Assembly (NCBI GenBank): GCA_965116025.1
Contig: OZ220480.1
Coordinates: 288,001 to 352,000, forward strand
Direction of reading: 5' to 3'
DNA length: 64,000 nucleotides
Source of the DNA: an uncultured candidatus Porisulfidus sp.
Lineage (GTDB): Bacteria > Pseudomonadota > Gammaproteobacteria > Poriferisulfidales > Poriferisulfidaceae
The notes beneath the pieces were generated by a model that saw only the letters and a list, made by a program, of their open reading frames with translations, was not told the origin of the DNA and did not search any database. The position numbers and the translations under genes were made by a program. This document shows, one piece after another, positions 1 to 64,000 of the stretch (its first letter is position 1; each line of letters starts with the position of its first letter).

Positions 1-55
1 TCCCGCTGGAACCCCTCAAGAAAGGCGCGGACGGCGCGCGAATCGGGCGAGCGGC

Positions 56-580
56 TCATGCCGCCGGAGCGGGACGGACGACCCGGCCCGTCAGAAGGTC
101 CCGGATCTCGCTCGGCCCCGAGGCGCCGCCGAGCGCGCCTTCCACGATCCCGTCGATTCTCGTCCCGAACATCGCTCGAACCTCGCTGGCCGTTCGCGCC
201 GGAGGCCGACCCTCCAGATTCGCGCTGGTCGAGACCAAGGCGCCGGCCTCAAGGCACAGCGCGCGGCACAAGGGGTGGCGGGTGATCCGCACCGCCTGGG
301 TCGCGTGCGCGCCCCGCAACGGGACCGGCGCGCCCTCAGCGGCCGGAACCAGCCAGGTCACGACGGCCTCCGGGCGCGCCATATCTTCTCGCTGGCTCTC
401 GCTCAGAGGGCGAACGTACGGCTCCAAATCCGCGCATCGCGCCGCGATCAGGATCAATCCTTTGTCGGGACCTCTTTTTTTCACGTCCAGCAAGCGGCGC
501 ACCGCCTCCGCGTAGCTCGGCAGACAGCCCAGCCCCCAGACTCCCTCGGTCGGGTAGGCCAGCACCTTACCCGCGCGCAA
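56..580 (-). CDS. tsaC: L-threonylcarbamoyladenylate synthase (TsaC/YrdC/Sua5 family)
   Basis: Motifs AYPTEGVWGLGC, KxR..KGLIL and STSAN. The true start may lie a few codons further upstream. Confidence 0.92.
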   Translation of the reverse strand: MRAGKVLAYPTEGVWGLGCLPSYAEAVRRLLDVKKRGPDKGLILIAARCADLEPYVRPLSESQREDMARPEAVVTWLVPAAEGAPVPLRGAHATQAVRITRHPLCRALCLEAGALVSTSANLEGRPPARTASEVRAMFGTRIDGIVEGALGGASGPSEIRDLLTGRVVRPAPAA

Positions 581-632
581 CGCCTCGACGCCCTCCTGGA
601 CGTTCAGCGCGCCGCCGCCCAGGGGAATCTCC

Positions 633-2945
633 TCAGCTCTTTCGCTTCGCGCGGCGCTTGCGCGACGGCGCGGCGGCCAGGATCTCCTTGCATCGCTCCA
701 GCGTCAGCGCCGCGGGGTCCTCGTCCTTGGGAACGCTCGCGTTGCGCTTGCCGTCCGTGACATAAGGACCATACCGCCCGTTGAGCACTTGGAGACCCTC
801 GGTCCCGAAATCCTGGATCGTCCGGCTCGCCTCGCGCCGCTTATGCTCGGCGATCAGCTCGTCCGCGCGCGCGCGCGTCACCGCCATCGGGTCCTCCCCC
901 TCCGCCAAGGACGCGTATTTCTTCGGGCCGTATTTCACATAAGGCCCGTAGCGCCCGAGGCCCACCTCAATCTCCTCTCCGTCATCCCCGGTCCCCAAGG
1001 ATCTCGGGAACGACAGCAGATCCATCGCCTCCTCGAACGTGATCGTCTCGAAGCTCTGTCCCTCGCGAAGACTCGCGAACCGGGGCCTCTCCTCGTCCTC
1101 GCGATCCCCGGCCTGAACGAAGGGCCCGAAGCGCCCGACCCGCACGCGCACCGGCTTGCCCGTGTCCGGATCGATGCCGAGCTCGCGCATCTGCTGCGCC
1201 TTCTGGCGACTCACGGTCTCGTCTTTCTCGGTCACTTGCTTATGAAACGGTTTCCAGAAGTCGTCCACGACCGGGACCCATCGGGTCTCCCCCCGCGCGA
1301 CCTGGTCCAGCGAATCCTCCAGTTGGGCCGTGAATTCGTAATCGACATAGCGCGAGAAGTGCTCGGTCAGGAAGTTGCATACTACCTTACCAAGCGCGGT
1401 CGGGCGAAACGCCCTGTTGTCGAGCTCCGCGTATTTTCGGCTGACCAAGGTCGACAAGATGTCCGCGTAGGTGGAGGGTCGGCCGATCCCGTATTCCTCC
1501 AAGGTCTTGACCAGGCGCGCCTCGGTGTAGCGGGGAGGAGGCTCCGTGAAGTGCTGGTTCGCCTGAACCGCGCGTAGCGCCACGACCTCGCCCTGACGCA
1601 GGTCCGGCAGATAGCGCTCGTCTCCAGAATTTTCCTCCGCTCCAGCCTCGTCCCGGCCTTCTTGGTACACGCGCATGAACCCGGGATCCCGCACATGGGA
1701 GCCGGTCGCCCGCAACTGGGCGGCGGGGCCGCAGTCGATATCCACGCTGACCTGATCGATCACGGCCGGAATCATCTGGCAGGCCACGGTCCGCTTCCAG
1801 ATCAAATCATACAGCTTGCGCTGGTCGGCGCTCAGCTCGCGGGCGCTCTCCGGAGCGCGCGCCGGATCCGTCGGGCGAATCGCCTCATGAGCCTCCTGCG
1901 CGTTGCGGGTCCGGGTCTTGAACCGCCGCGGGGCGGACGGTATCTGGTCCTTTCCGTAGCGCTCCCCAATCGTCTCGCGAACGCTCTTCAGGGCCACGGA
2001 CGAGAGCGTGACCGAGTCCGTGCGCATGTAGGTGATCAGCCCCACCGGCCCGGAGCCCAGGTCCACGCCCTCATACAGCTGCTGGGCGACCCGCATGGTC
2101 TTGCGCGCGGAGAAGCGCAACTTGCGAGACGCTTCCTGCTGCAGGGTGGACGTGGTGAACGGCGGGGGCGGATTGCGCTTTCGCTCCTTTCGCTCCACCG
2201 CCGAGACGGTCAGCTCCGCGGCATGCGCCTCGATTCGCTCGCGGGCGACGACGGCCCGCTCCTCGCTCGATAAATCGAACTTCCTCACCCGCGCGCCGTC
2301 GAGCGTATGCAGCTTCGCCGGGAACTCGCGCCCGTCCTTGTCCAGCGTCGCGTCCACGGTCCAATACTCGCGGGGCTGGAACTCCTCGATCTCGCGCTCG
2401 CGCTCGACGACCAGCCGCAAAGCCGGGCTCTGCACGCGTCCAGCCGAGAGCTTGGGCGCGATCTTCCGCCACAGCAACGGCGACAGATTGAATCCCACCA
2501 GATAGTCGATGGCCCGCCGCGCCTGATAAGCGTCGACCAGATCATCCGATAATTCCCTCGGGTTCGCCAGCGCCTGGCGCACCGCCTCGGGCGTGATCTC
2601 GTAGAACGCGACCCGGTAGACTTTCTTCTCGCCCAGCTTCTCGCGCTCGGCCAAAAGACCGCGCAGCGACCATGAGATCGCCTCGCCCTCGCGGTCCGGG
2701 TCTGATGCCAGATACAGAGCGTCGCAACTCTTCAGCGCGGTCGCGATATTCCTCACGTGCTTCTCCTGCCCCGGAGGCACCTGATACTTGAGGGCGTAGT
2801 CGCCCTCCGTGTCGACCGCCCCGTCTTTCGGCGCCAGGTCCTGCACGTGGCCGTAGGACGCCAGCACCCGGAAATCGGGACCCAAGTACTTCTCGATGGT
2901 CCGGGCTTTCGCCGGGGACTCCACGACAACCAAGTTGCTCGGCAT
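633..2945 (-). CDS. topA: DNA topoisomerase I
   Basis: VVVESPAKA Toprim start, DPDREGEAI, GLITYMRTDS catalytic Tyr region, C-terminal GR(F/Y)GP(F/Y)V repeats instead of Zn ribbons. Confidence 0.98.
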   Translation of the reverse strand: MPSNLVVVESPAKARTIEKYLGPDFRVLASYGHVQDLAPKDGAVDTEGDYALKYQVPPGQEKHVRNIATALKSCDALYLASDPDREGEAISWSLRGLLAEREKLGEKKVYRVAFYEITPEAVRQALANPRELSDDLVDAYQARRAIDYLVGFNLSPLLWRKIAPKLSAGRVQSPALRLVVEREREIEEFQPREYWTVDATLDKDGREFPAKLHTLDGARVRKFDLSSEERAVVARERIEAHAAELTVSAVERKERKRNPPPPFTTSTLQQEASRKLRFSARKTMRVAQQLYEGVDLGSGPVGLITYMRTDSVTLSSVALKSVRETIGERYGKDQIPSAPRRFKTRTRNAQEAHEAIRPTDPARAPESARELSADQRKLYDLIWKRTVACQMIPAVIDQVSVDIDCGPAAQLRATGSHVRDPGFMRVYQEGRDEAGAEENSGDERYLPDLRQGEVVALRAVQANQHFTEPPPRYTEARLVKTLEEYGIGRPSTYADILSTLVSRKYAELDNRAFRPTALGKVVCNFLTEHFSRYVDYEFTAQLEDSLDQVARGETRWVPVVDDFWKPFHKQVTEKDETVSRQKAQQMRELGIDPDTGKPVRVRVGRFGPFVQAGDREDEERPRFASLREGQSFETITFEEAMDLLSFPRSLGTGDDGEEIEVGLGRYGPYVKYGPKKYASLAEGEDPMAVTRARADELIAEHKRREASRTIQDFGTEGLQVLNGRYGPYVTDGKRNASVPKDEDPAALTLERCKEILAAAPSRKRRAKRKS

Positions 2946-3038
2946 GGCGGGGGTGATTAGGATTCGCTTACTCGCGGGCGTTTAAATTAGCGTACCACGT
3001 TTTAAGGCGCGGGAACGCCGGGCGGTCCGCGAGACTCT

Positions 3039-3773
3039 CTACGAGCGACCCTGGCTCGTGGTCGGATCGACGCACCAAGCCGTCGGGCTGCGCGCGAAAT
3101 CTCCCGGGGCGACGACGGCCTCGGGATCCAGCAGCAACGCGTAACTGTAACTGGGATAGACGGCCGCCACCACGGCCCGCGACCAGGCTGAGGGTTCAGC
3201 CACCTTCCCCGCGGGAACCACCGCCAGCGCCGCGCCGACCGACAAGAAGTCTTGGTCGCCCGCGTCCAGGCGAATCACCGGACGAGGCGTCGTCGCGCCG
3301 CTCGGCCAGAATCTGGACACGCGGCGGTGGACCGCGCGCGCCGGCTCATGGATCTCGGTTTTCGTCAAGTCGAACGCGACGCGGCGCGGCGGACGCAACC
3401 GCGCGTCCGGAGTCCAAGCGAACGGCTCGATGCTCTTCGCGTCGAACTCCTCCAGCGCCCGGGCATGCGGTAGCTCGCCGGTCCCGAGCCGGGCGCGCTG
3501 CACCCAGCCGCGCCCGTTGATTCGCACGCGAACCAGCAAATCGCCCGGCCCGATCGCGACCGCCGGGTCATAGCCCGGCCATGGACACCACACGTTCGGC
3601 CAATGACGGAGGTCCTGGACGAAACGGGCGGCCACGTCCTTCTCGGTCTCGCCATGGCGCACCAGATAAGCGTGGGGCGCGTCGGCCCGAAACCATTCCG
3701 CCGCCGGATCCGCCTCCAAAGAGGCGGACGCCAAGCCAGAAACCAGAAACGCCCCTAGGAACGCCACGCGCAT
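3039..3773 (-). CDS. Exported LysM-like peptidoglycan-binding protein (divergent)
   Basis: Signal-peptide-like MRVAFLGAFLVSGLASA from ATG 3773, then DAPHAYLVRHGET...WPNVW resembling the LysM protein often found near topA in proteobacteria. Confidence 0.55.
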   Translation of the reverse strand: MRVAFLGAFLVSGLASASLEADPAAEWFRADAPHAYLVRHGETEKDVAARFVQDLRHWPNVWCPWPGYDPAVAIGPGDLLVRVRINGRGWVQRARLGTGELPHARALEEFDAKSIEPFAWTPDARLRPPRRVAFDLTKTEIHEPARAVHRRVSRFWPSGATTPRPVIRLDAGDQDFLSVGAALAVVPAGKVAEPSAWSRAVVAAVYPSYSYALLLDPEAVVAPGDFARSPTAWCVDPTTSQGRS

Positions 3774-3892
3774 GCGGCGATTTTCGGGCGAGCCGAATCG
3801 CCTCAATATTCCTGCGGAGCGACCGACTAGCGCCTCGACGGCCGGGCGCTGGCGAATCCGTCGAGCGCGGCGTGGCGGCATCCGCGTTCCCA

Positions 3893-4150
3893 TCAATCGG
3901 GATCGGAAGGGCCCAGCCACTCGATCAGGTAGTAAAGATATTGTCCTTCGGAAGATTTTGACGGCCCCAGAACCTGCGCCGCGTGGCGGTCGGGTCGACT
4001 CTCCGCGCGGCGGACCGCGGCTTCGGGGCCTTCCACGATCTCCACGGTCCCAGCCGCGAACCGCCGCCGGTTTCGCCTCGGAGCCTGGATCACCGCGTAC
4101 CGGGGACTGGAAACGGAGGTCTCCGGGTCCGGGGGCACGAACCCGCGCAT
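3893..4150 (-). CDS. Small hypothetical protein (85 aa)
   Basis: ATG overlaps the accC stop (ATGA); protein-like sequence ending GPSKSSEGQYLYYLIEWL. Confidence 0.7.
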   Translation of the reverse strand: MRGFVPPDPETSVSSPRYAVIQAPRRNRRRFAAGTVEIVEGPEAAVRRAESRPDRHAAQVLGPSKSSEGQYLYYLIEWLGPSDPD

Positions 4151-5502
4151 CACGCCTCGTCCGCCACGTCGCGCCTCTCCAGAAAATGGATGTCCACGCC
4201 CCCCTTCTGGAAACGCTCGTCTTCCAGAAGCTCTTGGTGGAGCGGAACGTTCGTGCGGATTCCCTCGACCACCAGCTCGGCCAGAGCGCGGCGCATTCGC
4301 CGCAAGGCGACGGTGCGGTCCCGCGCGTGCGCGACCACCTTGCCGATCATGGAATCGTAGTTGGGCGGCACGGCGTACCCGGTGTACAGATGCGTGTCCA
4401 TGCGCACCCCGGGCCCGCCCGGGCTGTGGAAATGCGTCACCCTGCCCGGTTGCGGAAGAAAGGTCTTCGGATCCTCCGCGTTGATCCGGCATTCCACCGC
4501 GTGCCCGCGCAAGCGCACCTCGGACTGGCGAACGGACAGCGGCTCGCCCTGCGCCACCAGCAACTGGTGGCGCACCAGATCGATCCCGGTGACCATTTCG
4601 GTCACCGGGTGCTCGACCTGGATTCTGGTGTTCATCTCGATGAAGTAGAACTCGCCGTCTTGATACAGAAACTCGAACGTGCCCGCGCTCCGGTAGCGCA
4701 TTTTCCGGCACGCCGCGACCACCCGCTCGCCCAGCTCCGCGCGCTGGCTCTCGACGATGCCGGGCGCCGGAGACTCCTCGATGACTTTCTGATGGCGGCG
4801 CTGCACCGAGCAGTCCCGCTCGGCGAGATGAATGGCCTCGCCATGCGAGTCGGCCAGCACCTGGAACTCGATATGCCGGGGATGGTCCAGAAACTTCTCC
4901 AGATAGACGGCGCCGTTCCCGAACGCCGCCCGCGCCTCGGCCCGAGTCAGCTCCAGCGCCTCCTCCATCTCCGCCTCCTCCCGAACCACGCGCATCCCTC
5001 GCCCGCCCCCGCCGGCCGTCGCCTTGATCAGGACCGGGTAGCCGACCGCGCGGGCTTGCGCCTTGCTGTCGTCCAGGGAATCGGTCAACTCTCCGTCGCT
5101 GCCCGGCACGCACGGGAGGCCGGCCGCCAAGGCCGCCTTGCGGGCCGCCGCCTTGTCGCCCATCTCGCGAATGTTCCGGGCGCGCGGCCCCACGAAAATG
5201 AAGCCACTGGACTCCACGCGCTCCGCGAAATCCGCGTTTTCCGAAAGAAAGCCGTATCCGGGATGAATCGCGTCGGCGCTCGTCACCTCGGCCGCGGAGA
5301 TGATGGCGGGGATGTTCAGGTAGCTCCGCTGGGAGTCCGCGGGGCCGATGCACACGGACTCGTCCGCCAGCCGCACGTGCAGAAGATCGCGATCCACCTC
5401 GGAATGCACGGCCACGGTGCGAATCCCGAGGTCCCGGCAGGCCCGCAAGACGCGCAGGGCGATCTCCCCGCGGTTCGCGATCAAAACTTTTTTCAGCGCC
5501 AC
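4150..5502 (-). CDS. accC: Acetyl-CoA carboxylase, biotin carboxylase subunit
   Basis: [35 protein letters not shown] motifs. Confidence 0.98.
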
Positions 5503-5505
5503 CTT

Positions 5506-5958
5506 TCAGCCGATGACGATCAGCGCCTGCCCATACTCGACCGGCGTCGCGTTCTCGACCAGAATGGCCCGGACCACCCCCGCCTGGTCGGCCTCGATCC
5601 GGTTGAGCATCTTCATGGCCTCCACGATGCATAAGGTGTCGCCTTCCGCGACCCGGTCTCCCACGTTGACGAACGGCTTCGCGCCCGGAGCCGACGCGGT
5701 ATAGAACGTCCCGACCATCGGGGACACGACCCGATGTCCGGCCGGAAGGTCGGGTTCAGGCGGCTCCTCCTCAGTGCCCGCGGCGCGCTCGGTGGGCGGC
5801 GCCGGCGCGGCGGGCGCGGCGACCGGAACTTGGGGCGCGGGAGCGGACGGGCCCGCTCTGCTGATGCGAACCGACTCCTCCCCTTCGGTTATCTCGATCT
5901 CCGCGATATCGGATTCCTCCAGCAACTGGATCAGACTCCTGATCTTTCGAAGGTCCAT
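5506..5958 (-). CDS. accB: Biotin carboxyl carrier protein
   Basis: [10 protein letters not shown] start at ATG 5958, Pro/Ala linker, [13 protein letters not shown] biotinylation motif. Confidence 0.97.
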
Positions 5959-6404
5959 CAGGCATCCCCCTCCAAGCGAGCCGCGGCCGCCTCCAGCGCC
6001 AGCGCGTACCCCCGCGCCCCCAAGCCGGAAATCACGCCGACCGCGATGTCCGACAGGTACGACTTCCGCCGAAACTCCTCGCGCGCGAACACGTTGGATA
6101 GATGAATCTCTATGAACGGGATGGCGACTCCCAGCAGCGCGTCCCGGAGCGCGACGCTGGTGTGCGTGAGAGCGCCCGGGTTGAACAGGATGAACTCCAC
6201 CCGGTCCTCGCGCGCCTGATGGATCCGGTCCACCAGCTCCCCCTCGGAATTGGACTGCATGGTCTCGACGTCGCAACCGCGCCGCGCCGCGACCGCCCGG
6301 ACCTCTTCCATGATCTCGTCCAGAGAGGCTGAGCCGTAAATCTCCGGCTCCCGAGTCCCGAGGAGATTCAGGTTGGGTCCGTTCAGCACCAGAATTCGCG
6401 CCAT
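5958..6404 (-). CDS. aroQ: Type II 3-dehydroquinate dehydratase
   Basis: [33 protein letters not shown]; classic aroQ-accB-accC order. Confidence 0.97.
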
Positions 6405-6515
6405 GATCAAGTCCGAGCGGGTCCGCACGCTAGCGCGGCCAGTTTAGCACAAAAATAAATTTTTTATTTGTCGCAATTTGCGCGCAATATAAAGAAAAAT
6501 ATGGCTAGATAGCGA

Positions 6516-8324
6516 CTATTCGGAAAATTCCAGAGCCTCGTCCAGTCTTGCCGCGAACGGCTCCGCCGGGACGTAGCTCACGGTGCGGAACGCGCGCAAC
6601 TCCTCTCCGTCAGCGGCGTAGAACAGAATCGCGGGCGGCCCGAACAGCCCCAGCGACGCCAGCAGCTGCCGATCAGCCGCGTCATTGGCCGTGACGTCCG
6701 CCCGCAAGAGCGTGAAACGACGCATTCTTTCCTGCACGGCCGGATCGGAAAACGTGAACGCGTCGAGCTCATGGCAGGTCACGCACCAGTCGGCGTAGAA
6801 GTCGACCAGAACGGGCCGACCGCGCGCGGCCGTCAGCTCTCGCTCCAGATCCTCCACGGTCTTGATGGGGCGAAAGTCCGGTGACGATGCGGCGGCCGGC
6901 CCCGAAACTCCCACGAGTCTCTCCAGGGGACGCAGCAAGCTGTCGCCGCCCGCGCTCGCTCCAACCAGCAGGACTCCGCCATAAATCAGGAACGCCAGCC
7001 CCACGCCCTTGGCCAAGCGGAGCGGCGTCCCGGCATCCCGCTCCAGAGAATCGGTCGCGCGCAGAGCCACGGCGAGCCCGAGGAAAAACAACCCGCCCAA
7101 GGCTAGGGTGACCGGGCCGGGAACCACCCGGTCCAGCATCCAGATCGAAAGCGCAAGAAGCGCCACGCCGAACACGGCCTTGACCCGCGTCATCCAAGGA
7201 CCGGATCGCGGCAGAAAGCGGCCCTCGAAGGCCCCGAACGCCAAAAGCGGAATACCCAACCCCAACCCCATCCCGAACAGGCTGACTCCACCGCGCAGCG
7301 CGCTTCCGGTATCGGCGATGTGGATCAGGGCGCCCACCAAGGGCGGCGAGACGCAGGGACTGGCCACCAGCGCGCCGAGAAAGCCCATGATCACGGCGCC
7401 CAAGTAGCTGCCGCCACCCGCGAACTTCCCGCCAATTCGATTCAGGGTGTTGTGAAGGCCCGTCGGCATGCGCAACTCGTAGGCGCCGAACATCGACAAG
7501 GCCAGCAGAATCAGAATCAGCACGAAACCGCCGATCACCCAAGCGTTCTGCATGTATGCCTGAAGGTTCGCTCCGGTCAGGCCAATGACCACGCCAAGCC
7601 CGGCGTAGGTGGCCGCCATCGCCAGCACGTACGCGAGCGACAGGAAAAAGGCGCGCCTGGCGCGCGCGTTGGCTCCCGCGATCACCCCGGCGAGAATCGG
7701 AATCATCGGCAACACGCATGGCGTGAACGCCAGCAAAAGGCCGAAGCCCGCGAACGCGAGAAAGCTCCACAGCAGAGTCTCGTCCGCGAGATTCCGGGCG
7801 ATCCGGTCCGCCCGCGACAGCATGCCTCCGGGAGGGGAGGGCTCGAAAGAAGAAGACGACTCCAGAACCGCGGCGGCGAGCCGCAACTCGAACGTCTTGG
7901 TCTGAGGCGGATAGCACACTCCCCGCTCGGCGCAGCCTTGATAGTCCGCGACCAGCGCGACCCCATCCGCTCCCGCCAACGCCTCGGCCAAGCGAAGATC
8001 CACCACGATATCGCCCGACCATGTCTGGACCTCTCCGAAGAGCGGATCGTCCTTGATGACCCCGGAAGGCAACCGGTACGGAACGAGCCCCGCTTCCTGC
8101 CCGGCGATCGAGAAGCGGGTCTTGTCTCGGTATAGGTAATACCCCTCGGCCACCCGGAAAGAAGCTTGGAGACGGTCTGGACCTTGTGGAAGGACCGTCA
8201 GGACGAACGCCTCGTCTGGGTGCAGAAACTCCTGCTCCCCGAAGCCGAGCGGGTCCGCCGCCAAGGCCAACGCCGATGCCGCCAACCACGGCAGCGACAA
8301 GATCAGGCGGAGGTTCGCAACCAT
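6516..8324 (-). CDS. dsbD: Thiol:disulfide interchange protein DsbD
   Basis: YQGC..GVCYPP N-domain, FTPCVLPMIP and SPC transmembrane domain, DFYADWCVTC thioredoxin domain. Confidence 0.96.
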   Translation of the reverse strand: MVANLRLILSLPWLAASALALAADPLGFGEQEFLHPDEAFVLTVLPQGPDRLQASFRVAEGYYLYRDKTRFSIAGQEAGLVPYRLPSGVIKDDPLFGEVQTWSGDIVVDLRLAEALAGADGVALVADYQGCAERGVCYPPQTKTFELRLAAAVLESSSSFEPSPPGGMLSRADRIARNLADETLLWSFLAFAGFGLLLAFTPCVLPMIPILAGVIAGANARARRAFFLSLAYVLAMAATYAGLGVVIGLTGANLQAYMQNAWVIGGFVLILILLALSMFGAYELRMPTGLHNTLNRIGGKFAGGGSYLGAVIMGFLGALVASPCVSPPLVGALIHIADTGSALRGGVSLFGMGLGLGIPLLAFGAFEGRFLPRSGPWMTRVKAVFGVALLALSIWMLDRVVPGPVTLALGGLFFLGLAVALRATDSLERDAGTPLRLAKGVGLAFLIYGGVLLVGASAGGDSLLRPLERLVGVSGPAAASSPDFRPIKTVEDLERELTAARGRPVLVDFYADWCVTCHELDAFTFSDPAVQERMRRFTLLRADVTANDAADRQLLASLGLFGPPAILFYAADGEELRAFRTVSYVPAEPFAARLDEALEFSE

Positions 8325-8620
8325 CTCAAATATTCGGCCGAGCCGCCCGTGATCGGGACGAAGATGAGCTCGGGCAATTCATAAGGGTGAACGTCCGCCA
8401 GCATCGCCCGCAACCCATCCTCCCGGTCGCGCGTGGTCTTGATCAGCAAAAGGATCTCCGTCTCGTCCTCCAGCTCTCCCTTCCAACGGTACGTGGAAAA
8501 CACGGGGACCCGATTGACGCAAGCGGCCAAGCCGCTCTCGACCAAGGCGCGCGCGAGATCCCGCGCCTCCGTCTCGTCGGCGACGGTCGTCATCGCTAGG
8601 GTATGCTCGATAGCGCTCAT
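8303..8620 (-). CDS. cutA: Divalent-cation tolerance protein CutA
   Basis: LAACVN, STYRWKG, HPYELPE motifs; upstream of dsbD. Confidence 0.95.
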   Translation of the reverse strand: MSAIEHTLAMTTVADETEARDLARALVESGLAACVNRVPVFSTYRWKGELEDETEILLLIKTTRDREDGLRAMLADVHPYELPELIFVPITGGSAEYLRWLRTSA

Positions 8621-8674
8621 GCTCACGTCGCGGTCCACCGCGCTTCAGCGCGACCGTACAGCCAAAACATGAAG

Positions 8675-10186
8675 TCAGCGGGCCGCCTCGACCGTTTTGA
8701 CCGATTCCCCGGCGGAGGGTTCGCCGGACGGGTAATCCGCGTTGATCAACCGCAAATAGTCCTCTGGATAGGAATCCCAATCCGCCCCATCGGCGTACTT
8801 GTCATAGGAATCCCCGGCCTGAGCCTCAATGACGCGGATCTCCGGCGGGCGCGCCGCGTCGTGCTCGTCTTTCGTCATGGGCCTGACGCTCTGGAACGTC
8901 TCTTCCACGGCCTGGGCGTGCCGCCGCAGCTTCTCCTTGCGGTCCGCCCGCGCGCCCGCCACCAGGAAAACGTCCGGCGAGAGCTCCAGCGCCAAGACGC
9001 TCGCCACGCCCTCCTCGTCCCAGACCCATGCCTGGCATCCCGTGAATCCATCCGTGGCGCGGTCCCTCGCCTGTCCAGATTTCTCGAACTCCCCCTTCAG
9101 AAACTCGCAGGAAGATTTCTGACCGTGTCGTTCCCGCAACGTGACGCGCATCCGCAACCCCGGAACTGGCGGGAGGGCGGTCAAGCGATCCGGGAGGTTC
9201 TCGACTTCCCACCCTTCTGGAAACGACACGGTGAAGTTGAACACCCGGTGATAGAAGCGGCGTCCCCGCAACGTTCCCTCGTGCTCGGGGAGACCGACCG
9301 TCATGCCATCGATATGGCGCAGATATTCCGCGCGCCGCGTCAGTGCCTCCGAATCTCCACGATGCTGATGCGCCTCCCGGATTACCTCCCGCAGTCGAGC
9401 GTCATTATCTGGGTGCGTCGAGAAAACGCCGTGATACACCTGCGGCTGGCGCCGCTCCCGCGCCGCCACTCTCATTTCGTGAGACTCCTGATCCTTCAGG
9501 ACGCGGAGAACCTCTAGCATGGCATCGGAATCGTAGCCAGCGAGCGCCGCGTAGCGGGCGCCCAACCGGTCCGCCTCCAGCTCCTGCTCGCGGCCATACC
9601 CCCTGATATGCGCTTCCCCCAGAATGTTCGCCGCGTCGCTCAGCAGAGGATTTCCGGCGGCCTTGCCCAGGATCAATTTGGCGAGCTCCACCTTTTTTTG
9701 TCGCTCGATCTGTCGGACCGTATGGCGCATCGTGATATGCGCCAGTTCGTGACCCAGCACCCCGGCCAACTCGGCCTCGGAGTTCAGCATGGCGAGCATG
9801 CCGCGCGTGATATAGGCATAGCCAGGCGTCGCGAAAGCGTTGACCACCGGCGAATCCAGCACGCTGAAATGATAGTTCAGATCAGGGCGGTCCGAATGCG
9901 GAACCAGACTCTGGCCGACTTGCGAAATGTATTCCTGCAGTCTGGGATCGTCGTAATAGCCGTACAGGCCAAGAATCTGCTGATGGGTTTCCCGCCCCAT
10001 CTCCAGCTCCTCGCGCTCATCGACCGTCGCGTCCCAGTTGAATTTCTCCGCCTCTCTCTCGAGAATCTCCCCCGCCTTGTCCAAAGCCGCGCCCACGCAG
10101 GCGCTCACCGACGCGCCGAGCGCCAGCGTCAACCAGAAAGTTCGAAAGAAAGAGAGGCGGGAAAGCTGGCCGGGCTCAGCTGCCAT
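8675..10186 (-). CDS. M48-family zinc metalloprotease (probable lipoprotein)
   Basis: NAFATPG, HELAH zinc motif, EADRLG, FSTHP; lipobox-like VSAC. Confidence 0.88.
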
Positions 10187-10376
10187 AGCGCTTGCGGAAC
10201 TTGTCGACCTGGCGCGCGGTTTCCAGGATCTTCTGCTTCCCGGTGTAGAACGGATGGCAATGTGAGCAGATTTCCACGTGCAACTCGTCCCCGCCATAGG
10301 TGGAGCGCGTCTGGAAGCGATTGCCGCAGGCGCAAATCACCGTGACATCGTGGTAGTTATAGTCCTTCGCGGCCAT
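10176..10376 (-). CDS. rpmE: 50S ribosomal protein L31 (Cys-containing type)
   Basis: CACG...[13 protein letters not shown]...VDKFRKRY. Confidence 0.97.
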
Positions 10377-10552
10377 GATCAAGCGGATTGGCGTGAGCAG
10401 GGGGCGCGTAGTATATCAGGAGACTGGATCCGGTCTCTCTCCGGCTGGAAAGATTCGGATGGCGACGACCGGGCAAGCGAAATCTTTTTCCCGCGCTCGT
10501 GGACGCGAAGCGCGGCCCCGACTGGAAACGCCAGGGCCGCGTCATGGACTAA

Positions 10553-13500
10553 TCAGAAACGGACCTTGAGCAGGACGCTCGCGCCATAGTCGTGATTGTC
10601 GCCGTCCGACGCCGCGTAGTGAGCGTCCGCCGATAGCGTCGACTCCCCCTGCGCGTCCAGCGCCATCACGCCTCCAACGCCAATCCGTGCCCACGTGGAC
10701 TCCACCTCCGAGCGCAGGCGCGACCCCGAAGCCGTCACGTCCCGGCTCTCTGACAGCTCGCGCTCCACGTCCAATGAGGCGTACGTCTCTCCGTTCTCCA
10801 ACAGTACCCCGACCCGCGCCCGCGCGCTGTCCTCCGAGCGGAACGACACCCGACCGCTACCCGTAACGCCCGAAACGTCGTCGAAGCCGTCGATGTCCAC
10901 CCATGTCCACGTCAATCCTCCGCGCGGGATCAGCGCGAAGCCGTCCATCTCCATGCGCCTGCCGACCTCCACGCCGATCGCGTGACCCTCTCCATCCAAC
11001 CCGGACGCCACCATCCCTCGAGTCTCCGAGCTCAAGTCGACATCCTCGAACCGCGTGTACGAGAGCTCCCCGTCCGCGTACCAGCCGTCCTCCCCCCGCC
11101 AAGTCGCCGAGACCCCGACGCCCACGCCCGAGACCTCGATCTTCCCGCCGCGCTCAACGTCCGCCTCGCCATCCCGATAATGCGCGCTCACCCCCAGCAT
11201 CAGCCCCGGCGCGTCCGTAGGAACGACGAAGCCCGTCTCCACGCCCCAGCGCTCGAAATCCCAAGACAGCGCGCGACCCGCATCGTCCATCTCGGTCGTG
11301 GACATATCCGCCTCCCGCTCGCCGTCGCTCGCCAACACCCGCGCCCACGCGCCCCCGCCGTCTCGCGTCGCCGACAAACGCGCCTGACGACCGCCCGGCG
11401 CGCTCATCTCCAGCAGCACCGACGGCAGCGCCTCGTACACCCGAGCCCGGGCGTGGTACGTCCGGCTGATCTCCTTCTCGGAGTCCACCTGGAACTGATG
11501 CCCGCCCGTGATTGACTTCAGCGTGACCATCCGCTCGAACACCGCGTCATACACCCCATGCGTCCCCGTCTTCCCCGACGTCGCCTTCACCGCGTCCCCC
11601 ACGGCTATCGTCTTCGCCATGCCGGCCGTCGACTCGCGCTGGAAGACGTTCGGCGTTTTATCGCCACTATTCAGGAATTTCCCCTTGACGAACGCGATCT
11701 GCCCATGCGCGTTCTCCTTCAGGGTGACATGCAGCGCCTTGTCCGCGCTCACCGCGATCCCCGACGTCGCGCTGATCTCCGCCTTCGGCCCGATCACCAG
11801 CGTCCCGCCGTTCACCATCCGAACGCCGGCGTGCTCGCCAGCGCCGCCCATCACCTTGCCGTTGATGGTGACCGTCTGGTCGTATTGCCCCTTCCGGGCG
11901 TGGTCGGACGCGAAGGTCCGCATGCCCTTGACATGCACCCCGTCCTTCTTGGCACGGATCGTCGCCATCTCGCCTACCGTGACGCTGATCTTCCCGGCCG
12001 TGGGCGCTTCCATTTCCGTGTAGGTGGTGGCGATCTCCGCGTGCACGCCATGCCCGTCCGCCGTGATCGTCCCGCCCGACACGTCGATCTTGATTGGAAT
12101 GATCGTAGCGTTGCCCGAATCGCTCAAATCTTTGACATAGGCGAGAATCCCGTCGCCCTTCGACGTGATGTCCGCCTTCGACGCGATCTTGATCTCCCCG
12201 ATCTTGGCGGTGTGGGTGGCAGGGTCGTTTCCGTCGAACGTCTTACCTTCAAGCGTCTGGATCTGCTGACCTCCATGCATGGCCAGAACGCCAGCGGTCC
12301 TGCCTTTCAAGTCCGCCAGCTGCGTCTGGTGATCCTCCACTAACTCATCAAAGATGTCGGGCGCGTCGCCCGCGATGATCTCGCCCTTCAGGTGCTCCAC
12401 GACCACGTCGCCCCAGCCGACATTCAAAGCGACCACCCCCGACCCCTTCGCGTGGATGAGACCCTCGTTGGTGATCCGGATGTCGACCTCGTCATTAGCG
12501 GAGCCAGTCTTGACGAACACGCCATGCTCACCGACCGGCGTCGCCGCGGTCCCGATCATCGCGCCGGACTCGAGGGTCACCCGGACCGCCCCCCCGTGGA
12601 TAGTGTGATTAATGAACACCCCGCGCCCGCCCACGGTCGGCGCGTCCCCGTCCATCCCGATCCGCGCCCCGGGCCTCAGCGTCACCTCCGTGTCCCTGTT
12701 GACGTCGCTGGAGCCGTCGTTGCTGGAAATACGGAATATATTGATCCCGTCGTCCCTGATCTCGCCCTCGCTGTTGCCCGTCTGGGCGATCTCGCCCGCG
12801 AGGTCCACCGTGACGATACCGCCAAAGTGGTAACGATGATCAACTTGAATCCCGTAACCCGATTCCGACTTTATCGCGCCTCCGGTCACCTTGATCGTGA
12901 CCGGAACCACCGAATCCTGGCTCGCGCTCTCGTCCCCTTTCGTTGTGATATTAATGCCATCCGATATGGCGTCGATGTCGCCGCTCGAGACGATGGCGAT
13001 CTCGCTGCTCGGAGACGCGGCGGTGCCTGTGGCGAAATCCTTGTGCAGCACCAAAATGCCTTGTTCGCTGGCGTAGTCTTGCTCAGCGATATCCCAAGAC
13101 TCGGCCACCTTGCTGCCCGCCTCGCCCGTGAGCGTCTTCGCGTACAGAGGCCGTTGCTCCAGGCTCCGGATCGTCCCATGGTTCGTGACGCGAACGTCGC
13201 CTCCCACTTCACTATTGTCATGATCGACGAGAATTCCCTTGCTGGTCACGCTGCCCTCCGCCGTCTCGACGGCGATGTCTCCAGACCCTTCATGAAGCAC
13301 CCAGATGCCCGTGTAGTACCCGTGAACCTCGCCCCGGTTCACGATGGACACGTCGCCCTCGGCGGTGGAGCTGCTGTAATACGCCAGAATGCCATTGCGC
13401 CCTATCGGAACCTCCTCGCTCCCAACCTTCGCGTCCGCCCCGATCACGATCTCGATCTTGTCCTCTCTGTTGGAGTCGCCGGCTTGATCGCCTTGGACCC

Positions 13501-14046
13501 ATATCCCGTAGTTTCTGCTGCCAAACCGATACTGGGGGTCGATGAAGGTCGCGGTTCCCGTCGTTCCATCTCTATCGGTGAATGTGGCTTCGGTGGGCGA
13601 AGTCCAGCCACCGGCCTCGTTCACGATCCTCACCTTGCCTTCCAGCTTGACCGCCAGCGTTCCGCGGCCGACCACTTTGATCCCGTTATATCGGGTGTCG
13701 TCGTCAGGGGGAAGGAACGACTTGATGGTCGTCATCTCCCCGGAAGGCTTCACGGTCAGCGTCAAGCCCCCCGTCTGACCCGTGTACTCGATGGGATTGG
13801 GAGCGGCGCTGGTGCCGCCGTAGGTCGCGGCGGCGCAGGTGACCGTTTTGGCAGCGCTGACCGCGCCGCACTCGTCCGCCTCGGCGGAATGCGGAATCAG
13901 CGGAATGGAGAGAACGGCCGTCAATCCGGCCAGAACGGTCAGGAAACGAGGGCTATACCCCCCCCCCCCCCCCCTATGCGGGAAGACGACGAAGCGCCGC
14001 GGAGCGCGGCGCGAGCGGCGTTGGAAATGATTGAAATCTTCTTCAT
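10553..14046 (-). CDS. Autotransporter (type Va) adhesin-like protein, out of frame at a poly-G tract in its 5' end
   Basis: Long ORF 10553..13924 with Gly/Ile/Thr-rich beta-helix-like passenger, C-terminal beta-barrel and terminal Phe (...LLKVRF). Upstream ATG 14046 (MKKISII...) joins this frame only if the G tract is 15 or 18 nt. Confidence 0.85.
13958..13974 (-). repeat. Homopolymer G17 (C17 on + strand), candidate phase-variation switch
   Basis: 17 consecutive C counted at 13958-13974, within the predicted signal-peptide coding region. Confidence 0.9.
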
Positions 14047-14655
14047 CTTGGGTTCCTGAGCGAATTTGAATCTGGAAAAACCTAGCGCGATTATAACAGC
14101 CCGATATCGCGGAAGATCGTCATGGCCATGCCCTGAGGAATCACTGATCGAAGACCCTGAGATCGCTATGCTGGCGGCTTGTTCTCGAATATCGCTTGGG
14201 CATGAGAGTCCACATCGACCGGATCAGAGCAAGGAGACCGTCTCGATAAAAAACTCCCGGTTCCGCTATCATCTCCTTGCGGAAGAGACATGTCGCCATC
14301 ACCCACTGGCAGTTGACGCGTTTCGGCGATTCAACCGGAGGAAGGAAAAGAGCGTCAGATGGACGAAGCGCGGCGCGCGCGACTCCGATCAAGCCGCGCT
14401 GATGGGCGATCTCATCACGGAACGCGCCTGGCAAAATTCTCCCGATGAGAGGCGGACGACCTTTTCATGGCGGGAAAGACTCGAAGTTGGAGCGGTTCGG
14501 TTTCGACGGCGGAATTTCCGCTATGTCCGAAGGCATCATGTCTCTACCCACCGACCCAGTGGATCGCATATCAGAGTCAAATTGACGCGCGCGCGCTCCG
14601 CTTGGAGGACTCGAGAACGGTACGGATATCCTCCCACCCGCGCGAGCGACCGATC

Positions 14656-15810
14656 TCACGGTCGAGATCGAGTCCCCTCCGGCAGGAACAGTTCGCAGAG
14701 ATCGTCCAGATAGCGCCACCCTCGTGCGCTAGCGCGCACCCCCCGCGACGATTCGGCAATCAAGCCCAAGGCGCGCGCCTTGGTCAAAATTCCAGAAAGC
14801 GTTTTCCGAGATTGGCCGGTCCGGGCCTCGAACAAGGTCCATGCGACTCCCGCCTTCAAGCGCAACGCCCCCAGCATGAACTCGAATATCCGGTCCTCGG
14901 TTCCCCGGGGCCGCCGCTCTATCTCGGTCTCCCCCACCTCCGCCGCGGCCATCCAGTCTTCCGGGCTAGACGCCTGCACCGTTCGAAACACCGCCCCCGA
15001 CGCGTCCGTCAGCTTGCCATGCGCGCCCGCTCCCACGCCCAAGTAATCTCCGTATTCCCAGTAGTTCACGTTGTGCCGACAAACGGCATCGTCCCGGCAC
15101 CAAGCGGAAACCTCGTATCGCGCGTAGCCCGCGCGCTCCAGCGTCTCGGCGCCTTCCTCCTGCATTTCCCACAACGCGCCTTCGCTCGGAAGCGGGGGCG
15201 GCTTGCGCGAGAACGGCGTGCCCGGCTCCAGCGTCAATTGATACCACGACAGATGCTCCGGCCCGAGCTCCAGCGCCCGCTCAAGGTCGGCGCGCGCATG
15301 CTCCGCCCGTTGCCCAGGCAAGCCGTACATCAGGTCCAGGTTGACGCTTGAGAAGCCCGCCCGCCTGGCGAACTCGAAAGCGACGCGAACGTCCTCTCCT
15401 CCGTGCGCTCGACCGATCCGGCGCAAGTGACGATCATCGAAACTCTGCGCCCCTATCGACAAGCGATTGACGCCCGCTTCCCGATATCCCGCGAAACTCT
15501 CCCGATCCGCGGATTGCGGGTTGGCTTCCAAGGTGACCTCCAAGGAAGGGGCGCGGTCGAATTCCGCACGGACCGCGTCCAGCGCGCTCCAAATGGACGT
15601 CGAAGAGAAACGGCTGGGCGTGCCGCCTCCGAAGAACACGCTCTGGATGGCTCGACCCGAGACTTCGCGCGCCACCCGCCCGAATTCGCGCGACAGACAT
15701 TCCACATAGCGCGCCTCATCGAAAGACTTGGCCGCATGCGCGTTGAAATCGCAATACGGGCAACGCGAGACGCACCAAGGGAGGTGCGCGTACAGCGACA
15801 GCGGAATCAC
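14656..15810 (-). CDS. hemW: Radical SAM heme chaperone HemW (YggW)
   Basis: HLPWCVSRCPYCDFN, FFGGGTPS, HNVNYW; coupled to rdgB. Confidence 0.93.
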   Translation of the reverse strand: MIPLSLYAHLPWCVSRCPYCDFNAHAAKSFDEARYVECLSREFGRVAREVSGRAIQSVFFGGGTPSRFSSTSIWSALDAVRAEFDRAPSLEVTLEANPQSADRESFAGYREAGVNRLSIGAQSFDDRHLRRIGRAHGGEDVRVAFEFARRAGFSSVNLDLMYGLPGQRAEHARADLERALELGPEHLSWYQLTLEPGTPFSRKPPPLPSEGALWEMQEEGAETLERAGYARYEVSAWCRDDAVCRHNVNYWEYGDYLGVGAGAHGKLTDASGAVFRTVQASSPEDWMAAAEVGETEIERRPRGTEDRIFEFMLGALRLKAGVAWTLFEARTGQSRKTLSGILTKARALGLIAESSRGVRASARGWRYLDDLCELFLPEGTRSRP

Positions 15811-16400
15811 GCTCCGGCTTTCAGCATCTCGACCAAGGCGCGTAGAGCGACGCCACGGTGGCTGATGGCGTTCTTGACGTCTGGATCCAACTCGGCCGAG
15901 GAGCGGCCATGCGTCGGCACGTAAAACAAGGGGTCGTAGCCAAAACCCTTCTTTCCTCTCGGCGCGTCGAGAATTCTTCCTTCCCAGACTCCTTGGGCGA
16001 TCAACGGATCCGGATCATCCTCGGCGCGCGCCAAAGCGATGACGCACCGGTAGCGCGCCCCGCGCCGTTCTTCCGGCACCCCCTGAAGCTCCCGCAATAA
16101 GAGTCGGTTATTGGCCTCATCGTCGCGCCGCGGTCCCGCGTAACGGGCCGAACGCACGCCCGGCCGACCATCCAGCGCGTCCACCTCGATTCCCGAGTCG
16201 TCCGCCAGCGCGGCCATGCCGGCATGGGCGGCCGCATGGCGCGCCTTGAGCAACGCGTTCTCCTCGAACGTCGTTCCCGTCTCCTCCGCTTCCACGATCT
16301 CGAGAGAACCTTGCGTCACCAAGTTCCATCCCATGGGGCGGAGCACGGCGTCCAGTTCGCGTAGCTTTCCCGGATTGTTGCTAGCCAGCACGATCTTCAT
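15807..16400 (-). CDS. rdgB: Non-canonical purine NTP pyrophosphatase
   Basis: [27 protein letters not shown] motifs. Confidence 0.97.
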
Positions 16401-17119
16401 TTCGCGCGAATCCGCCTCTGCTGCTCCATGATTCGCCGAATCCCGTCCTCCGCGAGATCCAGCATCGCGTCCAGCTCCTTCCGCTGAAACGCATGCCCTT
16501 CCGCCGTGCCTTGAATCTCAATGATCGAGCCCGCGTCGTTCATCACCACGTTCATGTCCGTCTCCGCCGTGGAATCTTCCGCGTAATCCAGGTCCAGCCG
16601 AGCCTCTCCATCGACGATCCCCACGGAAATCGCCGCGATTCGCCCGTGCACCGGGTCGGCCCGCAGAGCTTTTCTCTCAAGCAAGGCGTCTACCGCGTCC
16701 TGCAGCGCCAAGAACGCGCCATTGATCGCGGCCGTGCGGGTTCCGCCGTCCGCCTGGAGCACGTCGCAGTCCAGAGTCAGGGTATTCTCTCCCAGCGCCT
16801 CCAAATCCAGACTAGCGCGCAAGGCGCGACCGATCAGGCGCTGAATCTCCATGGTGCGGCCAACCTGCCCGCCAAAGCGGGCCTCGCGCCGGGTGCGCTC
16901 GTTGGTGGCCCTGGGTAGCATGCCATATTCCGCGGTCACCCAGCCACTTCTCTTAGCCTTGAGCCAGCGCGGCGTGCCCGGCTCGAACGTCGCGGTGCAC
17001 AACACCCGGGTGTTTCCTTGCTCGCACAAAACCGAACCTTCGGCGTGCTGGACGAAACCGCGCTGGTAGTGAATCGAGCGCAACTCATCCGGGGCGCGAC
17101 CGCTGGGACGTTCAGGCAT
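16397..17119 (-). CDS. rph: Ribonuclease PH
   Basis: [33 protein letters not shown]. Confidence 0.98.
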
Positions 17120-17300
17120 GGGGGAGGGAGAAATTCAAAACTGCCAAAGGTTCAGGCAAAGCCGAATCAGCCCTGTCTATCCGGGCTGGTCGTCATAGAG
17201 ATTATAAAGAAGAGGCTGAATCGTACGAGGAGCTACCGAGACCCCGGATCTTGAGATTCATTTGGTCTTTCTACTCTACACCTCATCTAGAATAGAGGCA

Positions 17301-18677
17301 TCAATGGATTACAGTAGCTATGAATTTTTGGCTAGAGAAATCAATCTTTACAAATGTACCGGCTTCGATCCCGGCTACAGCAAAAACACCGTTCAAGCCC
17401 TTGACCATGTTTGCTGTTACTTCAATCTTTCCTAGCTGGTTTCCTGCTTGATCTTTCAGTGACCAATGCCCTGGCATCACAAAATTTTCGTCAATTCGGT
17501 GAGTGCCCATTACCAGATGTCGATGAGCAACTTCCAGTTCTACCAAGCATTCATGCATCTCCAGATCTCCGTAATCTTTCGTTGGCACCATCAACGAAAA
17601 CTCCTGCAGTTGATCTTTGTTAGCAATGAATCTGTATTTACCTCGTGACATTGTCACCCAAAGAGGTGTTACGGATACCAGCATTTCTGCGTGGCCTCCA
17701 GATACATCTTTTTGCACTAGAGCTTCACGCAGTTCAAGAAATGTCGCCACAGTCCCTACATCTTTGGCGACACTGATCATTAATCTATCAGTCTTACTTA
17801 GATCATCTGGTTTGAACCCTCTGCCTCGCGATACCATCCCTTCCTGAACATTAACGTCATCAATCGCGCAGAGCATGCTCATCAACGTTTCAGAGGATGG
17901 ATAATCCGTTATCGTCCTCGCTCGTTTGACGGCCTTCATCAATCTACCAAATGGAACTTCAGGCGTAACGGTCAGGATCTTGCGGCATACATTGATGATC
18001 TTGTTCCATCCACGGCCAGCACGCCCCAAACTCCAGTAAACCAAGTGACTGCCATCTAACCAGTCCAATGTTGGAACTTTACTCACTCCGAGCGCCACAA
18101 TCTCAGGCGCGAAATCAGCAGCTACCTGCTTCGCATTTTTGATCGTGTCTAGTGGTACGAAATCTCGCCGATCTGCCTCTTTGTCCATAAAGGTCCACAA
18201 TGTCTCCATCGTATTGGCTCTGTCAAGTGGAAGAAGATAGGGTTCTTTTCCAATTGGTCTGCATGCCAAATTCCATTCAACTTGGAATGCCTTCATTGCC
18301 TTGGTGAAAGCTTCAAATTTCATGCCATACCGCGACAATTGATTCCGCTCAAGCACATTTTGGACGTTCGTGGCAACCATCGGAGCACTTTCCTCAATCA
18401 AGGAAACCGCGCGTTCAAGTATTGGCATAGACTGCACCCTCTCATGGATTTTTGATAATGCTGTCCGCTCAATTTGGCGTATCCTCTCCCTGCTGACAGG
18501 AGACTTTCGTCCTGAAGAACTGGGATTATTGCCCAATTCTCTCAACGTCAAAATTTCACCGCCGTCCCAGCCAGTGCGTCTCACGACGATCAAGTACTCG
18601 CTATGATCGACCGCCATTTCCACAGCGGCACATAATTCATCCTCCAAAAACTCAAATGGCTCGACAGATGTCTTCAT
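17301..18677 (-). CDS. Hypothetical protein with N-terminal sigma70 region-4-like HTH
   Basis: TLRELG...VSRERIRQIE..AL.KI resembles the sigma70 r4.2 helix-turn-helix; no region 2 visible; lower-GC DNA. Confidence 0.7.
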   Translation of the reverse strand: MKTSVEPFEFLEDELCAAVEMAVDHSEYLIVVRRTGWDGGEILTLRELGNNPSSSGRKSPVSRERIRQIERTALSKIHERVQSMPILERAVSLIEESAPMVATNVQNVLERNQLSRYGMKFEAFTKAMKAFQVEWNLACRPIGKEPYLLPLDRANTMETLWTFMDKEADRRDFVPLDTIKNAKQVAADFAPEIVALGVSKVPTLDWLDGSHLVYWSLGRAGRGWNKIINVCRKILTVTPEVPFGRLMKAVKRARTITDYPSSETLMSMLCAIDDVNVQEGMVSRGRGFKPDDLSKTDRLMISVAKDVGTVATFLELREALVQKDVSGGHAEMLVSVTPLWVTMSRGKYRFIANKDQLQEFSLMVPTKDYGDLEMHECLVELEVAHRHLVMGTHRIDENFVMPGHWSLKDQAGNQLGKIEVTANMVKGLNGVFAVAGIEAGTFVKIDFSSQKFIATVIH

Positions 18678-18975
18678 TCGGTCTAGTCGTGTCGTGTTCC
18701 TAACTCAAGAAGAGCAAGTTCATTTTTCCAGGCGATTCAAAATCCCCTAGTAATACCCAAAAAACCTAAAATCCGACCAAGACTTTCCCAGATTGATTCC
18801 CAAGCGCACCATCTGTCAGCCGTGGCAACACTTCTCTGTGACGGAATGATAACAGGAGCCGAAGATTTTTTCAGAAACATGTCTTCCTGTAATGATCATG
18901 AAACAGTATGCGATCTATCAGTTTCGATTAGTTCATGGATTTTGGTGATCAATACTCCAATGGCTTCCGTTTCGA

Positions 18976-20310
18976 TTAGATGGAAGACAACGCGGCAAGC
19001 CCTACCACGTAACTCAGTTGTGGCGGAACCGCGTCACCTATAAGATGGGCCAACTGCTGGCGCGGAATACCATCCGCTCTGCGTCCAGAGAACCGGAAAT
19101 CATCGGGGAAGCCCTGGAGACGCGCTCCCTCGTGGGGCGTCAGCCCTCTAGCGCGAGTTGGATGCGTGAACCGCCCTCTACCAGGTGAAAGGAACCCCGT
19201 AGTTATTGTTTGAGAGGGTTGATCTGCATGAATTCGACCATAGATAGCTCCATAGGTGTGATTCCCGTCCTGATGGCAGGGGGGTCGCTCCTCGTCCGGA
19301 AGCTCCCACACATCATTTTCGATCAGGTACTTCACCCGGCGCTCATTCTCGGGAGATAATCGCGACGGCAAATCGAAATCCTCAGGTGATTCCCTATCGA
19401 CGAGATCTCCAAGTGCATCCATGGCCGACAACGGCTCACAGGTAAGCTCCTTGAAGCCCATCGTGAAGTCAAAAGGACGACTCTTTGCGGCTATCAAAAA
19501 ATGCCTTCGTCTCTTTTGTGGCGTTCCAAAGGACGACGCATCAAGCACACCCTCCCCGTTCTCAATCTTGTAACCAGCCGAGATGAGCAACTTCATCGCA
19601 CGTTCAACTACTTTTTGTCGAGCCCTCCTCACGGCAACTACGTTTTCGATAATCACGACCCTTGCATCAAGTGCTATCGCGCAAGCGACCGTTGCTACAT
19701 AAAGCTCGTTACGTGAATCCGTGCGCCGGCTCCTGTTATTGAAGTTCGAATTGCCTTCGCACGGAGGACCAGCAATAGCCATGTCCACCTTTCCTTTCAG
19801 TGAAAGAAAAATATGGTTCGTGGTCTCTATCTGTTGATATGAAACGTTGGGCCCGACCCTCATCTCCTTCCGGTAGGTAACTAAGTTTGCTATGTTCTCG
19901 CTCAACGCTCTGAGGGGACGAAGATTGTTGCTGTAAACATTGATCGCATCAGGAAGTACGTCCACGCAAAGCTGGAAAACCGGTCTCACACCGACTGCTT
20001 CGCACGCCCAGCGCACTCCCGTGGCGAAACCACCACATCCAGAACAAAGATCGACAATATTCAATTCCGGCCGTTGAGGGTTTGATTCAACCCTAGGTAC
20101 GGCTCCTCGCAAGCGGGCACTCCACCAAAGCCTCCTTAAGTCCAAATCACTGGAAGCCTGCACCGTCTCCGGTGGAAATTCCATTTCCGACACACCGAAG
20201 AAAGAGCCAGCCCTAGTCTCCCGAACGAGTCTGCCTTTACCAAAATGAAACGTCTCGGTTGGTGCAGTCAACCGACCTTTGCCACGTTTCTCTCGCCCCA
20301 GCTTCCTCAT
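18976..20310 (-). CDS. DNA (cytosine-5) methyltransferase
   Basis: Motif I DLCSGCGG, IV GPPC, VI ENV, VIII PQKRRR, IX ARLQGFPD, X GDAV. ATG 20310 overlaps the upstream stop (ATGA). Confidence 0.93.
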   Translation of the reverse strand: MRKLGREKRGKGRLTAPTETFHFGKGRLVRETRAGSFFGVSEMEFPPETVQASSDLDLRRLWWSARLRGAVPRVESNPQRPELNIVDLCSGCGGFATGVRWACEAVGVRPVFQLCVDVLPDAINVYSNNLRPLRALSENIANLVTYRKEMRVGPNVSYQQIETTNHIFLSLKGKVDMAIAGPPCEGNSNFNNRSRRTDSRNELYVATVACAIALDARVVIIENVVAVRRARQKVVERAMKLLISAGYKIENGEGVLDASSFGTPQKRRRHFLIAAKSRPFDFTMGFKELTCEPLSAMDALGDLVDRESPEDFDLPSRLSPENERRVKYLIENDVWELPDEERPPCHQDGNHTYGAIYGRIHADQPSQTITTGFLSPGRGRFTHPTRARGLTPHEGARLQGFPDDFRFSGRRADGIPRQQLAHLIGDAVPPQLSYVVGLAALSSI

Positions 20311-21038
20311 TCGACTGGACCCCAAGCACCGCGTTGCTCCCAAATGTCGCTAATAAGCTGCAAGCTTTCGGAGTCATCAAGTAATTCGAAAGCCATCGAT
20401 GCATTTCGTCTAGTCACTTCCTTGGCTAATTCCCGATACTGCTCACGGCGAAGTAATTGCTCTCCCTCTTCCGGAAATACAAACCGTATGAAGGCTCGAG
20501 CCAATTGCGGAACGCTTCCGAAATCGATTCTCACGATATGAGATTGCCAAATATCAACATCTCCCCGACGAGACAATTCGTACGGATCTTCCAACGTGGA
20601 ATCGAAAACTGCCTGTGCGCATAACCACAAGTAAGCATACATCCCCGCCTTCATCTGTCTCAATCCGAAATACTGCTCCCGCGCATGCCCTGTTTCTTGA
20701 GCTGGATAACGCCAATCAACGAGTTGCCCGAGATCGCCATCTAACGAAAACGTCAGCCAGCGCCAGAATCCCGCATCGCCAGCAATGATCGAAGGCAACT
20801 CAAGACGCTGATGTACCAACGACGCTGCCTGTCGTTCGAACGAATAGCCTGGTTTGCCAAGCTCATGAGCCAACTCCCACAGAACATTGGACAGGGCAAC
20901 TGATCTGGCTTTGTCGAAATCTGCTCCACTTGCTTGCACCGTTGCCTCTTGGACAATGGATTCGATCTCCTGCTCATCCAAGTATGCAGCGAATGCGCGA
21001 CGAGCCGCCTCCTCTGACAGGGTCGGATAAGACGACAC
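20307..21038 (-). CDS. Hypothetical protein, DUF6339-like
   Basis: 243-aa ORF with FWRWLT, DWRY and LWL motifs recalled from DUF6339 proteins next to C5 methylases; family assignment tentative. Confidence 0.55.
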   Translation of the reverse strand: MSSYPTLSEEAARRAFAAYLDEQEIESIVQEATVQASGADFDKARSVALSNVLWELAHELGKPGYSFERQAASLVHQRLELPSIIAGDAGFWRWLTFSLDGDLGQLVDWRYPAQETGHAREQYFGLRQMKAGMYAYLWLCAQAVFDSTLEDPYELSRRGDVDIWQSHIVRIDFGSVPQLARAFIRFVFPEEGEQLLRREQYRELAKEVTRRNASMAFELLDDSESLQLISDIWEQRGAWGPVE

Positions 21039-21050
21039 CGTGACTTTTCC

Positions 21051-21977
21051 CTATAGTTTGGCGAAGGAATGGTTGAGACCAACGTGATGTTGAGCCCATG
21101 CGTGGATTATTCCTATGAAATTTGGTCGCTCCATCAGTGCCAAAATTTCTTCATCGCTTAGTCTCGAAGAGGCCGACAACCATTCAAACATGACCCTCCT
21201 CAGTCCAGTTTCCTCAATGGGCTTCTCACCTTTATCGATCGCCCTTATAGCCAGCTCAGAGAAAATCGCCGCAGCCATTTCGTAGAGAATTAGATCTGAT
21301 ATTTCTCCGTCGTTCTCTAGAATTTGAAATGCTTCCCTAAGATTTTCGTTCAATAGAATTTCGACAGTGTCAGCAGGAGTACGCTCCAGATCCTCCCCCA
21401 ACCAATTAATAGTCCACACGGTACCCCGAGACATTCCAAGTTCTTCGAATTTCTCAGGAGACACCCAACGGGCCGGAATCTTTGAGGACTGGGCCATGGC
21501 GCGTATCTTGAAAGTACGGCGAGCTACGACATCTGCTTTGTGAAACGCGATACCGGACCCCCGTCTCGCAGTCTCCATGGGTGTCACTACCACGCTGATG
21601 TCCACCCGCTCAGACTGCGAAAAATCCGACCACGCGGCGGTCAGTTCGACAGGCTCATCAGGTAGTGCTTGAGCCTCACACTGATACACTCTTGCAAATC
21701 GATTTAGGTCTCGGTCACGGATTACCACAGACACGATTATTTCATTGGAATCCAAACCCGTGGCACTTGCGAGTTCGTCCAGATCGGCCTCAATTCGAAG
21801 CGCCGGCTGGAAGTTCGTCCAGAAATCCAACGTCGTAATTACTCGCGTGTCCGAATAGTCGAAAGATTCAGAAGGACCAAGCCGAAGCGCACAGGATTTT
21901 AGTCCTCCGCTAGACATCCTGAAGGGATTGATGAACTCGGTCTCATTCGCACTCCAAGAAATTTTTGCCCGGCTCAT
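21051..21977 (-). CDS. Hypothetical protein
   Basis: 308-aa ORF, ATG overlaps the ATPase stop (ATGA); no recognisable motif. Confidence 0.8.
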   Translation of the reverse strand: MSRAKISWSANETEFINPFRMSSGGLKSCALRLGPSESFDYSDTRVITTLDFWTNFQPALRIEADLDELASATGLDSNEIIVSVVIRDRDLNRFARVYQCEAQALPDEPVELTAAWSDFSQSERVDISVVVTPMETARRGSGIAFHKADVVARRTFKIRAMAQSSKIPARWVSPEKFEELGMSRGTVWTINWLGEDLERTPADTVEILLNENLREAFQILENDGEISDLILYEMAAAIFSELAIRAIDKGEKPIEETGLRRVMFEWLSASSRLSDEEILALMERPNFIGIIHAWAQHHVGLNHSFAKL

Positions 21978-23815
21978 ACGTCCTCATCCCCAAGGGACAC
22001 CGACGACCTTTTCGTGACCGTCACCGTCCAACGCGTTCTCCAAGTTTGCCGCACCCGAGCCGATGCGCGGAACGTCAAGGCTACGTCTGGAATGAGATCG
22101 ACGTCAAACGTGCCTGAGCGGTTGGATATCGATTCGCCTTTGTCATCAAACACGGTGCACGAAAGGTATGTACTCGGTCTGGCCTCTGCATCTTCTAGGA
22201 CCTGCAAAACGGCTTTCACCCTGCAGCTAACTGGCTCAAGGCTGACCCCTTCCGCCAATGCGATAGTGAAATCAAGATAATCAACTACGGGCTCACCCTC
22301 AAGGTCTCGCCACCCCTCTTTGTGAACGGTGAACGCCCTTCGTGCCAACTCTGGACGAAGTGGAAGCCCTTTTTTTCTTTTTCGGAATATGGGCCCAAGT
22401 ATCTCATCAAGGAAACTCAGACTCTCGCTCTTCGTCCTACAAATTACTTCCTTTTGTCGCGTTTGAAAATCCCGAAAGGTATCTTTCACACGGCTATGCG
22501 CGAGGCGAACTAAATCAACCGCTTGATCACCCAATGATCTTTGAAGTCGAGAACTGTTACAGTTCCACTCGTCGTGCGCCTCAGGCTCGGACAGAGCGAA
22601 ACATTTTTCGGTATCCTCACCGACAACCTCAAACACGCCAACGGCATTCGGATCGCCTTCTCTAGCATAACTCGATTTGTACTGAATCACCAAACCACCG
22701 CGAATGAGAGCTACGGTATTGGCTAGTTCGTTATGCTTTGCTTCAATTTCGCGGAGTGCCTTCAAGCATAGATGTCCGATCTCTCCATGAGCCTGGAGCT
22801 CAACTTTCTTGCTCTCATAACCTTCAGGTTTTACACCCAGCCGAATGTTTGAGAAGCAATCAATGAACGGTTTGATATCTGATCTATAGCGTGGATTCGG
22901 GGACGGAAGTTTGGCATCACCATCGAAAAACTCTAAGTCAACGTAAGATTCCGAATGTTCATCGAACATCCGTGGCCACCAGAATTTTTCGCATGCCTCA
23001 CGACAATCATATGGGGACAAATCGCAATCCAATAACATCACCGTCAAGCCGGTATCATCCGATGGCCTTGTTTCCAATCCTACGCTCTCCGCAAGCTCAT
23101 GAGCACTGGCATCAACAAGCGGCCTTGCAGGATAATCATCCGTTCCCGACGAATTGCCGAAAAACGCATGCCCTGTGTAATCACGTTCATCCAAACAGTG
23201 GCTTGGCAAGAACGCCGTGGCCATGAATCTCGCGCTCGTACCATCCGTGGATTCGCTGGGATCGAAACAGGAATAATATGCCATCATACGAATTCTGGAT
23301 GACGCGGCATAAACCATTTTTCCAACTCCGTATGAGCCCAACAACCCCCCATCGTTTTCCAATTTGTGGGACTCATAGATGGAGAGAACCAAATTGTAAA
23401 ATTGGCTTTTCACGCCGTCTGAAGTTCGCCAATTTCCGCCTAGGCCGTTGGTATTGTGATCAGAGAGGAGTAGAACAGAAATTGGAATGTCTGGATCCTT
23501 CAAATTTCCAAGGCAAGTCTCTTTATATTTGAACCAGCCATGCGCCTCTGGAAATGATCTTGCGCGTTCCGAGATTTCTTCAAGTCTAAACTTGCCGACC
23601 AAGACGGATTTCTCGTCGCCGAGAAATTGCCTCCGTCTCACGGAGAAACGTACAGGCCCATCGGCATCTCTACACCGCTCGTCAGCCGAGTTTTGTATGG
23701 CTTCCCGCATGAGAAGCTCGACATCAGTCAAGCTTGTATGCGACAAAGGATTCGCCATTTTGTCAGCAGGAACCATCATCGCGGCCTGCGGCAAGAAATG
23801 CCACTTCGGATCCAT
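21974..23815 (-). CDS. GHKL-type (MORC/MutL-like) ATPase
   Basis: N-box REAIQNSAD, G1-like DHNTNGL, G2 GSYGVGK, later GLTV. ATG 23815 preceded by AGAGGA. Confidence 0.75.
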   Translation of the reverse strand: MDPKWHFLPQAAMMVPADKMANPLSHTSLTDVELLMREAIQNSADERCRDADGPVRFSVRRRQFLGDEKSVLVGKFRLEEISERARSFPEAHGWFKYKETCLGNLKDPDIPISVLLLSDHNTNGLGGNWRTSDGVKSQFYNLVLSIYESHKLENDGGLLGSYGVGKMVYAASSRIRMMAYYSCFDPSESTDGTSARFMATAFLPSHCLDERDYTGHAFFGNSSGTDDYPARPLVDASAHELAESVGLETRPSDDTGLTVMLLDCDLSPYDCREACEKFWWPRMFDEHSESYVDLEFFDGDAKLPSPNPRYRSDIKPFIDCFSNIRLGVKPEGYESKKVELQAHGEIGHLCLKALREIEAKHNELANTVALIRGGLVIQYKSSYAREGDPNAVGVFEVVGEDTEKCFALSEPEAHDEWNCNSSRLQRSLGDQAVDLVRLAHSRVKDTFRDFQTRQKEVICRTKSESLSFLDEILGPIFRKRKKGLPLRPELARRAFTVHKEGWRDLEGEPVVDYLDFTIALAEGVSLEPVSCRVKAVLQVLEDAEARPSTYLSCTVFDDKGESISNRSGTFDVDLIPDVALTFRASARVRQTWRTRWTVTVTKRSSVSLGDEDV

Positions 23816-23823
23816 CGCGTCCT

Positions 23824-24123
23824 CTATCCGCGGCCGTCCATGCATCCAATAGGGATAGAATCTCCGTGCTTGAGAATTGTCCGTATGTGCTGATTTATAG
23901 CGATGCAACAATTCTCAAAGGCTTCCGGCTCAGAATCGCCTGATACATGAACACCCTTGAGCTCAGAACAATAAGCATGGAAGGTGCCCTCGTCCGGTTC
24001 GATGATGACCCGTACCTTGATCTTCGACTCTGATTCAGAAGCTCTTTTAGATCTGGATGAACGCAAAATTTGTTCCCGCGATCCAAACCGGACCAATTTC
24101 GCGCAGAAAAAATAATACGCCAC
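23824..24123 (-). pseudogene. HicB-family antitoxin, probably 5'-damaged; no intact hicA
   Basis: KVRVIIEPDEGTFHAYCSELKGVHVSGDSEPEAFEN...GDSIP fits the HicB pattern; no ATG at the expected start. Confidence 0.65.
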
Positions 24124-24157
24124 CGCTTCAACTCCTAAAATATAATGACATTGTAAC

Positions 24158-24936
24158 CTAGCGATTCATATCCGAAGTCCTCGCCCAAGGCTCTCCGGGC
24201 AATTTATCGACAAGAGCGATAAACACATCGCGAAACATCTCTTCTGCGGATTCTTCCGCCAGCGCTTCCGCCTTCGCCGCTGGCAACAGAAGCCGTATAT
24301 TGAGCAGAAAGCGCGGGTTGTCGAGCTTAGCGAACATCCGCTCCTGCGCCTGCGCGCGCGTGATGGTTTGGCCAGTCAGGTCGAGATGGTGGCGAAGCAT
24401 CTTGACGATTCGCCTGGTCTCCAGTCCATCGAAAACCCTGAGCGCATGCGCGAGATCGAAAAGGTCGGGATCGACGCTTCGCCGGAGAACCACGGATTCT
24501 CAAACCTTGAACGGTAAAGTTATTGGCGCGTCGAAAGCTCGGGTCTCGCGCGTATTGATCTCGATCTTCAACCGGATCCACGCTCCGTTTCCATTTTCCG
24601 CCTCGACTCGAAAACGAAGCTTTGGCGCGGTCTGACTCTGGTCGAAACTAGCGATCCGAGCCATGGCTCCAGAACGACGCGTAATTGGTCGAGAATTAGA
24701 CCGATTGGACCGCCGGACACGCGAACGAGGTCAATATCTTCAGAGTAGCGCAGCGGCTCCGAAAAGTGCAGTTTGTTGAGCGCCGTGCCACCTCGCAAGC
24801 GTAGTGCCTCGCGTAGCGCATCATCCGAGAAAATATCCACGAGAGCGCGGCTGAGTATGAGATCCTGCTCGACTTGCCGCTGATCCACCCAAGGGACAAC
24901 ATTGCCCCAAGCGATGACGTTTTGCGCCGGAATCAC
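24158..24936 (-). pseudogene. AbiEii nucleotidyltransferase toxin, inactivated
   Basis: VEQDL, RGGTALNK, RYSEDID, KIEIN and DLFDL motifs spread across frames; frameshifts near 24652 and 24501 plus an apparent internal deletion near 24460. Confidence 0.88.
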
Positions 24937-25760
24937 CCGTCGACCTCCGGCGCTCGCCGCGCGATAACCCGCCAGCGCGTATCGCGCTCCTGTGGGTCGG
25001 GCGCGAAAAATAGTTTTCCGGCTTTCCGGCGGTCAAGTTCAGTCCAGCGGCGCTCTCCCCTCGTCCGTAGCGCGCTCAGCATTGAGTCCGTCAGATTCTT
25101 ATGGCCAAGACGATCCAACAGGTATCCGAGACGCTGGACGACTGGCCGCTCCACCGTGACGGACAAGGCAGCGAGCTGGTCAGCGTCGATCTTCGGGCCA
25201 AGATCGGAAAGCGCCGTGGCGACATTGTCGATCCCGGCGGACGCCTGCGGGTAGCGCAACAAATCAAGAGCGGTGAGCGCGGGCGAGGATATCTTCATCG
25301 CGCCGGTATCGGTCTTGCGATGCTCGATTCCCGCCCCGATAGATTCCATGTCTCTGCGAAAGTAAAAGACGACCATGCTTCGCCCGGCGCGGATCTTGGG
25401 AAGGCGCTTGGCCGAGACGGTCTGAAATTCCATTATGGCTTGATGAGTCGCCCCATGAAATTCCGCGGCTTTGAGAAGCCCGACATAGTACGCTTGACCC
25501 TCGTAGCGCATGAGCTCGTCGATGTACCAAGTCGGTGGTGGCGCGCCCCAAGACGAGAATTGCGGGGGAACGACGACATAGAAACCCTGTCGAGGAGCCA
25601 GCAAGACCCCGCCGCGCTGCAGCCGCTCCGCGGCATCCAAGAACGCGCCATGCCCGAGGCCCAGTTTTTCTTCGGCCTCCTCGGCGGTGAAAACCACGCG
25701 CCCTCTCGAGAGAAGGCTAATGGCATAGTTTGACAGAACCGAACGTTGACCATTAATCAT
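24933..25760 (-). CDS. Type IV TA AbiEi-family antitoxin
   Basis: N-terminal wHTH-like region, YYVGLLKAAEFHGATHQA, SSPALTALDL, QRLGYLLD; GTGA overlap with the toxin gene. Confidence 0.85.
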   Translation of the reverse strand: MINGQRSVLSNYAISLLSRGRVVFTAEEAEEKLGLGHGAFLDAAERLQRGGVLLAPRQGFYVVVPPQFSSWGAPPPTWYIDELMRYEGQAYYVGLLKAAEFHGATHQAIMEFQTVSAKRLPKIRAGRSMVVFYFRRDMESIGAGIEHRKTDTGAMKISSPALTALDLLRYPQASAGIDNVATALSDLGPKIDADQLAALSVTVERPVVQRLGYLLDRLGHKNLTDSMLSALRTRGERRWTELDRRKAGKLFFAPDPQERDTRWRVIARRAPEVDG

Positions 25761-25929
25761 GAATGCCTTCGCCTCATAAACGCGGAATCCCCGGCCAAAC
25801 CCCACGATGAGAAATAGATTCGTTAATAAGATATCCGCTATATGTTCGGATATATTAACATGATTTACAGGAAATCATGCGTAGTCATCGAAGCGATAAG
25901 GTGACAGGCGAAACTATTCGCCCCCCTGA

Positions 25930-27960
<2,031 letters not shown>

Positions 27961-27962
27961 GC

Positions 27963-30230
27963 ATGTCCCAAACCTCGCTGTTCGAATCCCGGGAAGCCAA
28001 CCCCAGCGCCCGGCCACTCGCCACGTTCGTGGAGGACGCCTACCTCAACTACTCCATGTACGTCATACTCGACCGCGCTCTCCCGCACTTGGCCGACGGC
28101 CTGAAGCCGGTGCAGCGGCGCATCGTGTACGCCATGTCAGAGCTCGGCTTGAAAGCCACGAGCAAACCCAAGAAGTCCGCGCGCGCCATCGGCGACGTCA
28201 TCGGGAAATACCACCCCCACGGCGACCAAGCCTGCTACGAGGCCATGGTCCTGATGGCTCAGGATTTCGCGTACCGCTATCCCTTAGTCGCGGGCCAAGG
28301 CAATTGGGGCTCGGCCGACGACCCGAAGTCCTTCGCCGCCATGCGCTACACGGAGGCGCGCCTGACCCCCTACGCGCAAGCCTTGCTGGCGGAACTGGAC
28401 CAAGCCACCGTCGATTGGCAGCCCAACTTCGACGGCGCTCTGGAAGAGCCACGGCTTCTGCCCGCGCGCCTGCCCAACGTGCTGCTCAACGGCACGACCG
28501 GCATCGCGGTCGGCCTGTCCACCGACATCCCGCCGCACAATCTGCGCGAGGTCGTCAACGCGTGCGTCAAACTTTTGGAAAGCCCCCGGTCCTCCGTGGC
28601 CGAACTGTGCGAGCACGTGAAAGGGCCGGACTACCCGACCGGAGGCGAGATCCTCTCCTCGCCGGAAGAACTGCGCCAGATCTACGAGACCGGAACCGGG
28701 ACCATCCGCGTCCGAGCTAGCATCGTCGACGAGAAAGAGGGGCTGGTCGTCACCGCGTTGCCTTACCAAGTTTCCGGCTCGCGCGTCATGACGCAGATCG
28801 CGCAGCAGATGCGCGAGAAAAAACTGCCCATGGTCGAGGACCTGCGCGACGAATCCGACCATGAGACCCCGACGCGGCTGGTGATCGTCCCCCGAAACAA
28901 ACGAGTGGACCGAGAGGCGCTTCTGCTGCACCTGTTCGCCACCACCGACCTGGAGAGGTCGGCGCGAGTCAACCTCAACGTCATCGACTTGGACCGCCGC
29001 CCGAAGATCATGGACCTGCGCTCCCTGCTGCGATCTTGGCTGGAGTTTCGCAAGAACGCCGTCACCCGCCGGCTGAACCACCGACTGGAGGCGGTCAACA
29101 GGCGATTGCATCTACTGGAGGGCCTGCTCGTCGCGCACGCCAACTTGGACGAGGTCATCCGCATCATCCGAAACGAGGACGAGCCTAAGCCCGTATTGAT
29201 GAGAACGTTTCTCCTGAGCCAGGAGCAGGCCGAGGCGATTCTGGAGATCCGCCTGCGGCAGCTGGCGAAGCTGGAGCGCGAGAAGCTGGAGCGCGAGCGA
29301 CGGGACCTCGTCGCCGAGAAAGAGAGGATCGAGAAAACCCTCGCCTCTCCCGCCCGCCTGAAAACCTTGATCAAGAAAGAGTTGCGGGAAGATGCCGAGC
29401 GCTACGGCGATGATCGGCGTAGCTGGATCGTGTCGGACGCTCCGCAGGCGCGGGCGATGGACCTGTCGAAACTCGCTCCCGCGGAGTCCGTGACCGTGGT
29501 CCTGTCCCGAAGCGGGCTCGCGCGCTCCGCCAAAGGCCACGAGATCGATCCCTCCACGCTATCCTATAAGACCGACGACGCTCTGCAGGCCAGCGCGCGC
29601 GCGCGGAGCAACCAAACCGCGCGGTTCCTCGACAGCCACGGGCGAGTGTACGCCATGCCGGTGGCTCGGCTGCCTTCCGCGCGTAATTTCGGCGAACCTC
29701 TGACGCGGCATTTCACTCCCCCGTCTGGAGCGCGATTCATCGGAGTGATGACCAACGAGCCGGATTTTCACTGGCTGCTGGGCACCAGCTTCGGCTACGG
29801 ATTTCTCATCCCCAATGATCGTCTCGAGACCCGAAGCAAGTCTGGACGCGCCACCCTGACCGTGCCGGACGGAGCCATCGCGTTGCAGCCCCACCCCGTG
29901 CCGGATCCGAATCGGACCTACGTTGTGGCCGCGACCAGCGCCGGAAACCTGCTGATGGTCAAGGCGTCGGAATTGCCGGTTCTCGGCCGGGGACGCGGCA
30001 ACAAAGTTATCCAAATCGCCGGAACTCAAATAAAAGACCCCAAGGGCGAGCGAGTCACGATGCTGGCCACCTTGACGGAAAAGCAGGCCCTGGTCCTGTT
30101 CACCCGAGCGGCCCACCGAGTCATGCACTTCAAGGACCTTCTCGAGCACCAGGGATCGCGAGGCGGGCGTGGAGTCAAGCTGTCTAAGAGCTGGCTGAAC
30201 TTCCAGCGCTTCGAGGTTCGGGACTTATAA
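27963..30230 (+). CDS. parC: DNA topoisomerase IV subunit A
   Basis: [33 protein letters not shown]. Confidence 0.97.
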
Positions 30231-30239
30231 TCCGGGGTC

Positions 30240-31133
30240 ATGAGAATTCTTCTATTCCTCGGCGTCAACTTCACCATCCTCCTGGTCCTCGGCATCGTCT
30301 TCTCGATGCTGGGCATCGACGGACTGCTCGACGCCCAGGGCGTTCATCTGGACTTGACGGCGTTGCTGGTCTATTCCCTCGTCATCGGCTTCACGGGCTC
30401 TTTCCTGTCACTCGCCCTATCGAAATGGATCGCCAAGCGAACCATGCGGGTGCGCGTCATTGAGCGACCCGCGAACGGAACGGAGCGATGGCTCGTGGAC
30501 ACGGCGCGCCGGCAAGCGGAAGTCTGCCATATAAAGTCTCCCGAGATCGGGATATTCGAATCCTCGCAACCGAACGCGTTCGCCACCGGAATGAGCAAGA
30601 ATAACGCCTTGGTCGCGGTCAGCGCCGGATTGCTCAAGCAGATGAGCCAAGACGAGGTGGAGGCCGTGTTGGGCCACGAGATGGCCCACGTCGCTAACGG
30701 CGACATGGTGACCATGGCTCTGCTGCAGGGCGTGCTGAACACCTTCGTCGTGTTCTTGTCCCGGGTTATCGGGTTTCTGGTGGACCGATTCGTGTTTCGG
30801 GTGCAGCGCGGATTCGGGCCCGGCTACTACATCGTCTCGATCATCGCGCAGATCTTGCTGTCGGTTCTAGCCACCGTCGTCGTCATGTGGTTCTCCCGGA
30901 GGCGAGAGTTTCGCGCGGACGCGGGCGGGGCCTATCTGGCCGGTCGCGACAAGATGATCTCCGCGCTGCAGCGCCTGCGCGAGGTCAGCCAGCCCCGAGA
31001 CCTTCCAGAAACGATGGCGGCTTTCGGCATCTCCGGGACCCGAGCGACCTCAAGCCTGCGTAGACTTTTCCTTTCGCACCCGCCCTTGGAAGACCGGATT
31101 CGCGCGCTACAGAATAATGAGGTCCAGCCCTGA
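30240..31133 (+). CDS. htpX: Membrane zinc protease HtpX
   Basis: PNAFATG, HEMAHVANGDMVT, SRRREFRAD, SHPPLEDRI. Confidence 0.96.
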   Translation: MRILLFLGVNFTILLVLGIVFSMLGIDGLLDAQGVHLDLTALLVYSLVIGFTGSFLSLALSKWIAKRTMRVRVIERPANGTERWLVDTARRQAEVCHIKSPEIGIFESSQPNAFATGMSKNNALVAVSAGLLKQMSQDEVEAVLGHEMAHVANGDMVTMALLQGVLNTFVVFLSRVIGFLVDRFVFRVQRGFGPGYYIVSIIAQILLSVLATVVVMWFSRRREFRADAGGAYLAGRDKMISALQRLREVSQPRDLPETMAAFGISGTRATSSLRRLFLSHPPLEDRIRALQNNEVQP

Positions 31134-31139
31134 TTCGCC

Positions 31140-31274
31140 ATGAATCGAGCGGCTAACATCAACCACTCAATTCTGGTCTGGGCGCGAGAGACGGCGGGGC
31201 TTTCACCGAAAGACGCGGCCCATAAAATCGGCCTAATATCGTCACCCCGCAAAAGCGCGAATGCCTACCCCTGA
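31140..31274 (+). pseudogene. Truncated XRE-type HTH regulator fragment (44 aa)
   Basis: MNRAANINHSILVWARETAGLSPKDAAHKIG resembles the N-terminus of XRE/ImmA(IrrE) proteins, then stops. Confidence 0.6.
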
Positions 31275-31283
31275 TGAGATTCC

Positions 31284-32180
31284 GTGGCTGATGCCGGGAT
31301 AGAGCCGAACATGCTGACGTTCAACGCGATCGACGTGGAGACCGCCAACGCGGACCGAGCCAGCATCTGCCAAATCGGCATCGTGCATGTCCACGACGGC
31401 AAGATTGAGGATGAATGGCAGACCCTGGTGAATCCGGAAGCCCGGTTTGATCCGATGAACGTCTCCGTCCACGGGATCCGCCCCAACAATGTGGCGCGCA
31501 GTCCCAAGCTTCCCCAGATCCGCGACGAGCTACGCGACCGATTGCGGGGATCCGTGCTGGTAAGCCACACCGCGTTTGATCGCGTCGCATTCGAGCGCGC
31601 CACCGAGAGATATGGCCTAGAACAACTCCGGGTCACATGGCTTGACAGCGCCCAAGTCGTCCGACGAGCTTGGCCAGAAAATTACGGGTGCAGAGGATAT
31701 GGGCTCAAAAATGTTGCTGAAGATCTTGATATTTCATTCAAGCATCACGACGCGCTTGAAGATGCCAGAGCGGCCGCGCAGATCATGTTGCGCGCATGCG
31801 CTCACGCGGAAGCGGATATCGAGGAATGGTTGCGTCGGGTTGACCGCCCGGTCTTTCCCAGAGCTCCATCTTCACCGAACCGGGTTTCGGTGAAGCGGAA
31901 AGGCGACACGGAAGGAGCGCTGTTCGGAGAAGCCGTCCTGTTCACGGGAAAGCTCACTATTCCGCGCCAGCAAGCGGCCAACATGGCCGCGGAAGCCGGA
32001 TGCGAGGTCGTTGGTCAAGCCAGCCAGAAAGTGACCATGCTGGTCGTGGGCATCCAAAGCGAGGGCATGCTGAAAGGCTACGAGAAAAGCAGAAAACATC
32101 GGGAAGTGGAGGCGTTGATCGAAAAAGGGTTGGATATCCAGATTCTTTCGGAAAGAGACTTTCTCGACCTCATCGCCTGA
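31284..32180 (+). CDS. DEDDh 3'-5' exonuclease (DnaQ-like) with C-terminal BRCT domain
   Basis: AIDVETAN, HTAFD, HHDALEDA; C-terminal VLFTGKL...MLVVG...ILSERDF BRCT pattern. Confidence 0.88.
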   Translation: MADAGIEPNMLTFNAIDVETANADRASICQIGIVHVHDGKIEDEWQTLVNPEARFDPMNVSVHGIRPNNVARSPKLPQIRDELRDRLRGSVLVSHTAFDRVAFERATERYGLEQLRVTWLDSAQVVRRAWPENYGCRGYGLKNVAEDLDISFKHHDALEDARAAAQIMLRACAHAEADIEEWLRRVDRPVFPRAPSSPNRVSVKRKGDTEGALFGEAVLFTGKLTIPRQQAANMAAEAGCEVVGQASQKVTMLVVGIQSEGMLKGYEKSRKHREVEALIEKGLDIQILSERDFLDLIA

Positions 32181-32221
32181 TCGATCCAATATCCCGGATC
32201 GGGCTTCACCCGTCGTCACCA

Positions 32222-33130
32222 TCATCGCAACAGAGCTTCGAGCGCTCGCCGTTGCTCCAAATGCTTTCCCGAATTATCGCTTTTCAACCGTCGCAGATTG
32301 AGCGACTTCCATTGGACGGCGGGCAGGAGAGCCGCCTGCGGAAATCCGATCAATTCAAAGTCGGGCTCGGCATCGTGCAGCGAAAGCAGGAAAACCGCGA
32401 TATCGCCCGTGAGACGATCCTTGATGTCCGCATGCAAACGCGCGCGGGTTTCAGTGAGCTTTCTTCTCGTCACCTTCTCGCGCATCATTCCGGTGAGCTC
32501 ATCGCTATACAGAGCGTCATCGAATTTCGCGTTCGGCGCCAGCAACTCATGTATCGGCCGGCTGGAGCTCGCCACATATACCATGAACGTGCGAAACAAC
32601 GCGTCCGTGACTCCTTCGTTCTTGTAAAGATGCATGATATCGAAGAGGTCGCGCGGGTGCTGACGGTCGAGTGTCGCGTACATCTTGCCCGCATAGAGAT
32701 CCTCGAAGGCGAGGACGTTCATCTCGACGAATCCGAAACGATCCATCACCGCGTCGGACACATCCATAGCAACCGGTGGATGCAATGCCCCGCGCGCTAC
32801 CGGGAATGTCTCGACCTTGATCCGCGAGCGTTCGTCCCGAACGATCATCCGCGTGTCGATGTCGCCTCGACCGACAACGCGTTCCGCTCTCTCGGTCGGG
32901 TCGCGCTCGGTAATAGCGAACGCGATCCGGTCAAGAGTCTCATCGATATCCCGGAGTGATTTCTGGCGGTCCTCCACCGGCAGGTATGTGAGATCTATAT
33001 CGGCGGAGAATCGGGGCATGTAGAAGAGATTGATCGCGGTGCCGCCCTTGAGCGCGAAAACCTCCTCCTTGGCGATATGCGGCAAGACGCTCAGCAACAA
33101 CCGAACTTGCGCAACGTAACGCTCATGCAT
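32222..33130 (-). CDS. AbiEii nucleotidyltransferase toxin (second copy)
   Basis: FALKGGTAINLF, DIDL, AGKMYATLDRQHPRDLFD; start overlaps the antitoxin stop (ATGCATGA). Confidence 0.88.
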   Translation of the reverse strand: MHERYVAQVRLLLSVLPHIAKEEVFALKGGTAINLFYMPRFSADIDLTYLPVEDRQKSLRDIDETLDRIAFAITERDPTERAERVVGRGDIDTRMIVRDERSRIKVETFPVARGALHPPVAMDVSDAVMDRFGFVEMNVLAFEDLYAGKMYATLDRQHPRDLFDIMHLYKNEGVTDALFRTFMVYVASSSRPIHELLAPNAKFDDALYSDELTGMMREKVTRRKLTETRARLHADIKDRLTGDIAVFLLSLHDAEPDFELIGFPQAALLPAVQWKSLNLRRLKSDNSGKHLEQRRALEALLR

Positions 33131-33721
33131 CAAAATCCACCTCGGCCTCGCCCTTTGGCACCATATCCCTCGGCACGTAAATCCGATACACGGGATGAAG
33201 CTTTCCACCGACCACGAGGGCGCGCGGGCCCGCTCCCAAATCAATGCGCGAAACGTCAAGACGCTTGCGCCACCGATGCCTGTGCTTGTCCGCGAAAACG
33301 AAGAACAGCCGGCGCACTTTCACGCTTCTGCACAGCGTGAGCAATTCCATAAGCCTCTCCGGCCGCAACATCGTTAGCCCCTCGAAAATCTTGTCTAGGT
33401 TGTCGAAGCTTGATCGCTTCGGAAGCTCGTCGAGCGCCTCGAGGATCGCCCGTTCTGGAGAGGAGGCCCGGACCGGCCACCGCCACACGCTCACCGTCCG
33501 GCCAACCTCACCGACATCACGGTCAGCGTCTTCTATTCCAGTCCGATCACCACCGAAGAGTCCACTCCGATGCAGAATAATCGTGTCCCGTGTTGGCAAC
33601 CTCTTCATCCATGGCGGAACATCGCCATAAATGATGGGATGGTTCGCCCCGCTTCCCTGCTTGGCCTTGAGCGGGCACAATGAGAGTACAACCAACCCAT
33701 CGCGAAAGCGGGACGACCCTT

Positions 33722-34768
33722 ATGAAGCAGACTCCATATCAACTCGCCATCGCCCATCTGGGCGTGGACCTGGGCAAGCGGGCGTTTCACGCTTGCGGGA
33801 TGACGCGCGCCGGCAAGATCGTTCTGGAGAGGCGCTTCACGCGGGCTCAGCTGGAACGCTTCGCGGAGGAGCTGCCGCCATGCCGGGTCGGGCTGGAGGC
33901 CTGCGGCGGCGCGCATCACTGGGCGCGGCTGTTCCGGCGTCATGGGCATGACGCGCGGCTGATGGCGCCGTCCTTCGTGAAGCCGTTCGTGAAGTCGAAC
34001 AAGAACGACGCGCGCGACGCGGAGGCGATCCGCGAGGCGCGGAGCCGTCCGAGCATGCGCTTCGTGCCGGCGCGGACGGAAGCCGAGCAAGCGATCCAGC
34101 AATGCCATCGGACGCGGGCGCGGCTGGTGCGGAGCCGCACCCGGCTGGTCAATCAGTCGCGCGCGTTCCTGCAGGAGTACGGGATCGTCATGCCGAAAGG
34201 GATCGGGGTCTTTCGCGCGCGGCTGCCGGAGATCCTGGAGGACGGCGAGAACGGCTTGCTTCCGGAAGTCCGCGAGGCGCTGGCGGAAGGTTACGAGGAG
34301 GTGCGGGAGCTGGACCGGCGGGAGGGGCGTTGCCGGGCGCGGATCCAGGCGCATGCCGAGGCCGACCCGGGCTGTCGGCGGCTGATGACGATCCCGGGCA
34401 TAGGCGCGCTGTCGGCCAGCGCCCTGGTCGCGAAGCTGGGCGACGGCAGCGAGTTCCGCGACGGGCGGGAGGCGGCCGCCTACCTCGGCCTGGTTCCGAA
34501 GCGGTATTCCACCGGCGGAAAGCCGAGGCTCGGAGGGATCAGCAAGCGGGGGGACCGCGCCTTGCGCGGCCTGCTGATCTTGGGCGCGAAAGCGGTGTCG
34601 CGGGTCTCCGACTAGCGCGAGGACGCGCTCGGCAACTGGCTTCGCGGCCTGCGCGAGCGCCACCACGACAACGTGGCGGCGGTCGCGTTGGCGAACAAGA
34701 ACGTCCGCATCGCCTGGGCGCTGCTCCGGCGCGGCGGAACCTATCGGGAGGAAGCCCGCATGGCGTGA
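33722..34768 (+). pseudogene. IS110 DEDD transposase/recombinase with one nonsense codon
   Basis: GVDLGK, LEACG, KNDARDA, TIPGIG, STGGK..LGGISKRGD. TAG at 34613-15 is followed in frame by ...AVALANKNVRIAWALL to TGA 34768. Confidence 0.92.
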
Positions 34769-35018
34769 GGCTTCCCTCCGTATCCCGGCGGGCTTCGCCC
34801 GCCGATCGGTTGCGGGGAAGAAGCGAAAGGATGGCGGAACAGGTCGGACCGACGCTCCGAGAGCCTGGTGTTGACATAGGCCTTCGAGGCCGTACAAATG
34901 ATAAGGCCGGAGCGTGCGGAACCCATCGGGGCCCGGGAGGCGACGTCCTCCCACCGAGAGGCCGGATATATGTGCGCGGCCGATCGACCGTCGCCTCAAG
35001 CTTCCGACTTGCAGGGAG
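34769..35018 (+). ncRNA. Predicted bridge RNA / seekRNA region of the IS1111-type element
   Basis: Hairpin 34786-34804; stem ACGCTCCG/CGGAGCGT (34852-59/34908-15) enclosing an internal loop and hairpin GGCCTTCGAGGCC; second loop with GGGAGG/CCTCCC hairpin. RNA ends are not defined. Confidence 0.7.
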
Positions 35019-35964
35019 GGGGCGAACCATATAAGTAAACGCGTGACATGCCCAGTTTCAGGTAGTGGGCGAAGCCAGCCAGATCAAGAGCGCTTTCACC
35101 GCCCAGGTGCACGTCGCGCTTCATGATCCACTGTAGCGAGAGCAGAGGAATTTCCCAAGATGCTTCAGCCCTCCCCTGCGCGCCCTCAGGCAAAGGGCGG
35201 CGATAAACCCCTCGGATGACGCGCTCCATCCATCCGCGAGAAACATAGCCGTGGAGAGATTTCGGATCGATGCCTTGCGCCTTGATCCACGCGGCATCAG
35301 CCATGAAACCAGGCGGAACCTTGTCCAAAAGGCTTTTTAGCTTTGATGTCTTTCGATGACCATTGACCATCTAAATGGAGAAGATTCGAAAAACCTTTCT
35401 TCGAGAATATCACCGCTATTATGGCAAAACTTTGCCGTTCCAAGCTCGAGCTCAGGACCATGGCTTTGATTTTTCGCCATTGATGATCCCGCGAATTCCT
35501 TGTTTTCCTCCGCGCGAGGGCGGGTGCGTAAGGATCGATCCTTTATAAAGTCAAGATTTTCCTTAGTCTTCCACCATGCCCGGCAGATCCTGTTGCTTCG
35601 TGACCGCCCGAGGCAACGCTTTGAAGCACGTCATGCCTCGCCAGCTCCCAAACCCACGGCATTCACCACTCGGAAGGCGGCCAGCCGGTTAGCCTCGCCA
35701 TCACCCATGTGGCGACCCAGCTGTCCCATAAGAAATCTCACCCCCCCCACTCGACCCGTCCATCGCTCACGCTTGCGCCCTGAAGACGATATATCGGTAG
35801 TCGCTCACGGGAAAATCAGATGCCGCCCCGTGGCCGCTTCCTTGAATCCAATAATTGTAAGTGACGGCCATCTTGGTGCCTGATGATACAATGCGGGACT
35901 ATTGATAGTTGACAGCCCGAGCGGAAAGACGCTCCGCGAAAGTTGCGGTCTTGACACTTGTTGA

Positions 35965-37704
35965 ATGAGCACTCCATTACCTACCGAGGTCCGATTGAAA
36001 TGCTTCGCGGCAATTCTTGACGCGGCCAATCGCTGGAAGAAAGAATGCCTCCTTGGAGGCACCTCGTTGCTTGGCGAGGAAAAGCTCTGGACGCACGATA
36101 CGTTCGGCCACCTTCAACGGCACTATACCGAGAACCTTTACGAGGGATCCCAATATAGTTTTGAAGAGCGGCTACAGGTCCAACTGGAACCTGCGCCGCC
36201 GGAGGCGAAGAAGCTATGTGCGGAAGTTTTCTGGGTGTATTACCTTCTCGTTCGTTCCGTCACGCGGGCTAAGAAACTCGACAGAATAAAAACGGTCTGG
36301 GAATGGTCCGGAGCAAGTGTGCCTGAAAACCACTGGGCACTTGGTGATGTTCTCGACAAAGGGGTCGTCCTCGCGGGAATGGCCTACAATCTTGGGCTAT
36401 GGAAGGAGTTAATGTTCATCTTCACTCTCATGCATGATTGGACCACCCGTTCCGCAAGCGACCGGAAATCCTTGTTAAGCGACCCTTGGCGTTTCGCCGA
36501 GTTCCTTGACGAACAACCGGACTCGGACCGTCGCCAATTCCGCCATGCCCTATTATTCCTTCTGTTTCCGAATGACTTCCAGCCAATGGTATCGTCCAGG
36601 CATAAACGGAAGATCGTCAGGGCGTTCCAGGACCAGATCGACGAGACTGTGAAACCAAATCGCATGAGCGCGGCGGGTATTGACCGGACGTTGCTGGCGA
36701 TACAGAGCCGACTCCAAGATCAATATCCCGATCAAGAAGTCTATTTCTACTCATCTCCTTTCAAGGAAATCTGGCAGAACGGCCCACCAGAGGAGGAAGA
36801 TGACTATAGTGACGGGGACGAGGAAGACGAGTGGAACGAAATGGAGAATGAGACGTACACCATTGAGACCGCGCTCGCGGACCTGTTTTTGGAGGAAACT
36901 CAGTTCCGTCGCGTTCTCAAAACCATCAAGCTGCACAAAAATCTGATCCTTCAGGGACCACCGGGCGTCGGCAAGACCTTCATCGCGAAACGAATCGCAT
37001 GGTGCCTTATGGGGCGCGAGGAGTTAGAGGCGGTGGAAATGGTGCAGTTCCACCAGTCTTACGCCTATGAGGATTTCGTGCAGGGCTACCGACCCACGGA
37101 GGAAGGCGGCTTCACGTTGCGCGAGGGTCCGTTCCTCGAATTCTGCGAGCGCGCGGCGGCAGCGCCCGACCAGCCATTCGTATTCATCATCGACGAGATC
37201 AACCGGGGCAACCTGTCCCGGATCTTTGGGGAGTTGCTGATGCTCATCGAGCCAGACAAGCGGGGCCCCGAGCACGAAATCAAACTGACATACGGAAGAA
37301 GGCGATTCAGCGTCCCGAACAACGTGCATCTTCTGGGCCTCATGAACACGGCGGATCGCTCCCTCGCGATCATGGACTACGCTCTGCGCCGGCGTTTTCG
37401 CTTCGAGACCCTCAAGCCGGAATTCGGAACCAGATTCCGGGAACATCTGCTGGAGCATGGAATCGCGACGAGTTTGATCGACCGCATCATCGGGAAAGTC
37501 GGCGCTCTCAACGAGCGGATTCGTGAAGAGAAGGACCTCGGCTCCGACTTCGAGATCGGGCACAGTTATTTCGTGCCCAATGGACAAGCGGGCGAACAGT
37601 GGTATCTGGATGTCATTGATCTGCAGATCAAGCCCCTGTTGCGAGAATATTGGTTTGACCATGCAGACAAGGTAGAGGAAATGGTCGAGGACTTGCGACG
37701 GTGA
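35965..37704 (+). CDS. mcrB: McrB-family AAA+ GTPase (type IV restriction)
   Basis: GPPGVGKT, QFHQSYAYEDF, DEINRGN, MNTADRS, RRRF. Confidence 0.93.
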   Translation: MSTPLPTEVRLKCFAAILDAANRWKKECLLGGTSLLGEEKLWTHDTFGHLQRHYTENLYEGSQYSFEERLQVQLEPAPPEAKKLCAEVFWVYYLLVRSVTRAKKLDRIKTVWEWSGASVPENHWALGDVLDKGVVLAGMAYNLGLWKELMFIFTLMHDWTTRSASDRKSLLSDPWRFAEFLDEQPDSDRRQFRHALLFLLFPNDFQPMVSSRHKRKIVRAFQDQIDETVKPNRMSAAGIDRTLLAIQSRLQDQYPDQEVYFYSSPFKEIWQNGPPEEEDDYSDGDEEDEWNEMENETYTIETALADLFLEETQFRRVLKTIKLHKNLILQGPPGVGKTFIAKRIAWCLMGREELEAVEMVQFHQSYAYEDFVQGYRPTEEGGFTLREGPFLEFCERAAAAPDQPFVFIIDEINRGNLSRIFGELLMLIEPDKRGPEHEIKLTYGRRRFSVPNNVHLLGLMNTADRSLAIMDYALRRRFRFETLKPEFGTRFREHLLEHGIATSLIDRIIGKVGALNERIREEKDLGSDFEIGHSYFVPNGQAGEQWYLDVIDLQIKPLLREYWFDHADKVEEMVEDLRR

Positions 37705-38744
37705 GCCAGAACGAGATTCCGATCACCAATATCTACTACCTCCTTTGCTACGCCTGGAATCATGTCGAGGAAAGCGATGTGGTTCGGATTGAGGAACTGG
37801 AGAATCTGAAAGCGGTCCACGATCTTTTTGGCAAGGTTCTCGCGGAAGGCACGTTTCGACTGATTCGCGGAGGCATCGACCGCGACTATCGGGAAGTGAA
37901 CGAGGACCTCGCCGGGGTACGAGGAAAAATCGAGTTGAGCGAAACGGTGAAGCGGGCGCTACGCGCCCGGGGCCAAGTGGCGTGCGTTTTCGAGGAAATG
38001 TCGCCGGACGTGCTACACAACCAAATCCTTCGTTCCACGCACAAATCGCTACTGAAAATCCCGGACCTGAGCCCTGACGTGCGCGCGAGCGTTCGGGATG
38101 CTTACGCGAAACTCGGAGGCATTACGGTCATTCCGATACGCCGCGAGACGTTCCAACGGGTGCGGCTGGACCGAAATCGTCGTTACTATCGATTCCTGCT
38201 GTCTCTATGCCATCTCATCCATGAGCAGCTATTGGTGGACGAGAAGTCTGGGAAAGCCAGATTCACCGCCTTCAGCGAAGCCCGGATGGAAAAACTGTAT
38301 GAGGACTTCATCATCGGATTCTATCGCCGCGAGCAACGACGCTATCGAGTTAATCACCCCAGCCGTGGGATCTCTTGGGCAGATGAGGGAACAGCCGATG
38401 ATCAGCGACGCTATATTCCTAAAATGGAAGCCGACGTTATCCTGGAAGAGCCGAATCGGCGCATCCTCATAGACGCGAAATACTATAAAGAAGCCTTGAA
38501 GAGCCATTACGGGCACAAAAAACTCTCATCGGGCAACCTCTATCAGCTCTTGGCCTATTTGCGGAATCGCGAGGCCACGGCGCCACCAGGCGCGAAGCAC
38601 GAAGGAATGCTTCTTTATCCGACGGTGGACGAATCGATAGCGATAGATGTCCGCTTGGAGGGATTCTCGATTCAGGCGCGAACCATCAATCTCGCCCAGA
38701 ACTGGCGTGATATCGAAAGAGACATGCTGGCATTGATCGCGTAG
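37701..38744 (+). CDS. mcrC: McrC-family PD-(D/E)xK nuclease
   Basis: NIYYLLCYAW start, RGKI, ADVIL...IDAKYY, LYQLLAY, LLYP; GTGA overlap with mcrB. Confidence 0.92.
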   Translation: MSQNEIPITNIYYLLCYAWNHVEESDVVRIEELENLKAVHDLFGKVLAEGTFRLIRGGIDRDYREVNEDLAGVRGKIELSETVKRALRARGQVACVFEEMSPDVLHNQILRSTHKSLLKIPDLSPDVRASVRDAYAKLGGITVIPIRRETFQRVRLDRNRRYYRFLLSLCHLIHEQLLVDEKSGKARFTAFSEARMEKLYEDFIIGFYRREQRRYRVNHPSRGISWADEGTADDQRRYIPKMEADVILEEPNRRILIDAKYYKEALKSHYGHKKLSSGNLYQLLAYLRNREATAPPGAKHEGMLLYPTVDESIAIDVRLEGFSIQARTINLAQNWRDIERDMLALIA

Positions 38745-38870
38745 ATCAAGCGGCATCCCAACCTTCACTTGTCAGCGCGTTCGGCCCAACCCTCGCGACG
38801 CTCCCGTTTTGCCCCACGCCACCCCTCGAAGCCATCCGAACCCAATTCAAGCAACTGGAGCGGCTTCCGC

Positions 38871-39470
38871 TCAGTATCGCGTTCGCCCCTCGAACGCCGT
38901 CATCAAGGTTCCCGGATCCAGATATTCCAGCTCTCCCCCCACCGGAACTCCCCGCGCTAACCGGGTGACTTTGACCTGATGTCGTCGCGCCAGCTCGCTC
39001 AGCACGTGCGCGGTGACATCGCTTTCCACGGTCGTGCCAATCGCCAGGATCATTTCCTCTATGGGTTCAGTCTCCAAGCATGCCTCCAACTGTGACAGAC
39101 CGATTTCCTCTGGCCCGATGCCGTCCAGCGGAGACAGCCGCCCCATCAGCACGAAATAGCACCCCCGATAATCCGTATTGGCCTCCAGCATTCGAACGTC
39201 GGCCGGGCCTTCCACGACGCACAACTGGCTCTCCAACCGCGACTCGTCCGCGCAAATCGCGCACAGTTCGTTTTCCGTGAAGTTCCGGCAACGCGCGCAA
39301 TGCCGAATGTTGTCCAGTGCCTCCTTCAGCACGGATGCCAGCACGCGCCCGCGCGGGCGGTTTCGCTCTAGAAGATTGAAGGCCATTCGCTGGGCGGTCT
39401 TCACGCCGACCCCAGGAAGGCATTGCAGGGCCTCGACCAGACGGTCCAGCAAACTGTCCGAGGCCGACAC
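38871..39470 (-). CDS. recR: Recombination mediator RecR
   Basis: LPGVGVKTAQRMAF, C4 zinc finger, LSPLDGIGP, GVPVGGELEY. Confidence 0.97.
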   Translation of the reverse strand: MSASDSLLDRLVEALQCLPGVGVKTAQRMAFNLLERNRPRGRVLASVLKEALDNIRHCARCRNFTENELCAICADESRLESQLCVVEGPADVRMLEANTDYRGCYFVLMGRLSPLDGIGPEEIGLSQLEACLETEPIEEMILAIGTTVESDVTAHVLSELARRHQVKVTRLARGVPVGGELEYLDPGTLMTAFEGRTRY

Positions 39471-39471
39471 T

Positions 39472-41067
39472 TCAGGATTCCGAGTCCGGGGCCGCCGCGC
39501 CATCCATCGGCGCGATGATCCGCTGGGCTCCAAGCTCCTCCTGCAGGGCCTGAATCGTTGGGGATTCCTCAATTTCTCGTTGCGCCTGCTTGGCCCGCTC
39601 ATCGCGGTCATAGGCATCCTTTTGCGCCCGGGTCTTCCTCCGCGGCACGCCAAACCGGACGCGCAAGGAAACCTTCCGGCCAAAATATTTGGACAAAGCT
39701 TCCGCCAGAGCGTCTTCCGCTTTGGTGGGGATCGAGTAGGTCTTGTCGCAGATCAAATGCAACGCGTCTCCCTCTATGCGCTCCACCGCGCAATGATCCG
39801 CGAAAACCTTCGCGTTTCCGCGAATCCCAAGTAGCTCGACCAGCGCGCTCCAGTCCATCTCCTCGTTCCACTCGACCGACTCCCTCGACTTTACCGACCC
39901 GGTTTTCGCGGGAGGCGCGCTCTGATTCGGCGACGGATCTCTCGCAGGAGCGGCACTGGGTCCAGCGGGTCCCTCTTCCCGCTGGCCTTCCGGCAGAAAG
40001 CACAATAGCCGCAACAGGGTCATCTCCAGTCCCGTCTGCTCATCCGGCGCGTACTGCAGGTCGCGCTTACCCTGCAACAGTATCTGGTAGCCCAGCTGAA
40101 GGTCGGCCGGACTGTACGCCTCGTTGATCGCGCGGACCCAGTCCCGCATTTCTTCCGGCGCGTCGGCGCCCACTCCTTCGGATGCCATCGCGCAGGCATG
40201 GAGCACTCGGGCCAGATCGTCCAGAATGTCCTGGAACGAAGGCGACAATTCCCGCAGGGCCGCGACCGCTTTCATCACCTCGTCAGTTTTCCGGCTCGCG
40301 AGAGCCTCGACCAGCGCACCGAAACTCTCGCGTGGCAACAGGCCTAGCATCCGGCCCATCTCGTCTTGGGTCAAGCCGTCAGCGCAATAATTAATGGCTT
40401 GGTCCAACAGGCTCAGCCCATCCCGCATGCTGCCATCCGCCGCGCGCGCCAGCCGAATCACCGCCTCAGGCTCGGATTCGAGTTTTTCCTGTTCGAGAAT
40501 CTTTCCCAACTGCTCACCAATCTCGGATTCCGTCAAGCGTTTCAGGTGGAACTGCAGGCACCGAGAAAGTACCGTGGCCGGGAGCTTTTGCGGATCGGTC
40601 GTGGCGAGCAGAAATTTGAGGTGCTCGGGAGGTTCTTCCAAAGTCTTGAGCAAGGCGTTGAAGCTGTGCGTTGACAGCATGTGCACCTCATCAATCAGGT
40701 ATACCTTGAAGCGCCCCTGGGCGGGAACGTAGGACGAGTCCGAGAGCAACTCGCGCATTTCTTCCACGCGGGTGCGGGAGGCCGCGTCGATCTCCAGAAG
40801 ATCCGGAAAGTTCCCTGCATCGATGCTACGGCAGATACCGCATGCTCCGCACGGCTGGGCGCTGACTCCCTGTTCGCAATTCAGGCACTTGGCGACGATT
40901 CGCGCGAGGGTCGTCTTGCCGACGCCACGGGTTCCCGTGAACAGATACGCGTGATGCAACCGATTGTTCTCGAACGCCTTGGTCAGCACCTGAAGCACGT
41001 GCTTTTGCCCGACCACTTCGGCGAACGAGCGGGGCCGCCACCTCCGGGCCAGGACTTCATACGCCAT
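39472..41067 (-). CDS. dnaX: DNA polymerase III subunit gamma/tau
   Basis: YEVLARRWRP, GTRGVGKT, IDEVHML, SRC, GSMRD. Confidence 0.97.
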   Translation of the reverse strand: MAYEVLARRWRPRSFAEVVGQKHVLQVLTKAFENNRLHHAYLFTGTRGVGKTTLARIVAKCLNCEQGVSAQPCGACGICRSIDAGNFPDLLEIDAASRTRVEEMRELLSDSSYVPAQGRFKVYLIDEVHMLSTHSFNALLKTLEEPPEHLKFLLATTDPQKLPATVLSRCLQFHLKRLTESEIGEQLGKILEQEKLESEPEAVIRLARAADGSMRDGLSLLDQAINYCADGLTQDEMGRMLGLLPRESFGALVEALASRKTDEVMKAVAALRELSPSFQDILDDLARVLHACAMASEGVGADAPEEMRDWVRAINEAYSPADLQLGYQILLQGKRDLQYAPDEQTGLEMTLLRLLCFLPEGQREEGPAGPSAAPARDPSPNQSAPPAKTGSVKSRESVEWNEEMDWSALVELLGIRGNAKVFADHCAVERIEGDALHLICDKTYSIPTKAEDALAEALSKYFGRKVSLRVRFGVPRRKTRAQKDAYDRDERAKQAQREIEESPTIQALQEELGAQRIIAPMDGAAAPDSES

Positions 41068-41169
41068 GAGAATGAATGCGAGAATCAGGACTGATCTGTC
41101 GGCGTCATTATAAAGTCCCGCCCGCCCGCGATCGCCGGGTCCAGTTCCAAGCGCGTACAATCCCTCTCG

Positions 41170-42390
41170 ATGCACGGCATTTCCCGCAACCTCGCCCAGT
41201 TCGGGCAACAACTGGCGCAGGTCTTTCTGGTCGGCATGACTCTCGGCATGGTGCGCATGGTGGTCCCGGCCTTGGCGGAGAGCGAGTTCTCGGTCGAGCG
41301 CGACTCCTATCTTCTGCTCACCGTCTTCGTCGTGGCTTTCGGGTTCGTCAAGGGAGCCATGAATTTCGTCGCCGGGCGGACGGCGGACCGATTCGGGCGA
41401 AAACCCGTGCTGCTGGCGGGCTGGCTGTTCGCCCTGCCCGCTCCCTGGCTGATCCTGCATGCCGCGAGCTGGAACGAGGTGGTGCTGGCTACGTTGCTTC
41501 TGGGCATCAACCAGGGCCTGTGCTGGTCGGCGACCCAGGCCAGCAAACTGGACCTCGCGCATTCCCGGGAGCGCGGTTTCGCGGTCGGCTTGGATGAGTT
41601 CGCCGGCTACATGGGGGTGGCCGTGGCCGGGGTCGTGACCGGCTATTTGGCGACCGAGTTGGATGTTCGCGAGGCGTTGTGGGGGTTTGGCCTAGCCTGC
41701 GTTCTCCTCGCCATCGGGCTTCTTTTCGGGTTCGTTCGCGAGACTCTCCCCTGGGCGCGCCGGGAGCAGGAGACGGCCAACGCGTCCGAAACGATGCCCA
41801 CCACCACATGGGAAGCCTTCGCGGAAGTTTCCTGGAGAAATCGACGCATGCTCGCGGTTAGCCAAGCGGGGTTGGTCGAGAAATTCGTGGACACGCTAGT
41901 CTGGATTTTCTACCCGGTCTACTTGTACGCCAACGAATTCAGCCTTCCCGATATCGGCTGGATCGTGGGAATTTACGGAACCGTATGGGGAGCGAGCCAG
42001 TTTCTGACTGGCCGCCTGTCCGACCGAATCGGCCGCCTGCTCCCTTGCGTGGCGGGCATGTGGCTATGCGGGATCGGGGTCCTGGGCTCGTTGTGGAGTC
42101 TGGAATTCGAGGTCTGGGCGGCCAGCGCCGCCGTCACGGGATTCGGCATGGCTTTGCTGTATCCGAATCTCAGCGCCGCGATCAGCGACCTCGCCGCGCC
42201 CGCGTGGCGAGGCTCCGCGATCGGCGTGTACCGCTTCTGGCGCGATTTGGGCTACGGTCTTGGAGCGCTCGGGCTCGGAATCCTCGCGAGTCTGGCTGGC
42301 TCCCTGGAGGCCGGGTTTTACGGAGTCGCCATCAGCATGTTCGCATCCGGGGGGATTCTCGCCTGGCTCGGCCCACGAAGGCCCGGATAG
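41170..42390 (+). CDS. MFS transporter
   Basis: About 12 hydrophobic segments; GRTADRFGRK and GRLSDRIGR motif A copies. Confidence 0.9.
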   Translation: MHGISRNLAQFGQQLAQVFLVGMTLGMVRMVVPALAESEFSVERDSYLLLTVFVVAFGFVKGAMNFVAGRTADRFGRKPVLLAGWLFALPAPWLILHAASWNEVVLATLLLGINQGLCWSATQASKLDLAHSRERGFAVGLDEFAGYMGVAVAGVVTGYLATELDVREALWGFGLACVLLAIGLLFGFVRETLPWARREQETANASETMPTTTWEAFAEVSWRNRRMLAVSQAGLVEKFVDTLVWIFYPVYLYANEFSLPDIGWIVGIYGTVWGASQFLTGRLSDRIGRLLPCVAGMWLCGIGVLGSLWSLEFEVWAASAAVTGFGMALLYPNLSAAISDLAAPAWRGSAIGVYRFWRDLGYGLGALGLGILASLAGSLEAGFYGVAISMFASGGILAWLGPRRPG

Positions 42391-42512
42391 ACCGAAGTAT
42401 CCGAAATGCTTCCTTCTTTTCTCGTCATCCCATTGAAATATGTAGTATTTGACTTTTAAAGCATATATCTCATAATAGTTATTACTTTTCTACGATATTA
42501 TAGATTTTGGTC

Positions 42513-43722
42513 ATGGACCGTCGTCTGTCGAAGCATTTTCTCACTCATTTTCGCAATCATCGGCAGATGCTATTCCTCTCCGGCCCCAGACAGGTCGGGA
42601 AAACCACCTTGGCAAAAGACCTGCGCGACCGGTTCGCCTCGGGTCACTACTTCAACTGGGATGATCCGACCCACAGGGAACTGATCCTGAAAGGACCGGG
42701 AGAGGTCGCGCTGCGCGCGGGACTGGAAAAATTGCGAGCGGACCTTCCCCTGTGCGTCTTCGACGAGCTGCATAAATACCGCCACTGGAGAGACTTTCTG
42801 AAAGGCTTCTTCGACTTGCACGAGAGCCACGCGCGAACCCTAGTGACCGGCAGCGCCTCGCTGGCGACCTTACCAGAGAGGTGGCGACAGCCTGATGGGA
42901 CGGTATTTTCCCTACACGCTTCACCCGGTCTCCGTCGCGGAACTCGCTAGACCCAAGACATCAAGCTCGCTGATCCACAGTCCCGCGCGGATTGATGGCG
43001 ACGAATGGGACTCGCTGTGGCGCTTCGGCGGCTTCCCAGAGCCTTTTCTGAAAGCCGAGCGGAATTTCCACAACCAGTGGAGTGGCCTGCGCGACAACCA
43101 ACTTTTTCGCGAGGACCTGCGCGACCTCACGCGGATCCAGGGGCTGGAACAGGTGGAGACGCTGGCGCAACTGCTGCGCCAGCGCGCCGGACAATTGACC
43201 AGTTACGCCTCTCTCGCCAAAACGGTCCGCTCATCTCTGGACACCGCGCGCCGTTGGACCGCGACGCTGGAAGCGCTTTACTACTGCTTCGCGGTCAGGC
43301 CCTGGCATCACAACGTCGCCCGGGCATTGCGGAAAGAGCCCAAGTACTTTCTGTGGGACTGGAGCCAAGTCGAGTCTCCAGGCGCGCGGGCCGAAAATCT
43401 GGTCGCCTGCGCCTTGCTGAAAGCGGTTCACTGGTGGACCGAATCCGGCGAGGGAGAATTCGCTCTGCATTTCGTTCGGGACAAGCAAAAGCGCGAAGTG
43501 GATTTTTTGGTCGCCAAGGACCGGCGCCCCTGGTTTCTGGTGGAGGTGAAGCGCGGTGGAAACCAGCGCCTGTCAGATTCGTTGCGCTATTTCCAGAAAC
43601 AGACCGGAGCGACGCACGCGTTCCAAGTAGTCATGGACGCGGAATACGTCGCCCGGGATTGCTTCGAGCACTCGGACCCGGTCCTCGTTCCGGGCAGAAC
43701 TTTCCTCAGCCAACTGGTCTGA
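42513..43722 (+). pseudogene. AAA ATPase with DUF4143-like C-terminal domain, single frameshift
   Basis: GPRQVGKT, FDE, TGS in one frame; GDSLMGR, GGFPE, EVDF..VEVK in the next. Removing one T at 42870-71 restores the frame. Confidence 0.85.
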
Positions 43723-43740
43723 CCGCGCGTCGCCAAACTG

Positions 43741-45186
43741 TCAGAACAATTTCTGGAAGTTCAGGCGAATCGTGAAGTTGTCGCGATCATAAAGATCGAT
43801 ATTCGATTTCGTCTCGGTGAGCCCGAACGTCAGCTCCGGCAGATAACCGCCCCAAGAAAGGGCCCGGTTGGAGACGGTGACGTGAAAGTTCCTGTGTCGT
43901 TCCTCGCGCCGCTTCTGAAACAGCACGTCGACTCCCTTGTACCGGTTCTCCGCCAACGTCGCCACCGCCGACACGCGCCAGTTCAAGCCGATCAGGGTTT
44001 CGTAGCCCAGCATTCCCTGATGCGACTTCCAGCGTTGTGACGCCCGGTCAGGGTGCTCCGTGGAAACCGTCCAGCCCACGGTCATCCGCGCGCGCTGGAA
44101 GACGCGCTCCACGTACAGGTTCAGCGCTTGCCCTTTCGGATCCAGCTCGCTTGATATCTCGCTGTAGCTAGTGTCCCAATAACGGACGTAGCCCCCGGCC
44201 AGCCACCGGGTGGACAGATACTGCCGGGCCGAGAGCCGAACCCAGGCGCTGCCAGAGTATGGATCTCCCCCCCGCCAGCGCTTCTCATACCCGATATCCG
44301 CCCCAACTTGACCAGGCAACATCTCTCCCGCGAGGTCCATCGTGTAATAGAGCTGCGGGCCTGTCGAGAAATTCATCCAGGTCCGGTTGTGCTCCTTGGC
44401 GTTGCGTGCCGTGTTGCGCGCAAGCCCCGCCCGGGTATGCAGACGAATGCCGCCATCTTCCCGCAAAGGCATGCGGTGAAGAAGATGGGCTCCCGCGCGG
44501 ACCACCCAAGCCTCGACCGGCTTCTCGTTCACCGAGAATCTCAGCCCTCCGAACAAGGGAATGTCCACCTCGTCGACTTCGGCCGCGTTGTTGACGTTTT
44601 TATCCTTCCAGATGCTGAGCTCATAGTCGACCAGCAAGCTTTTCCTTCGGTGAATGCGCTCCAGAAACCCCTCGATGTTGCGCTTCACCGGCTCGGGCAG
44701 GTTTTTCTTCTCTCGAACCCGCCGGAAGATCGCGTCGGCCTCCTCGTCCCTCCCCATCGAATACAGCATGGCGGCGTAGTCCAACTGAATCCGATCCACT
44801 TGAGGGTGACCGCGCGCGAGTTTTTCCAAGATCCGCGCCGCCATCTCGCGGTTTCCCAACCCCATGTGCGCCTGCGCGGCTAAGAAAAGGATATCGACCG
44901 TGGTTCGCCCACCCAACAGTTCCGTAGCCTGGGTCAGAACCCGCAAAGCCTGAGCGAGCTGGCCCTGTTGCAGCCACTGTCCCGCCTCCAGAACGAGTTC
45001 ACGATACCGCTCTTCTCGCTCGTCTAGCCGATCCGCCAGCGCGGGCGTGGAACCCGTCTCCACCACTCCCGCGGAATCGGGCGAGACGGAATCATCGGGC
45101 CACCCGGGACCGCAACTCAGTATCAGTATGACCGCGAAGCCGGCACGAACCGTGGAAAAGGGAGGGGCCTTCAAATTCGCCGTCAT
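43741..45186 (-). CDS. TPR plus outer-membrane beta-barrel protein (Slam/DUF560-like)
   Basis: TPR-like helices (RIQLDYA), DKNVNNA motif, amphipathic beta strands, SNIDLY, terminal Phe. Confidence 0.75.
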   Translation of the reverse strand: MTANLKAPPFSTVRAGFAVILILSCGPGWPDDSVSPDSAGVVETGSTPALADRLDEREERYRELVLEAGQWLQQGQLAQALRVLTQATELLGGRTTVDILFLAAQAHMGLGNREMAARILEKLARGHPQVDRIQLDYAAMLYSMGRDEEADAIFRRVREKKNLPEPVKRNIEGFLERIHRRKSLLVDYELSIWKDKNVNNAAEVDEVDIPLFGGLRFSVNEKPVEAWVVRAGAHLLHRMPLREDGGIRLHTRAGLARNTARNAKEHNRTWMNFSTGPQLYYTMDLAGEMLPGQVGADIGYEKRWRGGDPYSGSAWVRLSARQYLSTRWLAGGYVRYWDTSYSEISSELDPKGQALNLYVERVFQRARMTVGWTVSTEHPDRASQRWKSHQGMLGYETLIGLNWRVSAVATLAENRYKGVDVLFQKRREERHRNFHVTVSNRALSWGGYLPELTFGLTETKSNIDLYDRDNFTIRLNFQKLF

Positions 45187-45446
45187 TCGGATAATGAGTC
45201 CACGATTCGAGTCGCCGCTTTCAATCTTCAACGCGCCCGTCCCGGCCACCTGGATTCCGGCCTTCAGCGAAGAGACCCGAGCGCTCGTTCCTTTCGTTTT
45301 CCAAGGACATTCGGACGACTCGCGCTTGACGCACGGCCCTATAGATGACACCAAGGCTAGGATTCAAGACGGAAATTATGCCGCCACCACGCGCGCCCGT
45401 CAACGAATCGCGATGGCTTCGCTACTACTGACCGTGGCGCCCATCA

Positions 45447-45926
45447 TTAGGGGGTCAATTCCCGCGGGCCTCTGACGACCTCTTTCAGGCCTTCTAGCCC
45501 CATCACTCTCCCTTCCATTCTTTCCGCCCACTTTTCCATTCTCGCCATGCGCTCCTCCATCCGCACCGCCCACTTTTCCATTCTCGCCATGCGCTCCTCC
45601 ATCCGCACCGCCCATTTTTCCATTCTCGCCATACGCTCCTCCATCCGCACCGCCCACTTTTCCATTCCCGTCATACGCTCCTCCATCCGCACCGCCCACT
45701 TTTCCATTCCCGTCATACGTTTTTCCACTTCGGTCACATGCCCCTCCACTCTTACCATTCGCTCGCCAAGACCCGCCATGTCCTTGCGGAGGTCAGCGAT
45801 ATCCCGGCTGGTTTCTTTGCGGTGCTCCGCCATATCTCGGTGGAGCGCGGCGATATCGTGCTGGATTTTCCAAAGGAAACTCACGACCGCCATCAACGCG
45901 ACGAGCTGAATTGCTGTTTCAAACAT
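45447..45926 (-). CDS. Membrane-anchored coiled-coil protein with 14-aa tandem repeats
   Basis: Hydrophobic N-terminus TAIQLVALMAVVSFLW, then heptad pattern and MEKWAVRMEERM(A/T)(R/G) repeats. Confidence 0.75.
   Translation of the reverse strand: MFETAIQLVALMAVVSFLWKIQHDIAALHRDMAEHRKETSRDIADLRKDMAGLGERMVRVEGHVTEVEKRMTGMEKWAVRMEERMTGMEKWAVRMEERMARMEKWAVRMEERMARMEKWAVRMEERMARMEKWAERMEGRVMGLEGLKEVVRGPRELTP
45524..45719. repeat. 42-bp tandem repeat, about 4.7 copies
   Basis: Unit ccgcccacttttccattctcgccatgcgctcctccatccgca starts at 45524, 45566, 45608, 45650 and 45692. Confidence 0.95.
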
Positions 45927-46106
45927 AATGATCCTATGTTCTGGTCAGCTCGTCTTAATTTCTGACCTTGATTCGGTGAATCGGATACCCCTCTGTAAAT
46001 TCCATTTTTCGGGGGCAGGCAGTGATCCGTAGTCTAGCACAAGTCGTGGAAATCCAGTGTCACGGAAAACCAGAAACTCATGGCGCAGCAATCGTAATCT
46101 ATATAG

Positions 46107-46119
46107 AATCAATCACTTG
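46107..46119 (+). promoter_or_regulatory. IHF consensus match
   Basis: AATCAATCACTTG matches WATCAANNNNTTR in an AT-rich intergenic region. Confidence 0.4.
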
Positions 46120-46309
46120 AATAAAAACCGATACCACAAGGCGTGCCCCAGATGACAACCGAAACGCTCCTCGCCCTCCGAACGCCTTCCCGGCCCTCCT
46201 CCACGCTCTCACATGATTTCGGAGCGAGAATCCAGCGGAACCATCCGCCTTCTCGAACGATGATCCTACGGGATGGACAGTGAGAAGTTCGCGTTCGATT
46301 CGCCCAGCG

Positions 46310-49300
46310 TCACTCGGGGTTGGCCACGATGCCGTCTCCTCCTTCCGCGATCATGCTCCCTCCCTCGGATGAGGGTGCCGGCTCGCTCCGACCGGATTCC
46401 GAATTCGGATCGGCGCCACCAGTCTCCGACCGCGCAGGATCCTCAAACGGACGCGCTTTTCGATCCTCCTTGAGCAATCGCTCAAGCTCACGGTGAAGAC
46501 GGTCGACGACCTCGCCCGAATCTCGAAACCAATTCGTGGACCAGACCCGAAGAATGTTCCAACCGAGCCCCTCCAGCACGGCCTGCCGGATCTTGTCCCG
46601 ATCCCGGGCGGTCGCTGAGGAATGGTATCTGGCTCCGTCGCACTCGATGCCAGCGAGATACCTGCCCGCGCGGTCGGGATGCACGACGCCAAGATCCACG
46701 CGAAAGCCGGACACCCCGATCTGGGTCCGAACTTCCCAGCCCTTTCTTCGAAACGCGGCCGCCACCGCTTCCTCGAAAGGATTCTCGGCGGGACCGAGCG
46801 AGCCCTCGTCCTGCGCGGGCAACGCGATCTCCCCGCGCTCGGCGTAGTCGAGAAACCCTTTCAGGTGCCGCACCCCGGTCGCGCGGGTGCGACCGAGGTC
46901 GATCTGGTCGGCCCGAATCGAGGAGAACACGTGGAATTCGCGGCGCGCGCGGGTGATCGCTACGTTGAGCCGCTTCTCTCCTCCCTCGTTGTTGATCGGC
47001 CCGAAATTCATCGTGAGCTTGCCCGCGAGGTCGGGCCCGAACGTGACCGAGAACAGCATGACGTCGCGCTCGTCGCCCTGGATGTTCTCCAAGTTCTTCA
47101 CGATCACCGGCTCCTCGCGCTGATCGGAGAAGAACCACTCGAGCGCGCCATCGTCGCGGCGAATCTCGTCGAGCAGATCCAGAATGAGCGACTGCTGCTG
47201 GATATTGAACGTGATGATCCCGAGAGTCTGGCGCTCGTCCTCTGGATCGTCGAGCCACTCCGTGAGGCGCCGCCGCGCCATCTCGGCGACGGCCTTGGCC
47301 TCGGCTCGATTCGCGCGGGCTCCGCCTCGCTCGTACACGCCATCCACCTTGTGAAACTGGAGCGCCCCGGAACCCGGGGCGGGCGCGGGAAACGTCACGA
47401 GCCTTCCGCCGTAGTAGAAATGGTTTGAAAACGCGATGAGCGCCTCGTCCCGGCTTCGGTAGTGCCAGGTCAGGTCTCGGCGCGACACGCCCGCGACTGC
47501 CACCTCGTCGAGGATCGAGGGCATGTCGCGCTCGATTTCCGGGAGATCCTCGTCCTCCTCGTCCACGCGACCAAAGAAATTCGTCGGGGGAAGCTGCTTG
47601 GGATCGCCCACGATGATCGTCTGGCGACCGCGCGCGATCGCGCCGATCGCGTCCCAAGTGGTGATTTGCGACGCCTCATCGAAAATCACCACGTCGAAAG
47701 CGGCCTGATCCGCCGGCAGATACTGGGCGATCGAGAGCGGAGACATCAGCACGCATGGCGCGAGCTTCCCGAAAGATTCGGGAAGACTGGCCAGAAGCTG
47801 CCGAATCGGCATGGACGGACGCTTGAGGCCAAGCTGGTGGCGGAGAACGCCCAGCTCCGATTTTCTCGAGACTCCGTCGCGCGCGGGCAAACCGTGCGCG
47901 ACGCGCCGCATCACCTCGCCCGCCGCGAGCTCCATCGCCTGATCGTCGATCTCGCGAAAGGCCTTGACGATGTCCTCGTGTCTCCAATACGCGAAGCCTC
48001 GGAGCTCGTCACTCGCGTCGATCGCGAGCGGAAGCCACCAGAACGCGTAGGCCCGTCGGAAAGCGTCTTCCGCGTCTCCTTCCGCTCGCCCGCTCTCGAG
48101 CGCCTCGATGAGCGGGCCGAGACCCGCGGCCATGCCTTCCTCGCTCTTCTTTCTCCATATGGTCCAGTCCTGCAGGCGCCCGCGCTCCTCGACCACGAGC
48201 GCGAGGCCGGCATCAAGGTCTTCTACGCTCGCGCCATCGGGGCGAGCGCCGCCCGCGCGCTCGAATCTTCGAGCCTCGTCGTCCACTTCCGTTTCCACTT
48301 CCAGGTAGGCCCCAAGCGCGTTCCGAACGGCTCCGCCAGCCGAGGAACCCAGCTCGACGGCAGCGGCCTCAAGGCGAGACGAATCGTCGATGTCAGCTTC
48401 CAGATCCACCAAGGCGGCCCGGAGCCTGACCGCGTGGCGAACCGCTTCCGTCATGCGACGCGCGTCTACTTCCCCATTCGCGCTCGCGACCGGAAGCAAA
48501 GGGCTCTCGCGGATCGCGGCATCAAACTCCCGCATCCGAAACAGCGCCTTCAAGTCCACGTCGGGGTCGGCCGCTCCGTCGTCCGCATAGCCCCGCAAGA
48601 GCTTCCGAACCTTTCGCTTCGAGAAAACCGAGAGTGGCCAGAATCTCGCCTGGGCCTCGCGCCAGTCCATGTCCAGTCGATCCAAAGGCATCCTTCGAAC
48701 CGTCTCCAGCGAATACGTCGCCAACGCTTCGGATCTGGCGGCGGCAAGTTCCCTGACGCACATCGCGAACGCGTCCGCTTCGGCAACAAGGCGTTCCGCC
48801 GGGATATCCGGCACGAGGGAGAGATCCGCCGCCCCGCGCTCCGCGCGGGGGGCGAGCGCCTTGAGACGCTCCCGACGGTCGGCCGCGAGCCCGGGATCAT
48901 CGCGCAGACCCAGCTCGCGGGCCAGCGCGGATGCAACGCGCCTCAGCTTGTCAAGCGCGGAGCGAAAAGATTCGGCCGCGTCCAAGATTTCCCTCTCCCA
49001 CTGGAAGGACCACTCTCCGCCGTGGATCAGCTGAAGGGACGGACCAGCCCCGACCGCGGCATGCGTCCGCGCGAGATCGACGGCCAGACTCGCCAGACGC
49101 TCGTAGCTTTTCTCGTCGTGCGCGTCCTTGTCCGCGAACGCGACGTCGAACGCCGGCTTACCCGGAGCCGCCAGCGCGATCGCCTCAGACACGCTGAATC
49201 CCTGCGACCCCCTAGCGTGAAGAGCCTCGACATAGGCATTCAACTGATCCCGGTGCAACCTCAGCCTGTCACTCACATCGATCCACGTCTCTTCCTCGTT

Positions 49301-51637
49301 CCCCGAAGCCCGGTCCCAACCACGTCCCAACTGCTTGATCACCGACCTCCGCTCCGTTTTGTTGGAATGCAGCTCAAGCACCGCGTCGCCCAGCCCCGTC
49401 GTCACCAGCCTGCGCTGGACCACGTCCAGAGCCGCCGCCTTCTCCGCGACGAACAGCACGGTCTTCCCCTCGCTCAGACACTGCGCGATGATGTTCGTGA
49501 TGGTCTGACTCTTGCCTGTGCCCGGAGGCCCGACCAAGATGAAGTCGCGGCCTTCCGAAGCAGCCAAGATGGCCGCGAGCTGCGAACTGTCCGCCGGCAA
49601 GGGAGTCAAGACATCTCGCGGCGAGCAGCGCCGGTCAATCTCCCTCGGCTTGATGGGAGCGCCACCGCCAGCTCCCGCGTAGGTCTCGTCGGAACCGTCG
49701 ATGAGATACTCGACCAGGCGGTTGCTCTTGAGCTGATCCTCGCGGTCGACCAGATCTTTCCACATCAGATACTTGGCGAACGAGAAGGTCGCGAGCGCGA
49801 GCTCCTCGACCACCTCGAACCCTGCGATGTCCAGCACCTTCCGACGCATGACGCCAAGAATTCTCTTGACATCGATTCCGCTCTCATCAAGCGGCAAATC
49901 TCCTTCAAGCTCATGGATTCTGAGGTTAAAATCCCGCTTCAGGAATTCCAGCAACGTGGAGTTGATTCGCACGTCGTCCTCGTGGTACGAGAGCTGGAAC
50001 GGAGACCGGGACGACCGGCGCGCCAACCTGACCGGGATCAGGATCAGCGGAGCGCGGTAAACGCGCGCCTCGCCCTCGATTCTCTTCCAGCGCAGGAACC
50101 CGGCGGCCAAGAAAAGCGTGTTCGTTCCCCCTTCCTGCATGTCGCTTTTCGCGCCACGGTGCAACCCCAGCAGACGAGCGTCCATCTCATGCCCAGAAAG
50201 CGGCACCGAGATCTCCGCCCGCTCGAACGCACCTCGAACCACGTCCTCCTCAATTCTCCTCCTCTCCTCCGGGGAAACCTTCCGGTCGCCAATCGGATCA
50301 TTGTCGATCAGGGAGAACGCCCGAAATTTCTCTCCACTGGCCAACCTGTCCTCCAAGACGGCGACATTCGGGCAGCGCAACGGAAGAGTCCGCTTGCCAT
50401 CGCGATAGTTGAGCAGGCGATTTCGGAGCGACAGATCGAGAAGCTTTCGGTGCCAGCGCTCGATTCGTCCCTGAGGCGTCTCGGGCTCCTCATCGATGAT
50501 CTCGCTCGGCAACAACCCGAAATCCGGTGGCGGCGGCAATGGAGCGGGCGCCACGTCCCCCGCCTCTGGAGATTCCGAGAGATCCGCGATCCTGTGACTC
50601 GCCAAGGGACGGACGCAAGAGGCGCGCGCTCGAGCGATATCGACAGCCATGACGAAATCGGGATCACGGCTCTCGGCGAGGCGGCGGCGGCCCTCATCGA
50701 CCGCCTCGTCAAATCTGACCGCGGGGCGCCTGGTCAGCAACGTCGTCTCGACCGGCGCGAACTCATGGACCTGCATGGACTTGCGAACGGCGACGACATC
50801 CGGTTCCGTCACATGCCCAAAACCCGCCTTCCCCGAAAGCCAGACTCCAACCCAAGCATGTCCTCGCGAGAAAAGAACCAAGGAATTGAGGCCCGCGGCC
50901 TCGAAAGCCGCCGCGAGGAAAAGCGAGGAATCCAAGCATGTCGCGAGACCCTCGCCGACGATTCGCCCCGGCCCCCGAATCTTCTGTCCCTTTTCCTCGA
51001 AGGATGCCGGAGGCTCGGCATAGGTGAGCCCAAGGCTGGTCGCGGCGGACCAAATCGCGCTGGCGAGCATGTAGACGCGTCCCGGATCACCCGACTGGTA
51101 GCCATCCAATGACCCGTCGCGACCTCCTTTCTCCAACAGACGGGAAGCGGCCTTCAGGATGTCGGCCACCGCGGGATCGTTCGGGGACACGAACGCGGCG
51201 AGGGTCTTGACCATATCGTCCACGCCGCCCCACTCGTCGCGCGCGAGAAGATCGACCCGGCGCTCCTCAACGATGGCTTGGAACCCTGGAACCTCCATGC
51301 GTAACTCCAGCTTGCCGAGCTCCGCCTCATCAAGCCTCCCCAAACGCTCGATGTCCAACGGGGTGGAAAGATCGCCGACCGAGAATTCGGAGTTGGGGGC
51401 GACCCGGTCGACGACCCAGGTCTTCTCGCGGATGATCGGGGGAACGGCCCGGAGCGTGATCCTCAGATCCTCAAGTCCCTCGTCGGTCGGATTGACGACC
51501 GTGATGCCCTTGATGATCGCGACATCGTTCTGCGCCGAGGCGAAGTTGACCCGTCTCGCCGCGTCACATCGCAACGATACTCTCTCGGATTCCTTCCGCT
51601 CGCTCAAGGTCTCGCTCTCGTTCAGGCTTTCATTCAT
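46310..51637 (-). CDS. DUF4011 - SF1 helicase - Vsr-like nuclease fusion (Hhe-like defence protein)
   Basis: LLDLSLRNRLLN, GPPGTGKSQT, DEASQ, GDPKQLPP, HYRS, QGDERD, RLNVAITRA, IECDG..YHSS..ARDRD, GW.ILRVWS. Confidence 0.87.
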   Translation of the reverse strand: MNESLNESETLSERKESERVSLRCDAARRVNFASAQNDVAIIKGITVVNPTDEGLEDLRITLRAVPPIIREKTWVVDRVAPNSEFSVGDLSTPLDIERLGRLDEAELGKLELRMEVPGFQAIVEERRVDLLARDEWGGVDDMVKTLAAFVSPNDPAVADILKAASRLLEKGGRDGSLDGYQSGDPGRVYMLASAIWSAATSLGLTYAEPPASFEEKGQKIRGPGRIVGEGLATCLDSSLFLAAAFEAAGLNSLVLFSRGHAWVGVWLSGKAGFGHVTEPDVVAVRKSMQVHEFAPVETTLLTRRPAVRFDEAVDEGRRRLAESRDPDFVMAVDIARARASCVRPLASHRIADLSESPEAGDVAPAPLPPPPDFGLLPSEIIDEEPETPQGRIERWHRKLLDLSLRNRLLNYRDGKRTLPLRCPNVAVLEDRLASGEKFRAFSLIDNDPIGDRKVSPEERRRIEEDVVRGAFERAEISVPLSGHEMDARLLGLHRGAKSDMQEGGTNTLFLAAGFLRWKRIEGEARVYRAPLILIPVRLARRSSRSPFQLSYHEDDVRINSTLLEFLKRDFNLRIHELEGDLPLDESGIDVKRILGVMRRKVLDIAGFEVVEELALATFSFAKYLMWKDLVDREDQLKSNRLVEYLIDGSDETYAGAGGGAPIKPREIDRRCSPRDVLTPLPADSSQLAAILAASEGRDFILVGPPGTGKSQTITNIIAQCLSEGKTVLFVAEKAAALDVVQRRLVTTGLGDAVLELHSNKTERRSVIKQLGRGWDRASGNEEETWIDVSDRLRLHRDQLNAYVEALHARGSQGFSVSEAIALAAPGKPAFDVAFADKDAHDEKSYERLASLAVDLARTHAAVGAGPSLQLIHGGEWSFQWEREILDAAESFRSALDKLRRVASALARELGLRDDPGLAADRRERLKALAPRAERGAADLSLVPDIPAERLVAEADAFAMCVRELAAARSEALATYSLETVRRMPLDRLDMDWREAQARFWPLSVFSKRKVRKLLRGYADDGAADPDVDLKALFRMREFDAAIRESPLLPVASANGEVDARRMTEAVRHAVRLRAALVDLEADIDDSSRLEAAAVELGSSAGGAVRNALGAYLEVETEVDDEARRFERAGGARPDGASVEDLDAGLALVVEERGRLQDWTIWRKKSEEGMAAGLGPLIEALESGRAEGDAEDAFRRAYAFWWLPLAIDASDELRGFAYWRHEDIVKAFREIDDQAMELAAGEVMRRVAHGLPARDGVSRKSELGVLRHQLGLKRPSMPIRQLLASLPESFGKLAPCVLMSPLSIAQYLPADQAAFDVVIFDEASQITTWDAIGAIARGRQTIIVGDPKQLPPTNFFGRVDEEDEDLPEIERDMPSILDEVAVAGVSRRDLTWHYRSRDEALIAFSNHFYYGGRLVTFPAPAPGSGALQFHKVDGVYERGGARANRAEAKAVAEMARRRLTEWLDDPEDERQTLGIITFNIQQQSLILDLLDEIRRDDGALEWFFSDQREEPVIVKNLENIQGDERDVMLFSVTFGPDLAGKLTMNFGPINNEGGEKRLNVAITRARREFHVFSSIRADQIDLGRTRATGVRHLKGFLDYAERGEIALPAQDEGSLGPAENPFEEAVAAAFRRKGWEVRTQIGVSGFRVDLGVVHPDRAGRYLAGIECDGARYHSSATARDRDKIRQAVLEGLGWNILRVWSTNWFRDSGEVVDRLHRELERLLKEDRKARPFEDPARSETGGADPNSESGRSEPAPSSEGGSMIAEGGDGIVANPE

Positions 51638-51971
51638 CCCGATCCCCTGCTCCAGAGGAGCCACACTGAGCGGCGGTGGCTCGGAAAGGCATCCGGGATT
51701 ATAAGGGAGTCACAAACGTGAAACTGCTTGGCGAAACTCGGAAGCGGACAAGAAAGCGAAACGAAATTGTGAATCCGATTCAGTGGCGGAGCGAAAAATT
51801 GTGAGGATATTCGACACCCATATCAACGTCGATCACTCCTTGACAAAGGTTGACTAGTCGACCATGTCGATAAAAGATGATGTATGGATGCGGAACAGAA
51901 TGTCGTCCGTGACAATGAGTTTCTGCTAATCGGCTCAAAATCACCGGCATTCCTTGGGTAAAATCTATTCC

Positions 51972-53705
51972 GTGGCATCGCACCAACTCGAGATCCACCT
52001 TCCTGCGCCGCCCGCAGCCGGCGGGGATCAACTGGTTCCAGCAAGAATGGTGAACGAGTTCGTCTACTGCCCACGCTTGGCCTATCTCATGTGGGGACAA
52101 GCCGAATGGGCGGAGACCGGCGACACCGTGGACGGGCGGCGCGTGCACACCCGGGTCGACCGTCCCAACAAGCCGCTACCCGATCCCGAGGCGTTGGAAG
52201 ACGAGACCAAGGTAATCAGTCGCTCCCTGACTCTATCGTCTGAGAAACTCGGCGTGATCGCGAAAATCGATATTGCTGAGGCCGAGGATGGCGTGGTCAC
52301 ACCGGTTGACTACAAACGCGGAAAGCGACCTCATGTGGCAAAAGGCTCCTATGAACCAGAGCGCATCCAAGTCTGCCTGCAGGCGCTACTTCTTGAAGAA
52401 CATGGCTACAAAGTTGAGGAAGGAGCCATCTGGTACGCTGAAAGCCGCGAGCGAGTCCGGGTCGCTCTTGACGACGAGCTACGATTTGCCGCCCGGGAAG
52501 CCGTGAGCCGACTGCGCCTGACAGTAGCCCATGAACGCATCCCTCCACCGTTGCGCGATAGCCCGAAGTGCCCGCGTTGCGCGCTCGTCTCTATCTGCCT
52601 GCCTGATGAGACTAGATCGCTTGGAGGATCGAATCTGGCACCCCGTCCGATCGCTGTCGGAGCGGACGAGGCCCTGCCTTTGATCGTCCAATCGCAACGA
52701 GCGCGAATCGCCAAGGAGGGTGAGACTCTCAAGATCTCCGACGAGGAGAAAGGCGATACTGTCGTGCGGCTGAACGATGTCTCCGATGTGGCGCTGTTTG
52801 GAAACGTCTCGATCACCACGCCCGCGCTCTCCACGCTCATGGACCGGGAGATTCCAGTCGCGTTCCATAGCCATGGTGGCTGGTTTCGCGGTATCGCCCA
52901 CGGGGTGGGACACCGCAATGTCGAGGTGCGCGCGGCGCAATACCGACGTAGCTTCGATACGAGCTATTGCCTAGATTTCGCCCGCGGCCTAGTCGCCGCC
53001 AAGATCGTGAACCAGCGGACCATCATACGGCGCAACTGGCGCGGCGACCAGGACCAGCGCAAGATCGTGCTGGACCGACTCAACGCGGCGCGCAGGACAA
53101 CCAAGGTTGCCTCCACGACAAGCGCGTTGCTGGGGGTCGAGGGAGACTCGGCGGCGACGTACTTCCGGGCACTCGCTAAGATTCTGGCACCTCCCAGCAG
53201 CAGAGATTCCACGAAAGAAACTGAAGATCTCGCGCCCTTCCGCTTCGACGCGCGCAACCGCAGGCCGCCTACCGATCCCGTGAACTCCATGCTGTCACTC
53301 GCCTACGCCATGCTAACGCGACACTTGACCATCGCGCTCGCCACCGTCGGACTCGATCCCTATCAGGGTTTCTTTCACGCATCGCGCTACGGAAAACCCG
53401 CGTTGGCACTCGACATCATGGAACCATTTCGGCCGATCATAGCGGATTCCGTGGTTTTGTCAGCAGTCAATACCGGTGAAGTCTCGCCAACGGACTTCGT
53501 CAACGCTCCCACCGGAACATCGCTCACCCCCGCCGGACGCCGTCGCTTCGTCGGCGTGTTCGAGCGGCGACTATCGCAGGAAACCACACATCCACTGTTC
53601 GGCTACCGACTCAGCATGCGCCGTCTTTTGATACTCCAGGCGCGCCTACTGAGTCGACACTTGCTGGGCGAGTTACCTCACTACCCACACTATCTCCCCA
53701 GATGA
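51972..53705 (+). CDS. cas1: Cas4-Cas1 fusion
   Basis: Cas4: YCPR, KID..PVDYKRG, CPRC..C. Cas1: GVEG.SA..YF, RRPPTDPVN, H, LALDIMEPFR. Confidence 0.95.
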   Translation: MASHQLEIHLPAPPAAGGDQLVPARMVNEFVYCPRLAYLMWGQAEWAETGDTVDGRRVHTRVDRPNKPLPDPEALEDETKVISRSLTLSSEKLGVIAKIDIAEAEDGVVTPVDYKRGKRPHVAKGSYEPERIQVCLQALLLEEHGYKVEEGAIWYAESRERVRVALDDELRFAAREAVSRLRLTVAHERIPPPLRDSPKCPRCALVSICLPDETRSLGGSNLAPRPIAVGADEALPLIVQSQRARIAKEGETLKISDEEKGDTVVRLNDVSDVALFGNVSITTPALSTLMDREIPVAFHSHGGWFRGIAHGVGHRNVEVRAAQYRRSFDTSYCLDFARGLVAAKIVNQRTIIRRNWRGDQDQRKIVLDRLNAARRTTKVASTTSALLGVEGDSAATYFRALAKILAPPSSRDSTKETEDLAPFRFDARNRRPPTDPVNSMLSLAYAMLTRHLTIALATVGLDPYQGFFHASRYGKPALALDIMEPFRPIIADSVVLSAVNTGEVSPTDFVNAPTGTSLTPAGRRRFVGVFERRLSQETTHPLFGYRLSMRRLLILQARLLSRHLLGELPHYPHYLPR

Positions 53706-53718
53706 CGGACGATCTTCC

Positions 53719-54012
53719 ATGAGCGACGAACGCACCTACATCGTCACCTACGACATCTCCAATCCAAAGCGCTGGCGGCGTGTTTTCAAAACCATGAATG
53801 GATTCGGAGAGTGGCTTCAACTATCGGTATTCCAATGCCGTCTTTCGCTCCGGCGCCGAGCGGAATTGGAAACCCAGTTGCGCGAACTGATCAAGGCGGG
53901 TGAGGACCACGTTCTGGTGATCGACATCGGCCCAGCGGACAAGACCAATGTCGCCGTCATGAGCATCGGCAAGACTTTCTCGTCAATCGAACGGCACGCT
54001 GTCATTGTATGA
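53719..54012 (+). CDS. cas2: CRISPR-associated endonuclease Cas2
   Basis: YIVTYDIS..KR, LQLSVF. Confidence 0.95.
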   Translation: MSDERTYIVTYDISNPKRWRRVFKTMNGFGEWLQLSVFQCRLSLRRRAELETQLRELIKAGEDHVLVIDIGPADKTNVAVMSIGKTFSSIERHAVIV

Positions 54013-54277
54013 TGGGACGATTGAGTTCGGGAAACCATACGTCAATGCTCGGTATCAAAAATAATGGGCATCGCCTCCGCCGGGTCGATTCGAGCGGCGC
54101 GACAATGCTGAATTGCCGGGGCTCGCTCGAAACCGCGCATCCTATTGATGAATCCGCATTTCAGTGTGATAGACTGGTCGCGCATGGTGCGAATTGGATG
54201 CTTATGCCAAAGAAATTTGACGACCGCTCGAAATCGTCCGAAATTTGCCTTGGAAAACAAATGGTTGCAAGCCGCGG
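54013..54277 (+). promoter_or_regulatory. CRISPR leader
   Basis: Lower-GC stretch between cas2 and repeat 1; near-IHF site AAACAAATGGTTG (54255-67, one mismatch). Confidence 0.75.
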
Positions 54278-57150
54278 CCAATCCGGAGCGCCGCGCTCCG
54301 GCCTCATTGAAGCTGGGCCGGGCTCATCCGCGCCGCCTGCATTGAAGGTGCGATCCTTCGCGCCGCCAATCCGGAGCGCCGCGCTCCGGCCTCATTGAAG
54401 CGTTGATGAGCGATTCCAGTCCAATCCGGAGCGCCGCGCTCCGCCTCATTGAACGGCGCCCGTAGGGCGCCGGCCAATCCGGAGCGCCGCGCTCCGGCCT
54501 CATTGAAGCAGCGCGTCCTGGACCTCCAAGCAAGCTCCGCCTCATTCTCAGCGCCAATCCGGAGCGCCGCGCTCCGGCCTCATTGAAGCCAGTCCTTGCG
54601 TTCGCCAGGCGCTCCGTGAAGCCTCGCAGTTCGCCAATCCGGAGCGCCGCGCTCCGGCCTCATTGAAGCCCTCTCCCAGCGACAGGTATGGCCCATGTCC
54701 TATCCCCAATCCGGAGCGCCGCGCTCCGGCCTCATTGAAGCACCCTCCTCCGGGACGACCGAAGTGTCGACCGGGATCGCCAATCCGGAGCGCCGCGCTC
54801 CGGCCTCATTGAAGCCGTATTTGCTTTCGTTCCTCATTTCAGACTCCTAATCACCAATCCGGAGCGCCGCGCTCCGGCCTCATTGAAGCGGGTATCGCAA
54901 CTACGATAGGAACCGCTACAACGGACCCAATCCGGAGCGCCGCGCTCCGGCCTCATTGAAGCTTGAAAATCTGGTAATCGGACGGCTTGAGCGGACGCAG
55001 CCAATCCGGAGCGCCGCGCTCCGGCCTCATTGAAGCTGTGTCGAATTGCGCGAACTCGACCCCCACCGCGCTACCAATCCGGAGCGCCGCGCTCCGGCCT
55101 CATTGAAGCACGCGGACGAGGCGGTGATGGCGCGGCATAGAGACGGGCCAATCCGGAGCGCCGCGCTCCGGCCTCATTGAAGCTGGTTGTTCATCATGGA
55201 CGGCATCCTAGAACGGATCCCAATCCGGAGCGCCGCGCTCCGGCCTCATTGAAGCGTAATTCATTCGTCCATCTCCCCCACCAGCTCGCCTATCCCAATC
55301 CGGAGCGCCGCGCTCCGGCCTCATTGAAGCGTCGAGCTTCCTCTCGAGCGCGGCCACCTCAGCCAGCCAATCCGGAGCGCCGCGCTCCGGCCTCATTGAA
55401 GCGATGGGTCGCGCCCGGAGTCTGGCCGCGGACGACGCCCAATCCGGAGCGCCGCGCTCCGGCCTCATTGAAGCGTCATAGCTCCTGAACAGACAATCCG
55501 GAGCGCCGCGCCCCAGAGGGTGGCGTAGGCCCAATCCGGAGCGCCGCGCTCCGGCCTCATTGAAGCGTGGCCACAGGCGTGACCCGCCCAACATCGCAGC
55601 TGACCAATCCGGAGCGCCGCGCTCCGGCCTCATTGAAGCGGCGGTACGTGGACCCGACCTGCTCCCTCTCCCTGACCGCCAATCCGGAGCGCCGCGCTCC
55701 GGCCTCATTGAAGCATCAGGTCCGGAGGCAGCGGGGCGGGCTTGTCCGTCCGCCAATCCGGAGCGCCGCGCTCCGGCCTCATTGAAGCCTGTTCCGGCAT
55801 GTACGCCGTCGCGAAGCCCGCGAAGCCAATCCGGAGCGCCGCGCTCCGGCCTCATTGAAGCCAATACGCCGCAGCGCCGGGCTTCTTGTCTCGCCCGGCC
55901 AATCCGGAGCGCCGCGCTCCGGCCTCATTGAAGCCCGGCGTTTACGCCCTCGGCGGTGAGCAGATCCAACTCGCCAATCCGGAGCGCCGCGCTCCGGCCT
56001 CATTGAAGCGCTGCTGCGCGGAATTGGGCGTCCTGTAGCGGAGCCCCAATCCGGAGCGCCGCGCTCCGGCCTCATTGAAGCCGGGCCTGATACGCGCATT
56101 TTATATTGCGCGGTATGGAACCAATCCGGAGCGCCGCGCTCCGGCCTCATTGAAGCAGTATCGCCGTTACGCCGCTCCCGACCTCGCCTAGCGCCAATCC
56201 GGAGCGCCGCGCTCCGGCCTCATTGAAGCCCCCCAATCCTCCGCGGGCGCGGGCGTAGATGATGGACCAATCCGGAGCGCCGCGCTCCGGCCTCATTGAA
56301 GCTCCTTGCCGCCAGGCCGCTGGCTAAGCGTATCGGAGCCAATCCGGAGCGCCGCGCTCCGGCCTCATTGAAGCGAGCAGCGCGCGGACATCGCGGGGCT
56401 GTTCACGGACCAATCCGGAGCGCCGCGCTCCGGCCTCATTGAAGCGGCGAGGACACGGCCAATCTGGTGGAGATCAGGGCGCCCAATCCGGAGCGCCGCG
56501 CTCCGGCCTCATTGAAGCCTCTTTCTCGTCCATGAGCCAGCCCTCAACGATCGCCAATCCGGAGCGCCGCGCTCCGGCCTCATTGAAGCGAAGTTTCGTT
56601 GCTCATAATGATGTACGCTCCTATGCCAATCCGGAGCGCCGCGCTCCGGCCTCATTGAAGCTCCAACCTCCCAATATCCGGGCCGCCCGACTCGCGCCCC
56701 AATCCGGAGCGCCGCGCTCCGGCCTCATTGAAGCCGCCCCGCCTCCCGGTCGGCCTTGCTCGCGATCCCGCCAATCCGGAGCGCCGCGCTCCGGCCTCAT
56801 TGAAGCAGCATCCGGGCATCATCGACGGGGACAACTCGGAGCGGCCAATCCGGAGCGCCGCGCTCCGGCCTCATTGAAGCCCGCTATGGACTACCTGATG
56901 GAGCGCACGGGCGGCGTTCCAATCCGGAGCGCCGCGCTCCGGCCTCATTGAAGCCCGCTATGGACTACCTGATGGAGCGCACGGGCGGCGTTCCAATCCG
57001 GAGCGCCGCGCTCCGGCCTCATTGAAGCTCGGGAGATGGGGTGGACGGCTTGCTGGATTACCTGCCAATCCGGAGCGCCGCGCTCCGGCCTCATTGAAGC
57101 GCGCGAAGCCCCCAGTTAGCGATCGGTTCGCGCTCCGGCCTCATTGAAGC
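54278..57150 (+). CRISPR. CRISPR array, repeat CCAATCCGGAGCGCCGCGCTCCGGCCTCATTGAAGC (36 bp)
   Basis: 39 repeats counted plus a 22-bp partial terminal repeat (57129-50); 8-bp hairpin CCGGAGCG/CGCTCCGG; most spacers 35-39 bp; ATTGAAGC 3' end. Confidence 0.99.
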
Positions 57151-57210
57151 GGCGAAACAGAGCCTCTTTGATATACTTTTTCAGAACTTCCTGAATAGGG
57201 TGAAGAAATA

Positions 57211-58464
57211 ATGACTCAACTTACGTTCAAATTGCTTCGCGATTCCGTCTCAAGCAAAGCGGTCGCGTTGCGCTCTCGAATGACTTTGCAACCGGCTGGA
57301 GGAGAGGGAGACAAGGTTTTTCCACCATCCTATTCCGTTGAAAGGAGTGCCTCTCACAAGTATGCCGTAGAAGAGCGACAGGTCGGTAACAGCGATAACG
57401 TGACCACTACGGTACTACTCGATTCGGTAGCATCACAGGCGAACCGTGCAGAACTTGCATTACTTGAAGGATGGGAACGAGGCGAATTGATTTTTCCTGT
57501 CCCCTACGTCGATTTCTCCGAAGACGGAGGGATAACGGATTACGAGAAACTCACGGTACTGGAAGCACCGCATCGACTAGCAGATGCGATTTTCCGAGAC
57601 AGCCTGCTTGATGGCACACTGTTTCGCCTATCTGATATCGGTCAGGCAATTACTGAAGCCACACCTCGGGATGCTACGGAATTGTTTCGCTACTCCCCAA
57701 CTTCCTTGTTGTTTGGTATGTGGGATTCCACTGGCCCAAAAGGTGGTCTAGGGTCGAAATTCCAGCGCGCCTATGTGTCTGAAATCGTTGGCTTTGATGC
57801 CAAAGTGGGAAAAAAAGTTGGCAGTCGGATCGACCCCCTACAAATTGAGAAAGTCGCCCCAGATGATCGTGTCTACAACAGTGCACTACCGGGCGAGGTA
57901 TGGACTGATGACCCAGAGAAAGCGGAAATGGCCAAGAACAAAAAACCAGCACACGCTTCGCGTGGTAGCGAAAGTGGCGAGGCTGGACAGCCCTCGAAGA
58001 TCAACCACGGCAACATTGTTCCTTCAATTGACTCTTATGCTGGTGGTGTCACCATTTCAAGTGCTCTGCAGACTACGGTAGTCTCTTTTGCCGCCCTTCG
58101 CCGGTTGCGATGCAAGGGACACACTCGGGAAGCAGAAGCCGCTTTGCATGTGGCAGTTGCGGCACTTGGAGTCGCTGCCATTGCCTACCAATATGAAATG
58201 GATTTTGATCTTCGGGCACGTTGCCTGTTACTTCCGACACATCCTCCCAAGATCGAACTGCTACGACGCGATGGCTCACCCGGTGAGGTAGTGGATATAG
58301 ACCGAACCTCCTCTAGGAAAATTCTTGAACAAGCGGCCACGCAGGCAAGAGAAGCCGGTATCGGCTGGGAAACAAACGAGATTCGGCTTGTGCCTGCGCC
58401 AAAATTACTGGAGCTAATTCGGCGAAGTCGCAAGGTGTCTACTACTACCGAAACCACGGAGTGA
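57211..58464 (+). CDS. csb1: Type I-G Cas7 (Csb1)
   Basis: KVFPPSY, LDSVASQANRAE, PHRLADA, SLLFGMWDS, SRIDPL, LRARCLL. Confidence 0.93.
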   Translation: MTQLTFKLLRDSVSSKAVALRSRMTLQPAGGEGDKVFPPSYSVERSASHKYAVEERQVGNSDNVTTTVLLDSVASQANRAELALLEGWERGELIFPVPYVDFSEDGGITDYEKLTVLEAPHRLADAIFRDSLLDGTLFRLSDIGQAITEATPRDATELFRYSPTSLLFGMWDSTGPKGGLGSKFQRAYVSEIVGFDAKVGKKVGSRIDPLQIEKVAPDDRVYNSALPGEVWTDDPEKAEMAKNKKPAHASRGSESGEAGQPSKINHGNIVPSIDSYAGGVTISSALQTTVVSFAALRRLRCKGHTREAEAALHVAVAALGVAAIAYQYEMDFDLRARCLLLPTHPPKIELLRRDGSPGEVVDIDRTSSRKILEQAATQAREAGIGWETNEIRLVPAPKLLELIRRSRKVSTTTETTE

Positions 58465-60138
<1,674 letters not shown>

Positions 60139-60195
60139 AACCCGGATGAATAGACTCGATTCCGATCTAGCCTTTATGAAGGGACCAAACCACTT

Positions 60196-62994
60196 GTGAA
60201 AGACGAATATTCCGCCATGGATTTCGTTGCATTCTTCAAGGATGTCCATGACTATGAACCATTTCCGTGGCAACACCGATTAACTGAACAGGTGCTTGAT
60301 CAGAGGAAATGGCCAAAAGTCATCAGCCTTCCGACTGGTACGGGCAAGACCGCGGTGCTCGACACAGCTATATTCGCCATGGCTGCACATCCAGAGACCA
60401 CTCCCCGGAGAATCGTTTTTGTCATTGATCGCCGGATTGTCGTCGATCAAGTCTACAAACGGGCCCAGCAAATTCAAAAGCGCGTAGAGACGGCTAAAAC
60501 CCTCGTACTGAAACACATCCGGGATCGCCTACGAGAGTTAAGTGATGGTGAAACTTTGGGCATCGCCGCGTTACGAGGGGGAATTCCTATTGACGGCGAC
60601 TGGGCACACCGTCCAGACCAACCATGGGTAATGGTTTCCACAGTAGATCAGTTCGGCTCTCGTCTCTTGTTTCGAGGCTACGGAGTAAGCCCGGGTATGA
60701 GGCCAATTCATGCCGGACTTACCGGTAACGACTGCCTTGTGATCTTGGATGAAGTACATTTAAGCGTTCCATTCGCGCAAACCCTCACCCAGATATCCAC
60801 GCTGTCACCAGAGGGACCACTACCTCAAAGGTTTATTACGGTCGAAATGTCTGCCACTCCCAATGATAGGGAATCAAACCCTTTTACCTTGGACCCCGAG
60901 AAGGATCTAGAAGAATGCGCAGAGCTGCGACGCCGCATGAAAGCCGATAAGCGAGCGAAACTCATACCAGCGCGAGATCAAGAAGCCATTCCAGCCACCG
61001 TGAAGAAAATCGTCAAGTCCATACGCAAGAACGAATCGCAAGTTCGTAGCGTTGGTGTCATCGTGAATCGGGTACGAACAGCTCGCGATACCTACGCCAC
61101 ACTTATTGATGAAGGCTATCCAACATACCTGATCACCGGACGAATGCGCCCACTGGATCGGGTTTATGCACTGGAACGAATCGGCCCAGTCGTCAACCCT
61201 GATAGCGATCAGCATGAGGATCAACTCGCGGTCATAGTCGCGACTCAAGCCATTGAGGTCGGTGCGGATTTCAGTTTCGACGCGCTCATCACCGAATGCG
61301 CCGCGGTCGATAGCCTCCGACAACGGTTTGGACGCCTTGATCGCCGCGGAACCTATTCAGAACGTACCGGATCTCCGGCTCAAGCTTGGATTATCGGACC
61401 CAAGTCAGTAGTTGGCTCCAAAAAACCCGATCCTATTTACGGCGAGTCAGTCAGGGCGACATGGGAAGAACTTGAACGACGCCGCGAAGATGATGGGGAG
61501 CTGGCAGTCGGCCCAATGGCGTTGCGGGATAATTTTCCAGACAACGCAACTGCACCGAAAATATATGCGCCACTCCTCTTAAGAACGTACATGGATGCTT
61601 GGGTACAAACTAGACCCGAGCCCATAGCACAACCTTCCATCGACTGGTTTCTTCACGGCATTGAGCAGAACAAACCAGCGGATGTCTCGGTTCTGTGGCG
61701 ATTTGATCGAACTTCAGAAACTCTACGTCTAGTTCCTCCCCAGCAAGCGGAATTCATTCAAATACCCGCCCAAGCAGTCAAATCATGGCTAGCAGGAACA
61801 TCGGAAGTCGATATCGCCGATGTTAGTCAAGCGCAAGAATCTGATAATACCGACACCCAAAATAAATCGCACGTCAAAAACTGGGTACGCTGGGATGGAT
61901 TCGATGAAGGCGCAAAGAATGATATCCAGGTCATGGACATCCGCCCTGGAGATGTACTCATACTAGACCCCAAGTGTGGCGGTTTGACAGCCGGAACGTG
62001 GGATCCATCCTCGGAAGATCCAGTAACGGACCTCGGCGATGCGGCACAGATAGAATCTGGGCGTAGGGTCACATTGCGACTCGATCCGAATCTTCCCCAC
62101 ATGGTCTCTCCACCAGCTCCAGCTGACGAAGCCATAGCAGACACATCGCCCTCTCAACGAATCTCGGCATGGCTTGAATCTTATATATCCGATTCGAAAG
62201 ATCAGTCGTGCTGGATGCACAAAGCCATTGAAAATCTGGGGAGTGACTTCGATGTAATCCCAGTGGGGACCGGCAACGATTGTCTTGGGAAAAGTTATTA
62301 CATCCTGATCTCAAAGGACCCAAATACGAAGAAACCTATGGTGGATGCGGCGACACTTGACGGCTCAGACGAGACAGGTTCTTTCACATCAACAGGCATA
62401 AGCCTGGGTCAGCATTTGGATGGTGTCGGAAAACGCGCCGGACAAATAGCCGAAAGATTGGGATTACCATGCGAGGTCGTACAAGATCTCAGATTGGCCG
62501 GTCATTTGCACGATCTCGGTAAGGTGGATAGCCGTTTCCAATATCAACTGGTGGGCGGCGACATGGTTGAACTGGCAATGCGACGCGAAGAGCCACTAGC
62601 TAAGTCATTACCGGGAACTCGCAAGGTTCCAGGGTATCCCAAGGGAATGCGGCATGAGATCGCGAGTGTAGCAATGATTTTATCGAATACTGATATTCTC
62701 AGTCTCGCTCACGACGAGGACCTAGTACTCCACCTGGTTGGAACGCACCATGGCTGGGGGCGGCCACTGCCACCAATCATTGAAGACCCGAATCCTCAGA
62801 CACTTGAATACAGATGGAACGGGCACTTCCTAGCCGCAAAATCGGATCTAGTAGAAAGCTCTTTGGCTCTCGACATGGCCAACCGCTTCTGGGATCTAGT
62901 TGAGCATTATGGGCACCACGGATTGGCTTGGCTTGAAGCCATCTTACGGCTGGCTGACCATCAGCAAAGTGCCGAGGAGAGCAAGAAAGTATGA
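60196..62994 (+). CDS. cas3: Type I-G Cas3 helicase-nuclease with C-terminal HD domain
   Basis: PFPWQ, PTGTGKT, DEVH, SAT, QRFGR; C-terminal HL..V, HDLGK, RHE, HHG, RLAD. Confidence 0.95.
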   Translation: MKDEYSAMDFVAFFKDVHDYEPFPWQHRLTEQVLDQRKWPKVISLPTGTGKTAVLDTAIFAMAAHPETTPRRIVFVIDRRIVVDQVYKRAQQIQKRVETAKTLVLKHIRDRLRELSDGETLGIAALRGGIPIDGDWAHRPDQPWVMVSTVDQFGSRLLFRGYGVSPGMRPIHAGLTGNDCLVILDEVHLSVPFAQTLTQISTLSPEGPLPQRFITVEMSATPNDRESNPFTLDPEKDLEECAELRRRMKADKRAKLIPARDQEAIPATVKKIVKSIRKNESQVRSVGVIVNRVRTARDTYATLIDEGYPTYLITGRMRPLDRVYALERIGPVVNPDSDQHEDQLAVIVATQAIEVGADFSFDALITECAAVDSLRQRFGRLDRRGTYSERTGSPAQAWIIGPKSVVGSKKPDPIYGESVRATWEELERRREDDGELAVGPMALRDNFPDNATAPKIYAPLLLRTYMDAWVQTRPEPIAQPSIDWFLHGIEQNKPADVSVLWRFDRTSETLRLVPPQQAEFIQIPAQAVKSWLAGTSEVDIADVSQAQESDNTDTQNKSHVKNWVRWDGFDEGAKNDIQVMDIRPGDVLILDPKCGGLTAGTWDPSSEDPVTDLGDAAQIESGRRVTLRLDPNLPHMVSPPAPADEAIADTSPSQRISAWLESYISDSKDQSCWMHKAIENLGSDFDVIPVGTGNDCLGKSYYILISKDPNTKKPMVDAATLDGSDETGSFTSTGISLGQHLDGVGKRAGQIAERLGLPCEVVQDLRLAGHLHDLGKVDSRFQYQLVGGDMVELAMRREEPLAKSLPGTRKVPGYPKGMRHEIASVAMILSNTDILSLAHDEDLVLHLVGTHHGWGRPLPPIIEDPNPQTLEYRWNGHFLAAKSDLVESSLALDMANRFWDLVEHYGHHGLAWLEAILRLADHQQSAEESKKV

Positions 62995-63917
62995 GTGGCA
63001 CACATATTCCCGGGCTCGAAGGAACAAACCCATTGGGTTTGTTCGCAGCTATTGGCATACAGGTGGCGTTCGCGACCGAGGACCGGCAACCACGGCTGTG
63101 GTGGAGTGACGATGTTACTCCGCACGCGATCATAGATAAAGAATTCACCATTGACCTGATCGTGCAGAAAGCATTAAAAGAATTTTCGCTCTGGAAGGAA
63201 AGCCCGGCCATCAAGCCACAAAGAACGGACGGCTCAAAAATGCCTAAGAGCGAAGAACTCAAACTGCTACCCGAAGACATTAAAGTGTATCTCGATCAGG
63301 CGGAGCGGTGTACCCGAGGCCGTGGCTTGGCTACTGCTCTCCTAGCTCAGGGTAGCCTAGACAACAACGGTATAGCAAAACCATCCGACTTCTACTTCAT
63401 GGCGGGCCAACAGAAGTTCTTGGATATAGCCCACAAAATCCTAACCGCCGCCAATCACGATGAAATCAAGGCTGGCCTTGAAGGCCCATGGCGCTACGAA
63501 AGCGATATTCTTTCCCTTGGATGGGATGTCGCCGACGACCGCGTATATGCCCTCATGGCAAACGACCCTAGCGCGGAAAAGAAAAAAACAAACCCCGGTC
63601 CGGAAGCATTGGCTCTATTGGGGGTGAGCCTGTATCCGGTCTTCGCAAAGCAAGGGCGCACGAAGACACAAGGATGCTCCGGAACATGGAAGAAGGGGCA
63701 TTTTTCTTGGCCTATTTGGCGAAAGCCCGCATATCCTAGTGTTGTCAAATCGCTATTAGCACATGCATACGACTGCGACCGTGCGGTAGATTCAAATCGT
63801 CATCGCTGGTACAAATCCTGGGGCATATCCACCATCCTTCGATCACCAATCCGTCGTACCAACCAAGGCGGCTACGGAACATTCGGCCCACCGGAGATCA
63901 TGTGGCAACAAGCATGA
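62991..63917 (+). CDS. Type I-G short large-subunit-like protein (Cas8g)
   Basis: GLEGTNPLGLFAAIG start, AGQQKFL, WPIW; ATGA-coupled to cas3 in a csb1-csb2-cas3 operon. Confidence 0.72.
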   Translation: MSGTHIPGLEGTNPLGLFAAIGIQVAFATEDRQPRLWWSDDVTPHAIIDKEFTIDLIVQKALKEFSLWKESPAIKPQRTDGSKMPKSEELKLLPEDIKVYLDQAERCTRGRGLATALLAQGSLDNNGIAKPSDFYFMAGQQKFLDIAHKILTAANHDEIKAGLEGPWRYESDILSLGWDVADDRVYALMANDPSAEKKKTNPGPEALALLGVSLYPVFAKQGRTKTQGCSGTWKKGHFSWPIWRKPAYPSVVKSLLAHAYDCDRAVDSNRHRWYKSWGISTILRSPIRRTNQGGYGTFGPPEIMWQQA

Positions 63918-64000
63918 ATGCCTTTACCCGGCACGAGCGTAAATCCTACTGATAAAACCTATAGGGGAAAAACGCATTCGCTGAACACCATGAAACACGC

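Follow-up and report, generated by a model that had tools for sequence, protein, structure and literature searches.

A mobile cassette coupling a C5-cytosine methylase to a paraMORC-like ATPase module: a member of a predicted family of probable anti-phage systems

Described systems closest to the cassette

The nearest catalogued entry is PDC-M33, a candidate system in PADLOC-DB; the PDC systems are 145 PADLOC candidates described as lying within BREX, DISARM and type I R-M loci (10.1101/2024.01.29.577857). PDC-M33 and the cassette found in the window (the whole 64,000-nucleotide stretch analysed) have a common gene order and similar protein sizes: the three profiles span 627, 289 and 247–346 positions, and the proteins of the trio, called A, B and C below, are 613, 308 and 243 residues long. 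The PDC-M33A profile matches the ATPase A (4.8e-16, 56.5 bits; 6.7e-14 in a genome scan) at profile positions 31–206 of 627, a match confined to the N-terminal 190 residues of A. Of the PDC-M33C models, PDLC04586 matches the C-terminal half of C (6.7e-4, 17.2 bits) and PDLC04585 does not match. PDC-M33B does not match B even at E≤10, and hhalign of the B family with a protein positive for PDC-M33B yields a probability of 1.7%. An earlier note on this DNA, made from the sequence alone, had considered the operon possibly novel and proposed a PADLOC search; novelty was overstated, as the trio is catalogued, although the match is partial, being weak for A and C and absent for B. Loci with strong PDC-M33A matches share the adjacency of Dcm, but in metagenome loci of the PDC-M33 clade the methylase lies upstream in 11 of 12 whereas it lies downstream in the window, and the PDC-M33 clade forms a separate branch in the ATPase tree.

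A putative 'Type I' system of Miller et al. 2022 (Nat Commun 13:5731, PMC9523054) is described as comprising Z1 and PD-(D/E)xK proteins, a cytosine methylase and 'three additional genes', and DNA-repair endonucleases are associated with it. Z1-type relatives of our cassette have exactly this content; the window has the cytosine methylase but lacks Z1 and PD-(D/E)xK, two of the three core genes. Judging by gene counts, A, B and C are probably the three extra genes of that system.

The paraMORC2 ATPases are described as having N-terminal GHKL motifs followed by a strongly conserved ExxxH motif, and MORC and paraMORC ATPases are predicted to function in R-M systems alongside Dcm, Vsr, SFII helicases and RE-fold nucleases (Iyer, Abhiman and Aravind 2008, PMC2292703). 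In a preprint of 2026 the roles of paraMORC proteins are still given as 'proposed' (10.64898/2026.09.30.754977). The window's A has both the GHKL motifs and ExxxH (E410/H414, 53 of 53 sequences), and both families are patchy and mobile, with cytosine methylase, Vsr, RE-fold nuclease and SFII helicase-like associations. The paraMORC2 proteins are reported mainly from cyanobacteria and Gram-positives (PMC2292703), whereas the clade of the window is mostly from Pseudomonadota and Acidobacteriota. Membership of A in paraMORC2 is a lead, drawn from the published description of that family rather than from reference sequences.

Another of the closest described systems is the MzaABCDE (MZA) anti-phage system. 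Sister loci hold MzaC-like Z1 (6.4e-57), MzaD-like DUF4420 and MzaB-like HATPase_c_3 proteins, but the MzaB, MzaC, MzaD and MzaE models match none of the window's proteins, and the window's ATPase is not HATPase_c_3 by Pfam. The C-terminus of MzaA has a sigma-region-4-like helix-turn-helix in common with the accessory protein (1.2e-3; 17.8 bits, where the cut-off is 800). The top PADLOC model for the methylase is DruM2 of Druantia type II (2.9e-77), but DruE, DruF and DruG find no match. Except for the methylase, no component of the BREX, DISARM, Dnd and Ssp models matches the window's proteins, and a second trio in the same genome adjoins SspA/DndA-, SspD/BrxP- and DUF262-type genes. These systems combine a self-marking enzyme with a multi-protein, ATP-using module, and their killing mechanism is unclear; the likeness of the window to them would be a functional analogy in logic.

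The cassette and its proteins

In the cassette, translational coupling links the intact C5 methylase to a module of A (a paraMORC-like, GHKL-type ATPase), B (Ig-like and helical) and C (DUF6339) (Table 1). Re-reading of the junctions agrees with the earlier description of four tightly coupled, co-directional genes: the ATPase/B and C/methylase junctions are ATGA and the B/C junction is TAG, 12 nt and GTG. The start of gene A was set by its relatives, which likewise have 613 residues.

Table 1. Features of the island and the cassette within it (positions in the window)
Feature	Position	Strand	Remark
Inserted island between rph and parE	17120..26094	none	8,975 bp, absent from congeners
Accessory gene (family F8), 458 aa	17301..18677	minus	ORF
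Spacer, 298 bp	18678..18975	none	methylase to downstream accessory gene
14-nt direct repeats	18918–18931 and 18966–18979		spacer
C5-cytosine DNA methyltransferase, 444 aa	18976..20310	minus	ORF 18976–20343, ATG 20310
Gene C, DUF6339-like, 243 aa	20307..21038	minus	ORF
Gene B, 308 aa	21051..21977	minus	ATGA overlap with gene A
Gene A, predicted ATPase, 613 aa	21974..23815	minus	true start ATG 23815 (ORF 21974–23911)
HicB-like ORF	23824–24123		within island
Split AbiEii	24568–24936 and 24158–24493		within island
AbiEi	24933–25805		within island

The island contains the four-gene cassette, the sigma-region-4-like accessory gene and AbiE/HicB remnants. The latter are neighbours rather than conserved members of the cassette; that they adjoin it counts in favour of a defence role. 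The DNA is indeed of lower GC than its surroundings, as had been noticed by eye (0.496 at 17120–23815 versus 0.649 at 1–17119 and 0.596 at 26095–64000). The genes called rph and parE in the first reading of the sequence are 8,975 bp apart here, but about 250 bp (four genomes) or 1.0–1.2 kb (five genomes) apart in nine of the 15 congeners, all 15 of which keep the flanking genes. The ATPase was found in none of the 40 relatives searched, and its family is patchy, occurring in four of 400 other genomes from the same phylum. Given its low GC, its absence from these relatives and the empty site in congeners, the cassette is horizontally acquired and mobile.

None of the four core genes is truncated, and between them they keep all the residues that are invariant in their families, together with the catalytic motifs of the methylase. 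The methylase matches PF00145 (7.6e-36) and TIGR00675 (100.9 bits, cut-off 100.65) and carries the catalytic Pro-Cys (P183-C184), ENV, QxRxR and GDAVP motifs, which confirms its assignment as a C5 methyltransferase. C5 methylases of this family have their own target-recognition region and do not need a helper.

The label of gene A as a GHKL-type ATPase rests on invariant, ordered motifs, on the PDC-M33A match and on weak matches of two distant family members to HATPase_c_3 (7.6e-4 and 5.8e-4). Its N-terminal motif set comprises R37, E38, Q41, N42 and D45, then D119, G124 and L125, then G160, G163 and G165; RExxQNxxD, DxxxxGLxG and GSxGxGK are invariant and stand in the order expected for GHKL motifs I (ExxxNxxD), II (DxGxG-like) and III (GxxGxG), with E38, N42, D45, D119, G124, L125, G160, G163 and G165 identical in 53 of 53 sequences. 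Also invariant in these 53 are R372, E410, H414 and W417, and the ExxxH motif recurs in the PDC-M33-clade alignment. Language-model (Atlas) neighbours of the ATPase are all HATPase_c_3/SACS proteins (scores 0.87–0.89), which is a lead only. Motifs and the PDC-M33A match speak for the earlier label, but the fold does not follow from profiles: Pfam GHKL models match neither the protein nor any of its 53 relatives, the family profile has no match in the PDB, and hhalign gives 2.4% probability against the HATPase_c_3 alignment. That no profile method shows a GHKL fold of A counts against a defence reading.

The AlphaFold2 model of B (pLDDT 94.3, pTM 0.72) has an Ig/FnIII-like β-sandwich (residues ~18–162), a further β region and a C-terminal helical bundle (residues 211–307). 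Foldseek finds no match to it in the PDB at E≤1e-3, and VIA-align finds only generic Ig domains (best Z 8.1). At E≤1e-3 the B family comprises 797 representatives; it corresponds to no described family and contains no invariant residue, P18 alone being nearly so (129 of 131 rows). Protein C is all-α (AlphaFold2 pLDDT 94.8, pTM 0.91) with nothing similar in the PDB or BFVD; its earlier label as DUF6339-like is correct (PF19866: 5.4e-9, 36.5 bits against a gathering threshold of 23.2, profile positions 2–173 of 175), and its only invariant residues are W92, W138, D162 and R202. The structure predictions suggested for the 308- and 243-residue proteins give confident folds, and neither model resembles a nuclease or any solved fold. 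No catalytic signature was found in B or C, which leaves the proposal that one of these two is the effector without support.

The downstream accessory protein contains a weak sigma-70 region-4-like helix-turn-helix (residues ~6–85; Sigma70_r4 0.0018), and its C-terminal part is assigned to no family. Its NCBIfam matches, apart from the MzaA one, are weak matches to sigma factors, as are 10 of its 12 weak PDB rows. Relatives are 560–760 residues long and carry one or two RNA-polymerase alpha-CTD domains (RNA_pol_A_CTD 1.6e-30); the copy in the window has none and is shorter than every relative, and in tblastn with the L002 protein only residues 180–643 of the latter align. In the spacer, where neither a vsr nor an alpha-CTD coding remnant was found, the two direct repeats may form a putative operator. 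Related genes occur in 11 of 36 loci without Z1, and the protein would be an optional regulator or sensor that here lacks its alpha-CTD part.

The absence of a restriction endonuclease, Vsr, Z1 and helicase seen in the first reading holds: with the models of Pfam, PADLOC and NCBIfam, none of the cassette's five proteins matches a Z1, Vsr, helicase or nuclease family, and the same is true of the four proteins, all but the methylase, that were scanned with PHROGs. A novel restriction endonuclease beside the methylase could escape these same searches. In six frames of window positions 13000–32000, the Z1-family HMM and DUF4420 find no match. Several points count against a defence reading: A, B, C and the 458-residue protein show no recognisable effector domain, be it of a nuclease, a helicase or another kind (Pfam, PADLOC, NCBIfam, PHROGs), B and C lack catalytic-looking invariants, the accessory protein is shortened, and the Vsr linked to many sister loci is missing. 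The genome has one Vsr, unlinked to the cassette.

Related loci and a second trio in the same genome

A census through the ATPase family found 80 loci, 72 of which could be classified, equally split between those with the A-B-C trio and without Z1/DUF4420 (no-Z1 loci, 36) and those with Z1/DUF4420 (36). Dcm is present in all 36 no-Z1 loci (in 34 immediately downstream on the same strand), and 31 of the 36 have at least 3 kb of upstream DNA that is nevertheless devoid of Z1 and DUF4420. The full trio is present in 31 of the 36 Z1-type loci, which contain Z1, DUF4420, A-B-C, Dcm and Vsr and also occur in AIPR/HNH settings; all 31 have Dcm. As to the synteny that the earlier note wished to see checked, the trio adjoins a C5 methylase in every one of these 36 and 31 loci. 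Among metagenome loci of the PDC-M33 clade, Dcm is present in 12 of 17 (directly upstream in 11 of these), and in the other five the contig ends less than 0.7 kb upstream of the ATPase. Of four further genomes matched by PDC-M33A, three place Dcm next to the trio, each in a gene order of its own. A methylation-based system, as first proposed, is thus supported in kind. The suggestion that homologous loci might always carry extra nuclease genes, which would have told against the proposal, fails for Z1/DUF4420; a linked Vsr, however, accompanies 26 of the 36 no-Z1 loci (not the other 10, nor the window) and 25 of the 31 Z1-type loci that have all three trio genes.

The no-Z1 ATPases form a single clade (32 rows, SH-aLRT 99, six phyla) apart from two Z1-type clades. 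The window's ATPase lies deep within it, no member has Z1/DUF4420, and the outgroup PDC-M33 clade is without Z1 too. Identities to the window for A, B, C and Dcm fall in step, from 70, 66, 75 and 73% in one relative (L001) to 50, 46, 59 and 63% in another (L005), and all four core genes have dN of 0.16–0.21 and dN/dS of 0.07–0.14. The four genes thus move and evolve as one unit, subject to purifying selection.

The second trio of this genome is distant and is the sole match of the PDC-M33B model in it. Dcm is absent there; after the trio come phosphorothioation-type genes, namely a PAPS-reductase-like gene and a cysteine desulfurase (SspA 5e-139), and then genes for a DUF262 and an HNH protein, and a PADLOC scan found no separate SspB/SspC- or DndD/E-like gene between the trio and the Ssp-like genes. 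The PAPS-like gene stands beside trios again in G103 (38% identity, 1.6e-89) and L104. These three loci argue for a link of the trio to DNA modification rather than to cytosine chemistry. As a point against a defence reading, the second trio could equally replace the missing SspB/SspC-type modification partners. Taken over all loci, A-B-C is a conserved module that stands beside Z1 and DUF4420 nuclease loci, beside Dcm alone or beside phosphorothioation-type genes.

Possible functions of the methylase and its trio

Our main reading, at a probability of roughly one half, is that the cassette serves as a mobile, restriction-like defence gated by methylation, with no nuclease recognisable in the window for the effector step. 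Dcm would mark the host's own DNA, and an A-B-C complex, through ATP binding and hydrolysis in a GHKL clamp cycle, would engage DNA without the mark and halt its replication or expression. Inactivation of the target might lie with the ATPase's own invariant E410-x3-H414(-D415) site, with a Vsr-type nickase recruited by analogy with MutL-Vsr (linked in many sister loci and unlinked here) or with trapping or compaction of DNA that needs no nuclease.

The trio could instead act on the modification side, as an ATP-driven DNA-scanning or loading complex that aids or controls the adjacent modifying enzyme (Dcm, or the PAPS-reductase-type enzyme of the second locus); we consider this a tentative alternative, distinctly less probable than defence. 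The window would then be a modification-only module, epigenetic or anti-restriction, and restriction in larger loci would fall to Z1/DUF4420 or DUF262/HNH. Such a role agrees with the trio's want of an effector domain, with the nucleases that Z1-type loci have of their own, and with the second locus, where the trio precedes SspD/BrxP-like and SspA/DndA-like genes with no SspB/SspC- or DndD/E-like gene between and is followed by DUF262 and HNH proteins as plausible restriction parts. However, C5 methylases are self-sufficient in target recognition, and 36 loci from six phyla that keep trio and Dcm under purifying selection, with no other restriction gene, are hard to square with a helper.

Less likely still is a helper of very-short-patch repair, in which a MutL-like ATPase and two adaptors stimulate Vsr at T:G mismatches arising from 5-methylcytosine deamination, so that the cassette limits the mutational cost of Dcm methylation and has no part in phage defence. 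The frequent linkage of Vsr in both locus types, the one unlinked Vsr of this genome and the functional interaction of MutL and Vsr reported in E. coli (PMC2292703) are in keeping with it, but Vsr is not linked in 10 no-Z1 loci and the window, the phosphorothioation-type genes beside distant trios make no T:G mismatches, the module is embedded in Z1/DUF4420/AIPR/HNH loci, and the family is patchy and mobile.

That the cassette is a functionless, decaying remnant of a larger Z1/DUF4420 (Mza-like) system, in the earlier note the 3' half of a larger Z1/PD-(D/E)xK locus with its upstream part replaced by hicB/abiE remnants, is very improbable: half of the classifiable loci do have Z1/DUF4420, the neighbouring AbiEii is split, the accessory protein is without its alpha-CTD part and Vsr is missing, but the ATPases of the loci without Z1 make up a single, well-supported clade that spans six phyla, and the window is therefore most probably not a remnant of a Z1 locus, in line with the upstream DNA of sister loci, the Z1-free outgroup, the intact core genes and their low dN/dS.

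Returning to methylation-gated defence, the cassette is one of a widespread, predicted family of systems that are probably anti-phage.

The window cassette and its island

The genes for the ATPase (A), the 308-residue protein (B) and the DUF6339-like protein (C), together referred to as the trio, run directly into a gene for a C5 methylase (Dcm). The three junctions, read from the sequence, are ATGA (A/B), TAG + 12 nt + GTG (B/C) and ATGA (C/methylase), and the GC content of the 17120–23815 segment is 0.496 versus 0.649 to its left and 0.596 to its right. The earlier note had described four coupled genes of lower GC and had recognised no Z1, helicase, Vsr or nuclease; every coordinate proved correct when ORFs, junctions and GC were recomputed, and no model of these four kinds matches any cassette protein. 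Promoter and terminator scans of the locus gave matches at chance level only. The methylase belongs squarely to PF00145 (7.6e-36), with the Pro-Cys, ENV, QxRxR and GDAVP motifs all present.

Genes of the window cassette and of the second trio-bearing locus in the same genome
Locus	Gene	Coordinates	Strand	Remarks
Window	A, ATPase	21974–23815	-	613 aa; listed ORF extends to 23911, ATG at 23815 is the start in all relatives
Window	B	21051–21977	-	308 aa
Window	C, DUF6339-like	20307–21038	-	243 aa
Window	C5 methylase (Dcm)	18976–20310	-	444 aa counted from ATG
Window	458-aa accessory gene (family F8)	17301–18677	-	co-directional fifth gene after a 298-bp spacer; rph next
Second	1, ATPase			PDC-M33A 2e-33; HATPase_c_3 7.6e-4
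Second	2, B-like protein			PDC-M33B 1.3e-8
Second	3, DUF6339-like protein			7.2e-5
Second	4, PAPS-reductase-like protein			SspD 1.8e-6, BrxP 5e-6
Second	5, cysteine desulfurase			SspA 5e-139, DndA 5e-137
Second	6, DUF262/GmrSD_N protein
Second	7, HNH protein

The accessory protein has a weak sigma-70 region-4-like HTH near its N-terminus, with nothing else matched, and lacks the one or two RNA polymerase alpha-CTD domains carried by its relatives of 560–760 residues. Speculatively, a protein made of alpha-CTD and sigma region 4 copies might act as a decoy that draws phage factors away from RNA polymerase. Two 14-nt direct repeats (18918–18931 and 18966–18979, 48 bp apart) lie upstream of the accessory gene in the spacer (18678–18975).

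The distance between the flanking genes rph and parE is 8,975 bp here (17120–26094) versus ~250 bp (four genomes) or 1.0–1.2 kb (five genomes) in nine of 15 congeners, and the interval has the look of a hot spot for insertion. None of the 40 relatives searched, 15 of which are congeners, yielded the ATPase, and neither att-like flanking repeats nor a tRNA were found at the island ends. A HicB-like ORF, a split AbiEii gene and an AbiEi gene share the island with the cassette, and the intermediate GC content of their part (0.56) suggests that it was acquired separately. The AbiEii gene (24158–24936) is split into a 122-residue ORF, which covers profile positions 1–111, and a 111-residue ORF, which covers positions 171–257 of 260; the adjoining AbiEi antitoxin gene (24933–25805, 290 residues) is intact. 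The HicB-like ORF (23824–24123, 99 residues; phrog_497 1.2e-6, Pfam 0.02) stops 8 nt short of the ATPase start, and no HicA partner was seen.

Sequence families and predicted folds of A, B and C

In PADLOC, A matches PDC-M33A (4.8e-16) over its N-terminal 190 residues only. PDC-M33 is a three-gene candidate system (profile positions A 627, B 289, C 247–346), and an excerpt of the source describes PDC systems as 145 untested candidates embedded in BREX, DISARM and type I R-M loci (10.1101/2024.01.29.577857). Neither A nor B belongs to a family in Pfam, NCBIfam or PHROGs, and C has no match in PHROGs either.

In 53 sequences that represent all three locus architectures, A carries invariant motifs of the ATP-binding type, as judged from the alignment: R37, E38, Q41, N42 and D45, then D119, G124 and L125, then G160, G163 and G165, which run in the order of GHKL motifs I–III. 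R372, E410, H414 and W417 are likewise invariant. HATPase_c_3 scores 7.6e-4 and 5.8e-4 in two far relatives of A, which are 26% identical to each other and are tied to the window protein by a BLAST chain. The ten best named neighbours of A in the ESM Atlas are all HATPase_c_3 or sacsin clusters (0.87–0.89), a lead only to GHKL kinship; with the whole ATPase as the query, the Atlas returned unnamed clusters only. The Pfam GHKL models match none of the 53 family members, phmmer with A and hmmsearch with the family profile found nothing significant for A in the PDB, and hhalign of the family was not significant against one HATPase_c_3 protein and gave 2.4% against the HATPase_c_3 alignment. The motifs, far relatives and Atlas neighbours thus support a putative GHKL ATPase, which the profile methods do not show.

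The spacing of E410 and H414 is that of the ExxxH hallmark of the paraMORC2 family, which is found, according to an excerpt of Iyer et al. (PMC2292703), with an SFII helicase-like gene, cytosine methylases, Vsr and RE-fold nucleases. Membership of A in paraMORC2 is a lead only. A 940-residue ORF in a related locus (protein P0077, L011:7980–10802) was considered as a Rosetta-stone fusion of the ATPase with B and dropped; it most probably arose by read-through of a frameshift rather than by natural fusion, because its ATPase match ends at residue 514 and is followed by an unalignable Arg/Gly-rich stretch of ~90 residues (~530–620).

C passes the Pfam threshold for DUF6339 (36.5 versus 23.2 bits) and matches PDC-M33C (6.7e-4), and B has no match to PADLOC models even at E≤10. 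The B family is large, with 797 representatives at E≤1e-3 among 1.84 billion proteins, and its three sequence clusters cross-match each other's HMMs; it has no invariant residue, P18 alone being nearly invariant (129 of 131 rows). The C family keeps W92, W138, D162 and R202.

Structure prediction from deep alignments, a check proposed for both proteins, gave confident models of C (pLDDT 94.8, pTM 0.91), which is all-alpha, and of B (pLDDT 94.3, pTM 0.72), which consists of an Ig/FnIII-like sandwich (~residues 18–162), a further beta region and a helical bundle. Foldseek found no PDB match to either model at E≤1e-3, and C had none in BFVD. In an independent, wide VIA-align search, the best Z for C was 5.5 over 54–64 residues, and that for B was 8.1 (rmsd 3.3, 97 aligned), with generic Ig/FnIII domains only. 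The Ig-like AGS-C domain of a Pycsar cyclase (Z 7.0 to B) is such a generic match, and kinship is not read from it. C-terminal extensions of the long DUF6339 proteins found in loci with Z1 and/or DUF4420 match nothing in Pfam or the PDB. Neither B nor C looks like an enzyme. With confident folds that have no solved structural relative, both are targets for structure determination.

Related loci and another trio elsewhere in this genome

A scan with the ATPase alignment gave 80 loci, one genome per species, whose ORFs were clustered before all six frames were searched with the cluster HMMs. A comparison of synteny had been suggested in the earlier note, and in it the trio with Dcm recurs without Z1 or DUF4420 in 36 of the 80 loci, at least 3 kb of upstream DNA being present in 31 of these. 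All 36 carry Dcm, just downstream on the same strand in 34, and Vsr is found in 26, a small conserved gene upstream of the ATPase (F10) in 17 and a relative of the 458-residue gene in 11. The window's HicB-like ORF, compared with F10 as a candidate counterpart, is unrelated to it. Another 36 loci carry Z1 and/or DUF4420, with the full trio in 31; all of the latter have Dcm and 25 have Vsr, and some Z1-type loci also hold an AIPR, HNH or HATPase_c_3 protein. Their gene content matches that of a putative system which an excerpt of Miller et al. 2022 (PMC9523054) gives as Z1, a PD-(D/E)xK protein, a cytosine methylase and three further genes, with repair endonucleases associated. The remaining eight loci are fragments or odd. 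In two acidobacterial loci, gene B is split around a 497-residue ORF (L006:9812–12602) and ~1.9 kb of inserted DNA separates the DUF6339 gene from Dcm (L010:10793–13223); both interruptions are probably insertion sequences.

In a tree of 73 ATPases (a quick search under LG+G4, with several long branches), the loci without Z1 form one clade (32 rows, SH-aLRT 99, six phyla), two further clades hold the Z1-type loci, and that of PDC-M33 is on the outside. The closest relatives of the window cassette (69–70% identity) are in MAGs labelled Thiotrichales and Pseudomonadales, which share the order A-B-C-Dcm-F8; one has Vsr and the other has none. Against the nearest relatives, dN/dS is 0.07–0.14 for each of the five genes, dS being close to saturation. 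The separate clade, the locus content and the low dN/dS therefore argue that the cassette in the window is intact and typical of a stable, stand-alone architecture, and against the earlier suggestion that it is the 3' half of a larger Z1 locus.

The pairing extends to the PADLOC candidate. A first metagenome scan with a single protein as the query found nothing; among strong metagenomic matches to PDC-M33A, the trio occurs with Dcm in 12 of 17 loci, Dcm being directly upstream in 11, and the other five have less than 0.7 kb of contig upstream. In a 400-genome sample of the phylum, Dcm is paired with the trio in three of the four genomes that match PDC-M33A. An intact methylase is co-inherited with A, B and C.

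A second, very distant trio lies at ~666,500–675,600 of the genome's single 2.02-Mb contig (G000:C1; L095:8482–17557), in DNA of lower GC (Table). C5-methylase matches were mapped across the genome and none is near it. A PAPS-like gene directly beside the trio also occurs in another genome (38% identity, 1.6e-89) and on one metagenome contig, and the second locus possibly encodes a phosphorothioation-type system that is based on this trio. Over the whole genome, C5-methylase matches fall in six separate places, seven in all, with one gene apparently split (623–624 kb); the single Vsr (1.53 Mb) adjoins an HNH-like ORF, and none of the methylases is linked to it.

Possible role of the trio

We favour, with a probability of about one half, a methylation-gated, restriction-like defence, in which Dcm would mark self DNA and A, B and C would act on DNA that lacks the mark. 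The target might be inactivated by the E410/H414(/D415) site of A, by recruitment of a Vsr-type nickase, on the model of MutL and Vsr (the one Vsr of this genome being unlinked), or by clamping without a nuclease. A restriction-modification role of GHKL/MORC-type ATPases beside DNA methylases was predicted in 2008 (PMC2292703, in excerpt). In the later texts, also in excerpt, the PDC candidates are still "untested" (10.1101/2024.01.29.577857) and paraMORC roles "proposed" (10.64898/2026.09.30.754977). As far as our searches show, no methylase-adjacent ATPase of this type has been tested to date; a search of the literature outside supplementary gene tables found no paper on PDC-M33 or DUF6339.

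Dcm stands beside the window trio and PAPS-like and desulfurase genes beside the second, so that the trio goes with genes for two chemistries of DNA modification. No other clue to its role is as strong, yet it cuts both ways, and the trio might instead stand on the modification side and serve the adjacent modifying enzyme, which we regard as unlikely. A repair-helper function of the trio is decidedly improbable, and that the cassette is a dead remnant is scarcely credible for an intact member of a stable architecture with such low dN/dS. These four readings together leave a small share of the probability unassigned.

A bolder reading, quite unlikely as it stands, is that A, B and C are a nuclease-free "reader-clamp" independent of the chemistry of the mark. 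A paraMORC-type GHKL ATPase, an Ig-like adaptor and the DUF6339 protein would close on unmarked DNA and silence it through entrapment or compaction driven by ATP; 5-methylcytosine would be the mark in the window and a sulfur-based one would take its place in the second locus, and the Z1/DUF4420 nucleases would be later add-ons. Among systems that pair such an ATPase with a DNA methylase, the window offers the minimal form, with a methylase and three proteins, no helicase and no recognisable nuclease. The presence of a Dcm-linked and a putative phosphorothioation-linked module in one small, complete 2.0-Mb genome makes a question of long standing directly testable: what the ATPase module does, and whether it senses that a DNA mark is missing irrespective of the chemistry of the mark. 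If true, the reader-clamp would represent a bacterial equivalent, and perhaps a precursor, of eukaryotic MORC-mediated, methylation-linked silencing.

Follow-up and report, generated by a model that had tools for sequence, protein, structure and literature searches.

A probable guide RNA gene in an IS1111-group insertion sequence of an uncultured candidatus Porisulfidus sp.

The insertion sequence, its ends and its transposase

The window, by which we mean the whole analysed stretch of 64,000 nt from an uncultured candidatus Porisulfidus sp., contains at 33632–35033 an insertion sequence (IS) of the IS1111 group, IS110 family, which disrupts a gene for an AbiEi antitoxin. The genes and terminal features at the locus are as follows.

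33123–33631, minus strand: C-terminal part of the disrupted AbiEi antitoxin gene (Pfam AbiEi_3, 4.7e-37)
33632–35033, plus strand: whole IS1111-group IS, 1402 bp, a span found exactly in all seven full genomic copies
33632–33638, plus strand: left terminal extension of 7 nt, TGATGGG, conserved in 7/7 copies and in seven same-genus relatives
33639–33650, plus strand: left subterminal inverted repeat, ATGGTTCGCCCC, 12 bp, a perfect reverse complement of 35019–35030
33722–34768, plus strand: transposase gene of 348 codons, interrupted in the window copy
34613–34615, plus strand: in-frame TAG, codon 298 of the transposase gene
35019–35033, plus strand: right subterminal inverted repeat, GGGGCGAACCAT (35019–35030), with the 3-nt extension ATA
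35034–35370, minus strand: N-terminal part of the disrupted AbiEi antitoxin gene (Pfam AbiEi_3_N, 1.9e-21)

The right extension in the IS1111 group is usually 3 nt, the length found here. Alongside the subterminal repeat and its extensions, the element shows the other marks of the group: 265 nt of non-coding DNA downstream of the transposase gene (34769–35033) against 90 nt upstream (33632–33721), a 348-aa transposase with the sequence GLVPKRYSTG, and site- and orientation-specific insertion without target duplication. In line with this, subterminal inverted repeats of 7–17 bp have been described for the IS1111 group (PMC11208160), and the main text of PMC11187229 describes a 7-bp left extension in ISEc11, a longer non-coding region downstream of the transposase gene, and transposases of 330–350 aa with a GL-P----S(t)G motif.

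Empty paralogous sites and AbiEi orthologues both showed that the IS inserts without target duplication. Empty sites exist for the copies L005 and L006 (CATTG^TATCGAAAC and others; the target site of this type reads CATTG^TATCAAAC), and in a tblastn comparison the AbiEi orthologues, uninterrupted and 285 aa long in three same-genus genomes, read RVHFYG where the joined flanks of the window read RVY|FYG. The same two observations ruled out IS boundaries at 33631–35030 with a 5-nt CCATA duplication, and the CAT within CCATA, which had been taken in the first-pass annotation for a junction core, belongs to the right inverted repeat and is not the crossover.

From the inferred ends, the circle junction is predicted to read ...GAACCATATA^TGATGGG... 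(in longer form ...GAACCATATA^TGATGGGATGG...), replacing an earlier prediction, GAAC-CATAAAT, that was built on the wrong IS ends. Contigs of three runs (X1–X3), which drop rare forms, held no back-joined contig and hence no visible circle junction, and no joint across the IS, that is, no empty site, with X3 giving no cover of the AbiEi flanks; their sole joint was a 272-nt skip inside the transposase gene, coming from a degraded fragment (L011). The joined ends would create a putative junction promoter, TTGCAG-17-TATGAT, with 8/12 positions matching the consensus by reading. A scan of the integrated copy for sigma-70-like promoters found none, and a terminator scan returned a single candidate within the transposase gene, on the minus strand, as many as shuffled sequence gives.

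The transposase combines an N-terminal DEDD/RuvC-like domain (PF01548, 3.3e-19) with a C-terminal Tnp domain (PF02371, 5.4e-24), as in the IS110 family, the scores for the window copy being taken with X at the stop codon; an intact paralogue (P0001) scored 339.9 bits against the NCBIfam model NF033542, 'IS110 family RNA-guided transposase', where the cut-off is 140. Among solved chains, those of the ISCro4 and IS621 transposases come closest, at E about 5e-7 and over the C-terminal domain only, the T-G of GLVPKRYSTG aligning with the S-G of the ISCro4 chain. No solved chain could be aligned by sequence to the N-terminal domain, and this search of solved structures with the transposase of the window element returned none from the IS1111 branch. 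Seven same-genus relatives of the IS share 66–73% amino-acid identity with it, and none of the plasmid-borne relatives found exceeds about 50% identity to the transposase.

At codon 298, where the window copy has TAG, the copies L002–L006 encode Q, and in L007 the frame is lost before this position. All Logan contigs over 34613 read C (six contigs in X1, two in X2); because these contigs collapse a multi-copy IS, they neither confirm nor refute the T. With five copies (L002–L006) encoding intact 348-aa transposases in the same genome as the window copy, no repair is required, unlike in the earlier suggestion of repairing one codon. The window copy is probably non-autonomous and could be served in trans by these five paralogues. 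Transposases of L001–L006 are 96–99% identical to one another.

Structure and covariation of the downstream RNA

The non-coding region downstream of the transposase gene contains the following elements of a candidate guide RNA.

34787–34803, plus strand: GC-rich hairpin directly after the stop codon (RNAalifold pairs, columns 19–25/29–35)
34842–34985, plus strand: two-loop core of the candidate guide RNA, about 144 nt, closed by GGTCGG/CCGATC (consensus structure and covariance model R1)
34867–34878, plus strand: predicted target loop (loop 1), 5' strand, hypervariable among copies and relatives; its reverse complement, TA^TGTCAACACC, corresponds to the right flank on the top strand
34879–34891, plus strand: inner hairpin of the target loop, GGCCT-TCG-AGGCC (helix 5, compensatory changes in 5/5 pairs)
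34892–34903, plus strand: target loop, 3' strand, GTACAAA followed by TG (+1, +2), AT and A
34919–34929, plus strand: predicted donor loop (loop 2), 5' strand; the reverse complement of its CCCATC (34922–34927) is GATGGG, left-end positions 2–7 of the IS
34930–34963, plus strand: inner stem-loop of the donor loop (helices 7–8, compensatory changes in 8/11 pairs)
34964–34974, plus strand: donor loop, 3' strand, in which ATATA equals the final 5 nt of the IS at its right end and continues with TG beyond the predicted circle junction

The four strings that the first-pass annotation had picked out as guides, GGTGTTGACATA at 34867–34878, GTACAAATGATA at 34892–34903, GAACCCAT at 34919–34926 and ATATATG at 34966–34972, are strands of the two internal loops in an RNAalifold consensus of 11 related sequences (68 pairs), in agreement with the two-loop architecture it proposed. 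Covariance model R1, built from the 11 relatives, matched 85 of 88 related loci at full length downstream of the transposase gene, and in the window's own genome it matched the guide core and nine other places; together with the family matches, this bears out the earlier view of an IS1111-type element with its guide RNA encoded downstream of the transposase gene. The loci L030, L041 and L090 gave no match to R1 at E <= 1, the L090 locus stopping 30 nt past the gene.

Covariation, which had been named earlier as a check on this structure, was observed directly: compensatory changes occurred in 30/35 pairs, and 93.6% of cells pair compared to 29.5–39.9% in slid-partner controls, with 0/500 shuffles as good, these counts being made on the R1-derived alignment, which is fitted to the structure model. 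The hairpin at 34787–34803 likewise contains a compensatory column pair (24/30; GC 6, CG 4, UG 1). The fold of the single sequence is weak (z = -2.09; 3/200 shuffles fold equally well) and its minimum free energy structure departs from the consensus in loop 2, and for these reasons we relied on the alignment. An Rfam search of 33400–35300 at E up to 10 returned eight matches, the best at 22.2 bits against a gathering score of 79, all of them chance-level matches (miRNA, CRISPR-DR, snoRNA) with scores far under the gathering level, and none a seekRNA, bridge RNA or other IS RNA family. The size of the two-loop core fits the 145–170 nt given for the 'long seekRNA' of IS1111 elements in the main text of PMC11187229.

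Correspondence between loop strands and DNA

Correspondences between guides, flanks and IS ends were counted over 92 elements (85 loci matched by R1 and the seven own copies), of which 84 were kept. Five elements had no inverted repeat by rule (L020, L022, L045, L051, L064), two lay at a contig end and lacked a left flank (L096, L047), and one had a spurious repeat (L085); the fragments L009–L013, too degraded for guide–flank scoring, were left out of all counts.

Judged by sequence correspondence, the target loop is loop 1, whose 5' strand complements the right flank and whose 3' strand reads in the sense of the left flank, continuing past it into the first IS bases. The match of guides to their own flanks, observed directly, was 12.14/16 compared to 8.14 ± 0.19 for shuffled pairings over 58 guide classes, and 11.60 compared to 9.14 ± 0.53 over the 10 classes of the genus, with 0/10,000 shuffles as high in either case, in tests that overstate independence, as related elements inherit both guides and targets. 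Position by position, the left flank from -5 to -1 matched the 3' strand in 48–59/63 classes; in this strand +1 equalled the IS end in 58/58 classes, +2 followed the target in 48/58, and +3 and +4 followed the IS left end in 51/58 and 50/58. Across the wide family, the right half in fixed register matched at 17–42/63 per position, a weaker level that is probably due to register shifts in the loop columns. The unpaired loop strands match both target strands, and in the RNA the segment complementary to the top strand comes first, followed by that for the bottom strand, as expected of a seekRNA.

The genome, of 2.0 Mb, carries five different loop-1 versions among its seven full IS copies, and nearly all non-coding variation among these copies, as among the seven same-genus relatives, falls within the two loop-1 strands. 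In a cross table with fixed register, the top score of each own-genus guide, alone or tied, fell on its own site or on that of a copy whose guide is identical or closely similar; L004 and L007 were the exceptions. Poor fits between guide and site were seen for L007 (1/7 and 2/10), for the left side of L003 (2/7) and for L004, which fits only with 1-nt shifts. The expectation in the first-pass annotation that other insertion sites would be related to the loop-1 strands was borne out (0/10,000 shuffles), and its specific pairing stayed at chance level.

The guide of the window copy encodes roughly (GT)ACAAA^TGTCAACA(CC), in place of the preferred target proposed earlier, GTGTTGA-CAT-TTGTAC, and the occupied site departs from it on both sides.

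33625–33631, plus strand: left half of the target site, CCATAAA, a 4/7 match to the guide GTACAAA
35034–35043, plus strand: right half of the target site, AGTAAACGCG, a 6/10 match to the guide TGTCAACACC, with a mismatch at +1

In fixed register the window site matches its own guide at 10/17 positions overall and at 9/13 core positions, which upholds the earlier reading of a relaxed-specificity insertion, and the event looks like an off-target one with an imperfect match. The A at +1 is original, since it lies within a Phe codon, TTT, kept in 4/4 orthologues; a former T at this position, which we considered, is ruled out by the same codon.

It is unlikely, in our judgement, that the copy entered a site that was cognate at the time and that its guide later drifted or was replaced by gene conversion. 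Exchange of flanks or guides between copies is suggested by L007, whose left flank, GCTATTG^, is a closer fit to the L004/L005-type guide (GTTATTG/GTTATCG) than to the guide of L007 itself, and L001 and L002 have identical guides despite an overall identity of only 98%; against this reading, a 9/13 core match to the present guide would arise by chance at about 1e-3 (binomial estimate), and the other class-A site, at the outer flanks of L002, has a contiguous 9-nt match (ACAAA^TGTC) to the same guide. In addition, a search of the genome for the predicted 13-mer found no site with fewer than two mismatches, as would be expected if insertion used the best near-cognate sites that the genome offers. 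Off-target insertion remains our preferred reading of the window site.

Loop 2 matches the IS ends and is, on this basis, the donor loop. The last 5 nt of the right end were observed exactly within the loop-2 3' strand in 63/63 classes and covary with it (ATATA, ATACA, ATGTA), and the reverse complement of the 5' strand matches left-end positions 3–7 in 53–63/63 classes. Left-end position 2 is matched by no guide strand in most relatives (9, 18, 22 of about 60). In the window copy, ATATATG of loop 2 fits ATATA^TG at the predicted circle junction at 7/7 positions. A second loop matching the IS ends is a hallmark of seekRNAs and bridge RNAs, and the assignment of loop 1 to the target and loop 2 to the donor agrees with the earlier one.

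The region is very probably the guide RNA gene (seekRNA/bridge RNA) of this IS1111-group, IS110-family element. In the mechanism that we propose, an RNA of about 34842–34985 with two internal loops would bind the target through loop 1, position +1 being common to target and IS, +2 following the target, and +3/+4 following the IS left end, comparable to the handshake guides of IS621. Donor binding by loop 2 would follow the same geometry: the 5' strand would pair with left-end positions 3–7 of the IS, and the 3' strand, which has the sense of the terminal 5 nt at the right end, would span the circle junction. The DEDD/Tnp transposase (348 aa, GLVPKRYSTG) would use this RNA to join the circularised IS and the target, inserting without duplication. 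We infer production of the RNA and its binding by the transposase; the order in which strands are exchanged is likewise part of the proposal.

We regard it as very improbable that the downstream structure is a structured IS end, binding the transposase or stabilising a transcript and having no guide role, with the protein setting the site preference and the likeness of loops and flanks reflecting co-inheritance of IS variants with such protein-set preferences. The RNA region does overlap the right end that the transposase must recognise, and relatives do inherit both guides and targets by descent; however, the 96–99% identical transposases of L001–L006 carry differing loop-1 strands, with sites that differ in step, and hypervariability coincides precisely with the unpaired loop strands, with stems kept by compensatory changes. 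Moreover, guides match flanks directly, at levels of 7.3/9 and 4.7/7, and a guide role for the same architecture has been shown experimentally in ISEc11, ISPa11 and ISKpn4 (PMC11187229, main text).

The scheme of the first-pass annotation, which assigns the left flank to the 5' strand of loop 1 and the right flank to its 3' strand, around a CAT core, is almost certainly wrong: reading the window copy does give its count of six identities, four wobbles and one mismatch for the left flank (GTGTTGACATA against ACATCGCCATA, six identities and four transitions) and CAT or ATG does occur within all four loop strands, but over 58 guide classes the same-sense match of 5' strands to left flanks was at chance (5.00 compared to 4.83 ± 0.12, 444/5000 shuffles; with wobbles, 6.64 compared to 6.55, 1224/5000), as was that of reverse-complemented 3' strands to right flanks (4.57 compared to 4.41, 418/5000), the 5'-strand CAT is missing in other copies (GATACA, GATCTA), and the strand order reported for IS1111 seekRNAs in the main text of PMC11187229 contradicts it.

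Relation to known RNA-guided elements

The seekRNAs of ISEc11, ISPa11, ISKpn4 and ISPst6 (Siddiquee et al. 2024, PMC11187229) are likewise located in the downstream non-coding region, and, according to the main text of that study, these IS1111 elements also have subterminal repeats, a 7-bp left extension, no bases added at insertion and a transposase of about 340 aa with GL-P----S(t)G. Their seekRNAs also place the segment complementary to the top strand 5' of that complementary to the bottom strand, the two matches overlapping in the target. Guides have been re-directed naturally between the close relatives ISEc11 and ISXne4, as here, whereas in the present genome five guide versions occur together within 2.0 Mb. 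The main text of the same paper gives target matches only; the donor-loop and handshake-like correspondences were found here, and the supplements of PMC11187229 and PMC11208160 may already contain loop maps of IS1111 elements or matches to donor ends.

The IS621 bridge RNA (Durrant et al. 2024, PMC11208160; Hiraizumi et al. 2024, PMC11208158; Hiraizumi et al. 2026, PMC13626964) is described as having the same two internal loops, target first and donor second, each loop reading both DNA strands around a common crossover position (PMC11208160, PMC11208158), as here. Core-adjacent positions that follow the non-cognate DNA, termed handshake guides, were described for IS621 (PMC11208158) and have their counterpart in the present element, and the IS621 recombinase has the same DEDD (RuvC-like) and Tnp domains. 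Unlike in the published IS621 system, the RNA here is located downstream and the sides are reversed. The core of IS621 is a CT dinucleotide, whereas here donor, target and guides have only position +1 in common; the subterminal repeats of IS621 measure only 2–3 bp compared to 12 bp here, and a similarity between the proteins can be detected over the C-terminal domain alone (E = 5.5e-7).

A more tentative proposal, which we hold at just short of even chances, is that IS1111-type guide RNAs have IS621-like handshake positions in a mirrored geometry, combined with in-place diversification of guides in a small genome. Read in this mirrored way, the 3' strand of the target loop follows the target at +2 and the IS left end at +3/+4, and the 3' strand of the donor loop follows the target, not the IS, at +2. 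If true, the unmatched left-end position 2 would be a conserved mismatch, one that may favour one direction of strand exchange over the other. Another core model that may apply has a 2-nt core with heteroduplex resolution. As to diversification, the five loop-1 versions in seven copies accompany intact or near-intact transposases (six copies) that are 96–99% identical.

Within a class of RNA-guided recombinases that was characterised recently, the element would be an ordinary member, and its value lies in a clean natural data set of seven copies, five target-loop versions and about 80 relatives on the same RNA scaffold. Copies and relatives together yield a base-by-base map of loop positions against DNA positions for the IS1111 branch. 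This map corrects the earlier design rule, since reprogramming by the earlier strand assignment would fail, and with intact natural copies at hand, an assay is possible without a repaired gene.

A further parallel is ISPpu9/Ssr9 of Pseudomonas putida, likewise reported as a multi-copy IS110-family element with a downstream small RNA gene and extra solo copies of the RNA (PMC12288879); compared to these, the two solo RNA remnants in the present genome (L012, L013) are both degraded right-end fragments.

Element ends, insertion point and neighbouring genes

In the host genome (2.02 Mb, one contig), the element matches 14 places, comprising seven full-length copies (92–100% identity) and seven fragments. 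Aligning the copies with their flanks yielded the conserved span TGATGGG-ATGGTTCGCCCC ... GGGGCGAACCAT-ATA, which places the window copy at 33632–35033 and corrects the ends assigned in the first-pass annotation. The ends carry a perfect 12-bp subterminal inverted repeat with extensions of 7 nt (left) and 3 nt (right), and a non-coding stretch of 265 nt separates the transposase stop codon from the right end.

Genes at the window insertion
33722–34768: transposase gene, IS110 family (matches to Pfam PF01548 and PF02371)
32222–33695 and 35034–35370, minus strand: AbiEi/AbiEii, type IV toxin-antitoxin pair

An intact paralogue of the transposase scores 339.9 bits (cut-off 140) with NCBIfam NF033542, 'IS110 family RNA-guided transposase'. 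The gene of the window copy contains an in-frame TAG (34613–15), whose repair had been suggested as a route to an active recombinase; since five other full copies (L002–L006) encode full 348-aa transposases, this repair is unnecessary. The remaining full copy, L007, is frameshifted.

The element is a member of the IS1111 group with a seekRNA (bridge RNA), a known type, and no result here overturns existing knowledge. It shares with the group the subterminal repeats, described as 7–17 bp (PMC11208160), as well as the long downstream non-coding region, a transposase of 330–350 aa with the motif GL-P----S(t)G (here GLVPKRYSTG), a 7-bp left extension and insertion without added bases (PMC11187229). 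Its transposase is ~50% identical at best to plasmid-borne relatives and 43–73% identical to relatives in Gammaproteobacteria, Acidobacteriota and others. At E ≤ 1e-40, five of 53 genomes surveyed in the order, its own included, carry the lineage, all from one genus (4 of 15 others); the next-closest relatives, at 43–53% identity, belong to distant phyla, a distribution suggestive of horizontal spread.

Two independent lines of evidence locate the insertion point, and by both the insertion neither duplicated nor removed bases. Copies L005 and L006 lie within repeated sequence that has three unoccupied paralogues in the same genome, such that the empty sites read ...CATTG^TATCGAAAC... and the occupied sites ...CATTG^[IS]^TATCAAAC... 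(^, insertion point). Similarly, uninterrupted AbiEi orthologues (285 aa) in same-genus genomes read R-V-H-F-Y-G, and the abutted window flanks read R-V-Y|F-Y-G. With the insertion point fixed in this way, the 'CAT core' and 'CCATA' overlap of the first-pass annotation reduce to the inverted repeat (…CCAT) and a chance resemblance in the left flank (…CCATAAA).

The window copy splits the AbiEi antitoxin gene (Pfam AbiEi_3_N and AbiEi_3), which AbiEii adjoins; abiEi is the antitoxin/regulator, and the toxin gene abiEii (32222–33259) retains a 345-codon open frame. For guides of the L003, L005 and L006 type, the target is a repeated site that precedes by 2 nt the start codon of small paralogous coiled-coil genes (~100 aa); these genes show a weak Pfam match to CCDC90-like (21.7 bits, under the cut-off). 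Insertion there cuts the gene off from its upstream region, and at L005 the start codon is ATA.

Repeated target site on the host contig (G000:C1)
~270690, 1108105, 478900: occupied
~1697475, 595865, 254716: empty

A two-loop RNA downstream of the transposase gene

Folded alone, the downstream region is mildly stabler than shuffled sequences (z = -2.09), and Rfam holds no family for it. We therefore describe the consensus that RNAalifold produced from five distinct copies of the host genome and six same-genus relatives (66–73% amino-acid identity). The four strings quoted in the first-pass annotation were all found at their positions and are exactly the strands of the two internal loops; the proposed two-loop architecture is real, and its broad function as an IS1111-type guide RNA had been read correctly.

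Consensus RNA features in the window
34842–47 and 34980–85: outer helix GGTCGG/CCGATC, enclosing both loops
34867–78 and 34892–903: strands of loop 1 (target loop), around hairpin 34879–91
34919–29 and 34964–74: strands of loop 2 (donor loop), around stem-loop 34930–63

Folding with relatives and a covariance model (R1), proposed earlier as a check, supported this structure. Pairing holds in 93.6% of the cells of the R1 alignment, itself fitted to the model, and both partners have changed in 30 of the 35 pairs. Neither value was reached in any of 500 column shuffles, and sliding the partners by 1–3 columns gave pairing of 29.5–39.9%. Among related loci, R1 had no match at L030 and L041, and the sequence of L090 stops 30 nt past the gene. 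Within the host genome it matched 10 places, corresponding to eight intact RNAs and two degraded ones.

Two solo right-end fragments (L012 and L013; G000:C1:429096-429274 and 1475587-1475761) start within loop 1 and retain loop 2 and the right end, and what remains of loop 1 does not fit their right flanks. Directly 3' of the transposase stop codon lies a conserved GC-rich hairpin (34787–34803) that shows a compensatory change in relatives and has no T-run, and a long-range helix pairs 34772–34821 with the region just 5' of the right inverted repeat. Both may play a part in how the long RNA is processed.

Target-loop strands correspond to target half-sites

Nearly all non-coding differences among the seven copies fall in the two loop-1 strands, and the same two stretches are hypervariable in same-genus relatives, where the stems and loop 2 are kept. 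Comparison of elements with their own flanks reveals one regular correspondence. Reverse-complemented, the 5' strand gives the right flank from the insertion point on; the 3' strand repeats the left flank as far as the insertion point and then runs on as TGAT, the first bases of the IS. For example, in element L101 the guide reads ^TGAGCCTGCC and the site ^TGAGCCTGAA; in element L102, CTCAG^TTTATCAACC and CTCAG^TTTATCAAAT; and in copy L005, TTATCG^TATCAAAT and TTATTG^TATCAAAC.

With eight of the 92 elements dropped, the 84 that remained, which fall into 58 guide classes, had an average own-flank match of 12.14/16 versus 8.14 ± 0.19 with flanks shuffled among classes, and in the own genus (10 classes) 11.60 versus 9.14 ± 0.53, with 0 of 10,000 shuffles as high in either case; because relatives inherit guide and target together, these tests overstate independence. 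What carries the assignment is the level of direct matching, together with the large number of distinct guide-site pairs. The strand assignment of the first-pass annotation performed no differently from shuffled pairings (444/5000 and 418/5000 as high). According to PMC11187229, IS1111-type seekRNAs place the top-strand complement 5' of the bottom-strand complement, with matches that overlap in the target, which is the orientation found here.

The guide of the window copy encodes (GT)ACAAA^TGTCAACA(CC), a target other than the one predicted earlier. Its site, CCATAAA^AGTAAACGCG, agrees with this guide at 4/7 positions on the left and 6/10 on the right and is mismatched at +1, the first base right of the insertion point, where the A is original, being part of a Phe codon kept in 4/4 orthologues. 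Copy L002 has an identical guide, and a partial second copy (L008) adjoins it 3'; the outer flanks of the pair, TAACAAA^TGTCGCCC, include a contiguous 9-nt match to the guide. Since the predicted 13-mer has no site in the host genome with fewer than two mismatches (seven sites with two, 114 with three), the two insertions with this guide class count as near-cognate. The earlier suggestion of relaxed specificity stands to this extent, through a different pairing. Replacement of the guide after insertion is a less probable alternative; in its favour, L007 has a left flank that suits the L004/L005 guide more closely than the guide L007 carries.

Both junctions of the window insertion occur without differences in contigs of two runs from one study, which may be the source of the assembly itself and are not counted as independent support. 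Position 34613 is C in all contigs versus T in the window; the contigs collapse the seven copies, so the reading speaks neither for nor against the TAG. At L002/L008 (G000:C1:1413622-1415669), the full copy is directly followed by a partial copy from IS position 755 (right end ^TGACGATCC...), and the outer flanks are compatible with one original insertion. The arrangement has the appearance of a partial tandem duplication, or else of insertion at a pseudo-site within a sister copy.

Donor-loop strands and a handshake-like pattern

By analogy with studied relatives (PMC11187229, PMC11208160, PMC11208158), the RNA would be transcribed and bound by the transposase, the IS would circularise with ...CCATATA joined to TGATGGG..., and the two loops would hold donor junction and target together for an exchange of strands at the shared +1 base or beside it. 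Read by eye, the joined ends would contain TTGCAG-17-TATGAT (8/12 to consensus), tentatively a weak candidate junction promoter. A promoter scan found no sigma-70-like site in the integrated copy, and no circle junction was seen in contigs of runs X1–X3.

Per-position counts in a fixed register show that the loop-2 strands correspond to the IS ends. The donor-loop 3' strand matches the last five right-end bases (ATATA, ATACA or ATGTA) in 63/63 classes, in step with the end, and its +1 equals the first IS base in 62/63; the 5' strand, reverse-complemented, agrees with left-end positions 3–7 of the IS in 53–63 of 63 classes, and with position 2 in only 9/63. The target-loop 3' strand equals the left flank at -5 to -1 in 48–59 of 63 classes, and not beyond. 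Its +1 equals the first IS base in 58/58 and the first right-flank base in 54/58. At +2 it follows the right flank (48/58 versus 22/58 for the IS), and at +3 and +4 the IS (51/58 and 50/58 versus 17/58 and 14/58 for the flank). In at least two lineages, +3 changes together with the IS end (TACT group, A to C; L053, A to G). At +2, the donor-loop 3' strand follows the target (51/63 versus 18/63 for the IS).

This pattern resembles the handshake guides of IS621, dinucleotides beside the core that, once strands have been exchanged, base-pair with the non-cognate DNA; exchange is inhibited when they pair with the cognate DNA (PMC11208158, PMC13626964). Across the main texts of the papers searched, 'handshake' and IS1111 occurred together only in two IS621 structure papers (PMC11208158 and PMC13626964) and one review; PMC13626964 names IS1111 in its reference list alone, and the review in general text, references and a table. 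With moderate confidence, the pattern may be new for an IS1111-type RNA, and it offers a testable lead. Also useful are the diversity of guides within one genome and the position-by-position map of an IS1111-type RNA.

Within the own genus, the guides agree with the G at IS position 2; the mismatch there is a trait of relatives whose left end starts with TAAT, TACT, CAAT or AAAT. In most relatives outside the genus (L021, L025, L042, L079 and others), the A at this position is left unmatched by all three crossing guide strands (matches in 9/63, 18/63 and 22/58), which follow target +2 instead. This looks like a conserved mismatch.
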